DNA of 64,000 nt, taken from the NCBI GenBank assembly GCA_965243395.1, contig CBDEUS010000002.1, forward strand, positions 128,001 to 192,000. Direction: 5' to 3'. Positions within the stretch are counted from its first letter, which is position 1. The number at the start of each line of letters is the position of its first letter. The DNA is from Gammaproteobacteria bacterium. GTDB lineage: Bacteria > Pseudomonadota > Gammaproteobacteria > UBA4575. The notes below the pieces were generated by a model, which did not search any database, was not told the DNA's origin, and saw only the letters and a program-made list of their open reading frames with translations. The translations under genes were made by a program, and so were the position numbers. Of this stretch, positions 1 through 64,000 are shown piece by piece.

Positions 1-132
1 ATCAGATTTTCGTTTCTCTTTTATTATCGCTCGAATTTTGTCACTTGGTGTTTTAGCACCTTCGATATCCAAATTAGCAATAAACTCAGCGTCTTCATGC
101 GAAATTCGCACGCTTAGTGGAATAGTCTTCAT
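1..132 (-). CDS. 5' part of a ribbon-helix-helix-like DNA-binding protein, truncated by the window edge
   Basis: Not in the ORF track. Hand translation MKTIPLSVRISHEDAEFIANL... shows an RHH-like beta-strand/helix pattern. Confidence 0.55.
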   Translation of the reverse strand, partial: MKTIPLSVRISHEDAEFIANLDIEGAKTPSDKIRAIIKEKRKSD

Positions 133-165
133 TTACAGTAAACATGTGTATTCAAATAAATACCT

Positions 166-193
166 ATTGTATACATATGTATACATTTGTCAA
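166..193 (-). promoter_or_regulatory. sigma70 promoter overlapped by two TGTATACA palindromes (likely autoregulatory operator)
   Basis: TTGACA-16 bp-TACAAT on the minus strand; TGTATACA at 168-175 and 178-185. Confidence 0.65.
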
Positions 194-436
194 CAAATAT
201 CATATGGGTACAACAAACCACAATAATACAAATAGTTACAAATTATCTAAATAGCTAAAAATGACGCTCGACTGGAATTATTAAGTCTCTATCAGTTTTT
301 GATCACACTGCAAAGACGGATATTGAGAAATAAACATTAAAAATTTGAGTAGATTAAGGGAGATGTACTCCTCTAATCACCTCAGAATTGGCGTATTGAT
401 AACGACTAGTTAGTGAATACCACTTATCTGGATAAG

Positions 437-460
437 AATATCCACCTAATTTCCACCAAA
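437..460 (+). repeat. CCACC-N6-CCACCAAA repeat (putative integrase arm-type site), copy 1
   Basis: AATATCCACCTAATTTCCACCAAA; related copies at 7777, 27014, 34259, 41492 and, inverted, 56218. Confidence 0.6.
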
Positions 461-462
461 TT

Positions 463-903
463 CTAAGCTTTGCTAATGCTCGGCGTATCTGCATGAATCA
501 ACGATTGAGCGCTATATAGTAAGAATAATACTATTGCCGCCATCGTTAGATTTAAGCCAACCCCAAGATAAACTTCGTAATAAACACATAGTGCAGTATC
601 AAAAACCACCCACATAAGTATCGAAACAAGTAACACATTCCATGTCCTTTGACTTGGGTTTTCAAAATATTGATTTACAACAAATGTAAATAAAACACCC
701 CAACTGGCTAAAGTTGGACCAAATACACTTAATAAGAATATAGTGGGGTATGTAGTAGTTCCCGCACCAAATATTAATTCAATACCTTGTTGATGTACTT
801 GTGAAAAAAACGGAAATAGCGTAAGTGCTAAACCAGCAAGCACATGAATTGGTCCTATTATTTTTAGTAGTCGATAAATTTTCATATGTAATAATCTCTG
901 CAA
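463..903 (-). CDS. hypothetical membrane protein
   Basis: 146 aa, about 4 hydrophobic segments, last gene of a tightly coupled operon. Confidence 0.7.
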   Translation of the reverse strand: MQRLLHMKIYRLLKIIGPIHVLAGLALTLFPFFSQVHQQGIELIFGAGTTTYPTIFLLSVFGPTLASWGVLFTFVVNQYFENPSQRTWNVLLVSILMWVVFDTALCVYYEVYLGVGLNLTMAAIVLFLLYSAQSLIHADTPSISKA

Positions 904-1368
904 TTATAAAAAAGGTTTGGATACCATCAACCAATACAAAACTAGAACGGAGAAAAATGCGGGAAATCCAAGGCTAAACCAAGTTTTGTAAATCCTATGG
1001 TATGAGTCTGGTAACGATTCCCAATTAGCTGTCGCGTATGCAATATCTCTCAACCTTGTTTGCATAACTACTACCGGTATCCAGCAAACACCAATCAAAA
1101 TATACAACCCTATTACAAGATAAAACCATATTGAGTCGAAAGGATAATTCAATAAATGCATTAAATGGAATCCAGTAACAGGTTGTATGATTACTGCAGG
1201 TGTCGTGAAAATCCAATCTGCAAATACGACAGAGCTAGAAGTGCTTCTTAATGTATTAATGTCATTGCTTAAATTTGCTCTTACCATGAAGAACGCTGTT
1301 CCAAGTCCAGTGCCAAACAATATTGTCGAACTTACTATATGTAAAAGTTTAAGTATTAAATATTCCAT
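904..1368 (-). CDS. DUF2269-family integral membrane protein
   Basis: LKLLHIVSSTILFGTGLGTAF, ADWIFTTPAVIIQPVTG and LMVSKP motifs. Confidence 0.8.
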   Translation of the reverse strand: MEYLILKLLHIVSSTILFGTGLGTAFFMVRANLSNDINTLRSTSSSVVFADWIFTTPAVIIQPVTGFHLMHLLNYPFDSIWFYLVIGLYILIGVCWIPVVVMQTRLRDIAYATANWESLPDSYHRIYKTWFSLGFPAFFSVLVLYWLMVSKPFL

Positions 1369-1369
1369 T

Positions 1370-2479
1370 TTAATGCCTCACAATTTCCCAACTGATATCA
1401 AGATGTGCCACTGCATCATCAAATTCATTTAAACTAATCAGCTCAAAACAAGGCATTGCACCTGTGTGTGCAATATCTTTATTTGCTAATTTTTTTGCGA
1501 GAATAATGGCTGGTATTATAGGTATTTCAGGGCCATGTCCATTTAATGCAGTTAAATACCATGTTAGTTCCTTCAACTTATTATCCTGATCTTTTCCAAT
1601 TAGATTTATAAACATTCCACCATCCGGTGTTCCCATAAAATTGAGCACATCGCCAATCTTCTTTATAAGTTTTGCATGTCTATCAGGATTTTTAATTATT
1701 CCTAGACGTGATAAGGAAGCTATCAACCAAAATCCGAATTGGGACGTTTTCGTTTCAAGAGCAGCATGAAATAAAACCGTCTTTGTATTTGTATACCGCT
1801 CAGGGAAAAGACTTAAGTCCGGCACATCGCAAATGCCTAGCCATCTTTTTCCTAATTTTGGAAAATCATGTGCATGGATATCTTGCCAACCAAACAACGT
1901 TTTCCATTCACCATTAACCCAACATAAAATTGGTTTGCCGCAATACGAAAGTACTGCTGCTATCGTTGACTCACCTCTTGGCGCTTTATTCCCGGGAGTG
2001 ATACAAGTTTTTATTGATTCAATTGAATTAAACTCATGTTTGAAATGCTTTATAACGGCTGATGACAAACCAGGCAACGTACTGGCGCCCGTAACAAGCA
2101 GTACATCTTTATCTTTAGCTTCGTTATTAAAATTCGTAAATCCTTCTACGAATGATCTTCCATCTGCAAGGTCAATATAGTGGGTTTTAGTTTGGATGCA
2201 TGCCTCAGCTACTGAATAATCTTGTCCTTGATACGGCCCACTCGTATGGATCAAACAATCAACATTTAATGACTCAAGCCTTTTAATAAATTCACTGGAA
2301 TTTTGATCTATGCTTATTGCGACATGGTTGTCTCTATTTTCCAGCCTTCTTAATAAGGTATTCGCTCTATCTAGACTTCTACCAGCTACGAATAGTTGTA
2401 TATTCGGATCTCCCGACAAAGCATTACAAATGCGTGTGCCGAAATTTCCATATCCACCAAGGACCAAAATCCTATACAT
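1370..2479 (-). CDS. saccharopine dehydrogenase-like NADP-binding oxidoreductase
   Basis: N-terminal VLGGYGNFG Rossmann motif, HTSGPY, HYIDLAD, GASTLPGLS. Confidence 0.85.
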   Translation of the reverse strand: MYRILVLGGYGNFGTRICNALSGDPNIQLFVAGRSLDRANTLLRRLENRDNHVAISIDQNSSEFIKRLESLNVDCLIHTSGPYQGQDYSVAEACIQTKTHYIDLADGRSFVEGFTNFNNEAKDKDVLLVTGASTLPGLSSAVIKHFKHEFNSIESIKTCITPGNKAPRGESTIAAVLSYCGKPILCWVNGEWKTLFGWQDIHAHDFPKLGKRWLGICDVPDLSLFPERYTNTKTVLFHAALETKTSQFGFWLIASLSRLGIIKNPDRHAKLIKKIGDVLNFMGTPDGGMFINLIGKDQDNKLKELTWYLTALNGHGPEIPIIPAIILAKKLANKDIAHTGAMPCFELISLNEFDDAVAHLDISWEIVRH

Positions 2480-2499
2480 ATCTCAGTGTCACTTCTTTA

Positions 2500-2919
2500 T
2501 TAAAATCGATCATTACCTTTAATCTCTAGGTTGTTTATTTTTGTTTTACCTAAAATTTTTAGTAATAAGTTTCGACAAGAACGTAATACTGGATATAAAA
2601 AATATGATCGAGCTTTGGATTTGAATATCCAATAATTTAATCTATTGAAAATGCCGGACTTGCTGCTAATTAAAGCCAGCGCATGTATTGCATCTGAGCC
2701 ATAGAAAATTTTATCATTCATCTTCAGTACCATCCCTTGGTCAATGTCTAACCCCATCTTGGTAATTTCCTCACGCACATCACTTTCCTCGCGTGCATCA
2801 ACTATTTTTAGATTTCCAATATCTTCACGAATGCGAACAACTTGGCAGTAGTTATTACACGCCGGGCATTCCTTGTCGTACACAAGTAAAATTTCTTCTT
2901 TATCCATGATCATTAACAA
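2500..2919 (-). CDS. DCC1-like (DUF393) thiol-disulfide oxidoreductase
   Basis: VYDKECPAC motif and GSDA. Confidence 0.8.
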   Translation of the reverse strand: MLMIMDKEEILLVYDKECPACNNYCQVVRIREDIGNLKIVDAREESDVREEITKMGLDIDQGMVLKMNDKIFYGSDAIHALALISSKSGIFNRLNYWIFKSKARSYFLYPVLRSCRNLLLKILGKTKINNLEIKGNDRF

Positions 2920-3829
2920 TTATTTCTGACACGAGAAACTCTGCCATCTTTTTAACACCATATCTTTCCAAAGGCTCGAAGTACCACGAAGGATCTAATT
3001 TTCGGTCAAACATAATATTCAGCCTGACACGTGTCTCATTTTCTGAAATTTTTTCAAGTTCAACATGCGTGCCTTTAAAATCAATATAGTTTGATATGTA
3101 ACTCGTGTCTTTCAAAATTTCTGTCTTTAGGTAGTCATCTCCCACATCTGCAATTTTTAATTCTGTATGACCTTCATGAATATTTGTGAAAAACCATTTC
3201 TTGTATCGATAGTAAATTTTGTGAACTGCACCTTTGTCTATATTTCCGGCCTCTACTTTGTACGGCATTGGGAACATTCTTAGAAACCAATGCCTCTCTT
3301 TTTGCAAGTCAATTGGTCTAACCATCCTTTCTTTTATTGTTTCAATATCAAATGAAACTACTGTTTCAAAACTTACTGTATTATCCCTATCAAAGCTTAA
3401 ATCTTCATGTGTACCTTCAAACGCAGAAATAAGAACTATTAAGGGAAGCAAATGCACATATAAACTTCCTTTTCCTTTACCTTTTACTTTTCTCCAAATA
3501 AGTTCATAAATAAACCCTAATGTCATCACACCAAAATAAATTGGCATAAACATCACTACACATAAAAATCCTTCAAATAAAAGGACTGAGCTTCCCAGCA
3601 TCACAATCAATGAACCTCTTGCAACATTCCAATAACCAGTCCACCAATTTTTCTTAGGCTCTTGTCTACTTGTCATCACAGCAAGTATCACTGCAATTAA
3701 GAAAGGAGCAGCAACATATAACAATGCAGAGTTATGAAAGTTGTACCCAATTAATAAACGTACCGCTAGCGATCCAATTGCAGCTAGAAATAATAAAAAT
3801 AAAATTGTTTTAGTATTCATTTTTCTCAA
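2900..3829 (-). CDS. hypothetical membrane protein with soluble (possibly SRPBCC-like) C-terminus
   Basis: About 5 N-terminal TM segments including EGFLCVVMFMP; hydrophilic C-terminal half. Confidence 0.6.
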   Translation of the reverse strand: MRKMNTKTILFLLFLAAIGSLAVRLLIGYNFHNSALLYVAAPFLIAVILAVMTSRQEPKKNWWTGYWNVARGSLIVMLGSSVLLFEGFLCVVMFMPIYFGVMTLGFIYELIWRKVKGKGKGSLYVHLLPLIVLISAFEGTHEDLSFDRDNTVSFETVVSFDIETIKERMVRPIDLQKERHWFLRMFPMPYKVEAGNIDKGAVHKIYYRYKKWFFTNIHEGHTELKIADVGDDYLKTEILKDTSYISNYIDFKGTHVELEKISENETRVRLNIMFDRKLDPSWYFEPLERYGVKKMAEFLVSEIIVNDHG

Positions 3830-4719
3830 CCTATTAGTTGCAAATCATCTCTTAGCACTTCAGCTCTCGGGATTCCGATATTGCTTGCGAGATTTAAATG
3901 CTTAAGAATTTGGATAACTCTCCATCCTGGATCACATTGACCTTTTTCAATGCCAATTTGGGCAGATTCTGGAAATGCATGATGATTGTTGTGCCAACAT
4001 TCCCCATAGGTGGCAACGCCCAGTCCAGGAATATTAGATGCTTGAACATATGCATCTTTAACCCGCCAATTACCAGGCCCGGGATTGTGACAAAAGTACG
4101 TGATTGTCCAGTGACCAACTACGCTGACGGACACTCTTACAAATACACCCCATACAACCCAAGACCAACCTCCAAATAAATATAAAGGAACCGCTAAAAG
4201 TAGTTGGTGGAATCTCCAGGTTTTCTCCATAAATACAAACCATGGATCCTCAGCAATCTCTTTTTCAATGATTATTTTTGGAGGCTTTGCATAGTTAAAT
4301 TTAGATGTTAACTGCCACCAAATATCTAAAAAGAAATTTCTTCGATGGGAGAAAAAGTCATGACACTCATTTTGTCGTTGCGCCCAATCCCTTTGATCAT
4401 GAATACGAATAACGCCAAACGGACCTGCCATGCCAACCAAAACCCCAACATATACAAGTAGTCTTGATGCCCACTTAGGAGATTCAAACGTTCTATGAAT
4501 AAGTAAGCGATGCATTCCAACACTATGCCCAATTAGAAGAGAAAAGTAAGTTGTCACAACAAATAGTGTAAAAGCACTCCAAGTGAAAGTGATGGGGGCT
4601 AATATCACTGCTAGCAATATCATTGATAAATTCCAAGCAGCTTTTTTAGAATCGATACTAATAGTTCCCTCATTAGCTGAAGCATGTGTAGCCTTAATTC
4701 TTAAAACTGGTTTCATCAT
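3826..4719 (-). CDS. acyl-CoA (delta9-like) membrane desaturase
   Basis: His boxes GHSVGMHRLLIH and GECWHNNHHAFP. Confidence 0.85.
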   Translation of the reverse strand: MMKPVLRIKATHASANEGTISIDSKKAAWNLSMILLAVILAPITFTWSAFTLFVVTTYFSLLIGHSVGMHRLLIHRTFESPKWASRLLVYVGVLVGMAGPFGVIRIHDQRDWAQRQNECHDFFSHRRNFFLDIWWQLTSKFNYAKPPKIIIEKEIAEDPWFVFMEKTWRFHQLLLAVPLYLFGGWSWVVWGVFVRVSVSVVGHWTITYFCHNPGPGNWRVKDAYVQASNIPGLGVATYGECWHNNHHAFPESAQIGIEKGQCDPGWRVIQILKHLNLASNIGIPRAEVLRDDLQLIG

Positions 4720-4729
4720 AATCAGTACC

Positions 4730-5710
4730 TCAATTATTTGTAGCTAATGTTGTCTTGGTGTTATCCAAATCATATTGCCCAGGAAGTTTTCTTTTAGTTA
4801 TGGATTTAAGTTCTTTTCTTAATGGCATGTCTTCTGGAAGTTTTATATCCCATACAAGACCAATCTCAGATAAAAACATTAACACCCACCATCCCGGATC
4901 AACTTGATCTTCATAAATACCTAATAACGCAGAGCCGGGATAAGCATGATGATTATTGTGCCAACACTCTCCCATAGTGATCCAACCTGTATATTTAATG
5001 TTATATCCTTGAACGGCGGCACCTTCAACTTCCCAATCACGATGACCTTCGTTATGTGCAAAGTAACCAATTAACCAATGCCCAGTAACAGAAACACTAA
5101 CGCGGCAGCAGATGCCCCAAATAACCCAAGAAATACCTCCAAAATAGAAAAGTAATATTGCCCACGGTAATTGTTGCAACATCCATGTGTTCTCCATGAA
5201 TTTATAAACTTTGTCATTTGAAATTCGTGTTTCTGGCTCAAATAAAGGTGGGTTATCAAGATTCAAATCACAATGTATTTGCCACCATCCATCTTTAAGA
5301 AAACTATTTCCATGACAGAAATAATCATGGCACTCACTTTGTCGCTGTGCCCAATCTCGTATATCGTGTGTTTTAACCATTCCGATTGGCCCAGCCATTC
5401 CTACTAATGTTCCCAAGTGAACAAAAAAATATTCAATCCACTTAGGACATTCATAACTGTTATGTATTAATCTACGATGCATCCCTAATGAATGCCCTAA
5501 ACAAAGCGTTGTTGCAGTGAAAATAATAAATACGAAAAAAGCACTGAGTGAGAACGTTAAATAGCCACCAACTAATGACGAAACATACATACTTGTAATC
5601 CAAATTGATTTTTTGGGTGACCATCTCACTGTTCCATTTATTGGATTCGCGCCATTCGTATCATTAATTCTTGGCACTCCATTATTTGTATTCATCGTTA
5701 CACCCCCCAT
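4730..5710 (-). CDS. acyl-CoA (delta9-like) membrane desaturase, paralogue of the neighbouring gene
   Basis: GHSLGMHRRLIH and GECWHNNHHAYP. Confidence 0.85.
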   Translation of the reverse strand: MGGVTMNTNNGVPRINDTNGANPINGTVRWSPKKSIWITSMYVSSLVGGYLTFSLSAFFVFIIFTATTLCLGHSLGMHRRLIHNSYECPKWIEYFFVHLGTLVGMAGPIGMVKTHDIRDWAQRQSECHDYFCHGNSFLKDGWWQIHCDLNLDNPPLFEPETRISNDKVYKFMENTWMLQQLPWAILLFYFGGISWVIWGICCRVSVSVTGHWLIGYFAHNEGHRDWEVEGAAVQGYNIKYTGWITMGECWHNNHHAYPGSALLGIYEDQVDPGWWVLMFLSEIGLVWDIKLPEDMPLRKELKSITKRKLPGQYDLDNTKTTLATNN

Positions 5711-6459
5711 TCATTTGTATTAAATTCACGTTTTTTTAAAGGAAGAATCCACATTTGATAAATAGATGTGAACCACATAAAAGTCGAAGCAGCTGTGTAA
5801 CCAAAACCACCGATTAAAGTGAACCATGCAAATATTGGAATCCATTTAGTAAGCCACCATGACATGACATCTACAATTAAAAACAAGAAAGGTAGAGCGA
5901 TTGCTGATGCCTTAAGCCAATTAGGAATTCCAACCGCAAAGCTAAAAATCAATCCTACAAAGAAGAAAATAAATGAAATACCAAACAAATGAATATGTGA
6001 AACTCTTGTTAGCGAACCAATAGAAGCACCTTCATCTATTTCGCTCACAGATTTAACGTTTTCAAACTTAGTAAAGTCTGGTAGTCCAGGTTCTTCATCA
6101 TGGCAAAAGACACAATTCTTTTGAAAAATAATGTTTATGTTTTCATTCCAACCTTTTTCTGATGCACCTTCTCTTACCCATTTAATAATTTGTGCGCGAT
6201 CATGCGATGATGCTTTGTCTTTCATCGAGCCATTTAATTTATTCTCTAATTTGCTATTTTCACGATTGCCGTAGTAGCTATAGACGATGTCATCTACTGA
6301 GACACCAAGCTTTCCATCCGCCATGCCGTGAGTAAGTAAAATTTGCATTCCTGCCATCAATAACCCCAAACCTATCGCTAATAAATAACCAGTAAATAGC
6401 ACACGAACGGATAGTGCTAATGATGGTAGATTCATATACTCGCCATATTTGGTCTTCAT
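5698..6459 (-). CDS. membrane protein with a single CxxCH (putative c-type cytochrome)
   Basis: CVFCH in a soluble loop; TM segments with SHIHLFG. Confidence 0.6.
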   Translation of the reverse strand: MKTKYGEYMNLPSLALSVRVLFTGYLLAIGLGLLMAGMQILLTHGMADGKLGVSVDDIVYSYYGNRENSKLENKLNGSMKDKASSHDRAQIIKWVREGASEKGWNENINIIFQKNCVFCHDEEPGLPDFTKFENVKSVSEIDEGASIGSLTRVSHIHLFGISFIFFFVGLIFSFAVGIPNWLKASAIALPFLFLIVDVMSWWLTKWIPIFAWFTLIGGFGYTAASTFMWFTSIYQMWILPLKKREFNTNEWGV

Positions 6460-6629
6460 ATTCTTCCCTTAAAAAATGAGATCTATTAGTTAATAAACTG
6501 TGTTCAGCAGGAAGATTAGGGGGCAAACAAGGAAATAACTTCCCGCTTTATAGAGAAGGAATAGAAATAAAATTTACTGTTGAAAACCAGTAAGTTAGAT
6601 AATTACTGGTTTATAAAATAGGAATGTAA

Positions 6630-7643
6630 TTAGTCAGATTCTAGGTTTTTTCTGTAGTTTCCTGGGGACATCCCAGTAATTTCACGAAATGCCGAGTAGA
6701 AGTTGGACTGGGACTTAAACCCGTTTGCTAAGCCTACAGAAAGTACTGATGCATTAGGCTCATTGGTTAGCATATTTTTAGCCTCAGTAACGCGTCTTTC
6801 TCTTATGAATCGAGGAAATCCACAGTCATATTGTGTATTGATTAATTCAGATAATTGATGACTATTAATATCGAGCATTTCTGCAAGCATGCTTAAACTT
6901 AGGTTCTCATTTTGATAAACCTTGTCATCATTCATAAGTTTTTCTAAAGAAGCACGCACAGATTCAACATTGATGCCTCCTAAAGTAGATTTTGCGTAGG
7001 CAGCTTCCGTAATTTCAACAATGTCACTTAGCAATTCAGGAAAGATAATTACCGATGCTGTAACTAATAACATTGCAATCCCTATTGAAGAGGCATATGC
7101 GCCAAAAAAGATTGTGTGGTTTATATAAGGCACAGATAAACCGAGTATCAAAGCTAACAAAGCCATCAACGCAAACAACAAACCAAAGAATATTTCAAAT
7201 TTGAAACGACTACTCTGAGGGCGTAATTGGAAAATAATTCTTGCAATCCAAAATGTATATCCTGTTCCAATTAAAAAAGCGATTACCGGAATTATTTTTA
7301 CAGGAAGAAATAAACCTATAGCGACTGGCACAAAGTGAAGAATATGATAGATGCTTAGCTTCGATTCCGGGAATAAAACTACTCGACTGAAAAAATAAAA
7401 CGTCATTGGAACAAAAAGCAATAAATATAAATATCCACGATTATTGAGTAAATCAGTATCGTTGGAAAAATATAGATAATGCCAAAATTGCAAACCAGAA
7501 AGAGAAATCAGCAATGCAACACAAGACAACTTGCTGATGAAGTTCTTCCTAATATTTGGGAGAAAAAATAAATATGAAAAAAGAAGAATAACTGCGCTGA
7601 ATATAGAAAACCCAGCTATCAATTGTACAAATGTAGATACCAT
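6630..7643 (-). CDS. membrane-anchored AraC-family regulator
   Basis: Several N-terminal TMs; C-terminal LSMLAEML...GFKSQSNFYSAFREITGMSP AraC HTH. Confidence 0.9.
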   Translation of the reverse strand: MVSTFVQLIAGFSIFSAVILLFSYLFFLPNIRKNFISKLSCVALLISLSGLQFWHYLYFSNDTDLLNNRGYLYLLLFVPMTFYFFSRVVLFPESKLSIYHILHFVPVAIGLFLPVKIIPVIAFLIGTGYTFWIARIIFQLRPQSSRFKFEIFFGLLFALMALLALILGLSVPYINHTIFFGAYASSIGIAMLLVTASVIIFPELLSDIVEITEAAYAKSTLGGINVESVRASLEKLMNDDKVYQNENLSLSMLAEMLDINSHQLSELINTQYDCGFPRFIRERRVTEAKNMLTNEPNASVLSVGLANGFKSQSNFYSAFREITGMSPGNYRKNLESD

Positions 7644-7776
7644 CTTATTGTTCTTGTGCCCCAGCTAAATATACATCTACATTCTATATGTGATTAGCCG
7701 ACATGTATTCATCGGATCAATAAATTTAAGCCAAATAAAAACAGTAGATTACGATTTATATGACTCTTGTTTGAAT

Positions 7777-7800
7777 AATATCCACCGTACTTCCACCAAA
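7777..7800 (+). repeat. putative integrase arm-type repeat, copy 2
   Basis: AATATCCACCGTACTTCCACCAAA. Confidence 0.6.
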
Positions 7801-7811
7801 GTATTGATTAT

Positions 7812-8594
7812 CTATACCCAAGTGCTATTCAAGGTATCCCTAAAATAGTTATTTAAACCCTCAGCTTCAGCCTCAGAGCTTTTTTGAGCAAATTTTGTGT
7901 CCTCTAATCGATTTAATTCAGATTCAATAAACTCATTTAGTACTGTAATCTTTTCTGAAGTATCTTTCTCAAATCCAGATTTTTTTCGCTCTAGCAAGTT
8001 ATTTATGGCACTAAGAAGCTTATTGTCATCAACTAACTTTTCTATTAGTTTGGAAAATTCAGTGGGCACCACGCCATAATCATTTTCTATCCATTGCACT
8101 GCTAATAATGGGCGAAGAACATAAAAATATTTTTTTAAACGAACTTGTTCTTTCTGCAAATGCTCTTTATATGTTCTTTTAGCCATACTTAAATAATGAT
8201 AGGCGCATGAAACTGGTGAAAAACTTTTTGGGAGTAAGTTTTGAAACCCATCAGAAAATTTTTCCTTATCTTTATAGACAATAGGAGACCCTATCCACTC
8301 AATCAAAGGTGGATTAGATTTTCGTAACAATCCGAGTGCCTTTCTCAGATCCCAACCATTTATATCAAGCAAATCATCTATAGGTAATTCGATCACATCT
8401 CTTTTGTGTTCAAGATCAATAGATAGATACCACTCAGGTGGATGTATATAAATAAAACGTACGTCAAAATCACTATCTTTAGATGCAAACCCCCACGCTC
8501 GACTACCCGATTCACAGGCATACAAAACTTGAACATTATATTCATCTTCAATTTCATCAAGCTTTTGAAGGATCTCTTCTTTTCTTTCTATCAT
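7812..8594 (-). CDS. RlaP/YcgL-type DNA polymerase beta superfamily nucleotidyltransferase (RNA-repair associated)
   Basis: YACESGSRAWGFASKDSDFDVRFIY, GWDLRKAL, KKYFYVLRP. Confidence 0.9.
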   Translation of the reverse strand: MIERKEEILQKLDEIEDEYNVQVLYACESGSRAWGFASKDSDFDVRFIYIHPPEWYLSIDLEHKRDVIELPIDDLLDINGWDLRKALGLLRKSNPPLIEWIGSPIVYKDKEKFSDGFQNLLPKSFSPVSCAYHYLSMAKRTYKEHLQKEQVRLKKYFYVLRPLLAVQWIENDYGVVPTEFSKLIEKLVDDNKLLSAINNLLERKKSGFEKDTSEKITVLNEFIESELNRLEDTKFAQKSSEAEAEGLNNYFRDTLNSTWV

Positions 8595-8602
8595 AGGTAT
8601 AT

Positions 8603-8902
8603 CTAGAAAAAAGTTTTAACAGTTAAAACTATTCCTAAGATTGGTAGCAATAAAAGCCAAATAATAAATATAGTGGCAATTAATATATTAGCTAAATACG
8701 AAGACTCCACTCCTTCGTCTTCCCAATCTTCATCTGCACAAATTACAGATACAAAATCTGAATTAAACTCAACATTAGAATGTTTATTATCAATTGCGAT
8801 ATCAATCGCATCTTTTAGTAACATTAAACCATCCTTATTGCCTGCAATATTATCTTCATATCTTTCACTGTAAATTTTTACCCAAGCTGTTTCATTATAC
8901 AT
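8603..8902 (-). CDS. small hypothetical protein with C-terminal TM helix
   Basis: 99-aa ORF tightly packed between rtcB and the nucleotidyltransferase. Confidence 0.6.
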   Translation of the reverse strand: MYNETAWVKIYSERYEDNIAGNKDGLMLLKDAIDIAIDNKHSNVEFNSDFVSVICADEDWEDEGVESSYLANILIATIFIIWLLLLPILGIVLTVKTFF

Positions 8903-8916
8903 TCAACTACTCCTAA

Positions 8917-10113
8917 CTATCCTTTTACACATACAACTTGACGCAAAGTGTGTTCAACGCTTACTAAATCATTTTGGTTTTCCATCACCACATCAATATC
9001 TTTATATGCGCCAGGAATTTCATCTAACACACCTTTGTCTTTACGACATTCAACACCAGCCGTTTGCGCTTCAATATCTTCTTCATTGAAATGGCGTTTT
9101 GCTTTACCACGACTCATACGTCGACCTGCACCATGCGAACATGAACTAAATGATTCAGGGTTACCTTTGCCACGAACAATGTAAGATTTAGCGCCCATAC
9201 TACCCGGAATAATTCCAAGCTCATCCACACCAGCACGAATCGCACCTTTGCGTGTAATGTAAACATTTTCACCAAAATGGTTTTCCATAGACACATAATT
9301 ATGATGACAATTGATGGCTTCTTTAGTGATACCAAATTTCGGTAACACTTTTTTTAATGCATCAATTATCAAGCGCATCATTTCTTTGCGATTTTCCATT
9401 GCGTAATCTTGAGCCCAGTTCACTGCATTTACATAGTCATCAAAGTGCTCTGCCCCTTCAGTAAAATATGCTAAATCTTTATCTGGCAAATTATGAATAT
9501 GCTTTTGCATATCTTTTTGTGCTAATCGAATAAAGAATTGGCCAATAATATTCCCTACTCCACGGCTACCCGAATGAAGCATAATCCATACATCATTATT
9601 TTCATCTAAACAGATTTCAATAAAATGATTCCCACCACCAAGTGTGCCTAGTTGACGCACCCAAGTTTGATAAGGCTTTTTCTGCATCTTTAAAAGTTTG
9701 GGGTGTTTTTCTAGTAAGCGATCTAAACCGTCAGATAAAGGTCGTATAGTTGAATTGCGAGCTTTATCTGACTTATGCATATCAAAACCAACAGGTATTG
9801 CAACTTCAATAGCAGTACGCACTTTGCGTAAGTTATCTGGAAGATCATTAGCATTCATTGAAAGACGCAAAGCATTCATTCCACAACCAATGTCTACACC
9901 AACCGCAGCAGGAATAATTGCACCTTTACATGGAATTACCGAACCCACAGTCGCACCTTTACCAAAGTGCACATCCGGCATCGCCGCAATATGACTATGG
10001 ATAAAAGGCAACTGTGATAGGTTGCATAGTTGCTGGTAGGCTTCGTGCTCTATGTCATCAGTATAGATTTTTACTCGCACATTACCTTTGGTAATGACTT
10101 TTTTAATTGGCAT
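8917..10113 (-). CDS. rtcB: RtcB RNA ligase
   Basis: MPDVHFGKGATVG, VGVDIGCG, GTLGGGNHFIE, HSGSRG, PGSMG, SHGAGR. Confidence 0.97.
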   Translation of the reverse strand: MPIKKVITKGNVRVKIYTDDIEHEAYQQLCNLSQLPFIHSHIAAMPDVHFGKGATVGSVIPCKGAIIPAAVGVDIGCGMNALRLSMNANDLPDNLRKVRTAIEVAIPVGFDMHKSDKARNSTIRPLSDGLDRLLEKHPKLLKMQKKPYQTWVRQLGTLGGGNHFIEICLDENNDVWIMLHSGSRGVGNIIGQFFIRLAQKDMQKHIHNLPDKDLAYFTEGAEHFDDYVNAVNWAQDYAMENRKEMMRLIIDALKKVLPKFGITKEAINCHHNYVSMENHFGENVYITRKGAIRAGVDELGIIPGSMGAKSYIVRGKGNPESFSSCSHGAGRRMSRGKAKRHFNEEDIEAQTAGVECRKDKGVLDEIPGAYKDIDVVMENQNDLVSVEHTLRQVVCVKG

Positions 10114-10125
10114 ATGTCACCCTAA

Positions 10126-10367
10126 TTAATCTCTAAAATATTCATTTCTATTAGAACCATCATGTCGCTTTTTCTTCAAGCAACAATTCTTGAAATCTAC
10201 GCCCTGATCCACATACACATGGATCATTCCGGCCGAACTTCTCGCTAAGTTCTTTATTGCCATGAACGATTCTATTTCCTCGTTTAACGTTTGTTTCTGA
10301 TGGGAATCCTTTACGACGTTTACTCATACGCTCAAAAGGATTGATCCTTATTTTTAAATTTACACAT
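10126..10367 (-). CDS. small SEC-C (Zn-knuckle) protein split over three frames by two apparent +1 frameshifts
   Basis: Not in the ORF track. SD GAGGTG precedes ATG 10367. [11 protein letters not shown] ends at TTT-TGA; the +1 frame reads [14 protein letters not shown]...[14 protein letters not shown]; a second +1 at TTT-C gives [21 protein letters not shown]. Confidence 0.75.
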
Positions 10368-10393
10368 GTTGCACCTCACATTACTAAACTAAA

Positions 10394-10780
10394 TCAGTTG
10401 TATTTTTTGCGATAGTTACTGGTAAAAGGTTGCGCAACAATTTGATAATCATCTTGATAGCGTATCCTTCCAATTTCCTCACATTTAATCATATCTACAG
10501 CAATACCTTTATTTTGTATTACAGAAAAGAGCTTCCACATAACGCGTATATGCTCTTGTGCACTAGGTTTAAACCAACACAGGCAGCGATAGTTACCGGG
10601 TATCTTCAAAATAGGAGGCACAATTAAATTTCTATCAATCCATCTAAACACATATTGAACTTCTTCATATTCATAATCAGTGAATGAATTGTTGTATTTT
10701 AGCTTGTACGCAAGATGTATTAGGCCTTGTTCATAACGTGACCTCCTGTCTTGGCACAGCCCAATAAATCGTAAGTACAT
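10394..10780 (-). CDS. hypothetical protein
   Basis: 128-aa ORF co-oriented within the RNA-repair module. Confidence 0.65.
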   Translation of the reverse strand: MYLRFIGLCQDRRSRYEQGLIHLAYKLKYNNSFTDYEYEEVQYVFRWIDRNLIVPPILKIPGNYRCLCWFKPSAQEHIRVMWKLFSVIQNKGIAVDMIKCEEIGRIRYQDDYQIVAQPFTSNYRKKYN

Positions 10781-10826
10781 TTTTAATATCCATTTATATT
10801 ATTTCTCAAATTTAATTAAATGACGC

Positions 10827-10850
10827 AGGCCCTCAAATAATAGAGGGCCT
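10827..10850. terminator. GC-rich hairpin downstream of the SPFH gene
   Basis: AGGCCCTC-N8-GAGGGCCT. No clear U tract on the minus strand, so it may be a stabilising stem. Confidence 0.45.
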
Positions 10851-10869
10851 TTGTCAGTTTATACTCACG

Positions 10870-12018
10870 CTACCCATCAACTTTGATTTGTACCGTGTCT
10901 TTTAGGATGCCATCCAAACCTCCGAAGACAGTTAGTTTGTCTACTTTGTCAGTGACTTTTTCCAACGTCTCCAACTCTTTCAAGCGCATCAAGGTTGGGT
11001 TGTCATCCATCAATTTCGCAGTGTTCAACAATGAACGTGTAGCTGCAGTTTCTTCACGTCTTTTAATGACATTTGCTTGCGCCACTTTTTCTGCTTGAAC
11101 TACTTGGTTCAAGATATCTTTCATGTCGCCTGGCAAAATGACATCTTTCACGCCAACGCTGCGAATTTCGATACCGTATTCAGATACGTTTGCTTTAACA
11201 GATTCGTAGACGTATTTGTCTAGTTCATCTTTAGTTACAAGCAATGCATCCAAAGTGCGTGTACCAATTACCTGACGAAGTGCAAATTGCATTTCGCGGT
11301 AAATGTATCCAGCAAGGTCTACCAATTCATGACGCGCTTTAATTGGGTCACGAATTTGATATTGAGCTGACAAGTTTGCACGTAGGCTAACTTTGTCTTT
11401 TGTCAAAACCTCTTGACCTTGCACTTCCATGCTTTGCATTCGCAAATCAACTTGTTCAACTATTACGTTGCGGTTGTATTTCCAGTATGCGTACAAGCCT
11501 GGTTGCAATGATTCTTTTAATTCACCATCCACAACCAATAGGCCAACATAGTTGTCTGCAACTTCTGCGATGTAAATTGAATTAATCAATTCACTTGGTA
11601 CTTGTTTCGCACGTGTGTGCACAAACTGACCCACTTTATTTGCAGGCAATGCAAAATCTTCTGCAATATTTTGCACTTCAACTGTCATTTCAACTGGACC
11701 TTTCCAAAATAATTGGCGTGTACCAGGTGCTACAACAGTGCTCAATTGGCCACGTTGATAAACCAATCCAACTTCATATGCGTCGGTTTCAACAACTTGG
11801 AAGTATTTTGTTACTATCTCAGGTTGTTCTTTTACCAAGACATCCACATATTTGTGGTTGAATTGCGCTTCCGTTACATCATAAATCTCGACTTGAATTC
11901 GGCCGAAAATATCGAAATATCGATATACGCCTGGTTCAAGCACTTTTACAATGCTTCGGTTTTTCAAGTAAATTCCTCGCTCATGCTGCGCAATAACAAT
12001 TCTTTTAAATCCGAACAT
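10870..12018 (-). CDS. SPFH/band-7 (slipin) family protein
   Basis: VDLRMQSMEVQGQEVLTKDKVSLRAN, GVKDVILPG, RREETAATRSLLNTAKLM; SD AAGGAG. Confidence 0.9.
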   Translation of the reverse strand: MFGFKRIVIAQHERGIYLKNRSIVKVLEPGVYRYFDIFGRIQVEIYDVTEAQFNHKYVDVLVKEQPEIVTKYFQVVETDAYEVGLVYQRGQLSTVVAPGTRQLFWKGPVEMTVEVQNIAEDFALPANKVGQFVHTRAKQVPSELINSIYIAEVADNYVGLLVVDGELKESLQPGLYAYWKYNRNVIVEQVDLRMQSMEVQGQEVLTKDKVSLRANLSAQYQIRDPIKARHELVDLAGYIYREMQFALRQVIGTRTLDALLVTKDELDKYVYESVKANVSEYGIEIRSVGVKDVILPGDMKDILNQVVQAEKVAQANVIKRREETAATRSLLNTAKLMDDNPTLMRLKELETLEKVTDKVDKLTVFGGLDGILKDTVQIKVDG

Positions 12019-12044
12019 AATTACTCCTTATTAAATAAAGTTTC

Positions 12045-12610
12045 GGGAAATGCTCCACATATAAATTGCGGGTAAACTCCTGTTGTAGTAACGGGTCTAA
12101 AATCTTTCGCATGTCATTGCGATACCCCAACTATCGCTTTGAACATGTTTCAGTCTCTAGACTGGTTATCACAAGCTTGTGATCACGCAGGCAATCTACA
12201 TGTTGCGACATAAAAAACTCTCAACCGTAGTTGAGCTATTTGAAATGTCGCGGGAACATTTCCCTGGTTAGTGTTTTCACACAAAATGCGGATTCGAACC
12301 GCAGGCTTTCGCCATTACCAATGAACAACGTTTAAAGTTGTCGAAAGAACAGGAATCGAACCTGCAACATTTCCGTTATCAGCGGAATGCTCTCCCTTTG
12401 AGCTATCTTTCACTGGTGTATCGGACCACTTACAACTTTGTATACACATTGCAATCACCTTTCGGCTTAGCTTTTGTGCACAGGTCTGAATTCAAGAATC
12501 AGATCCGCTAAGTAAATAAATGTCTCTCAATACTCATGAACTCAATGTTTATAAAACATCGAATTACAATTCTTTAAATACAGGTGACCTGCCCCATTGC
12601 AGGCCACCAT
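12045..12610 (-). ncRNA. unassigned large structured RNA (~570 nt) with tRNA-like domains
   Basis: ORF-free on the sense strand. 12-bp long-range helix 12253-12264/12045-12056, GNRA hairpins, two TTCGA T-arms. Ends approximate. Confidence 0.7.
12338..12412 (-). tRNA. tRNA-Ile(GAU)-like domain embedded in the structured RNA; ends in ACAA, not NCCA
   Basis: TGAAAGA TA GCTC AAAGGGA GAGC A TTCCG CTGATAA CGGAA ATGTT GCAGG TTCGATT CCTGT TCTTTCG A CAA. Confidence 0.7.
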
Positions 12611-12636
12611 TTTTCACGCCCCCTTTCTCCTAAAAT

Positions 12637-13203
12637 TTAACGTCGCTCTTTAGGACATTGTGTTTTCAAGAACGCCATTTGGTCTGCCAAAATTTTGCGG
12701 TTAGATAAAATCAATCCTTCTGCATAATTTGGCTCATATGGAATTCCTAATAATGAAATTCCTATTCTTTCTGCCTCACTAGGCATTAAGCTATCTTTAC
12801 GTGCATTACATGCACGGCATGCTGTAACCACATTCATCCATGTGTTTTTCCCACCACGTGATAGTGGAATCACATGATCGCGCGTTAAGCGATTTCGAGA
12901 ATATTGATCACCGCAATACATGCACATGTAATCATCACGTCGAAACAATCTTGCATTTGTCAGTGCAGGCACTTCACGAATGTGGTCGTCTGATCGCATC
13001 ACACCATGTGTTGCAACAATACTGTTCACATCAATAAATGAACGAGTTCTTGTTCTGCGATTTACACCACCATGAATACGAAAAGAATTTGAACCCATTT
13101 CGTAAACAACTTGTTCTCGTGCATACACTAATGCTGCATATTCCCAGTTCATCCATTCAACTGGACGCCCAGCTACGTCTAAACGCAAAATTAAATTTTC
13201 CAT
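12637..13203 (-). CDS. HNH endonuclease (McrA/HNH_5-like)
   Basis: LFRRDDYMCMYCG...TRDHVIPLSRGG...NVVTACRACNARK. Confidence 0.92.
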   Translation of the reverse strand: MENLILRLDVAGRPVEWMNWEYAALVYAREQVVYEMGSNSFRIHGGVNRRTRTRSFIDVNSIVATHGVMRSDDHIREVPALTNARLFRRDDYMCMYCGDQYSRNRLTRDHVIPLSRGGKNTWMNVVTACRACNARKDSLMPSEAERIGISLLGIPYEPNYAEGLILSNRKILADQMAFLKTQCPKERR

Positions 13204-13231
13204 TTAACTTTTCTCTTTTATAAAGTTACTG

Positions 13232-13254
13232 TTTAACAATTTGGATGATTGAAG
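13232..13254. repeat. trailer arm of a 23-bp perfect inverted repeat bracketing the tRNA array
   Basis: TTTAACAATTTGGATGATTGAAG is the exact reverse complement of 16565-16587. Confidence 0.92.
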
Positions 13255-13263
13255 AGTTTAATT

Positions 13264-13340
13264 TGGTACGCAGCCCCAGATTTGAACTGGGAATCAAGTA
13301 GGTTTGAGCTACTCAGGTCTTCCAATTGCCTCAGCTGCGC
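13264..13340 (-). tRNA. tRNA-Leu(CAA), short variable loop
   Basis: Hand-folded cloverleaf, loop CT CAA AC, 5-nt V loop, A73, encoded CCA. Confidence 0.88.
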
Positions 13341-13352
13341 AAAAATTTAATT

Positions 13353-13429
13353 TGGTATCCCTGGCAAGATTCGAACTTGCAACATTCTGGTTTTAAGTCA
13401 GATGCGTCTTCCGGTTGCGCCACAGGGAC
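13353..13429 (-). tRNA. tRNA-Leu(UAA), short variable loop
   Basis: Loop CT TAA AA, V loop ATGTT, CCA. Confidence 0.88.
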
Positions 13430-13440
13430 GTAATGTAATT

Positions 13441-13518
13441 TGGTAGCCACCCTCGGATTTGAACCGAGATGCACCATGTTCTAAGCATGGTAGGTATGCC
13501 AATTCCCGTCAGATGGCC
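13441..13518 (-). tRNA. tRNA-Leu(UAG), short variable loop
   Basis: Loop CT TAG AA, V loop TGCAT, CCA. Confidence 0.88.
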
Positions 13519-13561
13519 AAAATTTTTATTTTTATAATTTAGTTATACATAAATTATGATT

Positions 13562-13637
13562 TGGTACCCCTAGTAAGATTCGAACTCACATCAACTGATT
13601 TAGAAGATCAGTGCTTTTCCAATTAAGCTATAGAGGT
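13562..13637 (-). tRNA. tRNA-Arg(UCU)
   Basis: Loop CT TCT AA, CCA. Confidence 0.92.
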
Positions 13638-13659
13638 AAAAAACTAATTGAATTATTTT

Positions 13660-13756
13660 TGGTACCCCAACCAAGATTCGAACTTGGATCTACCACTAAT
13701 CTGGTGCGTGAATCACGGGATATAAATCCGCTGCTTTACCGTTAAGCTATTGGGGC
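13660..13756 (-). tRNA. tRNA-Ile(UAU) with a 27-nt variable region
   Basis: Loop TT TAT AT; V region GATTCACGCACCAGATTAGTGGTAGAT; CCA. Confidence 0.85.
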
Positions 13757-13765
13757 AAAATTTTT

Positions 13766-13839
13766 TGGACACTCCGCTCAGAATTGAACTGAGTCCTCAA
13801 GGGTTGCAACCTTGCGTCTTGCCGATCGACCACGGAGTG
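13766..13839 (-). tRNA. tRNA-Cys(GCA)
   Basis: Loop TT GCA AC, U73, CCA. Confidence 0.9.
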
Positions 13840-13840
13840 T

Positions 13841-13915
13841 TGGCACATCCGGAAAGATTTGAACTTTCATCTTTGGGTTTGGAGGCCAATGTTCTGCCAA
13901 TTGAACTACAGATGC
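13841..13915 (-). tRNA. tRNA-Trp(CCA)
   Basis: Loop CT CCA AA, G73, CCA. Confidence 0.9.
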
Positions 13916-13917
13916 TC

Positions 13918-13993
13918 TGGCTGGGAGTCCTGGACTCGAACCAAGATCTCAAGAGTCAAAGTCTTGCGTCTTAACCAGTTAGACGAATTCCCA
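13918..13993 (-). tRNA. tRNA-Gln(UUG)
   Basis: Loop CT TTG AC, U1-A72, G73, CCA. Confidence 0.92.
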
Positions 13994-14002
13994 TTTTTGT
14001 TT

Positions 14003-14079
14003 TGGCGCGGTTGGAAAGACTCAAACTTTCATCTTCGACTTTCGTAGAGTCGTGCTTTATCCGATTAAGCTACAACCGC
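14003..14079 (-). tRNA. tRNA-Arg(ACG)
   Basis: Loop CT ACG AA; T loop TTTGAGT; CCA. Confidence 0.9.
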
Positions 14080-14087
14080 AAAAACTT

Positions 14088-14163
14088 TGGTAGCCCGAAT
14101 CCGATTCGAACGGATAACTTTCGCTTTGTAAGAACGACACTCTGCCAATTGAGTTATCGGGCT
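14088..14163 (-). tRNA. tRNA-Val(UAC)
   Basis: Loop CT TAC AA, CCA. Confidence 0.92.
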
Positions 14164-14171
14164 AAAATTTT

Positions 14172-14243
14172 TGGTAGTTACGGTTAGAATCGAACTAACA
14201 AGTCCAGGGTTATGAGCCCTAGCCGAAGACCACTTCCGTAACT
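14172..14243 (-). tRNA. tRNA-Met(CAU), initiator-like, with a minimal D arm
   Basis: AGTTACG GAAG TGGT CTTC GG CTAGGG CTCATAA CCCTGG ACTT GTTAG TTCGATT CTAAC CGTAACT A CCA. Confidence 0.8.
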
Positions 14244-14251
14244 AAAGTATT

Positions 14252-14325
14252 TGGTGGATCCAGTAGGAGTCGAACCTACCTCTGCGGGTTAAAAGCCCGC
14301 TGCACAACCGCTATGCCATAGATCC
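14252..14325 (-). tRNA. tRNA-Lys(UUU)
   Basis: Loop CT TTT AA, CCA. Confidence 0.9.
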
Positions 14326-14326
14326 T

Positions 14327-14402
14327 TGGCACGCCTGAAAGGAGTTGAACCTTTATCTCACTGGTTCGAAGCCAGTGGCTCTTCCAATTAAGCTACAGAC
14401 GT
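14327..14402 (-). tRNA. tRNA-Arg(UCG)
   Basis: Loop CT TCG AA, CCA. Confidence 0.9.
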
Positions 14403-14404
14403 AT

Positions 14405-14495
14405 TGGCGGAGAAGAACAGATTCGAACTGTTGAATGAAAAATTTCCATCCCTCCTTTAGCAAAGGAGTGCTTTAAACCACTCAGCCACTTCTCC
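14405..14495 (-). tRNA. tRNA-Ser(GCU)
   Basis: Loop TT GCT AA, long V arm, G73, CCA. Confidence 0.92.
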
Positions 14496-14555
14496 AATTT
14501 ATAATTTGCAGCGCTTCGCGATATTTAATTTGCGAGTAATACCCACTCGCAAGCG

Positions 14556-14631
14556 TGGGGTGAACTACCGGACTCGAACCGGTATCTACCAGATTCACGT
14601 TCTGGGGCTTTGCCATTAAGCTAAGCTCACC
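14556..14631 (-). tRNA. tRNA-His(GUG), with A32/C33
   Basis: G-1:C73 pair; loop AC GTG AA; CCA. Confidence 0.9.
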
Positions 14632-14642
14632 ATAATTATTTT

Positions 14643-14734
14643 TGGCGGAAGGCGGAGGGCACGATCCCCACCAACTAAAAAGCCAGCCACCAGTTTTCAA
14701 GACTGGGACACCCCCACTGGGTGAATCACCTTCC
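14643..14734 (-). tRNA. tRNA-Ser(UGA) with a non-canonical 8/4 fold
   Basis: Acceptor GGAAGGTG/CGCCTTCC (8 bp), T stem GGGG/CCTC (4 bp), D stem CACCC/GGGTG, loop CT TGA AA, long V arm, G73. Confidence 0.8.
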
Positions 14735-14749
14735 TTATATATGTAAATT

Positions 14750-14824
14750 TGGAGCGGATAATCGGATTCGAACCGATATTTATGGTTTGGAAGACCATCA
14801 CTCTGCCAATTGAGTTATACCCGC
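14750..14824 (-). tRNA. tRNA-Gly(UCC)
   Basis: Loop CT TCC AA, U73, CCA. Confidence 0.92.
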
Positions 14825-14829
14825 AGATT

Positions 14830-14907
14830 TGGTCTGAGTGGCTGGATTCGAACCAACGACCTCTCGCTTCCAAGGCGAGTACTCTGCCCAGGCTGAGCTA
14901 CACTCAG
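14830..14907 (-). tRNA. tRNA-Pro(UGG)
   Basis: Loop CT TGG AA, C1-G72, CCA. Confidence 0.92.
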
Positions 14908-14934
14908 AGAATTAATTAAATATAAAAAATTATT

Positions 14935-15010
14935 TGGTGCATCGAGTTGGACTTGAACCAACGACCACACGATTATCGGTCGTGCGCTCTACCAACTGAG
15001 CTATCGATGC
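14935..15010 (-). tRNA. tRNA-Ile(GAU), with C33
   Basis: Loop CC GAT AA, CCA. Confidence 0.9.
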
Positions 15011-15011
15011 T

Positions 15012-15086
15012 TGGTGTTCCTGACCAGAATTGAACTGGCATCTCGAGTTTGAAAGACTCGTGACCTCACCATTAGTCGACAGGAAC
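15012..15086 (-). tRNA. tRNA-Glu(UUC)
   Basis: Loop CT TTC AA, CCA. Confidence 0.9.
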
Positions 15087-15100
15087 TAATAAAATATTTT

Positions 15101-15176
15101 TGGCGGACCCGATCGGACTCAAACCGACATCCCCTTTATCGACAGTAAAGTGCTTTATCAATTAAGCTACGAATCC
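15101..15176 (-). tRNA. tRNA-Asp(GUC)
   Basis: Loop CT GTC GA, G73; D-loop GA with T-loop TTTGA (A19-U56 compensation). Confidence 0.88.
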
Positions 15177-15185
15177 AACTTTTGT

Positions 15186-16047
15186 TTAAAGGTTGAGACT
15201 ATGCCTTTAAAAATCACTCTTTTGTTGAAGTACCTAACGCATTGCTGTGCGATAGTTGCCAACGTGTCCACATTACCCTGGTTGCTCCAGCGATTATGTT
15301 AGTGATCATGACTGCTTTTTTTAAAGTGTAGCGATTCACTTGTCGCGTTAATCTATTCAGCTATTCACTTACCGAGAACCTTGCCAGGCTCTAAACGGAG
15401 GCTATCCGAACGTGCAATGAAGTAACTAAAGTTCTTTGGCTTGCGACCGCAGAATCTTCCATGTTCCCAAGTGGGCATGGACTTAAGTCATTTTCAATTA
15501 ACACCGAGACGCGTCTTTGCGTTTCACCGTATGGTGATCTATGTGGGAGTCGAACCCACGACCTATTGATTCTAAGTCAATCGCTCTACCAATCTGAGCT
15601 AAAAGATCAGGTACTACTAAGACGTGCACGTCTCAGTTGCTTCATTATTTTTTGAATAACGAAATACAACACGCCTTTTGTCTTTCCTCTGCCGAGTACT
15701 TAACCGAATATTCGGATCATGGCTTCCACCCATTTCCCTAATAATCTGCACAACCGCACTTGTCTGCAAAACTCGTACTATGTTGTACTACCTGTTATCT
15801 CTCGTAGTACGCAATCTAGTATCACGGGTTACAGCACTACCTGTATCTTTCTCACGACCCGTATTCCCAAGTAAACCTGGTACGTCAATCGTGGTACTTC
15901 CGCGTATTGCTTGGCTACTATTGCCGATTGAATTACGACAACATGGAGACCAGGCTTGCTTGGTTTGACCTACTTTGAAAAGTGGGCGAAATACCGTAGT
16001 CGTATTCCTTTCCTATCGTTGCCGATAGTTATCGTGCCAAGCCACAT
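15186..16047 (-). ncRNA. large structured RNA, probably GOLLD
   Basis: About 860 nt inside a tRNA array with no sense ORF and many hairpins (CTATCG GCAA CGATAG; CCGAATATTCGG; GTACTAC...GTAGTAC). Size and context match GOLLD. Family call from memory; ends approximate. Confidence 0.65.
15532..15608 (-). tRNA. tRNA with Leu(UAG) anticodon on a class-I body, nested in the GOLLD-like RNA
   Basis: GATCTTT TA GCTC AGATTGGTA GAGC G ATTGA CTTAGAA TCAAT AGGTC GTGGG TTCGACT CCCAC ATAGATC A CCA. Confidence 0.85.
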
Positions 16048-16050
16048 ATT

Positions 16051-16126
16051 TGGTGGAGGATCACGGATTTGAACCGTGCGCCTTCTGTTTGCAATACAGA
16101 CGCTCTGCCAACTGAGCTAATCCCCC
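16051..16126 (-). tRNA. tRNA-Ala(UGC)
   Basis: G3:U70, loop AT TGC AA, CCA. Confidence 0.93.
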
Positions 16127-16135
16127 AAACTTATT

Positions 16136-16210
16136 TGGCTGCGACGGTTGGACTCGAACCAACATTGCTTCGCTTAACAGACGAATGTTCTACCATTGAA
16201 CTACATCGCA
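16136..16210 (-). tRNA. tRNA-Asn(GUU)
   Basis: Loop CT GTT AA, G73, CCA. Confidence 0.92.
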
Positions 16211-16218
16211 ATTATATT

Positions 16219-16295
16219 TGGTGCATCAGGATGGATTCGAACCACCATCGCGTCGGGCTTCAACCGACCGCTCTACCCATTGGAGCTACCGATGC
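16219..16295 (-). tRNA. tRNA-Phe(GAA)
   Basis: Loop TT GAA GC, CCA. Confidence 0.92.
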
Positions 16296-16304
16296 AAAAA
16301 TAAT

Positions 16305-16389
16305 TGGTGGAGAGAGATGGATTCGAACCACCACGCTAATAATTAGCACTGGGTTACAGCCAGCGTGTCTCACCAATGACTGTCTCTCC
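16305..16389 (-). tRNA. tRNA-Tyr(GUA)
   Basis: Loop CT GTA AC, V arm GCTAATTATTAGC, CCA. Confidence 0.88.
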
Positions 16390-16401
16390 TAAAGTTAAAA
16401 C

Positions 16402-16477
16402 TGGAGCTGGTGATAGGCGTCGAACCTACAACCTACTGCTTACAAAGCAGTTGCTCTGCCATTTGAGCTACACCAGC
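16402..16477 (-). tRNA. tRNA-Thr(UGU), first tRNA of the array
   Basis: Loop TT TGT AA, CCA. Confidence 0.93.
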
Positions 16478-16564
16478 AAAAAATATGGGACAGTCGCACA
16501 TGCGCACAACTCAACTTAGGAGTTGGGCATAATTTAAAAATTAAATTACGCACTGCCCCGCCTA

Positions 16565-16592
16565 CTTCAATCATCCAAATTGTTAAAGAGCT
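16565..16592 (-). promoter_or_regulatory. boxA antitermination element overlapping the leader arm of the 23-bp inverted repeat
   Basis: AGCTCTTTAACA at 16592-16581 versus rrn boxA TGCTCTTTAACA; IR arm at 16565-16587. Confidence 0.85.
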
Positions 16593-16604
16593 ACTGCCAG
16601 GACT

Positions 16605-16639
16605 AAAAAACCCCGGAAGGCGAACCTAACCGGGGTTTT
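16605..16639 (-). terminator. intrinsic terminator (attenuator) between the promoter and the tRNA array
   Basis: AAAACCCCGG TT AGG TTCG CCT T CCGGGGTTTT TT. Confidence 0.88.
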
Positions 16640-16693
16640 ATTTTGATTCCGGAAGGCTCGCAACGCGCACCCTCCGAATTAATTTGGAAGGTA

Positions 16694-16849
16694 CTACGTA
16701 ATTGGGTCCTCTAAGGTGGCCCCAATAAAATTATTTGTGCCGAGATTCGATATCTCATGCACAGCAACACACCACAAAAAACACGACGGCTTTAATAACC
16801 GCTGCATTAGTTGCGCTGAAAAACTAGTTGTATATGTACTTCTATTCAT
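16694..16849 (-). CDS. putative leader peptide (51 aa, near-leaderless)
   Basis: Below the ORF-track cut-off. MNRSTYTTSFSAQLMQRLLKPSCFLWCVAVHEISNLGTNNFIGATLEDPIT*. ATG is 10 nt after the -10 box and the stop abuts attenuator segment 1. Confidence 0.65.
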   Translation of the reverse strand: MNRSTYTTSFSAQLMQRLLKPSCFLWCVAVHEISNLGTNNFIGATLEDPIT

Positions 16850-16887
16850 AGTGCGCGAAAGTCTAATGATATGGATTTTAAAGTCAA
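16850..16887 (-). promoter_or_regulatory. stable-RNA-type sigma70 promoter of the tRNA array
   Basis: TTGACT (16887-16882), 16 bp, TAGACT (16865-16860), then GC-rich discriminator TTCGCGCAC. Confidence 0.75.
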
Positions 16888-16937
16888 GTAATATTTTACT
16901 AAGTAAAGTGTGAATTTACGCCCAATTATCGGCCAAA

Positions 16938-17591
16938 TTAATCCTCAAGGGCTGACAAAAAAGAAATCATTGCTTTACGTTGTTTTTCATTTAAAGAGAG
17001 TGATGCAGAAATTATTTCTTGAATGTCCGTTAATTGTTTTTGAAATTCTTTATTGTTCAATTCTTTAGGTGCTTCATCCAACCAACCTACTGGTTTTTTT
17101 GCTGCAACTTCAATTCCTCTTGCAAACTCATCACTCATGCTTGGAATAAATGGTGTTTTGTAATGTTGTTGAAATAATTCCCATGATACTCCTGCTGATT
17201 CACATTCTTTTTTAGAACAAACCTTATTACCAGACTTTCCACATAGGGTCTTAAAGTTTGTAAATCTAACGATTTGAAGAAATGGGTCTAAGTTTTTTAC
17301 AGGAGCAGTGCCAAATAATAACCAATTGGTGGAATATCCAGTAACTTTGCTAATACCTTCAATGATTTTTAAATTTGGGTTTTGTGGAGCCGACGTTTCG
17401 TAAAGAGAAAGAAGTTGTTTTGACACCTTTAGTCTTCTTTTTTTCAATAATTGCATCATCTCACTTGGATCAATGCCATTAACTACACGTGCAAAACGCA
17501 CCCTTGATGAAACTGTAGCTAATTCATTTTTTCGTTTTGAACTACTAGTTGATTTTTTGGAGACACGACGTTTAGATTTATTTTTTACCAT
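16938..17591 (-). CDS. XRE/Cro-CI-type HTH protein with a basic N-terminal tail
   Basis: SRVRFAR...VSKQLLSLYET...NPNLKIIEGISKVTGYSTNWLLFG. Confidence 0.7.
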   Translation of the reverse strand: MVKNKSKRRVSKKSTSSSKRKNELATVSSRVRFARVVNGIDPSEMMQLLKKRRLKVSKQLLSLYETSAPQNPNLKIIEGISKVTGYSTNWLLFGTAPVKNLDPFLQIVRFTNFKTLCGKSGNKVCSKKECESAGVSWELFQQHYKTPFIPSMSDEFARGIEVAAKKPVGWLDEAPKELNNKEFQKQLTDIQEIISASLSLNEKQRKAMISFLSALED

Positions 17592-17642
17592 TCGTTTTTC
17601 ACTTCATGTTTTCAAGCAATAATTTTAAATTCTTATTATTTT

Positions 17643-19358
17643 CTATGGTATGACGGGTACTCGCATATGCGTAGGCGTTTCTCCTCCGAAACAAATTTTT
17701 TGCATAGCACTTATTGCCTCAGTCTCATAAGGAATGGAATCTCCAGTGTTTGGGTTTCGATCAAATCTTGGGAAACTGCTGCTTGTGATATGGACCCTAA
17801 TTTGATGTCCCTTTTTGAAAACATAACTTGTAGGCCACAGTTCAATCTCAATCTTTTTCGCATTTTTACAGCTTTGTCCTTCTAATTGATACTCCGCTCT
17901 TTTTATGCCATCAGTAACGTTATAGGAACTTCCATCTTCAAATACATCCGTAATTCTAACTACAAAATCTGTATTACTTACATTTGTTTGCACATAAAGA
18001 AATGCAGATACAGGACCAGTTATTTCAGTATCTTCATTCAGCACTTCGCTTGTATAAACAAGTACATCTTTTCTCGATTCGATTTCATTTTGCAGTGCGA
18101 TCCCAGCCCGTGGACCTAAAACTACTCCACCATTTGATGGAACTGGAATATTTGGATCATAGACATAATGATCAAACCCAAATTTTTCAGGATTAGCCCA
18201 AGTTAATTTTCCCGAATGTGCTGAAGTACCCGCAGTTCCATCACTGGAAATGTATAAATTCTTAAATTGAGTCCTCGCTAATGGCCATTCGTTTTCATAT
18301 CTCCATTCATTCTTACCAAGTACAAATAATTTAATTTTTCCCAAGCCATTTTTCTCATTGTTTTGTTCTAATAATTTTTTGTCAAACCAATTTAAGGCTT
18401 CTTTGATACTTGTCTCTCTATATGTTGGTACTTTATTTAAACTAGGTATTTTTACTTCTCTTGCATGTGACCACGGACCGACTATTATTTCTCCCTGTTT
18501 TAATTGCACGAAATCATTAATTTGAGAGGGTAAAAATGGGTCAAACCAGCCAGCAAGCATTTGCACGGGGGCACTTATTGTTTTTGCTCTATCGACACCA
18601 TCAATATTAATCCAGTAGTTATTTTTAGTATTGTTTAGTACCCAGTCGTTAAAAAACTGTATGTCTTTATCAGCGCGCTCGTCTGCTTCAATTAATGGGA
18701 ACCCATCAAATCCTTTTTCCATATCCTTAATTTTAGGTTCGATGTCTTTTTTGCCACCACTTTGAAGTGACCATCTAAGTGCGCTCTCAAGAGAGAAAGC
18801 ACCGCCTGGGTAAAACATGTCATAGAAGCTAGTACTAACAATATGCAAGTGGTAAGCACTGATACTTGGATTAATTTGATCAGAGATGGCTAGCTGTGTG
18901 TATCCAAAAGCAGAACCACCCCACATGCCAAGTTGTCCATTGAACCATGGTTGCTCGTTCAACCATTGCAATGTTTCGATTCCATCACTTCTTTCATTTA
19001 TTAATGGATAGTAATCACCTTGAGATTTATAACGCCCACGTGTTCCTTGAATAACAACATTGTATCCACGAGATGCCCAGTATCTTGCGACTGATTCTGA
19101 TTTCAAACGATTCGAGAATGTATTTGTAAAAGGTATTCTTACTAAAATCGTAGGTACCGGTTTATTAACAATTGGCCTATAGACATCAGAGACAAGAGTT
19201 ATATTGTCTGATGTAATTAAACTTTTATCTTCATGTTTTACTACTTTATATTCTCTTGATCGAACTCCTTCATTCGGAAGAAATAATTCTTGTGTAATGG
19301 TTTGACAACCATATAACAGAAAAAATAACAAAAAAGAAAGATATCTAAAAAGTTTCAT
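17643..19358 (-). CDS. CocE/NonD family hydrolase (lipoprotein)
   Basis: Lipobox LYGC, QGTRGRYKSQG, GMWGGSAFG, SSSFPRFDRNPNTG. Confidence 0.9.
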   Translation of the reverse strand: MKLFRYLSFLLFFLLYGCQTITQELFLPNEGVRSREYKVVKHEDKSLITSDNITLVSDVYRPIVNKPVPTILVRIPFTNTFSNRLKSESVARYWASRGYNVVIQGTRGRYKSQGDYYPLINERSDGIETLQWLNEQPWFNGQLGMWGGSAFGYTQLAISDQINPSISAYHLHIVSTSFYDMFYPGGAFSLESALRWSLQSGGKKDIEPKIKDMEKGFDGFPLIEADERADKDIQFFNDWVLNNTKNNYWINIDGVDRAKTISAPVQMLAGWFDPFLPSQINDFVQLKQGEIIVGPWSHAREVKIPSLNKVPTYRETSIKEALNWFDKKLLEQNNEKNGLGKIKLFVLGKNEWRYENEWPLARTQFKNLYISSDGTAGTSAHSGKLTWANPEKFGFDHYVYDPNIPVPSNGGVVLGPRAGIALQNEIESRKDVLVYTSEVLNEDTEITGPVSAFLYVQTNVSNTDFVVRITDVFEDGSSYNVTDGIKRAEYQLEGQSCKNAKKIEIELWPTSYVFKKGHQIRVHITSSSFPRFDRNPNTGDSIPYETEAISAMQKICFGGETPTHMRVPVIP

Positions 19359-20101
19359 CTTGGTTTTTTTCGCTTCACACCTAGCAATTTAGCAAACCCC
19401 CATTTTCTGAAACCGAGCATCATTGCAACACCATTACGCTTATTAGCAGGTATTTTCAAATCTTCGCTAATTAACTGGTCAAAGTATCTTGCAACTTCAT
19501 CAAGCTTCTCATGCATTTTATGGATTGCCCCGTCGGTAAGCATTCCGCCAACGAAATGGAGTTTTTCATCTTGATGCAAAAATTTAGTTTTTAGAAACTC
19601 TGTTAACACTTCTTGATTGAAAAACTTTTGTACAGGCCCATTGTCAGACCATTTAAAATTTCGAGCCGTTAATACTCGAATTCGATTGAATGGTTGTAGC
19701 TCTATAAGTCCAATTTTTTCTAATTTTATAAAATGCTTGTTAAGCTCGGCTTCAGATATATCAAACGTATCTTTTATTTCATATTCTTTCCAATGATTGA
19801 GAACAAGGTAAGTGACGAGTAGTAAACGATGATTATTCACAAACTCTTTTTCTTGCTCTAGCGTAAGTTGTGTCACCAAAGGTTGTTGTTGCTCAGAATC
19901 TAAAACAATTTCTTTGATATCGATTCCAAGCCAACTGCACAAAGTTTCAAGTCGATTTAAAGATAGTCCTCCCGTGGAAAAGAGTCTTCTGATACTGGGC
20001 TCACTGAGCTGTAATACTTTTGCTGCATCGCTGTATGTTTTCCCCTGCTCCCTTATCCGTTTCTTTAGAGCAACATGAATTGATTTGCTTTGAATTGCCA
20101 T
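19355..20101 (-). CDS. XRE-family HTH transcriptional regulator
   Basis: LKKRIREQGKTYSDAAKVLQLSEPSIRRLFS; divergent from the desaturase/GH3 operon. Confidence 0.85.
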   Translation of the reverse strand: MAIQSKSIHVALKKRIREQGKTYSDAAKVLQLSEPSIRRLFSTGGLSLNRLETLCSWLGIDIKEIVLDSEQQQPLVTQLTLEQEKEFVNNHRLLLVTYLVLNHWKEYEIKDTFDISEAELNKHFIKLEKIGLIELQPFNRIRVLTARNFKWSDNGPVQKFFNQEVLTEFLKTKFLHQDEKLHFVGGMLTDGAIHKMHEKLDEVARYFDQLISEDLKIPANKRNGVAMMLGFRKWGFAKLLGVKRKKPR

Positions 20102-20211
20102 AATGTATTATATATTGATACATATTGACTATATTTTGCAATTATTTAGATAAATATTGCAAATATTGAGACAAAACGGAAATATACTCTCAAATACAAG
20201 GGAGTATCAGC

Positions 20212-20943
20212 GTGAGTCCATTTGTCATAATTGTCGCTATAGGGATCAGCATGATCATAATTGAAAGATTGTGGCCAAACGCTGTGTTACCCAATACTCC
20301 ACGTTGGTGGGCAAGAGCTTTTACATTTAATTTTGCCCAAGCGTTAATCAGTTTTATTGCGGCGGTTACTTGGGACAAGTGGTTTCCATACTTCAATTTA
20401 TTTGATATCGACACACTTCCTAACGCTGTTCAAATATTTATTGGCTACATCACAATTACATTTATCTATTATTGGTGGCATCGTGCACGACATGAAATTC
20501 CTTTGCTGTGGAATGTGTTTCACCAAATTCATCATAGTCCAGCAAGACTAGAGGTAATCACAAGCTTTTATAAACATCCGCTAGAAATATTCGTAAACGG
20601 AGTACTATCAAGTTGGTTGTTACATAGCTTATTAGGTGTAACACCCACCGTTGCTGCCTCTGTTGTGATGATCACCGGTCTTGCTGAATTCTTTTATCAC
20701 TGGAATATACGCACACCTTACTGGTTAGGATACTTGTTTCAGCGCCCAGAAAGTCATCGCGTGCATCATCAGCATGGGCTTCATCATTTTAATTATTCGG
20801 ATTTACCGGTTTGGGACATGTTATTTGGAACATTCAATAATCCTAAATCAACACCCATGCAAACAGGATTTGAAATTAAAGATGAATTACAGCTTAAAAC
20901 CATGTTGCTTGGAAAGCCTGTTGTTAATAGGAAAACATCATGA
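20212..20943 (+). CDS. sterol desaturase/fatty acid hydroxylase family protein
   Basis: YWWHRARH, HQIHHS, HRVHH, WDMLFGT. Confidence 0.9.
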   Translation: MSPFVIIVAIGISMIIIERLWPNAVLPNTPRWWARAFTFNFAQALISFIAAVTWDKWFPYFNLFDIDTLPNAVQIFIGYITITFIYYWWHRARHEIPLLWNVFHQIHHSPARLEVITSFYKHPLEIFVNGVLSSWLLHSLLGVTPTVAASVVMITGLAEFFYHWNIRTPYWLGYLFQRPESHRVHHQHGLHHFNYSDLPVWDMLFGTFNNPKSTPMQTGFEIKDELQLKTMLLGKPVVNRKTS

Positions 20944-21437
20944 AGCATAAAATAATTTTTTTATTCTTAATATTCATAGGCAGTGTACGCGCAGTTGCAG
21001 ATATTGGTGGATATTCAAACGTATCTTCGTTTTTCTCATTATTTAATGCATCACCCGCTATGAAAGTTTTCACGGCACACAAAAATTATGAGACATTTTC
21101 ACCAATTTTTATGCTTGATTTTCATGGAAACAATGGTGCTTCCACATCTGTTGAATTAACACCTGAACTCTATAGAAAATTAGAAGGCCCTTACAATCGA
21201 AGAAACATATTTGGCGCTGCTATTTCCTATGGTCCTGTTCTCGTAAGCAATCAAAATACAGCAGATTTATTTTACAGTGTTGCTAGGTATAGTTTTTGTA
21301 ATCCAGGTAAGCTGATTAAAGAATTAGAAATTGATGTGCCGGATGATGTAAACAAAGTGACGGTTCGTTATCTTCATCAAGAAAATGTAAATACTGATTA
21401 TCCTGTTCAATTGGAGGTGGACTGTGAAAAATTCTAA
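20940..21437 (+). CDS. hypothetical exported protein
   Basis: Signal-like N-terminus, GPYNRRN motif, overlaps both neighbours. Confidence 0.7.
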   Translation: MKHKIIFLFLIFIGSVRAVADIGGYSNVSSFFSLFNASPAMKVFTAHKNYETFSPIFMLDFHGNNGASTSVELTPELYRKLEGPYNRRNIFGAAISYGPVLVSNQNTADLFYSVARYSFCNPGKLIKELEIDVPDDVNKVTVRYLHQENVNTDYPVQLEVDCEKF

Positions 21438-22662
21438 CTGGACTGCTGGTATGTTCGCAATCTTCAGAATTTTACTAGGATCGTATTTAGTAGTGCACTT
21501 TCTACATCTTGTACCATGGGGCGCAGAAGTTTTTGGTAACAATGGAACGCTACATAGTTCTTCAGTCAGTCCACTCATGGGTATCATACCGAACCCACTA
21601 AACACATTAGGTGATAGTTATTTTATAAGTGTATTACTTGTGATCGGTGCAATAAGTGGAATACTACTTGTATTAGGCAAGTGGGACCGCATAGGTGCTG
21701 CTATTTCATTGGTTGTATTAGCATGGCTCTATCAACGAAATCCTCTGATTGCGAATCCTTCGTTACCATTACTTGGTTGGATGTTGCTTGCTTATTGCTT
21801 TATACCTTTAGGAGGAATAGGCCGGGCATTTATAAATAACCGAGATACGACAAATTTTAACTGGCGATTACCAGGATCTGTATGGTGGGCAGCATGGATC
21901 GTATTAGGTGTAGCTTATACATATAGTGGCTATACAAAGTTATTAAGTCCATCATGGGTGGACGGCTCTGCAATAAGTATTGTTCTAGAAAATCCTCTAG
22001 CAAGAGACTATTTTTTAAATAGTTTCCTTTTATCTATAGATCCATGGTTTTTAAAAGGCCTTACGTGGGCAATTACATGGATTGAATTATTATTTCTACC
22101 ACTAATTGCATTTAAGTCAACGCGATTTATTGTGTGGGCGTTGATGTTGATTGTGCAGTTTGGCTTTCTTTTCTTGCTTAACTTTGCAGATTTAACGTTT
22201 CCAATGTTGCTTATCCATTTATTGCTATTCGACCCTCAATGGATCAAACCAAAGCCAAATAAAAAAGAAACGATTTTCTATGATGGAAATTGTGCATTGT
22301 GTCATTCTGTTATACGCCTTGCATTATCTGAAATGCCAAGAGGACGATACACATTTTCACCACTTCAAGGTAAATTGTTTGAAAATGCAATTCCAGAAAG
22401 TGCACGTTCACAATTACCCGATTCCTTTCTCGTTCTTACAAGTGACAATAAAGTGAAAGTCGAAGGTGATGCAGTTTTGCATGTGCTTCGTAGCTTTGGA
22501 GGACTGTGGTACTTATTAGGAACAGCTTTGAGTATTTTACCCAAAGTGATAATAAATTTCGGATATCGGGTTGTAGCAATAGTAAGATACCGATTATTTG
22601 GAACAAAAAGTAATTTGTGCCCGATAGTACCAACTGAATTCCAAAAATTATTCGTTAGTTAA
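21424..22662 (+). CDS. HTTM-like membrane domain fused to a DCC1/DUF393 domain
   Basis: FRILLG...YSGYTKL..W.DG (HTTM-like), then FYDGNCALC and RYRLFG..C (DUF393). Confidence 0.75.
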   Translation: MKNSNWTAGMFAIFRILLGSYLVVHFLHLVPWGAEVFGNNGTLHSSSVSPLMGIIPNPLNTLGDSYFISVLLVIGAISGILLVLGKWDRIGAAISLVVLAWLYQRNPLIANPSLPLLGWMLLAYCFIPLGGIGRAFINNRDTTNFNWRLPGSVWWAAWIVLGVAYTYSGYTKLLSPSWVDGSAISIVLENPLARDYFLNSFLLSIDPWFLKGLTWAITWIELLFLPLIAFKSTRFIVWALMLIVQFGFLFLLNFADLTFPMLLIHLLLFDPQWIKPKPNKKETIFYDGNCALCHSVIRLALSEMPRGRYTFSPLQGKLFENAIPESARSQLPDSFLVLTSDNKVKVEGDAVLHVLRSFGGLWYLLGTALSILPKVIINFGYRVVAIVRYRLFGTKSNLCPIVPTEFQKLFVS

Positions 22663-22666
22663 AACT

Positions 22667-23101
22667 ATGAGCAAGAGTAGTAAATATGCAATTGTTCTTT
22701 GGGTATTGCTTGGACTTTTCTGTTTTCGAGTACTTGCACAACTATTTCAATTTATTTTTGATAGCCCATTTTTGCCACCGTTTGATGCTTGGTACAGCGG
22801 AGCGTTGGCCTATCCTTATTTGCTGATTTCTCAGGTGCTGATTATCAGTATTTATTCATTTATCTGCATTCAATTTACCAAAGGTGTCTTTACGCCATCT
22901 AATCGGGTAGGAGTATTTTTCTTAGCAATTGGGGGCGTTTATGTGTGCTTTATGCTAGGAAGATTGCTTATTGGTCAGCTATTTACTTCTTCTGCTTGGT
23001 TTCACGCTTACATTCCCATTTTCTTTCATTTTATTCTTGCGCTATTCCTAATTGTAGTTGGAATATTTCATATCAGAAATAAGAATATAGATGACTACTG
23101 A
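22667..23101 (+). CDS. hypothetical membrane protein
   Basis: 4 TM segments, within the operon. Confidence 0.7.
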   Translation: MSKSSKYAIVLWVLLGLFCFRVLAQLFQFIFDSPFLPPFDAWYSGALAYPYLLISQVLIISIYSFICIQFTKGVFTPSNRVGVFFLAIGGVYVCFMLGRLLIGQLFTSSAWFHAYIPIFFHFILALFLIVVGIFHIRNKNIDDY

Positions 23102-25679
23102 AGCAGTAAATAGATGGTTACCATGGGTTGCATACCCGCTTGGTATTGGAATAGGGATCTATCTGCATTTAACTATGCTGTCTTGGGGTATTGATATTCA
23201 AATTAGTACTTATGTACCAGTATTCCTTGCAGCTGGAATAATTACATTGCTTGAGATTTATTTTCCATATTTACAACAATGGAAACCCAATACTCAAGAT
23301 ATAAAAAATGATGCAATGTACATGCTTGTGGTACAAACGATCTTGCCAAAAGTATTGGCATTTCTTACTGCATTAGTACTGTTACGTTATTCAAACGAAA
23401 GTGGATTATTTAATTTAAACCTTTGGCCTCATCACTTACCGGTTTGGCTTCAGGCAGTGCTAATGATTTTAGTGGCTGATTTTCTCCGTTACTGGCTTCA
23501 TGTTGCTTCTCATAAAAATCGTTTCTTATGGAGATTTCATGCAGTTCATCATTCTCCTAAAAAATTGTATTGGATAAACACCGGAAGATTTCATCCCATT
23601 GAAGAAGTTGCTCAGTTTTTACTCGATGCTTTACCTTTCATTCTATTGGGTGTCAGTGAATATGTTTTGGCATTTTATTTCGTTTTCTATGCTATCAATG
23701 GTTTTTTTCAGCACTCCAATATAAGACTTAAGTTTGGTGTATTGAATTACGTAATTAGCACAGCAGAACTACATCGTTGGCATCATTCACGTCTTGAGAA
23801 TGAATCTAATTCTAACTATGGAAATAACACAATTATCTGGGATCTAGTCTTTTGTACAAGATACCTGCCTAGTGATAGAAGCATTGAAAAAATAGGGCTC
23901 ATTAATTCTAAATATCCCATAACGTTTTTAGATCAACTTAAAACACCATTTGTTGGAGGACTGGATAAAAAGTATTTGCCATTGCCTAGCATTAAACAGC
24001 TAATTGTGAACGGTTTAATTAAGCTTCAAATGAACATTACCAAACATACTATTTGGAAACCTATGCTAAAAGCTGCCATAGACCCTATGCATACGCAATT
24101 TAGTTTCCTAAAAAAACTCATTGAAGAAAATGCTGATACTGAATTCGGCAAAGAACATCATTTTAAAAAAATTAACTCTTATGAAGATTACTGCAGGCTT
24201 GTTCCTATTCAGTCATACGAAAGCTTAAGTCCATATTTTACAAAACAAGATAAGTTAAAAGAATTTTCGATAAACAGCCAACAACCGTTTATGTATGCCG
24301 TTACAAGCGGTACTACGGGTGCATCTAAACTTATACCGATTCTTGATAAGACAGTTAAACAAAATAAAAAACACCAGAAGCTTTTTACCTATATTCAATA
24401 CAGAGACAATCCGGGAACATTCAGCGGTAAAATGCTTGGAATTGTAAGCCCTGCGATTGAAGGATATACAGAGCCAGGTACGCCATTTGGCTCAGTATCT
24501 GGTGTTCTATATAAAAACATGCCTTCGATCATGAAATCGAAATATGTGCTTCCATTTGAAATTTTTTCAATTGAAAACTATGACCTTAAATATCAGCTAA
24601 TTCTTAGGATTGCTCTATCACACAAAGATATCACCTACTTTGTTACAGCAAATCCATCAACTTTACTATTACTCAACAAAATACTAAACGAGGATATTTC
24701 TGTATTAGCAAATGAAATTGAGCAAGGAGATTTTAGAGAATACGAAACTTTACCAAAGAGCATCCAAACATTTATTACAAAGAATTTGAAGCCAAATCCT
24801 GATCGGGCAAATGAACTACGTCAGCTGATATTGAATAAAAAAGAAATTACTTTTGCGGATGTGTGGCCACAATTACAAACTGTTGTTACTTGGACGGGTG
24901 GTAGTTGTGGTATCGCAATAGATGCGGTTAAGCAAAAACTTCCAGCCATTACAAAAGTAATCGAGCTAGGTTATATGGCTACTGAAGTCAGAGGGACTAT
25001 AACAATTGATGCAGAAAAAAATCTTGGTTTACCTACAATTCAAGATAATTTCTTTGAATTTGTTGAAAGAGATGATTGGGAGAATGAAAAACATAACTTC
25101 ATAACAATTGATCAACTATCTAAAAACAAAGAATACTATATTTTCATAACAACAAACTCTGGTCTTTATCGATATTTCATCAACGACATAGTAAGAGTAA
25201 ATGGAAAAATTGAAAATACACCTACTATTCAATTCATACAAAAAGGAAAAGGTGTAACTAGTATTACTGGCGAAAAATTATATGAATGTCAGGTTATTGA
25301 ATCGATGAAACTAACGGAAAAAGAATTTAATTTCTCAAACATTTTTTACATGATGCTTGCTGATAATGTACATTCAAACTACGAATTATTCATTGAGACA
25401 CCTGAGAATTATGACCCTCCTTTGGAAGCAATAAGAGACTATATTGAGACTTGTCTATGCAAATTAAATATTGAATACCAAAGTAAGCTTGCAAGCGGGA
25501 GATTAAAACCACTTTCTTTGCATCATATAAAAAGTGGGACAAGAGAAAGTTTTAAGAAATTTTATATTGAAAAAGGTCAAAAAGAGAGTCAATTTAAAAT
25601 CGTGGCACTTCAATATAAGGATGAACTAGAGTTTGATTTTGAGAATTATATTATAGAATTATTTGAAAAGGCGAGTTAA
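23091..25679 (+). CDS. sterol desaturase - GH3 (acyl-adenylate/amido synthetase) fusion protein
   Basis: N-terminal YWLHVASH, HAVHHS, HRWHHS; C-terminal TSGTTGASKLIP, GYMATE, GLYRYFINDIV. Confidence 0.85.
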   Translation: MTTEAVNRWLPWVAYPLGIGIGIYLHLTMLSWGIDIQISTYVPVFLAAGIITLLEIYFPYLQQWKPNTQDIKNDAMYMLVVQTILPKVLAFLTALVLLRYSNESGLFNLNLWPHHLPVWLQAVLMILVADFLRYWLHVASHKNRFLWRFHAVHHSPKKLYWINTGRFHPIEEVAQFLLDALPFILLGVSEYVLAFYFVFYAINGFFQHSNIRLKFGVLNYVISTAELHRWHHSRLENESNSNYGNNTIIWDLVFCTRYLPSDRSIEKIGLINSKYPITFLDQLKTPFVGGLDKKYLPLPSIKQLIVNGLIKLQMNITKHTIWKPMLKAAIDPMHTQFSFLKKLIEENADTEFGKEHHFKKINSYEDYCRLVPIQSYESLSPYFTKQDKLKEFSINSQQPFMYAVTSGTTGASKLIPILDKTVKQNKKHQKLFTYIQYRDNPGTFSGKMLGIVSPAIEGYTEPGTPFGSVSGVLYKNMPSIMKSKYVLPFEIFSIENYDLKYQLILRIALSHKDITYFVTANPSTLLLLNKILNEDISVLANEIEQGDFREYETLPKSIQTFITKNLKPNPDRANELRQLILNKKEITFADVWPQLQTVVTWTGGSCGIAIDAVKQKLPAITKVIELGYMATEVRGTITIDAEKNLGLPTIQDNFFEFVERDDWENEKHNFITIDQLSKNKEYYIFITTNSGLYRYFINDIVRVNGKIENTPTIQFIQKGKGVTSITGEKLYECQVIESMKLTEKEFNFSNIFYMMLADNVHSNYELFIETPENYDPPLEAIRDYIETCLCKLNIEYQSKLASGRLKPLSLHHIKSGTRESFKKFYIEKGQKESQFKIVALQYKDELEFDFENYIIELFEKAS

Positions 25680-25687
25680 CCGCAGTC

Positions 25688-26812
25688 ATGCTGATTGAAA
25701 ACGCCAATCTAAAAAAAATAGATATCCCCTTTGTAGTCTCTTTTAAACACTCCTCTGCCGAACGATCTAAAACGGAGAGTGTTCTCGTAGAGATGATTTC
25801 CAAAAGCAGTATATCTGGTTATGGGGAATCATGTCCAAGAGAATATGTAACATCAGAAAATATTGAGAGTGTAAAAGTATTTTTTAATAAAAATATTCTC
25901 TCTTTCAAAGATTATGTAAATGACATAGATAGCCTAAAAATTTGGTTGGGAAACAATATTGAAAGTATTGATCTTAATCCTGCAGCAATGTGTGCTATTG
26001 AAATGGCCTTTTTAGATATGTTTTCAAAAAATAAGGGTATATCAATTGAGAATTCAATAGGCATTCCTGAACTGCAAGGTCAATTTAAATATACAGCAGT
26101 AATTGGAGATAGTAGTTCAGAAATATTTTATAGCATTCTTAAAAAGTATATTGATATGGGTTTTGATGATTACAAAATTAAGCTCTCTGGTATCTTAGAG
26201 AAGGATCAAGAAAAATGTCATATATTAAATACTAAACTAACATTCCCTTTTCGCTTACGCTTCGATGCTAATAATTTATGGAATAATCATGAAACTGCGA
26301 TCAGTTACTTATCTAAACTAGATATCGATTATTTTGCAATTGAAGAACCCCTTACACCAAATGATTATCTAGGTTTAGCCAAACTCTCAAGTGAGCTAAA
26401 TAAACAAATCATATTAGATGAGAGTTTTTTGAACCTTGGTCAATTCGATAACCTCTTTGAAAATCCTGAAATGTGGATAATTAATCTTCGAGTATCAAAA
26501 ATGGGCGGTTTATTAAGATCAATGAAGATTATTGATATAGCAAAAAATCATGGGATTAAAATAATTATCGGTGCTCAGGTCGGTGAAACAAGCCTTCTTA
26601 CAAGAGCAGCTCTAACTATTGCAAATTATGCAAGAGATATTCTTATTGCCCAAGAAGGTGCGTTTGGAAATTTATTACTGAAATCAGATTTATGTGATTC
26701 ACCCATTATGTTTGGTAAATCAGGCATCCTTGATTCTTCCAAATTACAAACAACCAGCTCTGGCTTTGGGTTTGAACTTAAAAACTACGAACACTTCGAG
26801 CAGCTAAGTTAG
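25688..26812 (+). CDS. enolase-superfamily dipeptide epimerase/MLE-like enzyme
   Basis: FKHSSAER, GYGESCPREYVT, KIK, DAN, EEP, DES, KMGG. Confidence 0.85.
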   Translation: MLIENANLKKIDIPFVVSFKHSSAERSKTESVLVEMISKSSISGYGESCPREYVTSENIESVKVFFNKNILSFKDYVNDIDSLKIWLGNNIESIDLNPAAMCAIEMAFLDMFSKNKGISIENSIGIPELQGQFKYTAVIGDSSSEIFYSILKKYIDMGFDDYKIKLSGILEKDQEKCHILNTKLTFPFRLRFDANNLWNNHETAISYLSKLDIDYFAIEEPLTPNDYLGLAKLSSELNKQIILDESFLNLGQFDNLFENPEMWIINLRVSKMGGLLRSMKIIDIAKNHGIKIIIGAQVGETSLLTRAALTIANYARDILIAQEGAFGNLLLKSDLCDSPIMFGKSGILDSSKLQTTSSGFGFELKNYEHFEQLS

Positions 26813-26857
26813 TTTGCTACTTAAAGAAATACTATCAAGTTTGTAAAAAACTGACTC

Positions 26858-26904
26858 AATGGTGGCCAGGGGCAGAATCGAACTGCCGACACGAGGATTT
26901 TCAG
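26858..26904 (-). repeat. att site: 47-bp direct repeat of the tRNA-Phe 3' half
   Basis: AATGGTGGCCAGGGGCAGAATCGAACTGCCGACACGAGGATTTTCAG is identical to 56292-56338. Confidence 0.95.
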
Positions 26905-27088
26905 CCTGCTTCATAACTGTAGATACTCGTGCACGTTTCGTGTTTAATAGTAATTAAATCTTACACTTAAAACGTTTAATTAATTTTAAACGTGTCTAAT
27001 CGTAGCACGAAATCTTCCACCAAATGGTATGAAAAAAGTGCAAGGGTGGTGCAAAGTTCGCTACGAGGATTTTTTGGAGGATGACCAT

Positions 27089-28324
27089 ATGAGTAAACAT
27101 CAAATCCACTTAACCAAACACGATGTACAAAACTATCCACGACCCGAACAAGGAATGCTTCGATTGTGGGACAGCGAGATTGAAGGTTTGTATGTTTTAA
27201 TTCCAGCTGCAGGAAAACGAACCGCATACTTTCGTTATCGCATTCAAGGACGCCAACGTGATTTTCGCATTGGTCGCATCGATCGTCTGAGCTTGAAGGC
27301 AATACGTGATGAAGCCAAAAAGTGCGCCGCGAGAGTCGAGCTTGGCCAAGACATACAAGAAGCCAGAAATGCAGCTAAGCTTGCGCTACGTGAAGCCAAA
27401 AATAATCAAGGTGCGCCCAATCTCCAATTGTTTGGAGACTTCTATCAACACTATTACATCGATTATGCAAAAGCGACACTGAAAGATTATCGAAAACGTC
27501 TACGAGCCATCGAATTTAACTTTTCACAATGGTTTGATAAACGTTTAGATGAAATCAATGTGCCGTTAGTGGCTAGTTGGCGTAATCACAAACTGGCAAC
27601 ACCTGTTACAGTAGGCAAAGGCGACAATCAAAAACAACGTGAACGTACTACCGGCGCGATCAATCGACCGGTTGGCTATTTGAAAGCGCTACTCTCCGTT
27701 GCTTATGAAGAAGCGGAGCTTTTGGATCATCACCCTCTTGATCGACTCAAACCTTTGAAAGAACCTCGACACAAGCGTGATCGGTTCTTAACCAATGAAG
27801 AATTTAAACGTTTACGTAATAGTTTGCGCGGACGTGATGATTATCTACCGGTTTTAATAGAACTGGGTATTAACACAGGTTTGCGTTTGAATGAGATGCT
27901 CACCTTAGAATGGGGATCAGTTGATTTACGTAATCAGACGCTGACGGTGGAAAGTCATTACGCCAAAAGCAAACGCAAGCGAACCGTTCCACTCAATAAT
28001 TCGATTACCGCAGTCATACGTGATTGGAAACTTCGTACTCAACGCTTTGGTCCATGGGTATTCACCAATCCGAATACCGATAATCACTACGTCTCCATTT
28101 ACCGCGCATGGAATACAGCGATGCAAGAAGCCGGCATTGAAAACTTCGTGCGTCATGATTTACGCCGTACCTTTGGCAGTTGGCTCGCCGAACGCGGTGA
28201 GAGCATTTATGTGATTAAGAATTTACTCGGACACTCCAGTGTGAAAGTCACCGAAGAAAGTTATGCGTATCTACAAGACAAATCTCAACGCGATGCGGTA
28301 GAACGCCTTGAAGCGATCGCATAG
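27089..28324 (+). CDS. tyrosine integrase with N-terminal arm-binding domain
   Basis: LWDSEIEGL arm domain; TGLR, HDLRR, LGH, catalytic Y. Start chosen after SD GGAGG. Confidence 0.93.
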   Translation: MSKHQIHLTKHDVQNYPRPEQGMLRLWDSEIEGLYVLIPAAGKRTAYFRYRIQGRQRDFRIGRIDRLSLKAIRDEAKKCAARVELGQDIQEARNAAKLALREAKNNQGAPNLQLFGDFYQHYYIDYAKATLKDYRKRLRAIEFNFSQWFDKRLDEINVPLVASWRNHKLATPVTVGKGDNQKQRERTTGAINRPVGYLKALLSVAYEEAELLDHHPLDRLKPLKEPRHKRDRFLTNEEFKRLRNSLRGRDDYLPVLIELGINTGLRLNEMLTLEWGSVDLRNQTLTVESHYAKSKRKRTVPLNNSITAVIRDWKLRTQRFGPWVFTNPNTDNHYVSIYRAWNTAMQEAGIENFVRHDLRRTFGSWLAERGESIYVIKNLLGHSSVKVTEESYAYLQDKSQRDAVERLEAIA

Positions 28325-28637
28325 TACTGCATGGAATAGTGTCATTCATGACATTAAAAACCTCGTTGTACCCGATGCGAAAGAGCTCGCCCATTTGCTC
28401 GTATCCGAAAAAGAAATCCCTGGCATCGTACGCCTGTGGCTTGGGATGTATATTCTTAGCCATCTTAAACCGGATGGAAAACTGCTTAGAAGACACCAAC
28501 GAAATCTCGTTCGCGATATTTATCAAGAGGCAATTAAAAATAATATGAAACGTAAAGATGCAATCGAGTTTATCAGTAAACAAATCCACAAAAGCCCAAA
28601 AACCATCGAGGGTTACATCGATTCTCCACGTGAGTGA
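28308..28637 (+). CDS. hypothetical protein (possible C-terminal HTH)
   Basis: 109-aa ORF overlapping the integrase stop. Confidence 0.5.
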   Translation: MKRSHSTAWNSVIHDIKNLVVPDAKELAHLLVSEKEIPGIVRLWLGMYILSHLKPDGKLLRRHQRNLVRDIYQEAIKNNMKRKDAIEFISKQIHKSPKTIEGYIDSPRE

Positions 28638-28836
28638 GGTGCAGAGCCCAAATCCTCGCCTCATATAAAACAATCCACTCGGTTTCTGACAGTTACGACA
28701 AAGATTTAACGAACAGTTATTTTTTCCACTGTTGTTCCACCTAAAACACCTGAGTTTTTTCAAAAAATTCCGGTTTTAACCATTATTAACCGTCGCTATG
28801 GTGCATGCTTCATAGATCGAACACGAAGGTATCAAC

Positions 28837-29103
28837 ATGGAACAAATGAGTAAAATAATTGGTTCAATACAAAATGGTGAAATCTTCACTTCAGGAGAAG
28901 CCGCAAAGTATTTAGGCGTATCGTACGAAACTCTAAAACGTGCCCGCTATACCAGCAAACTCAATGGGCAACCTGCTCCCAAACACATGCGTCTCAACTA
29001 TCGAACTGTGGTCTATCGTAAAACCAGTTTGGATGAATGGCTGAACTCACTAGAAGAATTTGAAACTGGCGCAGAGGCCAATACGGCTCTGTATGAGAAA
29101 TAG
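28837..29103 (+). CDS. AlpA/excisionase-like HTH protein
   Basis: FTSGEAAKYLGVSYETLKRAR...RTVVYRKTSLDEWL. Confidence 0.85.
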   Translation: MEQMSKIIGSIQNGEIFTSGEAAKYLGVSYETLKRARYTSKLNGQPAPKHMRLNYRTVVYRKTSLDEWLNSLEEFETGAEANTALYEK

Positions 29104-29566
29104 AGAAAAACCATTTCGATTTAAATGGGCAGATGCAGTACGAAATTCAGACTTACCCGCTACAACAAAACACGTGTTATTAGCGCTATCGACTTATATG
29201 AAGAATACAGGAACAGACTGTTGGCCTTCTTATCAAAGGATTGCCAAAGATACGAGTCGCAACCGAACCACAGTAATTAAGCATATACAAAATGCGGTGA
29301 ATTTAGGTTGGATAGTCAAAAAAGTCAGGCACGATGTTCATGGTGATCATACAAGTAATGTGTATCTACCCAGAATTCCTAACAGTAGTCTTACTAAACA
29401 ACTACCTGGTTGCAAACAACAACAACCTTGGTCAAAACTAAATGGGACAGTAGTAGCAGCAGCCGACTCTAACAATACAATTAACCATATAACTAACAAG
29501 ACGAATACGGTTATTAATGTAGAAGAATCAAGAAAACAAGTGCGTGAACTCGTAGGCTTAAAGTAA
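29060..29566 (+). CDS. phage replication-initiator-like wHTH (HTH_36-like) protein
   Basis: KHVLLALSTYM...CWPSYQRIAKDT...SNVY. Confidence 0.75.
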   Translation: MKLAQRPIRLCMRNREKPFRFKWADAVRNSDLPATTKHVLLALSTYMKNTGTDCWPSYQRIAKDTSRNRTTVIKHIQNAVNLGWIVKKVRHDVHGDHTSNVYLPRIPNSSLTKQLPGCKQQQPWSKLNGTVVAAADSNNTINHITNKTNTVINVEESRKQVRELVGLK

Positions 29567-29580
29567 CAGGAATTTCAAAG

Positions 29581-29808
29581 ATGGATGATGGTTATGTACA
29601 TATTTCAGTAGTTGAACATTTAGTATCGTTAGGCTTCGATGATGTGACAATGTGCAGCTTAAATGAGAAGCAGCTAAAAGCGATGGAAACATTAGCAAAA
29701 GAAGCAGGTATCAAGATACTCGATGAAAATCCAGAAGAGTATTTAAAAATTAATAATTATTCCCCACATTTCAAATTGATTAAGGGCGGCGGGAAAGGGA
29801 GACAATGA
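29581..29808 (+). CDS. hypothetical protein
   Basis: 75 aa ending FKLIKGG, follows the rep-like gene. Confidence 0.5.
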   Translation: MDDGYVHISVVEHLVSLGFDDVTMCSLNEKQLKAMETLAKEAGIKILDENPEEYLKINNYSPHFKLIKGGGKGRQ

Positions 29809-29839
29809 CTTAAATTAATTACTAAATTAGAAAGCCAAA

Positions 29840-30598
29840 TTATTCAGAAAAAAATTCTTTTATAATATATTCACTACCTGAAATTATATTTTCATATAAA
29901 GCAAATGAAAAACTTAATAAACTTAATAATAATAATATCAAAATCACTATCCTAACTGGCTTTCGTATAGTCGAGTACCTCCCAAATACCTCCCAAAATA
30001 ATTCACGCTCAACCTCTTTAGTCTGTTCTATATCAAGCTCATTATCTGAATTTAATATAGGCATGCCTAAAGAATAAATTTTACTTTTGTACTCAAAATA
30101 TAGTACTGATTGATTTTCTTGAACATTAACTAATGGTATATCAGAAGCCTTAATGCCAAAATTTGATAATTCAGACTTACTTAGCTCTTTTATATATCCT
30201 TTTGTTTTTATTCTTTCAAAAAATTTTGGGAGCTCACTTTTTGCTTTCACAATATCTAATGAAATCCATGCAATCCAGCGTGGAGCATGTTTGTGAGACT
30301 TATAATCTGAAAATGATGAGTATGTCTTGATAAATTTTGGGCAAAATATCATATAAAGTATATATGCAATGACAAAAAACAAGGATGCAGCCCAAAGATA
30401 TTGCCATGTAAATGGAAGTTGAAAATTTATAGTTAACGAAGAATTTTCATTAACTTTGAATATAACTTGCTCGGGAACATTTTCTAATATTTTTGCAATT
30501 GCAGGTACAATTGCAAACCAAGCCACAAGATAGCGAAATACAGTTATATTAAATTTTTCGTTATACCATTGCCAATGAGAATATACATTATTCAACAT
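29840..30598 (-). CDS. hypothetical membrane protein
   Basis: 3 TM segments, overlaps the radical SAM stop, very AT-rich. Confidence 0.65.
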   Translation of the reverse strand: MLNNVYSHWQWYNEKFNITVFRYLVAWFAIVPAIAKILENVPEQVIFKVNENSSLTINFQLPFTWQYLWAASLFFVIAYILYMIFCPKFIKTYSSFSDYKSHKHAPRWIAWISLDIVKAKSELPKFFERIKTKGYIKELSKSELSNFGIKASDIPLVNVQENQSVLYFEYKSKIYSLGMPILNSDNELDIEQTKEVERELFWEVFGRYSTIRKPVRIVILILLLLSLLSFSFALYENIISGSEYIIKEFFSE

Positions 30599-31818
30599 TT
30601 CACTTTATCCCACTTATAAATTTTCCTTCCGGATTTATCTTTATCACCATTAAAGTATACTCCATAAAAAGTTGTTGGGTTAAATGGTGAATCCAGATTT
30701 TGCCAACGATGAAGCAAATAATCCTCAACAGTATTATGTGCATTATTTCTTTTTGGTAATCGAGAATTTGAATTTAAGTGTTTATCAATTGATCCAGCTG
30801 GTTTCCAATATTTTTGGATTCGATCGTATGTAATATTTTCAAATCCAGATTTTTTAACCGCATGACTTATTTGATACTTATTCCAATTTTCAAATCCATC
30901 AAATTGATCTACTCCACTACAACAACAGTTTGTGTCTGACATATATTGAAGCTCATTATCAGCAGCACCAAATGTTATCCCAAATTTATTAGAAGCTGAT
31001 TTAACTTCTTTTAGTCGTTCAATCTTATATTCAGGAGGTAGCACATATTCTCTACCATCACGATTGGCTTTAGATAATTTATAATGATTATTTATATCAA
31101 AATCTAACTTAAGCGATAGGCGTCGCCATAACTCATTATTTTTTTCAATTGGTAGTTTCAAGTGTTCTAAACCGAGATGCTTTATCCCACTTGCAGCAAT
31201 TGCGCTTACAAACTTGCTTGGATCTTCACTTACATTTGGTATATATGGTTGCCATCTAACAGTTGTATTAATACCATTTCGCGATAGCTTACTTATTGCT
31301 TTTAATTTTTCTGAGGATGTAGGCGCATGTGGTTCAGAATAATTAGAAATCTCATTTATTGCACTAGAGAAAGAATACTGAACAACTAAATGTGGATTAG
31401 ATTTTAGAACATCTAAATATTCTTTTTCAGCAACTAGCGGTGATTTTGTACTTATTACTACAGGATAATTTATCTCACATAAATATTTTAAAATCGCTAA
31501 TGACACCCCACTTTTTTTCTCTGCAGGTTGAAATGGATCACTCATACCTCCGAAATGTAGCGGAAGTCGATGTCTTATAGCTTCTGAAACAATACCTGTG
31601 GCCGTATCCGGATGTTTTATCGCAAATTTAAATCTTTTAATAATTTTTTCAGGATCTGCAATTTTTAATTTTTTAGATGAAGTATTTCCCCCTCGAAGTC
31701 TGGCAAAACAGTAGCTACAGTTAAAATTACATCCCGAATATGTATCAAGCCTAAAAGGTAAACCACAAAAACTGAATTGGCTAGTGATTCCAATTGGCGT
31801 CGTATATTCTATTGTCAT
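30592..31818 (-). CDS. radical SAM protein (spore photoproduct lyase-like)
   Basis: LDTYSGCNFNCSYCFAR (CxxxCxxC), GGMSDPFQP, ISTKS. Confidence 0.85.
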   Translation of the reverse strand: MTIEYTTPIGITSQFSFCGLPFRLDTYSGCNFNCSYCFARLRGGNTSSKKLKIADPEKIIKRFKFAIKHPDTATGIVSEAIRHRLPLHFGGMSDPFQPAEKKSGVSLAILKYLCEINYPVVISTKSPLVAEKEYLDVLKSNPHLVVQYSFSSAINEISNYSEPHAPTSSEKLKAISKLSRNGINTTVRWQPYIPNVSEDPSKFVSAIAASGIKHLGLEHLKLPIEKNNELWRRLSLKLDFDINNHYKLSKANRDGREYVLPPEYKIERLKEVKSASNKFGITFGAADNELQYMSDTNCCCSGVDQFDGFENWNKYQISHAVKKSGFENITYDRIQKYWKPAGSIDKHLNSNSRLPKRNNAHNTVEDYLLHRWQNLDSPFNPTTFYGVYFNGDKDKSGRKIYKWDKVKC

Positions 31819-32035
31819 TCCTGTGGCTATAAATTAAGAATAAATACAGGGTTGTCACATAGTATATTCCGATCAATATCGAAAAAACTCTGGATAGTAT
31901 CTGCCTAATTCAATTTGTTAAAATTCAGAGTCGTGAATATGAGAAATCTCCCTGAGTGCAGTGAACCGCTTATCTGCCTAACTTGAAAAATTGTGAAATC
32001 TTGGCATAAAAAAGAGGTTTATTTGATATAATTAA

Positions 32036-32110
32036 TGGAGGCCAGGGTCGGAGTTGAACCGACGTATTACACCTTGCTGGGGGTATGCATCACCACTCTG
32101 CCACCTGGCC
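32036..32110 (-). pseudogene. tRNA-Cys-like element with an aberrant anticodon arm
   Basis: GGCCAGG TG GCA GAGTGGTGA TGC ATACC CCCAGCAA GGTGT AATAC GTCGG TTCAACT CCGAC CCTGGCC T CCA. Confidence 0.75.
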
Positions 32111-32713
32111 TTTTAAGCTCACTCTTTGCAAATTTGCTAAAATCTTCATTGCTTCGATTAAGGAGCAATCGTAAATTCTCATAATTTTTTCTTTATCTCT
32201 TTCGTCTCCAAGTAATCTTGAATCTAATAAAAACGCATCTCTAAATAAATCTGCTTGGCACTCGGAATCAGTATGTCTATCTACTGATTGAAATTCATCA
32301 GTTAAGTTTAGGTACTTGGATTTGTGATTACAGAAATAATGTCCAAGTTCGTGTGTAATTACTTGGAGAGCATCAAAAGAATATGATTCAGCAGCTGCCC
32401 AGATGCTTTCTCTAAACTGAAAAAAATTGGATGGATTATCTGTATTATCTTTAGGACAAAATCTAGCTGGCCCGAAGTCCAATAAATCATCCTCAAGCAA
32501 TTCAAAGTATGGATAATTGTTATCTGGGCTATGCTTAATACTAAAATATGTAATTAATTTTGTTGGATCTGCAAGATTTTTATTATTATTTCTAACAAAT
32601 CCATATTCCAAACAGTAGTCTATAGCCTGATGTGCGATAGAAACAATCTCATCATCTGATTTATACGGTACTTTGCAACCATAATTTCTTGTATCACGTA
32701 GAGTACTCATCAA
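32090..32713 (-). CDS. ImmA/IrrE-family metallopeptidase
   Basis: THELGH (HExxH) and ECQADLF; paired with an XRE gene. Confidence 0.8.
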   Translation of the reverse strand: MMSTLRDTRNYGCKVPYKSDDEIVSIAHQAIDYCLEYGFVRNNNKNLADPTKLITYFSIKHSPDNNYPYFELLEDDLLDFGPARFCPKDNTDNPSNFFQFRESIWAAAESYSFDALQVITHELGHYFCNHKSKYLNLTDEFQSVDRHTDSECQADLFRDAFLLDSRLLGDERDKEKIMRIYDCSLIEAMKILANLQRVSLKGQVAEW

Positions 32714-33053
32714 GAATAGCCTTTATTCTTTTTTTGTCCTCAACAGAAAGTTTTTTAAATCTTTGATGAAATGAATGAGTTAAAGCCCTCTCATCCAAAC
32801 TATAATCATCAAGGTTAAGTTTTAATTGATTAATTGATAATTCCGCCCACTCATTCCATTGTTTTTTTGTAATCCCAAGGTTTTTAAAGAATTTGTAAGT
32901 CTTATTAATTATGTCTGTAGAAATTGGTTTCTTGCCATTCTCAACCGCTGATAAATAACTAAGTTTGATACCCAAATACTCAGCCATTTCTGTCATGGTT
33001 ACACCTTTATCTGTTCTGGCAATTCTGGCTTCTCTACCAAATTTTGTAATCAT
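32694..33053 (-). CDS. XRE-family HTH regulator
   Basis: TMTEMAEYLGIKLSYLSAVENGKK. Confidence 0.88.
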   Translation of the reverse strand: MITKFGREARIARTDKGVTMTEMAEYLGIKLSYLSAVENGKKPISTDIINKTYKFFKNLGITKKQWNEWAELSINQLKLNLDDYSLDERALTHSFHQRFKKLSVEDKKRIKAILDEYST

Positions 33054-33092
33054 ATTAAAATCACTCCAATATAATCTATTCGGGTTAAAATA

Positions 33093-33110
33093 TTAACCTA
33101 TATAGGTTAA
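33093..33110. promoter_or_regulatory. perfect 18-bp palindrome (likely operator of the XRE-IrrE pair)
   Basis: TTAACCTATATAGGTTAA, 40 bp upstream of the XRE start. Confidence 0.6.
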
Positions 33111-33265
33111 CTTTTCAAGACTAGGCAGAAGTAATTTAATGACCATGTAATTGCTTGTTTTTGAAGGTGGAACCGGTAGAACTCGAATCTACGGTCAAAG
33201 GATTGTGTGGTTTCTTATTTTGTAAGAATTGAGGATATTTGAATCAAGTTGGATCCTGATGATCA

Positions 33266-33856
33266 TTAATCATTAAATCCGACTATAAATGAGATGCTAT
33301 ACATATCATTCCCTTCCGCATCGGTAATGATAGTGATGTTTTCTTGGGTAAGTATTTGATGCTCTTTTGGAATGTATTCTTGTTCAAGTACGGGACGCAC
33401 TAATTTTAACAAAGACCGAGGTGATAACGACTCAATATCAATTACTGAGAAAAATAAGGTAATGGCTGTCATCCCATCTTGCCACCATAATTCCAACCGG
33501 TAAGGTCTCTGGTTTTCTAACATACCGGATTTAGCACCAAGATCCCCTTCACGTAATTGAGAATCATTACAATATTGATTAGGTATAAATTTAGATCGAT
33601 TAGGTACTGGATACTTTGAAGTAGATTCAGAGTAACTACAATTATGTGCAAAAGATCTAGAACCAATTTTCATGCGCTCTTTTTGTTGATCTTCTTGCCA
33701 CCAAAAATATCCTATTATTCCACCCAGCATGAGGACAAGTGCGTTACCAGTGGTCAGTCCATGATCTAACACATAAACGGTTCCTAATATCAGAGCTGAA
33801 AGCCCGATAAGGTAAACGATCGTTTTGCCTGTATTTTTAATGGCCTTTAATTGCAT
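33266..33856 (-). CDS. hypothetical protein with two N-terminal TMs
   Basis: 196-aa ORF. Confidence 0.6.
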   Translation of the reverse strand: MQLKAIKNTGKTIVYLIGLSALILGTVYVLDHGLTTGNALVLMLGGIIGYFWWQEDQQKERMKIGSRSFAHNCSYSESTSKYPVPNRSKFIPNQYCNDSQLREGDLGAKSGMLENQRPYRLELWWQDGMTAITLFFSVIDIESLSPRSLLKLVRPVLEQEYIPKEHQILTQENITIITDAEGNDMYSISFIVGFND

Positions 33857-33912
33857 TCTTGTTTCATGAGTATATAGGTTTTACTTACTGTAGACTATAG
33901 TCCGTAGACTAT

Positions 33913-34176
33913 ATGTCACATCTGGATAAGGTCTATCACATGATAGACCAACGGATTCTGCAAGATTGTTTTGGAGATGTGCTCCGAGAAGCTAGATTGC
34001 GTGCATCCTTATCACAAGAAGCCTTAGCGATGGAATGCGAGCTAGATCGTACTTTTATTTCAATGTTAGAGCGAGGTCAAAGACAGCCTTCACTCTCAAC
34101 AATTTTTGCTCTATCTGATGCCCTTGGTATTAGACCCTCTACTCTATTGAAAAAAGTAGAAACTGCAACTGAGTAG
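33913..34176 (+). CDS. XRE-family (C-protein-like) regulator
   Basis: LSQEALAMECELDRTFISMLERGQRQPSL; GACTATAGTC boxes at the start. Confidence 0.88.
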   Translation: MSHLDKVYHMIDQRILQDCFGDVLREARLRASLSQEALAMECELDRTFISMLERGQRQPSLSTIFALSDALGIRPSTLLKKVETATE

Positions 34177-34258
34177 AGGATATGTATACTGAATGTCGCT
34201 CTAAAAATTGGAGCAACTATCAAATAGTTAATTAATAGTTGATATATACATAATTGAT

Positions 34259-34279
34259 TTCCACCTAATTTCCATCAAA
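34259..34279 (+). repeat. putative integrase arm-type repeat, copy
   Basis: TTCCACCTAATTTCCATCAAA. Confidence 0.55.
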
Positions 34280-34470
34280 TAAACTTCAATAATTCAGTTT
34301 ATTTTAAACCCTTCTTCAGTATGCTTTCAGCTAGTCTTCAGCACGAAAAACTAGTCAAAAACCTCCCCGCAGTAACCTATTTATTTAATATAGAAATGCG
34401 GACAATCAAACCTCAATGCTTCAATATCCGCTTTCAGCCAATAGCGGATAAAAATATAATTACCTGGCGA

Positions 34471-35145
34471 TTAATCCCAATTAACAAACTTTTTATGAGA
34501 AAAAAACAAAATATTAATAATCCAATACAAAATAACTATCAGTACCAACATTGTCGGAATACCAACAATGTAAAATACTTGCTCTATTGGCATTTCTTTA
34601 ACGTTAGAACCTTGCATTTTTATAATCTTATCCGTGAATGCTAATAGGGCCCAAATCAGAGAAAATCCGATTCGCCATACATGTCTAATTATGCGTTGAT
34701 TTCCTGATAAGCCTGATAGATATAAATTTCGGATATCTCCAATTGCACAAAGAAAGGCAAAGCCTGCCCAAAAAAGATAAACACTTGGAACATTTACATC
34801 ACGCCAACCAGCACTTACAAAAAGTGCAGCTATAGCAAAGATAACAATCCATGCTAGAGCCACATATTCCATGAAGCCAGTTTCATATTTTTTATGCTTC
34901 GCTGTTAGCCATGCAGTGAATACTGTATAGATCACAACAGCACTTAAAAACATGTCATCTGTGGATTCTTTTAAATGTGCGGCTACGAATCCTGAAACTA
35001 GCATGATGGTCATTGAAACAGTGAACCAATTACCAGCTTTCCGATGACTAATGCCTCCTTTGATTACGAACAAGGCAACAACAGCAGTAATGAGTCCAAT
35101 GGCTCCTGTAGGAGTATGAATCATCCAAACTACTATTTCTTTCAT
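34471..35145 (-). CDS. DUF2306-like membrane protein
   Basis: IHTPTG...KGGISHRKAG; multiple TMs. Confidence 0.65.
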   Translation of the reverse strand: MKEIVVWMIHTPTGAIGLITAVVALFVIKGGISHRKAGNWFTVSMTIMLVSGFVAAHLKESTDDMFLSAVVIYTVFTAWLTAKHKKYETGFMEYVALAWIVIFAIAALFVSAGWRDVNVPSVYLFWAGFAFLCAIGDIRNLYLSGLSGNQRIIRHVWRIGFSLIWALLAFTDKIIKMQGSNVKEMPIEQVFYIVGIPTMLVLIVILYWIINILFFSHKKFVNWD

Positions 35146-35302
35146 TTAATTATTCTCTATCTGTTGAACTATTAAATAAAATGAATGACCGCTTTGGCTC
35201 GTTAGCAGTCATTTTGAACGTTTGTTTTCAAGCTTCCAACCAAACTTCCCTTAAATTAATCTAAATTATGTCCGCTTTCGGCCAATAGCGGACATTCATG
35301 AA

Positions 35303-35872
35303 CTAACCTTTTTCAAATAAATATTCATAGTTATTTCCATCATCTTCTGATTCATGGATTAGTTCCCAGCCTGCATTATTAGCTAGTTCATTATATGCAG
35401 CCGAACCTAGGGAATAATATTTAAAAGAAATACCATTCATCTCACCTATTGTTGTGTTTTTTTCCTTCGCAGACGTAAACAGAAATCGTCCACCACTAGC
35501 TACTGAATTAAAAACATTGTTTAGAACTTCTATCTGATCATCAGGATTGAGATGAAATAGTGCACCCCAACAAAGAACACCATCAATTGTAGTCTTAGGA
35601 AAAACATAATCTTGTAGACGTGAGTGGATTACAGCTGAGTTAGTAAAGTTTGATTTAAAAGATTCAACCATTAACCTTGAACTATCAACACCAAGTATAT
35701 TCATCCCCATCTGTTTTATTGTATTGGCAAGCGGTAATCCTGTACCGCAACCTAAATCAACAATAGTTGAACCTGGCTTTAAATTTTTGAATGCTAACTT
35801 AACAGAATCAACTCCCACGTCGTCATTCCTAGATTTAAGATACCAGTCAAATATTTGATCGTATTCTTTCAA
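35303..35872 (-). CDS. class I SAM-dependent methyltransferase
   Basis: VDLGCGTG, GVDSS, LFHL. Confidence 0.9.
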   Translation of the reverse strand: MKEYDQIFDWYLKSRNDDVGVDSVKLAFKNLKPGSTIVDLGCGTGLPLANTIKQMGMNILGVDSSRLMVESFKSNFTNSAVIHSRLQDYVFPKTTIDGVLCWGALFHLNPDDQIEVLNNVFNSVASGGRFLFTSAKEKNTTIGEMNGISFKYYSLGSAAYNELANNAGWELIHESEDDGNNYEYLFEKG

Positions 35873-35913
35873 GATTGTTAAATTGGTTTTTATCTGTTTT
35901 GGATCGTTTCAGT

Positions 35914-36375
35914 CTAATTTATCTTGTATTCTTTTTCCCAGTTATCTAACTCAGCAAGTGTTAGTTCAATCATACGATCAGGGTTATTTCTCAGCAGCTT
36001 TAGTTTTTCTTTCGGTATATACACCAAATCATCTAAGTGCCTGCTAGACCATCGAACAAGATGAGTAAGGGTATGAACCAAGTCCTTACCGCTTTGAGTT
36101 AAATAATAAAGTTTACGGGTTCCATATTCAGGATGCGGTATCACATCAATCAACTCATACTCAAGCAATCGATCTAGTCGGTTGCTCAGAATATTAGTGG
36201 AAATACCTTCCTCAGCGTCAAGTAGCTCTTTGTACTCATGTCGATTGAAAAACAGTAGATCACGGATGATAAGAAGCGTCCATTTATCGCCAAGGACATC
36301 TAAGGCACACGCCACTGGACATTTCGTACGTTCACAGTGCAGTTGCTTAGGTGATGCCATATATATTACTTGCAA
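35914..36375 (-). CDS. HxlR-family regulator
   Basis: CPVACALDVLGDKWTLLIIRDL. Confidence 0.9.
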   Translation of the reverse strand: MQVIYMASPKQLHCERTKCPVACALDVLGDKWTLLIIRDLLFFNRHEYKELLDAEEGISTNILSNRLDRLLEYELIDVIPHPEYGTRKLYYLTQSGKDLVHTLTHLVRWSSRHLDDLVYIPKEKLKLLRNNPDRMIELTLAELDNWEKEYKIN

Positions 36376-36416
36376 AATAAAAGTGATGTGTCTATAGTTT
36401 CATATCCACTTCCATT

Positions 36417-37139
36417 TTGCAAGTGGTATTTACTGAGGACATTATTATGCCAACACATAACGTCGTGACACATAGAGAATGGGTAGCCGCTCGCAAACAA
36501 CTGCTCGTAGAAGAAAAAGAATTTACTCGTCTTCGAGACCAGCTAAGCCAAAAACGTCGAGATTTACCTTGGGTAAAACTTGAAAAAGAATATGTATTTG
36601 ATGGACCCAGTGGTCAGCATACTCTTTCAGATTTATTTGAGGGACAAAGCCAGTTAATAGTGTATCACTTCATGTTAGGGCCTGATTGGGATGAAGGTTG
36701 TAAGAGCTGTTCGTTTTGGGCAGACAATTTTGAAGGTACAGATATTCATCTAAAGCATCGTGATATTACCTTTCTTGCCATATCAAGAGCTGAAATTGAA
36801 AAAATTGAAGCTTATAAAAAACGTATGGGCTGGACCTTTAAATGGTTTTCTTCATTCAATACAGATTTCAATTATGACTTCCAAGCCTCGTTTACTTCGG
36901 ATCAGAAAGAAAAGAATGAAGTGATCTATAACTACATTAAACAACCCTATTTTATAGATGAGATGGCAGGGGTAAGTGTATTTATCAAAGATGAGAATAA
37001 TAACATCTTTCACACCTACTCTACTTATGCTCGTGGTTTGGATATTTTAAATGGTGCCTACAACTATATTGATTTAACACCTATGGGACGTAATGAGGAA
37101 GACGGCATGTCATGGCTACGGCATCATGATCAATATTAG
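36417..37139 (+). CDS. DUF899 thioredoxin-like protein
   Basis: LLVEEKEFTR...RRDLPWV, GCKSCSF, HTYSTYARG. True start probably MPTHN. Confidence 0.9.
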   Translation: MQVVFTEDIIMPTHNVVTHREWVAARKQLLVEEKEFTRLRDQLSQKRRDLPWVKLEKEYVFDGPSGQHTLSDLFEGQSQLIVYHFMLGPDWDEGCKSCSFWADNFEGTDIHLKHRDITFLAISRAEIEKIEAYKKRMGWTFKWFSSFNTDFNYDFQASFTSDQKEKNEVIYNYIKQPYFIDEMAGVSVFIKDENNNIFHTYSTYARGLDILNGAYNYIDLTPMGRNEEDGMSWLRHHDQY

Positions 37140-37166
37140 TTTCAAATATAAATCTATCAATACCAT

Positions 37167-37562
37167 ATGAAAGCTTTAACTAGTGGCAGGTGCATGTGCG
37201 GTGCAATACGTTATGAATTTAACGACAAACCTTTATATTCACTCATCTGCCAATGTACACAGTGTCAAAAAATTACTGGCGCTGGTAATGCGCCTTCCAT
37301 AGCAATTGCAAATGAAACATTCAAGCTTGAAGGAAAACTAAGTTATTTTAAACAGTTAGCAGAAGATGGAAATACGGTCAGCAATGGGTTTTGTTCAAAA
37401 TGTGGAAATCCCATTCTCAAAACAACCACCGCATTTCAAGACCGAGTTTACCTGCATGTAGGTAGTTTAGATGATCCAGGAAAGTTTGAACCAGAATTCG
37501 TTGTATTTAGTAGAAGTGGGTATTCATGGGACACCGTTGATCCTAAATTAAAGCGGCTCTAA
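37167..37562 (+). CDS. GFA family protein
   Basis: GRCMCGAIRY, CQCTQCQK, FCSKCG. Confidence 0.9.
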   Translation: MKALTSGRCMCGAIRYEFNDKPLYSLICQCTQCQKITGAGNAPSIAIANETFKLEGKLSYFKQLAEDGNTVSNGFCSKCGNPILKTTTAFQDRVYLHVGSLDDPGKFEPEFVVFSRSGYSWDTVDPKLKRL

Positions 37563-37604
37563 TTAAAGCTAATTAATCTTAATCAATAGAAGAAAAGAAT
37601 TACC

Positions 37605-38015
37605 ATGAAAAAATTTATTCTCGCTACACTTTCATTTTTCATTTTAACTATGCCCTGGGCATATTCGTGGCATGTGATTTGGTTTCATGAGCTTTATGGA
37701 CAACTAGGAGCATTTACGCGCACATCGCCCATTATGCCTCTTGGTATTGCGGCGGTATTAATACAAGGTGCTGTTATATCTTATCTCTATCCATTTTATT
37801 ACCGAGGTGGGCATCCAATATTTCAAGGAATTAAGTTCAGCTTAATTATCGGTTTAATGGTGTATACAGTGATGGGTTTTGCTAATGCTGCAAAGCTTGC
37901 GATTGAGCCTATTTCAACCTACTTGGCGTACCATACAATTTTTCAGCTCATTCAGTTCGTTGTTACCGGTGCAGCACTAGGATTAATTTATGGTAGAACA
38001 CTGAACTCAGCATAA
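37605..38015 (+). CDS. hypothetical membrane protein
   Basis: 4 TM segments. Confidence 0.7.
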   Translation: MKKFILATLSFFILTMPWAYSWHVIWFHELYGQLGAFTRTSPIMPLGIAAVLIQGAVISYLYPFYYRGGHPIFQGIKFSLIIGLMVYTVMGFANAAKLAIEPISTYLAYHTIFQLIQFVVTGAALGLIYGRTLNSA

Positions 38016-38055
38016 ATAATTTATGTCAGATTTCGACCATTAGCGGTCATTCCTT

Positions 38056-38418
38056 TTACAAATCAACCAAGACATTAAACCCACCCATAATCATTCTATT
38101 GATTTCAAATGGCATATTATTTTCATCACAGCTTTCTTTCATGCGTGGATCTTGAAATACCTTTTGATTGACTTCATCACGATGTTCTCTTGATTTATAT
38201 ACGACAAATGCAAATATTACGGTCTCACCATCGGATGAATTGGCCGCTTTGCGGAATGCGCCATTAGACATTTCTGAATCAATATCATCAGCGATGCATT
38301 CTTTATAAGCTAAAGCACCATGCTCCATCCAGACTGCACCCATTTTCTTTGCCAAATCTTTATATGCATCAATATTAGATTCAGGTAGTGGGATTACATA
38401 ACCATCGACATAACTCAT
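38056..38418 (-). CDS. DUF1428 family protein
   Basis: MSYVDGYVIP, WMEHGAL, SREHRDEVN, RMIMGGF. Confidence 0.9.
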   Translation of the reverse strand: MSYVDGYVIPLPESNIDAYKDLAKKMGAVWMEHGALAYKECIADDIDSEMSNGAFRKAANSSDGETVIFAFVVYKSREHRDEVNQKVFQDPRMKESCDENNMPFEINRMIMGGFNVLVDL

Positions 38419-38620
38419 TTTTTAATTCCTAATATAATTACTTTTATAAGACTAAATGTCCGCTTTGGGCCGTAAGTAGTCATCTTAAACCATGACCTGG
38501 TGAGATGTATTCCTTGTTTCAGATACTTGAAAGGCGATATGCGGACCACCAATCCCCTGTTCTTAATAAGTATAGCTAATTTTTATAATCACTTTTGTAG
38601 CAAAGGAAGAAAATAATATG

Positions 38621-39025
38621 TTAATCATGTTTGGGTAAGTCGTCTACAATATCAATTATGCGCCTACCATAGAAAAAATGACTATCAGAATGTAATTCTT
38701 CAGGTAGTTCATTGTTATTACATTTTCTGATTAAAAGCTGAGAGAAAACACGCCAGTCCATCGCATTTGTGTTGAAAAGTGTTTCGCCACAACTCGAACA
38801 AAATACTCGTTTCATCTCTAAGGTTGGATGTTGATGACTTGATAATTTCTCCTCTCCCTGCACGATATTAACTTGATCTTTATTCCAAGCAGTTACGGAG
38901 TGAAAAGGAATGCATAGTAAGTCACGACAATCCTCACAATGGCAAAACCCTTTTACTCTTGGCTTACCAGATAGGGATATTTTAACTTCACCACATTCAC
39001 ATTTTATTTGATATTGTTTATCCAT
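38621..39025 (-). CDS. GFA family protein
   Basis: CECG, CHCEDCR, FCSSCG. Confidence 0.88.
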   Translation of the reverse strand: MDKQYQIKCECGEVKISLSGKPRVKGFCHCEDCRDLLCIPFHSVTAWNKDQVNIVQGEEKLSSHQHPTLEMKRVFCSSCGETLFNTNAMDWRVFSQLLIRKCNNNELPEELHSDSHFFYGRRIIDIVDDLPKHD

Positions 39026-39054
39026 TATTAAAATCTCAATTACTTTATACTGTA

Positions 39055-39639
39055 TTAAAATATTTTATTTAGATGTCCTGAAAATCGTTTAAGGTCGCTA
39101 TCAATCTGCGGGTTTTTCATTACATCGAAACATGCAAATGTTTCTAGCGCTGTCATGCCAAAAAAACGAAAGTTCATGTGCATCGGGAAAAACAAATCAT
39201 CTACTTTTTTTCCTTGAAATAGATATTCACTCTGATTTTCAAATGATTCTTCAGGTGCATTGAAAGTTAATGAAAGCATATACTTAGTATTAGTTAGTGT
39301 GCCACCTCCCCCATAGTTTAATTTTGGGTTCTCGGTTGTTCTGCCATCTCCATTGCATAAGTCACCACCCATACCGGCTGAATATACTTCATCCATATAC
39401 TTCTTAAAACTCCATGGTACTCCCATCCAATTAACGGGACTTTGCAAAATGATGTAGTTCGCCCATTTATGTTTTTCTAATTCATCCTTTACATCATATT
39501 CCTCTGCACTAACCGTCCTTTGTACTTGGTAACCTTTTTCTTTTAAATAAGAGATAGCGCTATCCGTTAACGTTTGATTAAGTTTGCCTTCTGAAAATGG
39601 ATATGGCTGATGCGCTTTAATATGTAGAATATTTTTCAT
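39055..39639 (-). CDS. MdaB-like NAD(P)H:quinone oxidoreductase (flavodoxin fold)
   Basis: [35 protein letters not shown]. Confidence 0.88.
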
Positions 39640-39724
39640 ATAAGCTAGTCTCTAATAATTTTACGGTTAACTGCGAGTTGAAACATTCATTTGATATTCC
39701 AACTCGCATCTGGATTAAATGCCA

Positions 39725-40558
39725 TTACGCTACTTTTGCTTTATTTAAGTCTGGCCCAACTTGTAGATCCCAAAGACTGTCTTGGTACTTTTTACAATCT
39801 TCAATAAAACGCTCAGGATAAACATTGCGAAAGTTATGATTGTCCTTTGGTATAACATCAACCATAAACTCAATCATACTTTGTGGATCAAGTTGTAACT
39901 CATCACCAGAAAACAAACCTTGAATTTCACGAATGGGTGCTTCGGCACTAAAATTATTGCTAGGCTCATACCACTGATCTAAGGTGTCATACATACGATC
40001 ATTAAACCCTGTACGGAAAGGCCCTGGGTTAATCGTTGCGATAGTGACGCCTGTATCTTGCATTTCTTCACGCATCAATTGAACAATTGCTTCAAGTGCA
40101 TGTTTTGAAGCAACATAAGGCGCAAGATATGGAAAGGTTGAAAATCCGACGATAGAAGAAGTAAATATAATTTTGCCTTTCCCTTTTTCAACAAAAGCTT
40201 TTGCAAATGCTTGAGCTAATTCAAGTGTATTAAATACATTGACTTCAAAAACTTGTCGAATCCGATCTACAGGGATTTCTGCCACAGGTCCTGTTTGTCC
40301 AGTCGCTGCATTTGGTACAAATATATCTACTTTATCTGAATATTTTCGGATAATGGTTTCATGGTCATCCTTGTTTAAGTAATCTAACTTAGTCACTTCT
40401 AACTCAACACCCTCTGTATTAGCTGCTTCCATTAATGCCGAAACCTGTGGCCAATTTTCACAAGTGGCAATTACATTGTGACCATTTTTCGCAAGCCCAA
40501 TTGCCGTACCTTTACCAAGTCCTGAGCCTGCACCTGTAATTAAAATTGTTTTACTCAT
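39725..40558 (-). CDS. short-chain dehydrogenase/reductase
   Basis: TGAGSGLG, YVASK. Confidence 0.92.
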   Translation of the reverse strand: MSKTILITGAGSGLGKGTAIGLAKNGHNVIATCENWPQVSALMEAANTEGVELEVTKLDYLNKDDHETIIRKYSDKVDIFVPNAATGQTGPVAEIPVDRIRQVFEVNVFNTLELAQAFAKAFVEKGKGKIIFTSSIVGFSTFPYLAPYVASKHALEAIVQLMREEMQDTGVTIATINPGPFRTGFNDRMYDTLDQWYEPSNNFSAEAPIREIQGLFSGDELQLDPQSMIEFMVDVIPKDNHNFRNVYPERFIEDCKKYQDSLWDLQVGPDLNKAKVA

Positions 40559-40587
40559 TTTTCATACCTCATATATTAAAATGTGAA

Positions 40588-40908
40588 TTAAATGATTTGA
40601 TGTCCTTTATGAATGACTGGATTTCTCTCCAGTACATTAGTTAATTTCTCAATGGCTGAATTCAGATGAGGTGTTTCCCAATGAGCACTCTCATCATCTA
40701 CAGTCCTCCATTTTTCATACGATAAAATAGTGTTAGCTTTCTCTTTATCGTGGATAAAGAAATATTCGATTGCCCCAGCTTCCTTTCGAGTATTTGTTGC
40801 TAGGTCATTTAGAATCGCTTTCAACTCATCATATTTGCCATCTTTGGCAGTGAGTTCTGCAATGGTGTACATGTATTCACTCATAGTATTTTCTCCTTTC
40901 AATCTCAT
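40588..40908 (-). CDS. antibiotic biosynthesis monooxygenase (quinol monooxygenase-like)
   Basis: TRKEAG, YEKW, HWETPH. Start probably MSEYM. Confidence 0.85.
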   Translation of the reverse strand: MRLKGENTMSEYMYTIAELTAKDGKYDELKAILNDLATNTRKEAGAIEYFFIHDKEKANTILSYEKWRTVDDESAHWETPHLNSAIEKLTNVLERNPVIHKGHQII

Positions 40909-40940
40909 GAATTTTTCAATGTTGAAAAATATATCGATTC

Positions 40941-40977
40941 AGGTTACTATAATCAACCAGTATACTTTTAGTAACCT
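40941..40977. promoter_or_regulatory. HxlR-type operator
   Basis: AGGTTACTA...TAGTAACCT inverted repeat between divergent genes. Confidence 0.55.
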
Positions 40978-40988
40978 AATAAGTTTTC

Positions 40989-41345
40989 ATGGAAAGTAGA
41001 GTAAAAACAGATAGTAAAGGCCGTAAAAGTGTCATTGAGCCATGTTTAGAACCATGTCCAATTGAACGTGGTATGCGAATACTTGGAGGCAAATGGAAAG
41101 GATCTATTTTGTGGCATTTGAAAGATGAGCCAGTTCGATTTAATGACCTAACACGAATGTTGGGTGGTGCTAGTAAGAAGATGGTTGATCAGCGGTTGAA
41201 AGAAATGGAAAAGGAAGGATTAATTGTTCGTAAAGTTCTAAGTGAACGCCCGATTGCTGTTACCTACCAAGCGACAGAATTTGGCAAAAGTGCTTTAAGC
41301 ATTCTTGATGGCTTAAAAACTTGGACTGAAGCAAATAATCTCTAA
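40989..41345 (+). CDS. HxlR-family regulator
   Basis: CPIERGMRILGGKWKGSILWHL. Confidence 0.9.
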   Translation: MESRVKTDSKGRKSVIEPCLEPCPIERGMRILGGKWKGSILWHLKDEPVRFNDLTRMLGGASKKMVDQRLKEMEKEGLIVRKVLSERPIAVTYQATEFGKSALSILDGLKTWTEANNL

Positions 41346-41491
41346 AAGACCAAACTTTTCTAGTAAATGTCCGCTTTAGATCGTTAGCGGTCAATTTAAA
41401 CTATGCTCTGCAGAGATGTATTCATCCAATCAGCTAAATTTAATTAAAGTAAAACAGTGTATTACGCACTGCATGACACCGAATAGACTTC

Positions 41492-41512
41492 TATCCACCA
41501 TACTTCCACCAA
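41492..41512 (+). repeat. putative integrase arm-type repeat, copy
   Basis: TATCCACCATACTTCCACCAA. Confidence 0.6.
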
Positions 41513-41596
41513 CTCTCAGCTTTTTTAGCATCAATAATTCTCTTATCTATGAGCTCATGATGCCTAAAACCTGTCATTTCCTGTATTTTAGTCTTT

Positions 41597-42052
41597 ATGA
41601 AAATCTGTTCCAAAAACTTAAAACGAGATCTGTTTGTCCGTCATTATCTAAACCATCTCAACATTAATGAGGCATATAAACGAGCGGGGTTTTCGCCAGA
41701 TGATGCCAATGCAAATCGATATTTCCATCGCAAAGATGTCCAATTAGCATTGGAAGCACATGCTGCTAAGACATTACAGAAACTTGATATCAGTATTGAC
41801 AAAACGATCAAGCATCTTGCTGCTATAGCTTATGGAAACGCTCTAGACGTAATGGAATATGAGACTGGGAAATGGAAGTTTAAAGAACTTCATGAACTCC
41901 CGCCTTGGGTCGCAGTATCGTTAAGAAAGTTTGATAAACAAGATAATAGAATATCTTATTCTTTTGAACCAAAAATTCCAGCTCTTAAACTTTTACTTAA
42001 GTACCTTGAACTAAGAAAATTACTAAACAGACAGTCACAAGTCGGAAATTGA
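41597..42052 (+). CDS. terminase small subunit
   Basis: FVRHYL..LNINEAYKRAGFS...LAAIAYG...KIPALKLL. Confidence 0.75.
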   Translation: MKICSKNLKRDLFVRHYLNHLNINEAYKRAGFSPDDANANRYFHRKDVQLALEAHAAKTLQKLDISIDKTIKHLAAIAYGNALDVMEYETGKWKFKELHELPPWVAVSLRKFDKQDNRISYSFEPKIPALKLLLKYLELRKLLNRQSQVGN

Positions 42053-42088
42053 AATTTAGCTATGTTCTTATTAAACAACCAAATCTTT

Positions 42089-42706
42089 CTAGTTTGAAAT
42101 TTCATTTATCGCATCTGCAATTTCTTGACTTAACTCTGCAAGGGCTTCACTTTCAGCAACAACTATTGCGTCATAATTATCCGCAGCTGGTATTTTTGAA
42201 ATCTTTGACCTCTTTCTCATTATTTCCTTTCTTCCACGATCAGTTAATAGTGACCAACGAGCCTCAATTGTTGCCTCTTCACCAATTACGCTATCAAATC
42301 TGGTGACATCAATTGCGACTTGATAATCAATAGGTACAAATCGATTCCATGGGTATGTATTTATTTTTTCTGTACCTAGTAAAGTTGCGAAATTGTCGCT
42401 AAGCACTCTAGATACATTGTTATTCAATGACTCTGCCCAACGATGGAACTCATCAATGACGAGTTCATTCCCACCGTTTTTTGTGACAATCTGGGGTCGA
42501 TTAACATAGTCAGGTAATTTAATTGGACCGATACCAATCGAAAGTGTATCCCCGCTAAGACTATTTGGAATGTTATCAACCTCTGCAAGTGAAGTAAGTA
42601 CATAAAATTTTGTTGGCTTACTTGAGCATCCACTAACACTTAACGCAATTAAAGTTAGTGTGACACATGCAATCTTTGTTAATTTAAAAATATTTTTAGT
42701 ATTCAC
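42089..42706 (-). CDS. pqiC: PqiC-family lipoprotein
   Basis: Lipobox VSGC, GPIKLPDYVNRPQIV, HRWAESL. Confidence 0.88.
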   Translation of the reverse strand: MNTKNIFKLTKIACVTLTLIALSVSGCSSKPTKFYVLTSLAEVDNIPNSLSGDTLSIGIGPIKLPDYVNRPQIVTKNGGNELVIDEFHRWAESLNNNVSRVLSDNFATLLGTEKINTYPWNRFVPIDYQVAIDVTRFDSVIGEEATIEARWSLLTDRGRKEIMRKRSKISKIPAADNYDAIVVAESEALAELSQEIADAINEISN

Positions 42707-42717
42707 ATTGTCCTCTC

Positions 42718-44313
42718 TTATTTTTTACCAGCTATAAGTGCTTCTGGATGTCGTTCTAAATAGTTTGTTAATACACGGATTGACTGAGCCATCTCTTTAA
42801 ATTCAACCATCATGTTGGCTAAGTCATATTGAAGAGCTGAATCAGGTGCGACTATTCCATCTACCGATTCAAGTGTTTGTGTAGCTTGCACTAATGTTTC
42901 GTTGGTAGAGTGAATAATATTTTTCATATCCGGGTCATTAATCAAATGATTCATGCCTTGGGTTGTTTCAAGTAAATTTTGCCCAATTTCATCAAGTGGT
43001 AGATTTTGGAAGTTTCTAGCCACTTTCGTAATCATTTCTTCAATTTCTGCTATTGTAGTTGGTATTGTTGGTAACTCTGGATGGGCATGTTCGATTCTTG
43101 CCAGCTTCATCTCTGCATTTGGGTGAAACTCCAAATCAACAAACAATTGACCTGTTAGCATACTGCCTGTTTGCAATTGTGCCTTCAGACCGCGCTCAAC
43201 AAGAGCACCAATAACATCTTCATCACTTCTTTCTACAAGTTGTTTGCCGTTGATGTATGGGATTCGCTCTGGTTCTAACTCTACTGTTACAGGAATGTAT
43301 ATTTCTAGTGATTCCGGATCCTCCATGATATGAATATCTGTTACCTCACCTAACTTAATACCACGAAATTCAACTGGAGCACCAACACTCAAACCACGAA
43401 CTGAGCCACTAAAAAACATTACATAAGGAATTTTTTCATCGTATTGGATTTCATTTGTTTCTCCATAACGGTCATACAATCTAAATGTTGAATTTGCTTC
43501 TGCTAGCTTTACTTGTTGAGTTGTACCGCTGAGCGTATCAAACGCAATTCCCCCAGCTAGGATGGATTGCAATGAACCTGTTTTCACGTCAATGCCATTG
43601 GCATCCACTTGCATTTCAAAACCACTGACATTCCAAAATCTTGAGTTTGTTCTTACTAAATTATGAAATGGAGCTTCAATAAAAGCATGCAGCTTTATTT
43701 GTTCTGTATCAGGCAAAAAGTCGTAACCAAGAATTTCTCCAGCATGTATCCCTCGATAATAAATTGGTGCACCTGGATGAAGTGAACCAAGCTCATCAGC
43801 TATGACGATAAATTCTCGACCATCAACATCGGCTTTTACAATGGGTGGTTCTTTTAGACCAACAAAATTTTCGACTGCTGCACCATCACCAGGCTCAACC
43901 TCGATATAAGCTCCCGAGAATAATGTACCTAAACCAGATACTCCTGAGGCACCCACTCTTGGGCGCACTACCCAAAATCGTGTATTTTCATTTAAATGTT
44001 GTTTGGCCTCTTTGCGAAATTTTGCAGTGATTAAAACTTTACTTAAATCGTTATCGAGAACCACATCACTGACAAGTCCAACTTCGACATCTTTATATTT
44101 AATTTTGGTTTTCCCAGCTTCAATACCTGTTGCCTCTTTGAAACTTATCGTTACTGTAGGGCCTTTTTCAGAATAAGCCTTGTAGCCTAGCCATCCAGCA
44201 ATTAGTACTGCAACAATTGGTAACATCCAAACTAATGAAACACCTTTACGTTCTTTCATTTCAACTTCATCAATATCAGAAATTGATTGATCAATTTTAT
44301 TTTTAGATTCCAT
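42718..44313 (-). CDS. pqiB: PqiB MCE-domain intermembrane transport protein
   Basis: TKIKYKDVEVG, FWVVRPR, three MCE repeats. Confidence 0.92.
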   Translation of the reverse strand: MESKNKIDQSISDIDEVEMKERKGVSLVWMLPIVAVLIAGWLGYKAYSEKGPTVTISFKEATGIEAGKTKIKYKDVEVGLVSDVVLDNDLSKVLITAKFRKEAKQHLNENTRFWVVRPRVGASGVSGLGTLFSGAYIEVEPGDGAAVENFVGLKEPPIVKADVDGREFIVIADELGSLHPGAPIYYRGIHAGEILGYDFLPDTEQIKLHAFIEAPFHNLVRTNSRFWNVSGFEMQVDANGIDVKTGSLQSILAGGIAFDTLSGTTQQVKLAEANSTFRLYDRYGETNEIQYDEKIPYVMFFSGSVRGLSVGAPVEFRGIKLGEVTDIHIMEDPESLEIYIPVTVELEPERIPYINGKQLVERSDEDVIGALVERGLKAQLQTGSMLTGQLFVDLEFHPNAEMKLARIEHAHPELPTIPTTIAEIEEMITKVARNFQNLPLDEIGQNLLETTQGMNHLINDPDMKNIIHSTNETLVQATQTLESVDGIVAPDSALQYDLANMMVEFKEMAQSIRVLTNYLERHPEALIAGKK

Positions 44314-44319
44314 ATTGGG

Positions 44320-44970
44320 TTACCTCACTTTGTCCCAGATTAAACGTGAATCAAAACTTATTGCTGCCAACATCGTCAGCACCACTACTGCTGCAAACGC
44401 TGTTGCACCTGCACCTGCATATACTTTTGCTACACCTCCTAAATCCACCATTGCTACCAGTATTGAAATCATAAAAACATCAAGCATCGACCAACGACCG
44501 ACAAATTCAATAATGCGATATATTTTAGTTCGATGATGCGGTGTTGCTTGCCAATTGTGTTGTACTGAAATAAGCAGCAATGCAATTCCTAACATTTTCA
44601 AAAAGGGTACTAATAAACTTGCGATGAATACGACTAAAGCTATGGGAAACATCCCGCCATGAAGCAGTGCCACAATGCCACCGACTATAGTATGTGCATC
44701 ACCTTCACCTAATTTTTGCACCTGCATGATTGGCAAGGTGTTTGCAGGTATATACAGAACAATACTGGCAATTAAAAAAGCCCAAGTACGACTGATACTT
44801 TTTGGTAAACGCATATGCAAGGCAGCACCACAACGTGGACATACTAAATGATGTGTATTTTTCACTTGCGACAGTTCAACAAGATTATTACAAATATGGC
44901 AATGCATTAGACCAGCTTGCTTTGCTGTAACAGGAGCACTTTGAGTGTTAGTCATTTTGTTGCTCCTCAA
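44320..44970 (-). CDS. pqiA: paraquat-inducible protein A (C-terminal half)
   Basis: CHIC/CPRCG, GRWSMLDVF. Confidence 0.88.
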   Translation of the reverse strand: MRSNKMTNTQSAPVTAKQAGLMHCHICNNLVELSQVKNTHHLVCPRCGAALHMRLPKSISRTWAFLIASIVLYIPANTLPIMQVQKLGEGDAHTIVGGIVALLHGGMFPIALVVFIASLLVPFLKMLGIALLLISVQHNWQATPHHRTKIYRIIEFVGRWSMLDVFMISILVAMVDLGGVAKVYAGAGATAFAAVVVLTMLAAISFDSRLIWDKVR

Positions 44971-45592
44971 TCATCTCCCAATACAACTTTTCATCCATGG
45001 TGGTTGAGATAAATCCTGCAATGAGTAACACACCAATAAAACAATATAGACCCAACTCAGGTATGACATGCGCTAAACCGATTAATTTGGTATAAGCCAC
45101 AATGATGCCTAAGGTATAAACTTCTAGCATGCCCCATTCATCAAGGTGCTGATACCAACGCATACAATTTGCAAGTTTAGGAAAATTTTGTGAAAACTTT
45201 AATCCGGCCGTTATATAAATAACTAATAATAATTTTGTAAGTGGAAAAATTATACTGGCGAGTAAAACTACAAATGATAGTGTCCACATACCATTATTAA
45301 ATAGTCCAATGACACCTGTTAACATGGTCGCACCATGTTCAATACCTAATACTTGCAATCGAAGAATAGGTAATGCATTTGCTGGAATAAATAAAATAAG
45401 TCCAGATAATGCTAATGCTAAACTGCGATCAATGCTGTTCTTTTTAGGCTGATAAAGAACATGACTACAACGAGGACAGAGAGCTTTTTGACCGTATGGG
45501 GCATCTATTTTTCTTAAAAGTAGATCACACTCTCCACATGCAGTTATTGAACGAAGCAATTTAGGATTGTTTATAGAAATTGGCATATTCAT
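44948..45592 (-). CDS. pqiA: paraquat-inducible protein A (N-terminal half)
   Basis: CGECD/CPRC, WGMLEVY. Confidence 0.88.
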   Translation of the reverse strand: MNMPISINNPKLLRSITACGECDLLLRKIDAPYGQKALCPRCSHVLYQPKKNSIDRSLALALSGLILFIPANALPILRLQVLGIEHGATMLTGVIGLFNNGMWTLSFVVLLASIIFPLTKLLLVIYITAGLKFSQNFPKLANCMRWYQHLDEWGMLEVYTLGIIVAYTKLIGLAHVIPELGLYCFIGVLLIAGFISTTMDEKLYWEMIEEQQND

Positions 45593-45629
45593 TTTAAGAT
45601 TCTATTACTTATTATTTTCAATAGCGTGT

Positions 45630-48600
45630 TTATGATGATTCTCGTATTAATGAATAGCGAAAGTTTTCAACGAACAATGACATCAATGCAGGTAATACAA
45701 ATAGCGTGATGACACTTCCGACTATCAATCCTGTGGCAAATACGGTGGCTAAACCTTTAAATAGCGGTCCTCCGCCAAACATAAGCGAAGCTAGCCCAGC
45801 TACAGTAGTAGCAGTGGTCATAAAGATCGGCATCATGCGTGTTTGACTAGCAGTGGTTAAACAATTTCTAAAACCCTCACGCGTTAATCCACAAAACGAT
45901 TGTTCACCTGCAGGCGCTAAGTCTTGTTTGTTTTCCAATTTTTCTTTAATAAGTTGTTCGGTGTAGTCAATCAATAAGATCGCTGCATTTAATACCGTGC
46001 CAAACAGTGCGAGAAAACCTAGTGTCTCCATAAAGCCGAGAGAAATGTCTCGCATCCATAATCCAAGCAATCCCCCTATAATGGAGAGAGGTACGGTAAG
46101 TAAGATGAGCATTGGTTTAACAGATGAGTTGTATTGCAGTACTAAACACAAAATCACTAACAAAATCCCAATCCCTAAAGACGTTGCATTTTGTCGGTTT
46201 CCATCATCCGCTGCTTCTTGTATGCCTCCATCTTGAATGTGATACCCAATCGGCAACTCCGCTTTAACAGCATCGACTTTTGTTTTCACTTTTTCTAAAA
46301 CTTCACTTGCCAATACACCTGGCTCAGGACGACCTTGCGCCCAAAAAGAACGTTCACGCTGAAAGCGTGTTAATACAGTAGGTGTTTGTTGGATTGAGAA
46401 TTCTGCAACAGAATTCAACGGTACTTTTTGATCGTAGCCTTCAACGAATGCTGCATTTACCGTATGTATGGATTGACGTTGTTCCTCAGGTAAGCGTAGC
46501 TTCACAGGAATTTCACGATCGCCCTCTCGAAATCGCGTCAATTCAAGGCCGCTGTAATAAGTATTTAACGTACTTGCAACCGTTTCGTTGGTTACACCTG
46601 CTAAATTTGCATGTATGGGATTAACATCTACATCGAGCTGCACACCATATGCACCCCAGCTATCATGCACGTCCCATGCTAATCCACTTTCGCGCATAAT
46701 ATCCTTAACTTCCTCGCCATAGTGGCGCAAAATTTCTTCGTCTGCTAATCGAGGCCCATTTATTCGATATTGAATAGGTGAAGTAACAGGTGTACCAAGG
46801 ACTAATCGATGTGGAATAACTCGAGCACCCACTACAGGTGCGATGTATCTTTCATCTTCAACATTTCCAATGCCTGTCCAAGTAGCACGACGTATATCTG
46901 CAACAAATTGTTTGACGTTATTTGCATCCGTCGTATTAATTACAATATTGGCATAGTGTGGTGCATCATTGAGTGGATTAAGACTGGCATAAAATCTTGG
47001 CCCACCGCTACCCACATAACTCGCCATGTTGCTTAACCTAGGTTGTGAGTTTCCATCTTTATCAATAAGAGGTTTCCATTGCCCATCTTCCCAAGAAACG
47101 GTACTTAACTTTTGTACTATTTCTTCAACTTGTTTTGTTGTTTCATTTGTTAAATGAATTGATGCAGTTTCGGGTAACCAGACATCAACTATAAATTGAT
47201 TGCGTGCAGAATAAGGAAAGAAAGAAGACTTTATTGGCAACATAAATGAACCAAAAAGTAATGCAAATGCAGTCCCTATAGTTATTACACGCAAGCTGAT
47301 TGTTTTATTACTAAGTGGTGCAAACCATCCTTGTTTCGTAGATTTTGTTTGTGTTGCAATTTGAGATGGAGAAATTCCGAGCTTTTCACGTATCGATTTG
47401 AATAGTTCTACAACTGGCATTCCACCTTTAGTGGGTTTTAGAATGTAATAATTCAAAATTGGAGCAATCGTCATTGCACAAAGCCAGCTCACTAACAGAG
47501 TAATAGTTACTACAACCGGCAAACTAAATACATATTCTCGTGTGCTTCCGGTTAAGGCAAAGGTCATTGGTATGAATACGCTGATTGTAGTAAGCGTTGA
47601 CCATAACAATGATGTACCTACAGAATTACAGCCTTCAATTACTGCATCTTTACGCTTAAGGCCTTTATTTAAAAAACTAGTGGTATTCTCACAAGTGACG
47701 ATAGCGTTATCGACGAGTAATCCTAAGGCAACTATCAAAGCAGCCAATGAAATTTGTTCGATCTCTACATTCCAAATTCTCATTAATGCAACAGAAGTAA
47801 GCATAATAAGCGGAATGGTTGCGGCCGTTACAAGTGCAACACGTAACCCCGCCATAAAACCTAGTATTAATAATACAAGTACAATTGCTTGTATTAAATT
47901 ACTCAATACGCCTTGGACTTTCTCTGCAACATAAAGTGGAGGATTGGATACCTTTTCAACATGAATATCGGGAGGTAAGAAAGTTTGATTTGCCGTGGCA
48001 AGAATTTCATCAACAGCATCACCAAATACCGAAATATTTTGGCCCGGTTTCATAGTGAATGAAAGAACAATAGCTGACGTAGTTATATCTGTATCACCAT
48101 ATCGAACTATCGATGGAGGTGGATCTTGATATTCACGCTCTACTCGTAGCTTGAGGTTATCCAACTTAACCGGTACATCAAATGATGTAAGAGCATCTGA
48201 GTCCGACGCAAGAGATGGATAATTACTAGCGGATTCATTTGATAATGAAACCGCGCCCGAATCCGTTGATACTCTACCAACAACTACATTATTAATTTCT
48301 TTTTCAGCATCAAAATTTCCAGTTAGATGTGTATTGATTCGATAACGATCTGTATTAAGTACACCTCCGGGAGCAACAATATTTCGCTCACTTAAAACTT
48401 TTTGTAATTCATCACTCGTAATTTGTAATTGACTCCATGTCCCCGCATCCGTTTCCAAATATATAACTTCAGGTTGAACACCAAATAAATTTAGCTTCGC
48501 AAGCAATGATGGTTTATCAGAGATTGGCACTGTGCGTCCGTCAGCATCTTTAACTGTTGGACGAATATCCATTAAACGATCTCGTAGACGTTTGGCAAAG

Positions 48601-49085
48601 TCCTCTAGTTGTCGCGGTGAGTAAGACTGTTCTTCTGCAGTTTTAGGATCTTGATACAGCGCAAGAATTAAAGCAGCTGTATCACCAAAATTATCATCAA
48701 CTGCAGGTGGATATGCTCCATTTGGTAACTCAGGAATGAGAAGCTCAAGATCTGCACGGAGTTTAGTCCATACTTTTTGAATATCGGTCACATCATCCGT
48801 TGCAGTAACTTGAACGACTGAACGCCCTGCGTAACTCCAAGATTGGACTCGTCTTGTAAATTTTATATCTGCTGCAACTTTCTCAACCTTATCTGTAATT
48901 AGATTTTCAACCTGCGCAGCAGTAGCACCCGGCCAATCTGTTATCACGAGTGCATCTCGAATAATAAATGTAGGATTTTCTGCACGTGGCGCTGTGAAGA
49001 AAGTATTAACACCCCATAACAACAATAGAAGTGCCAGCCCCAAAACTATTGGCTTATGTTCAAGTGCGTACTTAGGTAAATTCAT
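45630..49085 (-). CDS. RND efflux permease subunit
   Basis: WPGATAAQVE, GLLVDNAIV, RMMPIFMT. Confidence 0.93.
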   Translation of the reverse strand: MNLPKYALEHKPIVLGLALLLLLWGVNTFFTAPRAENPTFIIRDALVITDWPGATAAQVENLITDKVEKVAADIKFTRRVQSWSYAGRSVVQVTATDDVTDIQKVWTKLRADLELLIPELPNGAYPPAVDDNFGDTAALILALYQDPKTAEEQSYSPRQLEDFAKRLRDRLMDIRPTVKDADGRTVPISDKPSLLAKLNLFGVQPEVIYLETDAGTWSQLQITSDELQKVLSERNIVAPGGVLNTDRYRINTHLTGNFDAEKEINNVVVGRVSTDSGAVSLSNESASNYPSLASDSDALTSFDVPVKLDNLKLRVEREYQDPPPSIVRYGDTDITTSAIVLSFTMKPGQNISVFGDAVDEILATANQTFLPPDIHVEKVSNPPLYVAEKVQGVLSNLIQAIVLVLLILGFMAGLRVALVTAATIPLIMLTSVALMRIWNVEIEQISLAALIVALGLLVDNAIVTCENTTSFLNKGLKRKDAVIEGCNSVGTSLLWSTLTTISVFIPMTFALTGSTREYVFSLPVVVTITLLVSWLCAMTIAPILNYYILKPTKGGMPVVELFKSIREKLGISPSQIATQTKSTKQGWFAPLSNKTISLRVITIGTAFALLFGSFMLPIKSSFFPYSARNQFIVDVWLPETASIHLTNETTKQVEEIVQKLSTVSWEDGQWKPLIDKDGNSQPRLSNMASYVGSGGPRFYASLNPLNDAPHYANIVINTTDANNVKQFVADIRRATWTGIGNVEDERYIAPVVGARVIPHRLVLGTPVTSPIQYRINGPRLADEEILRHYGEEVKDIMRESGLAWDVHDSWGAYGVQLDVDVNPIHANLAGVTNETVASTLNTYYSGLELTRFREGDREIPVKLRLPEEQRQSIHTVNAAFVEGYDQKVPLNSVAEFSIQQTPTVLTRFQRERSFWAQGRPEPGVLASEVLEKVKTKVDAVKAELPIGYHIQDGGIQEAADDGNRQNATSLGIGILLVILCLVLQYNSSVKPMLILLTVPLSIIGGLLGLWMRDISLGFMETLGFLALFGTVLNAAILLIDYTEQLIKEKLENKQDLAPAGEQSFCGLTREGFRNCLTTASQTRMMPIFMTTATTVAGLASLMFGGGPLFKGLATVFATGLIVGSVITLFVLPALMSLFVENFRYSLIRESS

Positions 49086-50629
49086 AATGTCACCTCTGCA
49101 CTTTTAAATGCATTCACTAGATCGCCGTTTTGCACATATTGTGCTCCATCAACGATTAGTTTCATTCCTTCCTTTATTGCCTGCTTTTGTGAAGGAATGA
49201 CTTCAATGAGTGTGCCGAAATTTTTCCCCGCTTTTACATCTATTACTTGTGCGTGTTGCCCTTTCTCCTGTACGTCTTCAACAACAAAAATCCGATGATT
49301 ATTAGCTTGTTTAATAAGCGATTGAGCAGGAACATAAAATCCTTCATTTAATTTTTGGTGGGATAAATCGACGTTGGCAATTTGGCCAGGTCGCAACAAC
49401 CAGCGTTCTCTAGACAAAGCTACACTTTGCTCATTTACTATATCTCGAGATAACTTTCCGACTAATAAATCCTCTTTTGGATTTAGTTTGCCAAAATCTG
49501 CCACTTCACGATAAGTAAATATTTGCATGAATGGGTAACTTTTCTCACCAAGAACTATCCTAACTTTGCTCACTTTAAATACTGGGTTAAAGCTCCCTGA
49601 CAAGTCTGAAATTTTGAGACCTTCAGCCTTCCATACATAATGACCAGACTCATCTTCATGAATACTTTCTTCATTAATGTAATACGACGCTTTGCCGTTC
49701 CCGTTTATTGACTCAAGATTTTGTAGTGAATAAGTTCTTGCAATATCTTGTTTAGCGATCTCTTCAGGTATTCCCACCTCAAGTCGACGATTCCGGACTA
49801 AAAGTGTCACGACAAATGTCCGCGTTACTGAATCGGCAACAGGTGCCTTATTCCATACCCATCCCTGTAATGGATGCTCTTCTCCATCAATATAAACTTT
49901 AGCTAAGTCGTTATAGTTCAGCTGACTTTCAACTTCCGGTGATACTGCAACTGCTACTTTAATAGGGTCCATCATTTGTACGGTCACTACTGGCTCACCA
50001 CGTTCCACATACCCGCCCGGGATGACATGCGCTTTCGCTATCTCGCCACTAAATGGAGCACGCAATGCCGTATCAGACGAATTAAGTTCAGCCTCTCTTA
50101 ATTGATCTTCTGCAGAACGAAGTTGTGCTTGAGAAGTACGAAGAGCTGCTAAAGCGTCATCGACATACTGTTGCGCACCCGCCCCCTTACTTAAGAGATT
50201 TTTTTGTCGCTTATACGATTGCAGTGACTGCCTATATGAAGCTCTAATTTCTTGGATATTCGCTTTAGATTCATCAACACGAATTTGATAACGTTTATCT
50301 TGCAAACTTGCAATTAGTGTCCCTGCCTTTATTACTTGCCCATCTTTATCAAACATACTTCCTTGCACAATGGTTCCTGGTTCTTGCACAAACTGAACTC
50401 GCCCATTGACATCAAATCCTACAGGCTCTTTTTTCCATGCGACTACGGAACCTGCAATAAGCGTTTCATATGTTGGATTGACTTTTTTAAGTTCTACATA
50501 GGATACAGGCCTTGGAATAGGTGCCTTTGCTTGTTTTTTATCAGATTGACAACCGATTAAGATGAAACTTAGTGCAACACTAATTATTATGATTACTAAA
50601 AAAGCATTTTTAATATTTAATATGTTCAT
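49082..50629 (-). CDS. RND periplasmic adaptor subunit
   Basis: Lipoprotein signal, LRAPFSG, ADSVTRTF. Confidence 0.9.
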   Translation of the reverse strand: MNILNIKNAFLVIIIISVALSFILIGCQSDKKQAKAPIPRPVSYVELKKVNPTYETLIAGSVVAWKKEPVGFDVNGRVQFVQEPGTIVQGSMFDKDGQVIKAGTLIASLQDKRYQIRVDESKANIQEIRASYRQSLQSYKRQKNLLSKGAGAQQYVDDALAALRTSQAQLRSAEDQLREAELNSSDTALRAPFSGEIAKAHVIPGGYVERGEPVVTVQMMDPIKVAVAVSPEVESQLNYNDLAKVYIDGEEHPLQGWVWNKAPVADSVTRTFVVTLLVRNRRLEVGIPEEIAKQDIARTYSLQNLESINGNGKASYYINEESIHEDESGHYVWKAEGLKISDLSGSFNPVFKVSKVRIVLGEKSYPFMQIFTYREVADFGKLNPKEDLLVGKLSRDIVNEQSVALSRERWLLRPGQIANVDLSHQKLNEGFYVPAQSLIKQANNHRIFVVEDVQEKGQHAQVIDVKAGKNFGTLIEVIPSQKQAIKEGMKLIVDGAQYVQNGDLVNAFKSAEVTL

Positions 50630-50693
50630 ATAATTATCTCTTTATCATTCAATCAATTTAATTATTTAACTCTATTGATAAATCTATCTATGT

Positions 50694-52289
50694 TTACCAG
50701 TCTGGCCTGCGCAATTTATTCTTAGCCTCTTCTGGTGACGATGCTTTTATTGCTTCAGTGTCAAGCAATCTTCCCCAATCTGTACGTTGCTGCATCTGCT
50801 GTTGTATTTCTGCAGGTACTAATGGCTTTCCTTCTCGAATTTCCCAACCACCACCTAGTGCTTTATATGTAGCAATTAGATTTCTAGCAATCTCACTGCG
50901 TGACTGAGTCCATAGATCCTGTTGAGTCAATAATGAATCATCCGAATCTAGTACTCGTTGATAATCAACAACACCTTCTTGATATTGAATAAGCGCAAGT
51001 TCAGCGGAACGGCTTGCTGCTGAGAAACTACTGTGTAAATGTTTTTCAGCTTCTTGCGATTTAAGGAAACCAACTATCGAATCTTCAACTTCTGCTGCAG
51101 CGCGTAATACAGTTTCCTGATAATCTGCAACAGATTGTTGGAATCGCGCATCTTGAGAGCGAACATCATTTTTAATTCTTCCAAAGTTAAAAATATTCCA
51201 GCGGAAACCAGGGCCCCCAACAAATTCTAGGCTGCTACCATTGAAAAGTTCGTCTGCTCCATCTTTACCACTTCTTGTGGTATTGGTACCAGCACTTGCC
51301 CTAACTCCAATAGTTCCGAAGATTGAAAAATTTGGATATAACTCAGCTTCAGCCACTCCAATAAGCGCACTTTGTGCAGCAGCTTCAAACTCAGCTCGAC
51401 GTATATCGGGACGTCGACGCAATAATTCTGCAGGTATATCTACAACAACTTCAGTTGGTGCAATAGGAATTCCATTTGCGCCTTTTAACTCACTAAGTAA
51501 CTCACCAGGTGGTCTATCTATCAAAATACTTAATGCATGCTGCGCTTTGCGCAATCCAATCTGTAGTTGCGGAATTGACGCTCGTGTATTAAATAAGAGG
51601 GTTTTGGCTTGTTGAACATCAAGTTCTGTAGTAACACCACTTTGATGACGGGTCTCTGCAATATTAAGACTACGCTGTTGAATTGCAGCATTTTCTTCTG
51701 CCAGCTTAATTCGTTCTTCAAACGTGCGAATAATTACATAAGTGTTTGCAACCTCTGCAATTAAACTTACGAGTACATCGTCATAACTTGCGAGACTTGC
51801 TAGTAATTCTGCATCTGCTGCTTCAATCCCTCTTCTAAACTTTCCCCAAAAATCTAATTCCCATGCAGCATCAAATCCAGTATCAAAGTCCCAGAAATTT
51901 AAATCACCTTCTGCACTATCCACGCCTGCTTCACTTAATGTGTTGTATGTAGCTCCACCACGCGCCTGTTGTTCTTGTGGATAAAGATTACCAACTGCAA
52001 TTCCTAATTCTGTACGAGCCTCTAGCACTCGCAATCCTGCAATCTGTAGGGTTAAATTTTCTTCATAGGCAGATTCAATAAAAGAATTAAGAACGGGATC
52101 ATCAAATACCTTCCACCATTCATGAAATTTCTGGTCTGAAATTTTAAGGTTAGAGTTATCCTTATCGATCCATTCCGCATTAACTTTTGAAGATGGTGTT
52201 TCAAAATCAGGACCAACTGTGGCACAACCGATCATTAGAAATGTAAGAAAGCAAATGAATGCCATTTGGAATTTTTGTGTAACTAACAT
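50694..52289 (-). CDS. efflux outer-membrane lipoprotein (NodT/TolC family)
   Basis: GCATVGPDF, WELDFWG, LLRRRPDIRRAE, YKALGGGW. Confidence 0.93.
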   Translation of the reverse strand: MLVTQKFQMAFICFLTFLMIGCATVGPDFETPSSKVNAEWIDKDNSNLKISDQKFHEWWKVFDDPVLNSFIESAYEENLTLQIAGLRVLEARTELGIAVGNLYPQEQQARGGATYNTLSEAGVDSAEGDLNFWDFDTGFDAAWELDFWGKFRRGIEAADAELLASLASYDDVLVSLIAEVANTYVIIRTFEERIKLAEENAAIQQRSLNIAETRHQSGVTTELDVQQAKTLLFNTRASIPQLQIGLRKAQHALSILIDRPPGELLSELKGANGIPIAPTEVVVDIPAELLRRRPDIRRAEFEAAAQSALIGVAEAELYPNFSIFGTIGVRASAGTNTTRSGKDGADELFNGSSLEFVGGPGFRWNIFNFGRIKNDVRSQDARFQQSVADYQETVLRAAAEVEDSIVGFLKSQEAEKHLHSSFSAASRSAELALIQYQEGVVDYQRVLDSDDSLLTQQDLWTQSRSEIARNLIATYKALGGGWEIREGKPLVPAEIQQQMQQRTDWGRLLDTEAIKASSPEEAKNKLRRPDW

Positions 52290-52300
52290 TTCCTCTCCTA

Positions 52301-52990
52301 TTAAACCTCTACCGATTTGACTGACGAACTCCCTGCCTGAGAAATTTGCAAACCCACCAATCGTGCAACTAATATCGTCAAATATAGTTGACCGATAATG
52401 GCTTCGATATATACAAATGCAGAAATTTGAATTGTATTAGGAGAAATATCTCCATAACCCAATGTTGATAACGTCACAAAGCTGAAATAAATAAAGCCAT
52501 AAAGTTGTGCTTGTGGATCATCAGACATAAATGCAGGTTCCGAGAACGAACCAGGAACAAGAATGCTAAATGCTAAATAGAAGAACGCAAAAGCGAGCCC
52601 AATCAACAGATAGATACTAACAGCAGAGTAAATCATGCTCATGGAGATACGTTCTCCTTGCCTAAATATTTCTTGCAAGAGAATTACTGCTACATAGGAA
52701 AAGAATGTAGCTCCCGAAAATGAGCTGATCAATTCAACAGTTTGGTTTGATTCTGCTTGAGCAAACCAACCACAAATAAGGAAAATTAAGGCTAATGCTA
52801 AAGATATTAAAAAGTGTGTTTTAGTTCGACTCGCAATAATTACGCCATAGATAAGAATTGCAATAACGAATATATCAATCAAAATTTCCCATGTTAATTG
52901 GGCGCTTATGATCGGATAAATAACAAGTAACGCAAATAATGAAATAGTTAAGACTAAGTGTGTGTGTTTTTCTTCTAATAGTTTTTTCAT
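52301..52990 (-). CDS. ion channel family protein
   Basis: YFSFVTLSTLGYGDISP. Confidence 0.88.
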   Translation of the reverse strand: MKKLLEEKHTHLVLTISLFALLVIYPIISAQLTWEILIDIFVIAILIYGVIIASRTKTHFLISLALALIFLICGWFAQAESNQTVELISSFSGATFFSYVAVILLQEIFRQGERISMSMIYSAVSIYLLIGLAFAFFYLAFSILVPGSFSEPAFMSDDPQAQLYGFIYFSFVTLSTLGYGDISPNTIQISAFVYIEAIIGQLYLTILVARLVGLQISQAGSSSVKSVEV

Positions 52991-53019
52991 GAGTATGTAG
53001 ACCTATTAACTAAATCACT

Positions 53020-53460
53020 TTATTTGCTTACCATCCATATATGGTCAAATTTAACTTTCAGTAAATTGCCTCTAGCTACTTCAAATTCATCAAGCTCTTG
53101 AAGAGAGTTGTTATGCACTGATGATGAATAATTTTTCTTTATGATTTCCAAGTTTGTATAGGCTTTATTTGGATCAACCAGATAAGCACCCATATGTAAA
53201 TCTTGTCTTTCTTTAAATCCAGGAAGGAGATCAATCTCTATATCTAAAATTAAATTGAAATCAGAAGAAGCGACATCCTTATCGATATATCCATCTGCGA
53301 AAATTTGTGAGGAACTTAATAACAAAGTTATGAGCAAGATAAATAGAAACGAGTATTTGTTCATGAAAGTCACTACTAGCTCTATTAAATTAATTCGATA
53401 TAACATTTTCAGATCTCTTTTTGCTATTCTTTGGAAATGGGATAATTTTCTTTTCCTCAT
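53020..53460 (-). CDS. hypothetical exported protein
   Basis: Likely starts at MNKYSFLF (signal peptide). Confidence 0.5.
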   Translation of the reverse strand: MRKRKLSHFQRIAKRDLKMLYRINLIELVVTFMNKYSFLFILLITLLLSSSQIFADGYIDKDVASSDFNLILDIEIDLLPGFKERQDLHMGAYLVDPNKAYTNLEIIKKNYSSSVHNNSLQELDEFEVARGNLLKVKFDHIWMVSK

Positions 53461-54418
53461 AAAGTTTTATGAACTTACCGAGTTCATTTAGTGCTTCATT
53501 AGCTTGCGGTAAGAATGGAGTAAATCTTTGAAACCCATGTGGAACATCAGCCCAAGTCTGAAGCTGAACTTTCACATTTGATTTTTTTGCTTTGTCGACA
53601 AATGCAAGTACGTCATCAAAAATAGTTTCTAATTCACTAACTTGAATTAACATATCTGGGAAACCATTAAGATCACCATTAACAGGTGAAGTTAATGATT
53701 TGGCTTTATCACTAGGCTGTAATAGATATTTGGAAAAGCATTCCTGCAAAACAGGATGCCTATAGAAAGCATGTGAATTTGAACTTTTATCAATAAAGTC
53801 ACAATTGGTAATTGGAGAGAGTAAAACTACTGCACTAGGCAACAATATCTGTCTTTCTCTTAATAAGAATAAAAGCGCAAGTGCCATATTGGCACCAGTT
53901 GAATCTCCCGCGATAAATGTCTTTGTGGCTTCTCCCGCACCTTTAGGTCCTGCAACTAACATTTTTGTATAACTTGCTAAGCAATCAGATAATCCGGCAG
54001 GAAATGGATGTTCAGGTGCAACACGATAATTTACAAGTAATACACAACTGCCACTTGCCTTAGAAACTCTTGCTGCAAAAGGACGATATGACTCAATTTC
54101 AGAGTTACACCAACTACCGCCATGTATATAAAGTATTCTGTGATCTACTTGAGCATCAGGTGAATAAATCCATTCACATTCGACGTCATCAAAAATCGTT
54201 TCAGACTTGATAATGGTATTTTTAGGAATTTCTTGAATGGAAGAATCTACCTTTATAAATTCCTGGTTATAGCTCCCAATTACTGTTTTTAGATCCGAAG
54301 ATCCCAAAGACATCTGGTGCTTGACGTCCTTGTCAAGCTGGTCCAGATGGTCCTTAACTACTTGTAATTTTTGAGTATTTTTCACTGTATTACACTTGAG
54401 GAGTATTTCGTTTACCAA
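53390..54418 (-). CDS. alpha/beta hydrolase (HSL-type esterase)
   Basis: HGGS, YRVAPEHPFPA, GDSTG, HGF. Confidence 0.9.
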   Translation of the reverse strand: MVNEILLKCNTVKNTQKLQVVKDHLDQLDKDVKHQMSLGSSDLKTVIGSYNQEFIKVDSSIQEIPKNTIIKSETIFDDVECEWIYSPDAQVDHRILYIHGGSWCNSEIESYRPFAARVSKASGSCVLLVNYRVAPEHPFPAGLSDCLASYTKMLVAGPKGAGEATKTFIAGDSTGANMALALLFLLRERQILLPSAVVLLSPITNCDFIDKSSNSHAFYRHPVLQECFSKYLLQPSDKAKSLTSPVNGDLNGFPDMLIQVSELETIFDDVLAFVDKAKKSNVKVQLQTWADVPHGFQRFTPFLPQANEALNELGKFIKLYEEKKIIPFPKNSKKRSENVISN

Positions 54419-54584
54419 GTGCCGTCATCCTGCAATAATTACTTTTTATAATTAAGTAACGATTCGAGTAACGTGTTACATGACAGGTTACTTCTGCCAG
54501 ATTGAGAATTGATAATTGGGCACAGGTTGCGCCGAACCTAAAAGACCAGGCATTTCGAATGCGAACTGGCGATAAAGGTGACAT

Positions 54585-56198
54585 ATGCAGAACACAAATG
54601 TAGAAACTTTATCTACGGTGAAATCACCTAAGATAGAGGAGTCTAGAGATCAACTTGCCCGTATTTTACGTAATCCTGAGTTTGTACGTTCACCTAAAAG
54701 TTCAAAATTTCTTAAGTATGTAGTTGAAGAAACAATTGCGGGAAGACAAACATATTTAAAAGCCTACACCATAGCTCTAGCAGTATTTGGAAAAGACCAA
54801 GCTTTTGATCCACAAACAGACCCTATCGTACGCGTGCAAGCAGTACGTCTTCGTAAATTACTAGAACAATACTATTTATACGAAGGAAAAAATGATCAGG
54901 TTATTATTAATTTATTCAAAGGAAGTTACATACCAAAAATCTACTATAGCGATGAACATGAAGTTGATCTAAATATTCCTGCTGAACAAATAGAAACTGT
55001 TATACCAAGCATTGCAGTGATGCCTTTTAAATTTTTAGGCGATGATGATAGTCAAGAGTTTTTTGCTGATGGAATTACCGAAGAAATTATTGTCAAGCTT
55101 TCACATTTCAAAGAAATTTTAGTCATAGCAAGGCACACTACCCATCAATATAAAGAGAAAATTATTGATCCAAAAGTTATTGGAAATGAACTTGATGTAC
55201 GTTTTATTTTAGTTGGAAGCATAAGAAAAGCAGGTAGCCATATAAGAATCACAGTGGAATTAATTGAAACAAGAAACAGTGCTGCAATTTGGTCACAATC
55301 CTACGATAAAGAATTAAGCGTTGAGAACCTGATTACAATACAAGACGAAATAGCAAATACTGTTTCAGCAACAATAGCCCAACCTTATGGGATCATCCTT
55401 GGCAAAGATCTTCGCAACTTATCTCGCTCTTCTACTAAAAATCTAACGGCTTACGAATATGTTCTTCGTTACTATCAATTTTTAAGTACATTTTCTCTTG
55501 AAGACTATGAATGGGCACGCGAAGGTGCTGAAAAAGCTATAAAGATCGACCCTAGTTACTCAGATGCTTGGGCGGCTTTAGCTATTCTCACCGCAGATGA
55601 ATACCAAATGGCATACCGTAATGCAGGACAAAATTATGAAGTTGTAAATCAAGGGTTTGAAATGGCACAAACTGCTGTAAAAACTGGCCCCGACAATGCA
55701 TTTGCTCACTATTCGCTTTTCTACCTAAATGTTGTGAAACATGACATCGAAGCCTTTAAAAATGCTGCACAACGTGCATTAGAATTAAATCCGAGAAATG
55801 CATTCATCCATGGTGAATACGGTGTACAACTTTCATGGACTGGAGAATGGGAAAAGGCATTTGACCATATTGAACATGCCATGACACTAAATCCCTCGCA
55901 TCCTGATTTTTATCATCTCCCTTACATAGCTTATTACTATTGCAACAATGATATTGAAAATGCTGCTCGAGAAATGAAAAAAGTAAATCTACCTGAAATG
56001 TTTTGGACGCATTTTTTTCAAGCTGTCGTACATCATGAACTAGGTGACAAAACCGAAGCATCAAATGCAGTCGATAGGCTAAATGGTTTATATCCTGGCT
56101 TTGATCAAGTTGCACAATCCGAATTGGAAAAATGGATTCACGAAAAAGAAATTGCTTCTAAATTGTTAGATGGCTATAAACAAGCTTGTCGACACTAA
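54585..56198 (+). CDS. wHTH - TolB-like - TPR regulatory protein
   Basis: FLKYVVEE..DPIVRVQAVRLR, PSIAVMPF..FADGITEE, TPR repeats. Confidence 0.85.
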   Translation: MQNTNVETLSTVKSPKIEESRDQLARILRNPEFVRSPKSSKFLKYVVEETIAGRQTYLKAYTIALAVFGKDQAFDPQTDPIVRVQAVRLRKLLEQYYLYEGKNDQVIINLFKGSYIPKIYYSDEHEVDLNIPAEQIETVIPSIAVMPFKFLGDDDSQEFFADGITEEIIVKLSHFKEILVIARHTTHQYKEKIIDPKVIGNELDVRFILVGSIRKAGSHIRITVELIETRNSAAIWSQSYDKELSVENLITIQDEIANTVSATIAQPYGIILGKDLRNLSRSSTKNLTAYEYVLRYYQFLSTFSLEDYEWAREGAEKAIKIDPSYSDAWAALAILTADEYQMAYRNAGQNYEVVNQGFEMAQTAVKTGPDNAFAHYSLFYLNVVKHDIEAFKNAAQRALELNPRNAFIHGEYGVQLSWTGEWEKAFDHIEHAMTLNPSHPDFYHLPYIAYYYCNNDIENAAREMKKVNLPEMFWTHFFQAVVHHELGDKTEASNAVDRLNGLYPGFDQVAQSELEKWIHEKEIASKLLDGYKQACRH

Positions 56199-56217
56199 AT
56201 TGTAATGTCTAAAATAA

Positions 56218-56238
56218 TTTGGTGGATGAATGGTGGAA
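56218..56238 (-). repeat. putative integrase arm-type repeat, inverted copy beside tRNA-Phe
   Basis: Reverse complement TTCCACCATTCATCCACCAAA; IHF-like AATCAGTAAGTTA lies between it and the tRNA. Confidence 0.6.
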
Positions 56239-56293
56239 AATAACATTCCCTCAGTAATCACACCTAATCAATTTTTATAACTTACTGATTTAA

Positions 56294-56369
56294 TGGTGGC
56301 CAGGGGCAGAATCGAACTGCCGACACGAGGATTTTCAGTCCACTGCTCTACCAACTGAGCTACCTGGCC
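56294..56369 (-). tRNA. tRNA-Phe(GAA), chromosomal; island integration target
   Basis: Canonical cloverleaf, loop CT GAA AA, CCA. Confidence 0.97.
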
Positions 56370-56447
56370 ATAGATGTTTTTGAATTTGAAGCGGGCTATT
56401 AAACGTACCTATATATAAGGAGTCAATACGTTTATGACTATCAAGCG

Positions 56448-56723
56448 CTATTTGGCGTTTGGATCTACGAATTCTTTAGGAACTTCAGAGCCTTCGCCGA
56501 AAAAGAATTTTTCCATTTCCTCTTCTAGGAACTTACGAGCTTTTGGGTCAACCGGTGTAAGACGATACTCATTCATCAACATGGTTTGATGACCGACCCA
56601 CATTTGCCAACCCTCTTGAGAGACATTGTCATAAATCTTTTGACCAAGGTCGCCAGGGTAAGGGAGATACTCTAGGCCTTCGGCTTCTTTATTAAGCTTC
56701 ACACATTGCACCATGCGCGTCAT
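56448..56723 (-). CDS. yggX: Fe(II)-trafficking/oxidative damage protection protein
   Basis: [35 protein letters not shown]; follows mutY. Confidence 0.93.
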
Positions 56724-57783
56724 GGGATTTTTCCTTCTGTTGTTGCAGGACTTGTTCAAGCACCTTTTTGACCGGCGCCGCCAAGCCTATTTTTTGATCT
56801 GCCATTTTATACCAAACCCCAAGTGCGTCTTCCATTACACTTTTGGGCTTATTCTCTATTTGAATGACGATAGGATGCATGAATAGACGATAATGCGAGA
56901 AAGTATGGGTAATGGTAGGGAGTTTATAATGATCACAAGCGTTTTTGTGGTGTTGACGTGACCACCGTAACAGGGACGTTTCATCCTTAAATTCTGGAAA
57001 ACTATATAAACCTCCCCATATTCCACTCGCTGGACGTTTTTCTAACCAAATGGATCCTTCTTGTTCACTGCGAACAATCGCGACCATCACTTCACGCTCA
57101 GGGATTTTTTTTGTCGGTTTAGGTGTTGGTAGTTCATGCTGACGCTGTTGCGCGAATGCTGCGCAACTTTTTTGGACCGGACAAAGATCACACATGGGTT
57201 TACTACGTGTGCATATGGTTGCTCCCAAGTCCATCATCGCTTGTGTGTAATGCGCAAATTGTTTTTCAGGTAACAAGTCCTCGGCGTGTTGCCAAAGTTG
57301 TTGTTCAACTTCACGCTTGCCCGGCCAACCTTCTAAAGCAAAATACCGCGCCAGCACGCGTTTTACATTGCCATCTAAAATTGCATGGGCTTGATCAAAG
57401 CTTAATGCGAGAATTGCGGCAGCCGTAGAACGACCAATACCGGGCAATGCAACGACTTGTTCGATGTGTTTAGGAAACTGTCCACCATGTAATTCACAAA
57501 TATATTGTGCAGCTTTATGTAAATTACGTGCGCGTGCGTAGTAACCCAAACCTGTCCAGAGATGCAATACATCATCGACATCTGCCGCGGCTAATTTATT
57601 AACAGAAGGAAAACGTTGCATAAACTTTTCATAGTAAGGGATGACAGTATCGACACGTGTTTGCTGCAACATAATTTCTGACACCCAGATACGATAGGGA
57701 TCTTTTATGGTTTGCCAAGGTAAGTCTTTACGCCCATGCTGTGCAAACCAACTCAACACATGCTGACTAAAAGACGGATTCAT
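56692..57783 (-). CDS. mutY: A/G-specific adenine glycosylase
   Basis: [21 protein letters not shown], 4Fe-4[13 protein letters not shown]. Confidence 0.97.
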
Positions 57784-57788
57784 TCTAT

Positions 57789-58331
57789 TTATTGTTGGGC
57801 TTTGTTTTGAAGTAGCTGAACACTTTCTTTAACACGTTTCTTGAATTTTTTAGTGAGCACATAAGAACGCACAATGGGGGGTATCCAAAACTTGGGTTGC
57901 ATGTCGGCCTCATACGTTACTGATGTCCCTGTAGCACTTGGTTGTAATTCCCACACGGCATAACCTGAACGCAAATCACTTAGCATCGGCACAATAAACG
58001 CTTCCAATTTTTCATTTTGGATTTGAGTGATATCTTCTACACGGGTAATGGTTTTACAAAAAAATAAAACACAGTCTTTAATAACCGTTTTAACACGTAA
58101 ACCATCGCCAACCGGAGAGCTCTCTTGTTCACTTTCAATAATTGCAGGATTCAGATCCGCAATGTTGTCGAAATCCGTAAGCACTGTCATTACGCGCGCA
58201 GGGGGAGCGCTCACTTCAAATGTTGCACTTAAATAATACTTCTTGTCCTCATAGCGAACACCAATATCTTCAGCCATTGCGCCCGCACACAAACCCAACC
58301 AAAGAGTGAACCCTAATAGTAGGGGCTTCAT
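57789..58331 (-). CDS. SRPBCC/polyketide-cyclase family exported protein
   Basis: Signal peptide, VLTDFD..LNP, PKFWIPP. Confidence 0.7.
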
Positions 58332-60301
58332 TAGAATAATTTTAGTTTATCTTTAAGCGATTCCCCTAAACCTTCCCCTAATTTATCTGAAATCTCTTCT
58401 TCTATTTTTTTATCAATCTTTTCCTGAAGCTCTTCTTTCTTTTCGGCAATTTTTTCAGCTTGGGCACATTTGAGCGCAGCGCCTGCATCTACACCGTAAC
58501 TTAATTTTTCAAAAGGTCCTTTTACTGAAACCGGTACGCCACATTTATCGGGTTCTTCAGATAAACCAATCGCAATTTCATAGTCCGTAGTTGATTTTGC
58601 TATATCTACTTGCCCTATTCCTTTTGCATGGATCAATGGTGTGTTGAGTGTGAAGTCTTTGTTATCCGACAATCCTTTGGTGATGTTGAAGGTGCCAAAT
58701 AATTTATCAAATACGAGTTCTTCTCCTGTTGGCTTGGGTTCTCGACCCTTCAAGAATGCGGCTGCTTTTTCTACATTGGATGCCAGTTTTGCATCGCGTA
58801 ATGCGCCTTCGGCAGCATTTAATTTTACCTGGCCATCCAAGGCACGCTTCAATTCCGCAACACTATTGCCGGTCGTGTTGATATCCAGAGAAAGATTACT
58901 TACACCACGAACATACGCTTGTTCTTCACCTAAGAAATCAACGCTTAGTTTATCAATCGCTACATCGGCAATGTTGGTAGCCAGTGCGTACTTGGGAGTA
59001 TCACCACGCACATCGACACTCGCCTTACCTTGCATGGAACCGTCATAAAGATTCATCGACATCGGTGTGACTTGCAGTAAGCCACCTTTTGACGTGACCG
59101 TTGCTTTCACATTCGTCATGGTCATTCCGGAAACAATTAATTTCCCCACGGCGATATCACCATTCACGCGCATGTCCCGAAGGGTCTGAGTAGGTAATTC
59201 AATCGGTTCGTTTTCATCCGCGGGTGTACTTTCGGCTTTTTCTTCTGCACTGGAAGTCGGTAACAATTTATCTAAATCCAACAACTCAGAGGCTAATGAA
59301 AATTTAACATTAGGCTTACTAAAGGATTGCACAGAGGCATCCCCTGTGAGTTGCGTATCCACCATGGATAAAACAAGAGAACTTAGACTTAATGCTTCAT
59401 TTGCAAGGTCGGCGTTGATATTCGTTTGCATGGAAACATCGAGTTTGCCTTCCGGGAACGCATCACCCGTGCCCTCTATATTGATTTTTGTGTCTTGCAT
59501 GGCATATTTTTGCGTTGCAAAGTTGCCGCTTACATTCGAGGTCAACTCTAAATCCATTGCGCCATTTGGAAAAGACTCGCCCGTTGAATGTAGGTCTACA
59601 TTCAGCCCATTCAGTTTTAATGTTTGTGCTTTGGAATCGAAAATGGCTTCAGCAAAAATTTTGAGTGTTGCATCCATCACAGGATTTGTATTTTTTAAGT
59701 TCAAATCCATATTTACATCTGTAAGTTTACCGTCGCCTAATGCACCCGTGGTGAGATTAAAAGGTGCGACTTGAATTTTGCTATCGGCCTGATCATCTTG
59801 CCAAAGTAATTCAGCATCCGTAATTTCAATTCCATTGATGGCGAATTCCACATCGGATGATTGCGAACTTTTCTCTTCATTTGTTTTCTCAGACGTTTCC
59901 TCTGGAATCAGGTCATCCCAATTCGTTACGCCCTGAGCATTTTTGTGCAGGTTCATTTTTAAACCATGCAACTTTAATTTTGAAGCATCAATTTTGCCTT
60001 TAAGTAAAGATATCAGGTCAACATTTATATCCACTTCTTCTATGCTGGCCATAGGTTCCTGTCCAAAGCCTTCTGCATTTCCAAAAGTAGTATTCCCTAA
60101 TGAAAGTCCCAGACGTGGAAAAAGTTGAAGACCAACATCTCCCGCAATGGTGAGTTCTCTTCCTGTAGCCTCTTTGGTTTTTTCTACAATGAGAGATTTG
60201 TAGGCATTCTGATCCAGCGTCGATAAAAAGAATGCTCCTGCACCAATTACTAAAATAAGGAGTAATGGGATGGCAATGAGGATGTATTTGATAATTTTCA
60301 C
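58331..60301 (-). CDS. asmA: AsmA family protein
   Basis: TGRELTIAGD..LFPRLG, GVTNWDDL; upstream of mutY. Confidence 0.85.
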   Translation of the reverse strand: MKIIKYILIAIPLLLILVIGAGAFFLSTLDQNAYKSLIVEKTKEATGRELTIAGDVGLQLFPRLGLSLGNTTFGNAEGFGQEPMASIEEVDINVDLISLLKGKIDASKLKLHGLKMNLHKNAQGVTNWDDLIPEETSEKTNEEKSSQSSDVEFAINGIEITDAELLWQDDQADSKIQVAPFNLTTGALGDGKLTDVNMDLNLKNTNPVMDATLKIFAEAIFDSKAQTLKLNGLNVDLHSTGESFPNGAMDLELTSNVSGNFATQKYAMQDTKINIEGTGDAFPEGKLDVSMQTNINADLANEALSLSSLVLSMVDTQLTGDASVQSFSKPNVKFSLASELLDLDKLLPTSSAEEKAESTPADENEPIELPTQTLRDMRVNGDIAVGKLIVSGMTMTNVKATVTSKGGLLQVTPMSMNLYDGSMQGKASVDVRGDTPKYALATNIADVAIDKLSVDFLGEEQAYVRGVSNLSLDINTTGNSVAELKRALDGQVKLNAAEGALRDAKLASNVEKAAAFLKGREPKPTGEELVFDKLFGTFNITKGLSDNKDFTLNTPLIHAKGIGQVDIAKSTTDYEIAIGLSEEPDKCGVPVSVKGPFEKLSYGVDAGAALKCAQAEKIAEKKEELQEKIDKKIEEEISDKLGEGLGESLKDKLKLF

Positions 60302-60364
60302 AGTTGCACTCCTGGCCTAATTATTTTTCTTATCGCTTATTTGACCTTGCTAACGAGAGTAAGT

Positions 60365-60844
60365 TTATGCTTCGCGCATCCATGTCCCCGATTTTCCGCC
60401 CTCTTTGCTCAGCAGTGCAATGTCTTGCAACACCATGCCTCGATCCACAGATTTGCACATGTCATAGATGGTTAACAATGCAATTTGTACGGCGGTTAGG
60501 GCTTCCATCTCCACCCCGGTTTGCCCGCGTGTTTCAGCGGTAGCCTTGCAATACACTGCAGCCGGAGCTTCTTCAATGCTAAATTCTACTTCGACGGATG
60601 TGAGGGCTAGAGGATGGCATAACGGTACAAGCTCTGAGGTTTTCTTGGCGCCCATAATGCCCGCGATGCGTGCGATACCCAACACATCCCCTTTTTTGTG
60701 CCCGCCACTTTGTATGAGCTGTAAGGTTTCGGTTTGCATACGAATGCGTCCATCCGCCACCGCGATTCGATGACTAACAGGTTTCTCGCCCACATCCACC
60801 ATGTGTGCTTCACCTTGCTGATTAAAGTGTGTCAACTTGCTCAT
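60365..60844 (-). CDS. moaC: cyclic pyranopterin monophosphate synthase
   Basis: [25 protein letters not shown]. Confidence 0.97.
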
Positions 60845-60909
60845 TACCTTTAAATGGTATCATTTCATAATCGATTGTAGGTGAAGAATTCGAGGATTCA
60901 ATTTGCAGA

Positions 60910-61143
60910 ATGACGGTAAACGTTAAATATTTTGCCAGCTTGCGCGAAACGATGGGGCGTAGTAGCGACAGTCTGCCCATCGCTGAATCAATCACGGTTG
61001 AGGATGTTTGGAATCAAGCGACCTCCAATATGACGCGTCCCGATAATTTATTAGTTGCGGTCAATCAAGAATATGCAAGCTTTTCCAAACAAGTGGCCGA
61101 TGGAGATGAAGTTGCGTTTTTCCCACCCGTAACGGGCGGATAG
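60910..61143 (+). CDS. moaD: molybdopterin synthase sulfur carrier
   Basis: YFASLRE, AVNQEY, FFPPVTGG. Confidence 0.96.
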   Translation: MTVNVKYFASLRETMGRSSDSLPIAESITVEDVWNQATSNMTRPDNLLVAVNQEYASFSKQVADGDEVAFFPPVTGG

Positions 61144-61183
61144 CCCACCTTCATCTTTTTCAAAACTGCTTCATACATAAAAC

Positions 61184-61510
61184 ATGAATTTTATTAAAAA
61201 TGACCATGTCATTTACGTTGGTCATGGCTTTAGTTTTTTAGCCTTTATCTTTTCATGGGGCTGGTTGCTTGCTAAAGGCCTCTGGGGATATGGCATTGTG
61301 TTCATGCTGATTCAAATCCCCTTGTATCTATATTCTTTTGCAGGAAATGCTTTTCTCCCATCAATTTCAGAAAAATTGATTAACTTAACCCAAGCCTATC
61401 TTTTATTACCGAATGCGCTAATTTTATTTACACACTTACTGATTGGCTTTAAAGGAAACCAATGGAAACAAGCCATGCTAAAACGCAAGGGTTACAAACT
61501 TATTAAATAA
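61184..61510 (+). CDS. DUF2628-like membrane protein
   Basis: GFSFLAFIF..WLL.KGLW, GFKGNQW. Confidence 0.7.
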   Translation: MNFIKNDHVIYVGHGFSFLAFIFSWGWLLAKGLWGYGIVFMLIQIPLYLYSFAGNAFLPSISEKLINLTQAYLLLPNALILFTHLLIGFKGNQWKQAMLKRKGYKLIK

Positions 61511-61513
61511 AGT

Positions 61514-62878
61514 TTACTGAATCAGTAAAAACAAACCGCGTGAATCGCGTTGTATATTTAATAACACCGCTTCCTTATTTTTCTTCAGTGCATCTTGCAT
61601 ATCGCGAATCGTTTTCACGCGTTTTTTATTGACACTTAAAATTAAGTCGCCTTTACGCAGACCTGAACTTGCTGCTCTGCCATTTACATCGATCACTTCA
61701 ATTCCAGAAATTGATCCGCGTGCTGTATCTTCGCTCACTTCACTAAATTCTGCGCCGGTTAAAAATGGGCTTAGTTTTTTTCCTTGCACGCTTTTCATAA
61801 CTTTATCTTCAAGCGTTGCCTTGAGTGTGCGCGCTTTTCCATTGCGCAAAACATCTATTTTTACCCGATCACCAATTCTAAGTAACCCTATTTCATTACG
61901 CACTTGTGCAGAGCTTGTTACTTCTCCACCATTTACCGCAACAATCACATCACCCACTTGCATATCGGCTTTATCTGCTGGCGAATCCTTTTCAACACGC
62001 GCGACCACTACACCTTTTTTGCGCGAAATACCAAATGCTTGTGCAAGTTCGGGAGTTAAATCCTGTGCACTGAATCCAAGGCGGCCACGTTTAACTTCAC
62101 CATGTTCAATTAATTGTGCTGTGATTTGTTGGGCCATGTTAATGGGTATCGCAAACCCAATTCCCACGTTACCGCCACTAGGGCCATAAATTGCAGTATT
62201 AATACCAATGAGTTCGCCACGCAAATTAACTAACGCCCCACCCGAATTACCGGGATTAATTGATGCATCGGTCTGAATAAAATCTTCATATGATTCGATG
62301 CCCAATCCACTGCGCCCCAGTGCGCTAACAATTCCAGAAGTTACGGTTTGCCCTAGTCCAAACGGATTACCAATTGCCACCACAAAATCACCTTGTCGTA
62401 AGTTATCGGAATCGCCAAATGAAATCTCATTGAGATTAGTGGCTTCAATTTGAATCACCGCAATGTCTGCGCCAGGATCCTTACCTATAACTTTTGCATC
62501 AAAACGTTGGCCATCTTCCAAGGTCACTACAATGTCTTGAGCTTTATCGATAACATGTGAATTGGTAATGACATAACCGTTTTTCGCATCAATAATCACA
62601 CCGGATCCCAAACCCGTTGTCTTTCGCTCTCGCTGTTGTTGCGGAAGATCAAAAAAACGTCGAAAAAACGGATCATCAAAAAAAGGATCCCGCACGATAA
62701 CTTTGCCCGTCGTGGAAATATTGACCACGGAAGGTGTCGTGCGCTCTAACATAGGCGCTAATGAGGGTAAAGGCTCACCGTCTACACTATTTGGCAAACC
62801 TGCATGCACGTTTATATGGCTTACACTGAGTATCACTACCAGACACAGAGCGCAAAGATGTAGCGATTTATTAATCAT
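61514..62878 (-). CDS. degQ: DegQ/DegP-family serine endoprotease
   Basis: TNSHV, QTDASINPGNSGG, two PDZ domains. Confidence 0.9.
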   Translation of the reverse strand: MINKSLHLCALCLVVILSVSHINVHAGLPNSVDGEPLPSLAPMLERTTPSVVNISTTGKVIVRDPFFDDPFFRRFFDLPQQQRERKTTGLGSGVIIDAKNGYVITNSHVIDKAQDIVVTLEDGQRFDAKVIGKDPGADIAVIQIEATNLNEISFGDSDNLRQGDFVVAIGNPFGLGQTVTSGIVSALGRSGLGIESYEDFIQTDASINPGNSGGALVNLRGELIGINTAIYGPSGGNVGIGFAIPINMAQQITAQLIEHGEVKRGRLGFSAQDLTPELAQAFGISRKKGVVVARVEKDSPADKADMQVGDVIVAVNGGEVTSSAQVRNEIGLLRIGDRVKIDVLRNGKARTLKATLEDKVMKSVQGKKLSPFLTGAEFSEVSEDTARGSISGIEVIDVNGRAASSGLRKGDLILSVNKKRVKTIRDMQDALKKNKEAVLLNIQRDSRGLFLLIQ

Positions 62879-62961
62879 AGGCTATGTATTCTTTTTTATA
62901 AGTCCTTTTTGAATCAGACTGAATTATAAGGTCAAAGATCCTTTGTGAATAATCCCTATTT

Positions 62962-63885
62962 TTAAAACTTCTCCCGAGGATTAAACGAAAAACGTTGCGC
63001 CATGTCCTCAAAGTAGCTTTTATCTTGGTCAGATGTAGCTTCAGGCATCATGATTTGGAGTGTGACAATTTGATCACCCTCAGGATTGCCACTCAAACCA
63101 CGTTTTTTTAAACGTAATTTTTTACCTGATTGCGAACCGGCAGGAATTTTAGTCTCTACACGACCACCTAAGGTTGGCACTTCAACACGTGCACCTAATG
63201 TAGCCTCCCAAGGGGTAATGGGAAGATCCAATAGAATATCTTTACCTTCTAACTTAAATAAGCGGTGTGGTGTAATGGAAACTTCTAAATACAAATCACC
63301 ATTCGGCCCTCCACCTGTACCCGCACCTCCCTGACCGGAAAGACGTATGCGCTTACCCGAAGTAATGCCTTTGGGAATTTTTACATCTAAGTTTCGTCCA
63401 CTACCTAAACGAATATTTTTCTTTACACCATTAAAGGCATCTTCGAGTGACACAGAAATACTCGCATGTTGATCGGCACCTTGAGTTCGCACATTTGAAC
63501 GACTAAATCCTGGCCTTGCACTTTGTGCGAATCCACCACCAAACATGGATTCAAAAAAATCGCTAAAGCCACTGGCACCAAAACCACCAGCAGTTGATCC
63601 TGCTGAAAATCCTGCATTCGTAAAAATATCTTCCCAACCAGGAGGAGGATTAAAATTTTGTCCCGCTTTCCAGTTTGCGCCAAGTTGATCATAAGCTTGT
63701 CGTTTTTGTGGGTCTTTTAATACCTCATAGGCTTCACCCACTTCTTTAAACTTTTCTTCGGAATTCGATTCTTTGCTCACATCAGGGTGATACTTGCGCG
63801 CAAGACGACGATAAGCTGTTTTGATATCAGCCTCTTTCGCATCACGTTCTACGCCGAGTATTTTGTAATAATCTTTATATTCCAT
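62962..63885 (-). CDS. cbpA: class II DnaJ / curved DNA-binding protein
   Basis: MEYKDYY..HPD, G/F region, no Zn finger, FNPR end. Confidence 0.88.
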
Positions 63886-63917
63886 ACCACCCTACATTTT
63901 AATCAAGCTAACATGAA

Positions 63918-63941
63918 AGCGCCGCGTAATTTCGCGGCGCT
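63918..63941. terminator. GC-rich hairpin upstream of cbpA
   Basis: AGCGCCGCG-N6-CGCGGCGCT. Confidence 0.5.
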
Positions 63942-64000
63942 CATCAACATCCATGTAAAACTTCCGTTTTAATAACTTTCCATAAATTAGCAATCTATCC

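Follow-up and report, generated by a model that had tools for sequence, protein, structure and literature searches.

The window analysed here, the whole stretch of 64,000 nt, carries a tRNA array of 24 tRNAs found by ARAGORN plus one Rfam match, packed within 3.2 kb and encoded throughout on the minus strand. Two complementary arms flank the array, a leader precedes it, and an HNH endonuclease gene and further co-oriented genes follow it. In the order of transcription, the features are:

16938–17591, minus strand: p217, gene of a 217-aa protein with no family assigned, upstream of the promoter
16860–16887, minus strand: sigma-70-like promoter TTGACT-16 nt-TAGACT, from a consensus scan
16694–16849, minus strand: small leader ORF of 51 aa with C-terminus LEDPIT-stop, from the ORF listing
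16605–16696, minus strand: attenuator-like leader, from a consensus structure and a single-sequence fold
16565–16595, minus strand: leader (5′) arm, from direct reading, repeat search, duplex energy and covariation with the trailer
16580–16591, minus strand: boxA GCTCTTTAACAA, the only exact copy in the genome and a candidate Nus-factor loading signal on the nascent RNA
13264–16477, minus strand: looped-out cargo with 24 tRNAs (ARAGORN) and one tRNA match seen by Rfam only (13663–13756)
15177–16050, minus strand: GOLLD RNA (Rfam 3′ domain at 15190–15677; its extent is taken to be the whole tRNA-free gap)
13224–13254, minus strand: trailer (3′) arm, from direct reading, repeat search and duplex energy, complementary to boxA and the adjoining 15 nt downstream
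12637–13203, minus strand: HNH endonuclease gene (Pfam HNH_5, 1.7e-16)
12340–12412, minus strand: tRNA-Ile, outside the loop and downstream of HNH
10870–12018, minus strand: SPFH/Band 7 gene, co-oriented, downstream
8917–10113, minus strand: RtcB gene, co-oriented, downstream
7812–8594, minus strand: nucleotidyltransferase gene, co-oriented, downstream
within 7812–12412, minus strand: 128-aa ORF, co-oriented, downstream

An inverted-repeat search returned the two arms, 13224–13254 and 16565–16595, as 31-nt segments that are 90% complementary and 3310 nt apart. The minus-strand orientation of every tRNA makes 16595–16565 the leader arm, with tRNA-Thr (16477) 88 nt downstream of it. The trailer arm, 13254–13224, begins 9 nt past the last tRNA of the array, tRNA-Leu(caa) (13264), and the ATG of the HNH gene lies 20 nt beyond its end. 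The initial annotation had described a perfect 23-bp inverted repeat extending imperfectly to about 31 bp, with the leader arm overlapping boxA. Repeat search and direct reading both recovered this arrangement: the perfect core is 13232–13254 with 16565–16587, and the exact boxA (16591–16580) lies within the arm. The trailer had been placed after the last tRNA, which holds for the array, although a further tRNA-Ile (12340–12412) stands outside the loop. Read as minus-strand RNA, the 31 arm positions give 29 pairs (28 Watson-Crick and one G.U), the other two being the single mismatches A.A and C.C. The runner-up inverted repeat within 12000–18000 was 30 nt long at 70%, and the longest perfect inverted repeat in 200 shuffles of that region reached 20 nt (mean 13.1) versus the 23 observed, a statistic that also counts local palindromes. 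When up to three mismatches were allowed, the 23-mer core matched only the two arm sites in the 2.58-Mb genome, and its reversed control pattern gave no match genome-wide. The computed energy of the arm-arm RNA duplex was −38.4 kcal/mol, compared with −11.4 ± 2.8 for 300 shuffled trailers (minimum −21.1).

Sequence conservation of the arms was then analysed in homologous arrays, which were reached through the HNH protein, leading to L118, and were then found in 40 of the 301 genomes of the order to which the L118 genome belongs. This yielded 30 regions from relatives, 33 sequences being examined in total; tRNA order and the p217...HNH/RtcB neighbours were as at this locus. A boxA together with leader and trailer arms that pair was present in 26 of the 33 sequences (25 distinct). 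Among these loci, the trailer and the last tRNA were mostly no more than ∼13 nt apart, and HNH followed the trailer directly in 23 of the 26. In G028, which belongs to another genus, the arms were identical although the spacer between trailer and last tRNA differed by ∼49 nt; the HNH protein was 100% identical across two genera. Two full-length relatives (L393 and L397) carried boxA and an array, with no helix and no HNH.

Over 21 scored columns, 93.5% of 525 cells paired. Sliding the partner by 1–3 columns lowered this value to 27–42%, a control over which the observed pairing is favoured by the choice of the best-scoring register, and 500 column shuffles gave 82.7 ± 0.8%, none reaching the observed value. 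The compensatory changes between arms that the initial annotation had proposed as a check were found: double changes occurred in 13 of the 21 columns (56 cells, from related loci and thus not independent events) versus 7.3 ± 1.4 columns in the shuffles. Examples are T-A/C-G in column 12, G-C/A-T/T-A/C-G in column 13 and T-A/G-C in column 22. Of the 450 cells in the 18-column core, 441 paired (420 Watson-Crick, 21 G.U), and the remaining nine included no A.C. Because a repeat acting at the DNA level would yield G.T and A.C alike, this asymmetry is informative, and 21 G.U with no A.C point away from a DNA repeat and towards helix formation by RNA of the tRNA-sense strand. The arms are thus complementary, conserved and covarying, with strand-specific wobble pairing.

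The cargo enclosed by the helix is not made of tRNAs only, as the initial annotation had it: the tRNAs are inside, and so is a GOLLD RNA. The RF02032 match scored 153.5 bits (gathering score, 150) and spanned model positions 1–416 of 416, with tRNA-Leu(tag) (15532–15608) nested within the GOLLD RNA. RNA-library contigs from two marine metatranscriptome runs covered 15204–16012, that is, the GOLLD part only, with 1–3 differences. GOLLD was also present in G028 and in three of six scanned related loci, and GOLLD together with an array in 2 of 56 genomes of the host's family. Many relatives carry the protein-coding SPFH gene within the loop, so the loop is not a strictly non-coding unit; in relatives, the module likewise includes homologues of SPFH and RtcB.

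Upstream of boxA, the locus proved richer than the initial annotation, which had recognised the helix and boxA and overlooked a promoter, a small ORF and an attenuator-like region. The promoter at 16860–16887 is likely the start of the array transcript, judging from its sequence; in a 12-sequence alignment of homologous leaders, its −35 TTGAC and −10 TA.AC were invariant or nearly so. The leader ORF starts 10 nt past the −10 and its stop codon adjoins the first hairpin. A script found an equivalent ORF of 44–59 aa in 20 of 30 scanned leaders of relatives, starting 8–11 nt after the −10, ending 105–116 nt (in one case 162 nt) before boxA and having conserved C-termini (SGEPMT, HGEPMR, GGEPIH); in the other 10, the regular expression chose a wrong site, as it did at this locus (G000), which was read by hand, or none. 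Next comes a hairpin CCTTCC...GGAGGG, within which the ORF stop codon falls, then a second CCTTCC, a G+C hairpin that could be boxB-like or terminator-like, and a U run. The leader consensus structure contains conserved pairs, some of them covarying, and the single-sequence fold (z = −5.0) allows alternative terminator (centroid) and anti-terminator (MFE) pairings, which suggests an attenuator role for 16605–16696. As a terminator-like hairpin stands between promoter and boxA, read-through has to be assumed. The centroid fold of the leader predicts boxA and the leader arm to be single-stranded. The boxA itself, which agrees with the E. coli boxA consensus at 12 of 13 positions, was invariant or changed at no more than two positions in all homologous leaders. 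Further upstream, p217 has no Pfam or NCBIfam family, with weak regulator matches only in PHROG; homologous arrays are preceded by a conserved version of its C-terminal part, and tblastn matches were found upstream of most related leaders.

The likeness to rrn operons that the initial annotation had noted extends to the host's own rrn operon, whose boxA region (C2 1157232–1157275) pairs with the 16S-tRNA spacer (1158961–1159005), so that its 16S leader-trailer helix also contains boxA. As described in the parts of the sources that we drew on, rrn operons have leader-trailer helices, a boxB-boxA-boxC leader, a 16S helix cut by RNase III and an antitermination complex (PMC10250234, PMC11404451). 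The present locus resembles them in having boxA on the transcribed strand with a hairpin before it, and a covarying long-range helix of at least 20 bp between the leader and the segment just behind the mature RNAs. It differs in being a horizontally acquired module with protein-coding genes next downstream. The closing helix is rrn-like but the unit is no rrn operon, because the loop carries tRNAs and GOLLD (in relatives also a protein gene) and no rRNA.

A closer relative in content is the L-array, a long horizontally transferred tRNA operon with HNH endonuclease and RtcB neighbours, described, in the portions consulted, as regulated by promoter repeats and the TrcR repressor; in Anabaena, the listed TrcR regulon comprises the trn operon, rtcB, an HNH gene and a slipin/SPFH gene (PMC8421152, PMC10272220), the same gene set as found here. 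With ∼25 dense same-strand tRNAs (at least ∼20 co-oriented ones being expected), a patchy horizontal distribution and adjacent HNH and RtcB genes, the whole unit is classed, on its sequence, as an L-array of the HNH- and RtcB-linked kind from a proteobacterium. Compared with the L-arrays as described in those portions, the boxA, the closing helix and the leader ORF with its attenuator are distinctive of this locus; the main text of PMC8421152, supplements aside, does not contain the terms 'stem', 'inverted repeat', 'boxA', 'antitermination' or 'RNase III'. We found no published description of a boxA-led closing helix around a tRNA array. The conserved leader ORF and the attenuator-like fold give only a hint of a silent operon induced by translational stress.

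Two other systems share parts of this organization. In CRISPR arrays, for which Stringer et al. (2020) reportedly described boxA-mediated antitermination, boxA likewise precedes a long untranslated array that would otherwise be subject to Rho termination; we know of no boxA-complementary trailer in them. Mycobacterial tRNA arrays with GOLLD RNA and an HNH gene are said to have been reported by Morgado et al. (2020). Compared by description only, from part of PMC6582537, these loci combine, as here, a tRNA array, a GOLLD RNA enclosing a tRNA, and an HNH gene; they belong to another phylum, and in that part of the source neither a closing helix nor a boxA is described.

Taken together, the locus is best explained as an rrn-like closing RNA helix within a single minus-strand transcript around a tRNA/GOLLD cargo, a reading that we consider probable. 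The boxA-led, rrn-style leader/trailer helix of the initial annotation is strongly backed by conservation, compensatory changes and the G.U-versus-A.C asymmetry, and by the like placement of boxA within the helix of the host's own rrn operon. Both arms presumably lie on one RNA. The conserved promoter would drive a leader with boxA, followed by 3.3 kb of untranslated cargo (∼25 tRNAs and GOLLD), and boxA may recruit NusB/NusE and partners, so that RNA polymerase would resist Rho across the array. The trailer, transcribed 9 nt past the last tRNA, would then pair with boxA and with the next 15 nt, closing the loop as in the 16S rrn helix. RNase III typically cleaves helices of 20–30 bp that contain few mismatches, and by analogy with rrn operons it may cut this helix of 23–29 bp. 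Cleavage would separate the leader, the tRNA/GOLLD precursor and the HNH-SPFH-RtcB mRNA, thereby releasing the latter, and RNase P, RNase E and exonucleases would complete tRNA maturation. Finally, trailer-boxA pairing may also dislodge the Nus factors, so that antitermination would stop where the coding genes begin. RNase III leaves 5′-phosphate and 3′-OH ends and RtcB joins 3′-phosphate or 2′,3′-cyclic phosphate to 5′-OH; owing to this mismatch, the ligation or circularisation by RtcB that had been suggested is chemically unlikely.

An RNA helix might also have a main job other than RNase III processing, such as acting against boxA, protecting the precursor ends, or shaping the 5′ end or translation of the HNH mRNA; we regard this as unlikely, though with appreciable weight. 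In the first variant, trailer pairing would strip NusB/NusE and reset RNA polymerase once the untranslated cargo has been transcribed. It is consistent with a helix that always takes in at least the last four bases of boxA (all 12 at this locus) and with a trailer that stays tied to the HNH start whatever the cargo, over spans of 0.7–12.5 kb with 1–28 tRNAs and with or without SPFH and GOLLD. rRNA leader-trailer helices also act independently of RNase III, according to the part of PMC11404451 consulted. Yet both roles are compatible, the helix size fits RNase III, and the host encodes this enzyme (rnc) as well as NusB (nusB).

It is very improbable that the arms work at the DNA level, as invertase or recombinase crossover sites of an invertible or mobile cassette or as sites of a DNA-looping protein. 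The perfect 23-bp identity, a tyrosine integrase gene at 27029–28324, two regulator-like genes nearby and palindromic cores in the arms of relatives would suit such a function, and a single protein binding both arms would likewise produce covariation. However, only RNA pairing of the tRNA-sense strand would be expected to produce the wobble bias of the core, and the leader arm overlaps boxA, a same-strand RNA signal. The DNA inversion between arms raised in the initial annotation found no counterpart in the loci, since none of the 26 was inverted relative to p217 and HNH and a single orientation prevailed throughout. No inversion joint was seen in a source-like run or in a relative's contig (contigs drop rare variants), no target-site duplication lies beside the arms, whose flanks differ, and there is no transposase inside.

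Equally hard to credit is that the two arms are independent elements, the leader being boxA plus a local hairpin and the trailer a 5′ UTR element of HNH, made complementary by a shared palindrome. Each arm of the Woeseiaceae-type arrays does contain the internal palindrome ACAAT-N4-ATTGT, which the consensus fold predicts to form a local hairpin and which could also bind a dimeric protein. In several loci, among them L387, L388 and L390, though, the palindrome is broken (ACAAC...ATTGT) and yet a change in the other arm restores the inter-arm pair; the perfect 23-nt match at this locus reaches well past any palindrome, and array-less HNH homologues are devoid of such an element at 76 of 77 tested loci. 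Terminal inverted repeats of a transposon or MITE were rejected, as the flanks differ, only two arm copies occur genome-wide and no transposase lies inside.

Beyond the rrn-like closing helix itself, a wider reading is possible, and we put it forward tentatively: mobile arrays of bacteria and phages may have repeatedly copied the full rrn logic, adding a shut-off through boxA pairing and, in the family of this locus, a gate made of a stalling-sensing ORF and an attenuator. The Nus complex would carry RNA polymerase over kilobases and tether the leader to it; an 'anti-boxA' trailer would capture the leader, close the loop for RNase III and halt antitermination before HNH and RtcB; and, in this family, the leaderless small ORF with its attenuator would sense failing translation and gate the whole unit. 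If so, the array would be a self-contained emergency translation kit turned on by ribosome stalling.

A clear closing helix was present in only one of four betaproteobacterial plasmid arrays and in only one of seven boxA-led viral arrays. The viral contig L058 has a like design with a 17-bp helix of unrelated arm sequence, and in the Burkholderia plasmid pM7012 a 14-bp helix, again with unrelated arms, runs from the last bases of boxA to just past the last tRNA.

Long tRNA arrays travel on plasmids, phages and genomic islands, and a role in sustaining translation during stress, or when toxins cleave tRNAs, has been proposed for them. They pose two questions: how several kilobases of untranslated RNA avoid Rho termination, and how the array precursor is separated from the neighbouring mRNAs. 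In the genome containing the window (G000), we found that a mobile array of tRNAs and GOLLD RNA is framed by a boxA and a leader-trailer helix of the rRNA operon (rrn) type, a known kind of structure that is here put to a new use. The array and its surroundings comprise the following features.

16887-16860, minus strand: candidate promoter, seen in the leader alignment and at the same site in a promoter consensus scan
16849-16694, minus strand: small leader ORF of 51 aa ending in LEDPIT, read by hand
16595-16565, minus strand: leader arm, 88 nt upstream of tRNA-Thr
16591-16580, minus strand: boxA GCTCTTTAACAA, inside the leader arm
13264-16477, minus strand: block of 24 tRNAs (ARAGORN)
15190-15677, minus strand: GOLLD RNA (Rfam RF02032, 153.5 bits; gathering score 150)
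13663-13756, minus strand: tRNA match of 94 nt (Rfam, 55.3 bits), absent from the ARAGORN output
13254-13224, minus strand: trailer arm, beginning 9 nt past tRNA-Leu(caa) and ending 20 nt before the HNH ATG
12637-13203, minus strand: HNH endonuclease gene, downstream of the trailer
further downstream of the trailer: one more tRNA-Ile, an SPFH/Band 7 gene, a 128-aa ORF, RtcB and a nucleotidyltransferase

The arms (13224-13254 and 16565-16595) are an inverted repeat of 31 nt, 90% complementary and 3310 nt apart, with a perfect core of 23 nt. This core, described in the initial annotation, was recovered both by direct reading of 12900-13500 and 16400-16900 and by a repeat search, and the coordinates bear out that the leader arm overlaps boxA and that the arms bracket the first and last tRNAs of the array. 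The arm at 16595-16565 is the leader, because the array tRNAs all lie on the minus strand. The runner-up inverted repeat within 12000-18000 reached 30 nt at 70%, and in 200 shuffles of this region the longest perfect inverted repeat, palindromes included, was 20 nt. When up to three mismatches were allowed, the 23-mer occurred at only two sites in the 2,578,523-base genome, namely the two arms. Folded as RNA, the arms pair at 29 of 31 positions, once as G.U, and the duplex has a predicted energy of -38.4 kcal/mol, compared with -11.4 ± 2.8 kcal/mol for shuffled trailers. The boxA, whose exact sequence has no other copy in the genome, is identical at 12 of 13 positions to the E. coli rrn boxA consensus.

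Distant homologues were sought by scanning an HNH protein alignment against one genome per species. This yielded 80 loci, three of which carried tRNAs upstream of the HNH gene. One of them, L118, on a Woeseiaceae contig, encodes an HNH protein 56% identical to that of the window, contains an exact boxA and keeps the same tRNA order (Thr, Phe, Asn, Ala ... Arg, Gln, Trp, Cys ... Leu, Leu, Leu, HNH). Its leader segment ACAATGTGGATTGTGTAGAC can pair with GTCTACACAATTCGCATTGT at all 20 positions, 18 of them as Watson-Crick and two as G.U pairs; this partner is separated by 5 nt from the last tRNA upstream and by 18 nt from HNH downstream. Used as a query within the order of L118, this leader matched in 40 of 301 genomes. 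The examined set then consisted of 33 sequences: G000, L118, 30 retrieved regions and G028, a related genome of another genus with the same array. A boxA and a leader arm pairing with a trailer arm were present in 26 sequences (25 distinct). No boxA was found in three, and four had no convincing helix, two on cut contigs (L376 and L392) and two of full length that also lack HNH (L393 and L397).

Leaders were aligned on boxA and every position was tabulated against its partner, taking the best-scoring helix register at each locus and excluding the four loci without a helix. Standard pairs accounted for 93.5% of the 525 cells in columns +7 to +27, cells that come from related loci and are not independent events. 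Sliding the partner by 1-3 columns lowered pairing to 27-42%, and column-wise shuffles gave 82.7 ± 0.8%, none of the 500 reaching the observed value. Covariation between the arms, which the initial annotation had proposed as a check, was evident: compensatory double changes occurred in 13 columns (56 cells), compared with 7.3 ± 1.4 columns in the shuffles, none of which reached 13. Leaving out G000 and G028 reduced the count to 10 columns, a value reached by one of 500 shuffles. Examples of covarying columns are listed below.

Column 12: T-A 16, C-G 7
Column 13: G-C 18, A-T 3, T-A 2, C-G 1
Column 22: G-C 20, T-A 5
Column 24: A-T 18, G-C 7

Two readings at the DNA level were weighed against these data. 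A recombination site inverting the DNA between the arms, the alternative named in the initial annotation, is not supported: all 26 helix loci have a single orientation. We also found no inversion joint in the contigs of a source-like run or of a relative, although contigs cannot show absence. In a repeat maintained as DNA, transitions would yield G.T and A.C alike on either strand. The 450 cells of the core columns +8 to +25, read on the tRNA-sense strand, contained 420 Watson-Crick pairs, 21 G.U, no A.C and nine other combinations. G.U in the absence of A.C is the mark of a helix formed as RNA by the tRNA-sense strand, and we favour this reading. Judged from sequence comparison, a conserved, covarying and strand-specific pairing joins the boxA region to the interval between the last tRNA and HNH.

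The borders of these loci are constant (boxA and leader arm on one side, trailer arm and HNH on the other) whereas the cargo is variable, since the span, the position of the SPFH/Band 7 gene and the presence of GOLLD differ between loci. In most of the 26 helix loci no more than about 13 nt separate the trailer from the last tRNA detected; in several (for example L373, L382 and L377) the trailer lies 0.4 to 6.8 kb further downstream. HNH comes directly after it in 23. The helix encloses 0.7-12.5 kb. The SPFH/Band 7 gene is inside the loop, among the tRNAs, at 13 loci including L118 (7961-9052), and outside it, downstream of HNH, in the window (10870-12018). GOLLD was detected in three of the six loci scanned.

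As a negative control, 77 HNH loci from the scan were tested, and a boxA-linked helix was found only in L118. The other 76 lacked it, including L116 and L117, the latter on a contig without the leader. Array-less HNH homologues belonged mostly to Xanthomonadales and Burkholderiales. A metagenome scan with the HNH alignment gave 80 loci, eight with at least two tRNAs and every one of these cut before the leader; ten metagenome contigs whose leaders were cut off were read, and in most of them the same trailer motif immediately preceded HNH. Among viral contigs, boxA plus five more leader bases occurred in 101, and in seven a tRNA array begins 26-31 nt afterwards. One of the seven, L058, carries 17 tRNAs and, further downstream, a perfect 17-nt complement; its arm is unrelated in sequence to that of G000. 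Four betaproteobacterial megaplasmids, reached through the HNH protein, all have a boxA or near-boxA ahead of the array. A clear closing helix was present on one of them, Burkholderia pM7012, where 14 perfect base pairs start in the last boxA bases and end right past the last tRNA. The design of boxA plus closing helix is thus recurrent but not universal. The exact 27-nt leader arm had no match in viral contigs, and phage databases returned no near-identical match. We discarded distant phage-database matches, which were scattered, tRNA-sized and each at most 5% of the query; the one viral HNH protein match (L014), at a locus that ends 1.1 kb upstream of the gene and has no tRNA or Rfam match; and 66 viral loci with a trailer-type pattern, which are chance matches, none having at least three tRNAs.

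The single rrn operon of G000 is built alike. Its leader has a hairpin and a U run followed by the boxA-like GTTTTTTAACAATTG, and its 16S leader-trailer helix, about 45 nt long, pairs 1157232-1157275 of contig C2 with the 16S-tRNA spacer at 1158961-1159005, in two adjoining segments, the first containing the boxA region. Since the host's own helix also contains this region, the island reproduces the resident layout, down to the position of boxA at the helix base. Genes for RNase III and NusB are present in the host. By analogy with rrn operons, boxA would recruit Nus factors that shield the untranslated array from Rho, and RNase III would cut the helix, freeing the tRNA/GOLLD precursor and, with the same cut, creating the 5′ end of the mRNA running from HNH to RtcB. 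The helix may additionally displace Nus factors from boxA. The covarying helix offers a testable answer, namely that arrays borrow the antitermination and processing machinery of host rRNA. A ligation by RtcB following cleavage, also suggested in the initial annotation, does not fit, as the ends left by RNase III do not suit RtcB ligation chemistry. A more plausible role for RtcB is the repair of cleaved tRNAs, which PMC8421152 suggests.

The array block was acquired horizontally. GOLLD is present in just two of 56 genomes of the family, and the second, G028, has this array too, with a 32-nt version of the repeat and arms identical to those of G000. Its HNH protein (L011, 8274-8840) is 100% identical and the two arrays share about 94% DNA identity across genera, which indicates that the module was transferred horizontally in recent times. 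Upstream of the array lie genes for a 217-aa protein, an S15 peptidase and an HTH protein, with an integrase 10 kb off. The 217-aa, 128-aa and 51-aa products had no family in Pfam or NCBIfam.

Within the loop, tRNA-Leu(tag) is nested in the GOLLD RNA, and the complete GOLLD gene is probably the 874-nt tRNA-free gap at 15177-16050. Two marine metatranscriptome runs contain contigs that agree with 15204-16012 apart from 1-3 differences, while the remaining array is represented there by only two short (about 55-nt), poorly matching tRNA-sized pieces. Neither arm was covered by any contig from the RNA libraries. This match concerns the presence of GOLLD in RNA libraries and has no bearing on the arms. 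We read the GOLLD RNA as being made within such a looped precursor. The Rfam match at 13663-13756 could represent a tRNA that carries an insertion or has an unusual arm.

Twelve aligned leaders share, upstream of boxA, an invariant -35 TTGAC and a -10 TA.AC, followed after 8-11 nt by a near-leaderless small ORF. A script recovered this ORF, at a length of 44-59 aa, from 20 of 30 leaders; for the other ten, G000 among them, it picked a wrong site or none. The middle of the peptide is variable and its end conserved (SGEPMT, HGEPMR or GGEPIH). Its stop codon adjoins a conserved hairpin, CCUUCC...GGAAGG, after which come a second CCUUCC, a G+C hairpin with a U run, 12-16 nt and boxA. The G000 leader folds with z = -5.0. 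In the centroid fold the terminator-like hairpin is formed and boxA and the arm are unpaired, and in the minimum-energy fold an alternative pairing takes up the 5′ half of that hairpin. The region 16605-16887 thus looks like a leader-peptide attenuator, which could sense translation and gate the array. An ohsC match at the leader, obtained with Rfam at a relaxed threshold, was rejected (21 bits against 50). Separately, lone copies of the leader's CCTTCC hairpin plus terminator, 71-79% identical, occur in four congeners near position 1500 of L005-L008 (genomes G002, G010, G007 and G012), with no boxA or tRNAs, and with no gene for the 217-aa protein, HNH, SPFH or RtcB within 1.5 kb. The array may have inserted beside a resident small-RNA gene.

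An attenuator-like leader fits the published biology of long arrays in Anabaena and mycobacteria. In Anabaena, translational stress induces the otherwise silent trn operon (PMC8421152); alongside this operon, the TrcR regulon includes rtcB and the genes for an HNH protein and a slipin (PMC10272220); and mycobacterial arrays bear GOLLD and HNH (PMC6582537). The conserved leader ORF and attenuator may be a sensor that switches on such 'cryptic' arrays. The main text of PMC8421152, supplements aside, mentions no stem, inverted repeat, boxA, antitermination or RNase III, and the survey of leader-trailer helices in PMC11404451 deals, in its accessible text, with rRNA only. Our literature search, supplements aside, found no paper in which tRNA arrays, clusters or operons are linked to boxA or to a leader-trailer helix. 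A boxA with its complement right past the last tRNA, and before HNH in arrays of the G000 type, provides a signature for true array borders. Outside the array, at 32036-32110 on the minus strand, ARAGORN reported a tRNA to which it assigned no type and whose anticodon has four bases (cagc); this tRNA scores 45.9 bits with the Rfam tRNA model.

What the first reader, a model, noticed from the sequence alone, without database searches (positions are those of the whole stretch)
16605..16849. Five-segment leader-peptide attenuator with 'any stall = ON' logic
Seen on the minus strand after the leader stop: seg1 GTACCTTCC (16694-16686), seg2 CGGAGGGTGC (16676-16667), seg3 GAGCCTTCCGG (16659-16649), seg4 CCCCGGTTAGGTTC and seg5 GCCTTCCGGGGTTTTTT (terminator 16639-16605). 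CCTTCC recurs in segments 1, 3 and 5, so 1:2+3:4 (antiterminator) excludes 2:3+4:5 (terminator). Inference: a ribosome reaching the stop masks seg1 and causes termination, while a stall anywhere upstream, or no initiation, gives read-through. The 51-codon ORF contains all 20 amino acids and rare codons (AGA, CTA, CGG, ATA) with no single-amino-acid run. That fits a general translation sensor rather than a trp/his-type attenuator, though the composition alone is weak evidence.
Basis: partly seen in the sequence, partly recalled or inferred. Interest (0 to 1): 0.9.

Follow-up and report, generated by a model that had tools for sequence, protein, structure and literature searches.

The report
Ribosome-sensing switch before tRNA array
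A short translated leader followed by competing RNA hairpins sits in front of a mobile block of about 26 tRNA genes and probably lets transcription through only when ribosomes fail to finish the leader: a known kind of switch found in a new place.

Summary
On the minus strand, a promoter-like site is followed 10 nt later by a 51-codon ORF with no Shine-Dalgarno sequence. Its stop codon overlaps segment 1 of five segments that can pair as 1:2+3:4 or as 2:3+4:5, the second ending in a U-tract.

This is not a chance feature. 25 loci in 23 of 56 genomes of the order carry the same layout. Each has an open frame of 36-58 codons that ends at segment 1, while the peptide itself evolves neutrally. Both folds are conserved, with compensatory changes.

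The window copy is a diverged paralogue of a single-copy chromosomal element. It heads an 8.6-kb module of tRNA array, GOLLD RNA, HNH, SPFH and RtcB genes, shared at about 92% identity with a genome of another genus.

Metagenome relatives of the switch precede metG, with Met-rich leaders, and ABC exporter pairs.

The best reading is a ribosome-dependent transcription attenuator. A ribosome that reaches the stop codon favours termination, and a late or absent ribosome favours read-through. The closest known working analogue is the mycobacterial whiB7 uORF.

The "any stall = ON" logic and control of the tRNA array are inferred. No expression data could be obtained. I rate it a new variant of a known kind.

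The parts
16860..16887 (-). Promoter-like site TTGACT-16 nt-TAGACT. It is followed by a GC-rich 10-nt stretch (ttcgcgcact, 16859-16850) that runs straight into the ATG.
   Evidence: 9 of 12 matches, not significant alone. 35 of 38 bases are conserved in the G028 island copy, which reads TTGACA. The chromosomal paralogues have TTGCAA-16-TATAGT-tcgccgccg-ATG at the same relative place. The transcription start was not mapped.
16694..16849 (-). Leader ORF of 51 codons plus TAG, with no Shine-Dalgarno sequence (near-leaderless). It contains all 20 amino acids.
   Evidence: The G028 copy has 58 codons, with an in-frame 21-nt insertion.
16686..16694 (-). Segment 1 (GTACCTTCC). It starts at the G of the stop codon.
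   Evidence: It pairs with seg2 (9 pairs, -13.8 kcal/mol).
16667..16676 (-). Segment 2 (CGGAGGGTGC). It can pair with seg1 or with seg3.
16649..16662 (-). Segment 3 (TTGCGAGCCTTCCGG region). It pairs with seg2 (13 pairs, -19.1 kcal/mol) or with seg4 (12 pairs, -18.9 kcal/mol).
16621..16639 (-). Segment 4. It is the 5' arm of the terminator (AAAACCCCGG) plus TTAGGTTCG, which also forms the 3' side of the 3:4 antiterminator.
16605..16620 (-). Segment 5 (CCTTCCGGGG) and the run of six T. Together they form the 3' arm and U-tract of the intrinsic terminator.
   Evidence: 4:5 at -18.8 kcal/mol. 89 of 90 bases of the region 16605-16694 are identical in G028.
16478..16604 (-). Spacer between the terminator and the first tRNA. 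It holds CCCAACT (16527-16521), a motif also conserved after the terminator of the chromosomal paralogues. The scan found no promoter-like site here.
   Evidence: 107 of 127 bases identical to G028.
12340..16477 (-). Downstream genes presumed to be gated. There are 25 tRNA genes by ARAGORN, plus one more tRNA-like gene at 13663-13756 called only by Rfam, a GOLLD RNA (15190-15677) with an embedded tRNA-Leu, and an HNH endonuclease gene (12637-13203).
   Evidence: A terminator-like site at 12235-12220 follows the last tRNA.
8917..12018 (-). The rest of the horizontally shared module, on the same strand: an SPFH/Band-7 protein, a 128-aa protein and the RtcB RNA ligase.
   Evidence: The module shared with G028 spans window 8921-17558. 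Co-transcription with the array is not shown.
16938..17591 (-). 217-aa protein with a weak helix-turn-helix match, at the upstream end of the shared module.
   Evidence: HTH_3, E 0.0083, below the cut-off. Also.

Best explanation
This is a ribosome-dependent (leader-ORF) transcription attenuator at the head of a mobile tRNA-array operon.

Transcription probably starts at or within a few bases of the ATG at 16849 (inferred, not mapped). A ribosome translates the 51-codon frame behind the polymerase. The stop codon overlaps seg1.

If the ribosome is at or near the stop when seg2 and seg3 emerge, seg1 is covered. Seg2 then pairs with seg3, seg4 pairs with seg5, and the polymerase terminates at the U-tract (16610-16605).

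If the ribosome is late, stalled anywhere further upstream, or never started, seg1 pairs with seg2 first. Seg3 is then free to pair with seg4, the terminator cannot form, and transcription runs into the tRNA genes and the GOLLD RNA.

Shown here: the ORF, the two alternative folds, and their conservation. Inferred: the transcription start, translation of the ORF, the timing, the sign of the response, and that the array has no promoter of its own.

The island leader holds all 20 amino acids with no codon run, whereas its chromosomal paralogues are Met-rich. The island copy is therefore more likely to read general translation progress than the supply of one amino acid.
For: (1) ORF conservation. 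In 25 of 25 loci from 23 genomes, an ATG lies 9-10 nt after the -10 hexamer. It opens a frame of 36-58 codons that ends 1-4 nt before or inside seg1. There are 0 in-frame stops against 114 and 82 in the other two frames. The mean chance that a shuffled sequence stays open is 0.041 per locus.

(2) The peptide is not conserved as a protein. Differences by codon position are 90/122/123. Among codons differing at one base, 35 changes are synonymous and 128 non-synonymous. The two island copies differ by an in-frame 21-nt indel.

(3) Folding. With seg1 free, 25 of 25 loci fold as 1:2+3:4 before seg5 exists. All 25 fold with the terminator at full length.

(4) Pair counts.
- Antiterminated fold: 93.6% of cells paired on an alignment fitted to the other fold, against at most 49% for slid controls, with 3 pairs changed on both sides.
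- Antiterminated fold on 44 distinct sequences: 93.5% paired, 12 of 17 pairs and 51 cells changed on both sides, against 11.2 +/- 2.7 cells in shuffles.
- Terminated fold: 98.4% paired, 5 pairs changed on both sides.

(5) The attenuator is the best-kept part between the two island copies. It is 89/90 identical, against 146/156 for the ORF and 107/127 for the spacer.

(6) 26 of 26 distinct metagenome relatives also have an ORF of 21-79 codons ending 17-25 nt before seg2. Three of them precede methionyl-tRNA synthetase and have Met-rich leaders. That is the expected signature of ribosome-mediated attenuation.

(7) The scan found no promoter-like site between the terminator and the first tRNA.

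(8) The same logic is published for the whiB7 uORF. There, efficient uORF translation gives the terminator, translation stress gives the antiterminator, and loss of the start codon raises basal expression (passages read in PMC10274678).
Against: There is no transcript evidence. No RNA run holds the stretch, and nothing could be laid on the chromosomal paralogue.

The promoter match is weak and the transcription start is unknown. Without a Shine-Dalgarno sequence, the ORF is translated only if the mRNA is leaderless or nearly so. From recall, such mRNAs are usually translated poorly in Gammaproteobacteria. The switch could then be mostly ON.

Thermodynamics alone do not give the switch:
- With seg1 masked, 19 of 25 loci still prefer 3:4 in the prefix, so termination depends on the order of folding.
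- In the window copy the estimated barrier for 1:2 to refold into the more stable 2:3 is only about 9 kcal/mol. That could erode the default-ON state.

The covariation evidence has limits:
- Part of it comes from an alignment fitted to the tested structure.
- Part comes from metagenome hits chosen by a pattern that fixes several segments.
- The two island copies are nearly identical, so the window type has no independent replicate.

In 13 relatives of the ABC-exporter group, helix 1:2 is predicted to be weak, so the logic may not be uniform across the class.
Confidence: 0.65

Rival explanations
1. It is an amino-acid-specific attenuator like its relatives. It would sense Met-tRNA, or another single charged tRNA, rather than general translation.
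For: The 23 chromosomal paralogues carry 2-8 Met in 36-56 codons. Three metagenome relatives with Met-rich leaders precede metG. The family may therefore have begun as a Met sensor.
Against: The window leader has only the start Met and one other, and the G028 copy only the start Met. It has no run of any codon and holds all 20 amino acids. The array it precedes carries no tRNA-Met.
Confidence: 0.1
2. It is a free-standing transcription unit: a small RNA or small-protein gene of about 250 nt with its own constitutive terminator. The tRNA array would be transcribed from elsewhere.
For: The terminator is strong, and the full-length minimum-energy fold always contains it. A gap of 128 nt lies before the first tRNA. 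A conserved motif (CCCAACT) lies beyond the terminator and could belong to a separate element. From recall, released attenuator RNAs can act in trans. The listing shows rnTrpL as an example (abstract start only).
Against: The second, mutually exclusive fold is conserved, with compensatory changes. A plain terminator does not need that. The peptide evolves neutrally. The scan found no promoter-like site in the gap, though that scan is crude. The same switch precedes metG and ABC exporter genes at short distance.
Confidence: 0.13
3. It is a drug- or nascent-peptide-specific sensor. A particular peptide motif in the leader would arrest the ribosome in the presence of a ligand or antibiotic, as in erm or ABC-F leaders.
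For: Relatives precede pairs of ABC exporter genes. Their leaders share a peptide-level or RNA-level motif (SGPxxGSTGYVRLSF) and an ending of I-T-stop. The window leader also ends in P-I-T-stop.
Against: The window leader lacks that motif. Peptides of the order-wide set drift neutrally. The genes gated here are tRNAs, not a resistance factor.
Confidence: 0.07
4. It is a relic. The leader was carried along when the module formed and no longer regulates anything.
For: There are only two island copies, and they are closely related, so selection is hard to show.
Against: The attenuator is 89/90 identical, while the spacer next to it is 107/127. The frame survived a 21-nt indel and 10 substitutions.
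Confidence: 0.05

Closest known systems
The whiB7 5' leader uORF attenuator of mycobacteria
   Same: Both have a long uORF of varied composition whose sequence drifts between species. In whiB7, efficient translation gives a rho-independent terminator, and translation stress of many kinds gives an antiterminator and read-through. Loss of the start codon raises expression. These points come from passages read in PMC10274678.
   Different: There is no sequence relation and the phylum differs. The whiB7 uORF is Ala-rich and gates a transcription factor. Here the gated genes are tRNAs and a GOLLD RNA, the uORF is near-leaderless, and five segments with a repeated CCUUCC motif are used.
Classical trp/his/leu/pheA leader-peptide attenuators of Enterobacteria (recalled textbook model). 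Rfam His_leader was tested.
   Same: Both have a translated leader, alternative hairpins, an intrinsic terminator, and a ribosome position that decides the fold.
   Different: The classical type has four segments, with the leader stop inside the 1:2 region and a run of cognate codons. Without translation it terminates. The element here has five segments, no codon run in the island copy, and a predicted read-through without translation. Rfam His_leader scores 17.9 bits against a cut-off of 49.
Leaderless short-ORF attenuators of Actinobacteria (poly-Cys uORFs of mycobacteria; leaderless leader peptides of Corynebacterium)
   Same: The regulatory ORF starts at or next to the 5' end of the transcript. 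Only the abstract starts of 10.1101/834739 and PMC3890552 were seen, in the listing.
   Different: Those ORFs are short and rich in one amino acid, and they occur in a phylum where leaderless mRNAs are common. This one has 51 codons and is in a gammaproteobacterium.
uORFs that sense ribosome-targeting drugs (toiL of E. coli topAI-yjhQ; leaders of B. subtilis resistance loci)
   Same: Both are uORFs that report translation stress of several kinds. Only the abstract starts of PMC12121999 and PMC13689557 were seen, in the listing.
   Different: From recall, toiL acts through Rho rather than an intrinsic terminator. Those targets are toxin-antitoxin or resistance genes.
tRNA array units and GOLLD RNA of phages, prophages and mycobacterial plasmids
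   Same: Both are dense arrays of 20 or more tRNA genes on mobile DNA with a GOLLD RNA among them. In some cases tRNAs sit in the GOLLD linker (passages in PMC12286853). Abstract starts of PMC4758250, PMC5966550 and PMC12803027 were seen.
   Different: None of the texts I saw mentions a translated leader or an attenuator in front of such an array.

Membership tests
Ribosome-dependent (leader-ORF) transcription attenuator, general kind | An upstream ORF kept open by selection while its product is not conserved | tested here: met
   25 of 25 loci are open, with 0 in-frame stops against 114 and 82 in the other frames. Codon-position differences are 90/122/123, with 35 synonymous and 128 non-synonymous single-base changes.
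Ribosome-dependent (leader-ORF) transcription attenuator, general kind | Two mutually exclusive RNA folds, one of them an intrinsic terminator with a U-tract | tested here: met
.
Ribosome-dependent (leader-ORF) transcription attenuator, general kind | The ORF's end is placed so that a ribosome occludes one of the competing segments | tested here: met
   The stop codon overlaps or lies 1-4 nt before seg1 in 25 of 25 loci. It lies 17-25 nt before seg2 in 26 of 26 metagenome relatives. The reach of a ribosome on mRNA is recalled, not measured here.
Ribosome-dependent (leader-ORF) transcription attenuator, general kind | Termination and read-through respond to translation of the leader | not testable with these tools
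   No RNA run holds the stretch and nothing was laid.
trp/his-type amino-acid attenuator | A run or strong excess of codons for the amino acid that is sensed | tested here: not met
   The window leader has all 20 amino acids, no run, and 2 Met. The chromosomal paralogues (2-8 Met) and the metG relatives do show a Met excess.
trp/his-type amino-acid attenuator | Match to a curated Rfam leader family | tested here: not met
   His_leader scores 17.9 bits against a cut-off of 49, E 6.7. No other family matches.
whiB7-type translation-stress uORF attenuator | A long uORF of varied composition, where translation to the end gives the terminator | tested here: inconclusive
   The composition and the fold logic fit. 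The response itself was not tested. There is no homology and a different gene is gated.
GOLLD RNA (neighbour, not the finding itself) | Rfam RF02032 score above the gathering cut-off | tested here: met
   153.5 bits against 150 in the window, and 155.8 in G028.
ArfA-like ribosome rescue factor (for the small basic protein downstream of the chromosomal paralogues; the resemblance is recalled) | Sequence match to a known rescue factor family or solved structure | tested here: not met
   Pfam and NCBIfam give no family at E up to 10. A PDB profile search gives only a chance hit at E 1.6. All names that sources gave among the 120 homologues listed, of 286 found, read 'hypothetical'.

The most novel reading that the evidence does not exclude
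The 8.6-kb module is a self-contained, horizontally mobile 'translation rescue' cassette. A near-leaderless uORF containing every amino acid measures whether ribosomes can still finish a message. Only when they cannot does it release transcription of a spare set of about 26 tRNAs with a GOLLD RNA, possibly together with the RtcB ligase downstream. Candidate triggers are tRNA cleavage by toxins or phage defence, starvation, or ribosome poisons. This would be the first attenuator shown to put tRNA genes under direct feedback from translation. It would also give GOLLD a defined induction signal.
Probability: 0.3. Interest if true: 0.8.

Novelty: new variant of a known kind. Interest (0 to 1): 0.6.

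Why it matters
From recall, tRNA genes are generally thought to be controlled at the promoter, by growth rate and the stringent response. A translated leader that gates a whole spare tRNA set would add a direct feedback from ribosome progress to tRNA supply. It would also explain how a mobile tRNA array can be kept silent in a host that has exactly one gene per anticodon until it is needed.

It would give an experimental handle on GOLLD RNA, whose function is unknown, because the inducing condition could be predicted.

Separately, the work uncovers an RNA switch class that no Rfam 15 family matched. It is single-copy in 23 of 56 genomes of one gammaproteobacterial order. Relatives lie ahead of metG and ABC exporter genes in metagenomes. 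All share the GGAAGG/CCUUCC exchange.

Tried and rejected
- **Rfam.** No family covers the element in the window or in related loci.
- **Genome contigs pattern scan.** The pattern was too loose. I did not analyse these loci further.
- **Viral contigs.** There were 6 pattern hits. None passed the covariance model.
- **Phage and plasmid collections.** Only tRNA-Thr and RtcB/tRNA pieces matched.
- **Expression.** No RNA holder is listed. Read laying on the chromosomal paralogue with three runs guessed to be RNA and one guessed to be DNA laid nothing (after four unanswered tries). I draw nothing from them.
- **ArfA idea** for the downstream small basic protein. Not supported.
- **ESM Atlas** on the 75-aa protein. 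Best score 0.75, which is uninformative.
- **Idea that the leader uses codons read only by island tRNAs.** Rejected. Every island anticodon also has a host gene. The leader also uses codons such as TCA, TCG, CTC, GGC and ACC, whose usual tRNAs are not in the array.
- **Idea that the hairpin plus T-run inside the ORF (16802-16776) is an early terminator.** The T-run is interrupted in G028, so I set this aside.
- **Literature.** The searches showed no description of a leader-ORF attenuator before a tRNA array, or of a metG leader of this form. The library lacks most subscription journals, and supplements were closed.

Full report
**1. What is there**

Read on the minus strand, the region begins with a promoter-like site, TTGACT-16 nt-TAGACT, at 16887-16860. 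A GC-rich 10-nt stretch follows, then the ATG at 16849. There is no Shine-Dalgarno sequence.

The ORF runs for 51 codons to TAG at 16696-16694. CCTTCC occurs at 16691, 16656 and 16620. This is the only triple of that hexamer within 90 nt on one strand in the whole 2.58-Mb genome.

The 258-nt transcript folds far better than shuffles (z -4.43, 0 of 200 shuffles as good).

The simple terminator scan did not list the 16639-16605 hairpin. RNAfold gives it a 10-pair stem with an inner AGG/CCU helix capped by UUCG, at -18.8 kcal/mol.

**2. What lies downstream**

128 nt after the U-tract begins an array of 25 tRNA genes (ARAGORN). Rfam adds one more tRNA-like gene and a GOLLD RNA at 15190-15677.

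An HNH endonuclease gene and another tRNA-Ile follow. A terminator-like site lies at 12235-12220. Beyond it, on the same strand, are SPFH, a 128-aa protein, RtcB and RlaP.

The scan found no promoter-like site between the leader's terminator and the first tRNA.

**3. Relatives**

A DNA search of relatives found two things:
- A 90%-identical copy in G028, a genome of another genus.
- Weaker matches, covering only the last 90 nt or so, in nine further genomes.

I built a covariance model from these and ran it over all 56 genomes of the order, which holds a single family. It finds the complete element in 23 genomes, at 25 loci:
- All 15 genomes of the window's genus have it.
- Six other genera also have it.
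- It was not found in three genera (0 of 13, 0 of 16 and 0 of 3 genomes).
- In one further genus (1 genome) only a terminator-like partial match was found.

G000 and G028 each have two copies. One is a chromosomal copy in a syntenic place. The other is the copy heading the tRNA array.

The stretch shared by the two islands is window 8921-17558, at about 92-93% identity, with the same tRNA order. The window element is therefore a diverged paralogue of an order-wide, single-copy element that was recruited to a mobile module.

**4. The ORF is real as a frame, not as a protein**

In all 25 loci, an ATG lies 9-10 nt after a conserved -10 hexamer. In the chromosomal copies the sequence is TATAGT tcgccgccg ATG. 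This ATG opens a frame of 36-58 codons that ends 1-4 nt before seg1 or inside it.

There are no in-frame stops, against 114 and 82 in the other two frames. A shuffled sequence stays open with a mean probability of 0.041 per locus.

The peptide is not under purifying selection. Differences by codon position are 90/122/123. Among single-base codon changes, 35 are synonymous and 128 non-synonymous. The two island copies differ by an in-frame 21-nt insertion.

This pattern is what is expected of a leader whose translation matters and whose product does not.

From recall, the short GC-rich stretch between the -10 hexamer and the ATG resembles the discriminators of stringently controlled rRNA and tRNA promoters. 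It would make the mRNA leaderless. The transcription start is not mapped.

**5. The two folds**

RNAalifold on 11 sequences gives 2:3 plus the terminator as the consensus.

Folding each of the 25 loci gives:
- Before seg5 exists and with seg1 free, 25 of 25 form 1:2+3:4.
- At full length, 25 of 25 form the terminator.
- With the stop codon and the next 12 nt masked, 6 of 25 switch to 2:3 in the prefix. Both island copies are among these 6.
- The other 19 keep 3:4 as the minimum-energy fold, so termination there must rely on 2:3 forming first.

In the window copy the four helices are well balanced: 1:2 at -13.8, 2:3 at -19.1, 3:4 at -18.9 and 4:5 at -18.8 kcal/mol.

A path search puts the barrier for 1:2 to refold into 2:3 at about 9 kcal/mol in the window copy and about 12 in chromosomal copies. 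This is a rough figure. It suggests that the default-ON state is a kinetic trap, and that the trap is leakier in the window copy.

**6. Pair counts**

- Alignment fitted to the terminated fold (A2): the antiterminated fold still pairs in 93.6% of cells, against at most 49% when partners are slid. 3 pairs change on both sides.
- 44 distinct sequences aligned to a model of the antiterminated fold (A5): 93.5% paired. 12 of 17 pairs and 51 cells change on both sides, against 11.2 +/- 2.7 cells in shuffles. This alignment leans towards the structure tested.
- Terminated fold (A6): 98.4% paired, mostly invariant, with 5 pairs changed on both sides.

The metagenome members were picked by a pattern that fixes GGARGGT, CCTTCCG and AACCCCGG, so invariance in those segments is partly by construction.

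The clearest compensation is between types. Seg3/seg4 reads:
- GCTCAC/GTGAGC in chromosomal copies.
- GTTCAC/GTGAAC in L143.
- GCGAGCC/GGTTCGC in the window.
- GGCCTTCACC/GGTGAGGCC in L189.

**7. A wider class**

The pattern scan of metagenome contigs, filtered with the model, gave 31 loci with 26 distinct elements. Every one has an ORF of 21-79 codons ending 17-25 nt before seg2.
- Seven are of the order's chromosomal type.
- Three GC-rich ones sit directly upstream of methionyl-tRNA synthetase and have short Met-rich leaders.
- About 15 precede pairs of ABC exporter genes.

In the ABC-exporter group, helix 1:2 contains a tandem G-A and is predicted to be weak. As a result, only 35 of 50 distinct sequences give 1:2+3:4 in the free prefix. 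The 15 misses break down as:
- 12 members of that group.
- L238.
- L136 and L198, where my script's marker for seg4 fell on seg5.

The metG cases are the strongest outside support that this architecture works by ribosome stalling. The chromosomal leaders of the order are themselves Met-rich, with 2-8 Met.

**8. General or specific?**

Only the two island leaders contain all 20 amino acids. The chance is about 0.02 for 51 residues and 0.04 for 58 residues of proteome composition. The two copies are not independent.

The island leaders have lost the Met excess, and the array behind them has no tRNA-Met. The host has one tRNA gene per anticodon outside the island, so the array roughly doubles the dosage for 22 anticodons.

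I rejected the idea that the leader uses codons decoded only by island tRNAs.

The generalist reading is therefore plausible and coherent, but the evidence for it is thin.

**9. Known relatives in function**

Efficient uORF translation gives a rho-independent terminator. Translation stress gives an antiterminator. The composition of the uORF sets which starvations are sensed. A start-codon loss raises expression (passages read, PMC10274678).

Leaderless regulatory ORFs and drug-sensing uORFs are also in print, though I saw only abstract starts in listings.

GOLLD RNAs are known to lie near tRNA islands of phages and prophages, sometimes with tRNAs in their linker (passages, PMC12286853).

In the searches, I found no report of a translated leader or attenuator before a tRNA array. 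No Rfam family covers the element in any sequence I scanned.

**10. What could not be done**

No RNA run holds the stretch, and nothing could be laid on the chromosomal paralogue. The transcription start, the 3' end, translation of the ORF and the response itself are therefore all untested.

Supplements of papers were closed and may hold relevant uORF lists.

**11. Verdict**

The element is best read as a ribosome-dependent attenuator with inverted default, meaning read-through unless a ribosome arrives at the stop codon (confidence about 0.65).

As a mechanism it is a new variant of a known kind. Three things are new:
- The class itself, which no Rfam family matched.
- Its near-leaderless long uORF in a gammaproteobacterium.
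- Above all, its position in front of a mobile tRNA array with GOLLD.

Noticed in passing
window 15190-15677 (-): A GOLLD RNA (Rfam RF02032, 153.5 bits against a cut-off of 150) lies inside the tRNA array, with tRNA-Leu(TAG) embedded at 15532-15608. The copy in G028 scores 155.8. The roughly 370 nt between it and tRNA-Ala (15678-16050) may be its variable 5' half.
   Followed up: partly
window 8921-17558: An 8.6-kb module (HTH protein, leader, tRNA array with GOLLD, HNH, tRNA-Ile, SPFH, a 128-aa protein, RtcB) is about 92-93% identical to a stretch in G028, a genome of another genus. The chromosomal leader loci of the two genomes are far more diverged, so the module was transferred recently.
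   Followed up: partly
whole genome G000: The genome has 61 tRNA genes. 25 are in the island. The other 36 are one per anticodon, with three for Met. The island duplicates 22 host anticodons and carries none for Met.
   Followed up: partly
window 13663-13756 (-): A 94-nt tRNA-like gene is called by Rfam (55.3 bits). ARAGORN misses it unless introns are allowed, and then calls an unlikely Asp(atc). It has a long extra arm or insert, and its identity is unresolved.
   Followed up: partly
G000:C2:740347-740437 (L145) and 22 other genomes: The chromosomal paralogue of the leader precedes a conserved set of small proteins of unknown function. These are a 72-75-aa protein (..FMFFLSGKLWYRTESGFKFPVPIKG..), a 76-aa paralogue, a roughly 70-aa basic protein (..RRNPLHNHPLLSKGGVHRK..KKEWLPQ) and then a BON-OmpA protein. 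All names that sources gave among the 120 homologues listed for the basic protein, of 286 found, read 'hypothetical'.
   Followed up: partly
L145 and other chromosomal loci, after the terminator; window 16527-16521: A conserved motif, CCCAACTAGAGGA, lies between the terminator and the ribosome-binding site of the downstream gene in most chromosomal loci. CCCAACT also occurs in the window's spacer. Its role is unknown.
   Followed up: no
metagenome loci L189, L213, L238: The same switch in GC-rich contigs lies directly upstream of methionyl-tRNA synthetase. The leaders there are short and Met-rich (for example ..NTMMSMATAVG-stop). No Rfam family matched the switch in the loci I scanned; L189, L213 and L238 themselves were not scanned against Rfam. 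My literature searches found no description of a metG leader attenuator of this form.
   Followed up: partly
metagenome loci L169, L170, L171, L183, L187, L196, L197, L203, L207, L208, L210, L218, L223, L231, L233: A related group precedes pairs of ABC exporter genes (where enough downstream sequence was held). Their leaders of 41-79 codons share a motif (SGPxxGSTGYVRLSF) and end in I-T-stop inside seg1 (AACCUGACGAA). After the terminator, a further hairpin (GCCCCG..AAGGGGC) appears to sequester the ribosome-binding site.
   Followed up: partly
window 7812-10113 (-): The RNA-repair genes RtcB (8917-10113) and RlaP (7812-8594) lie just beyond the tRNA array. RlaP is outside the stretch shared with G028.
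   Followed up: no
window 27029-28324 (+) and 32039-32110 (-): A phage-type integrase gene and a tRNA gene lie about 10-15 kb from the module. The island's boundaries were not determined.
   Followed up: no
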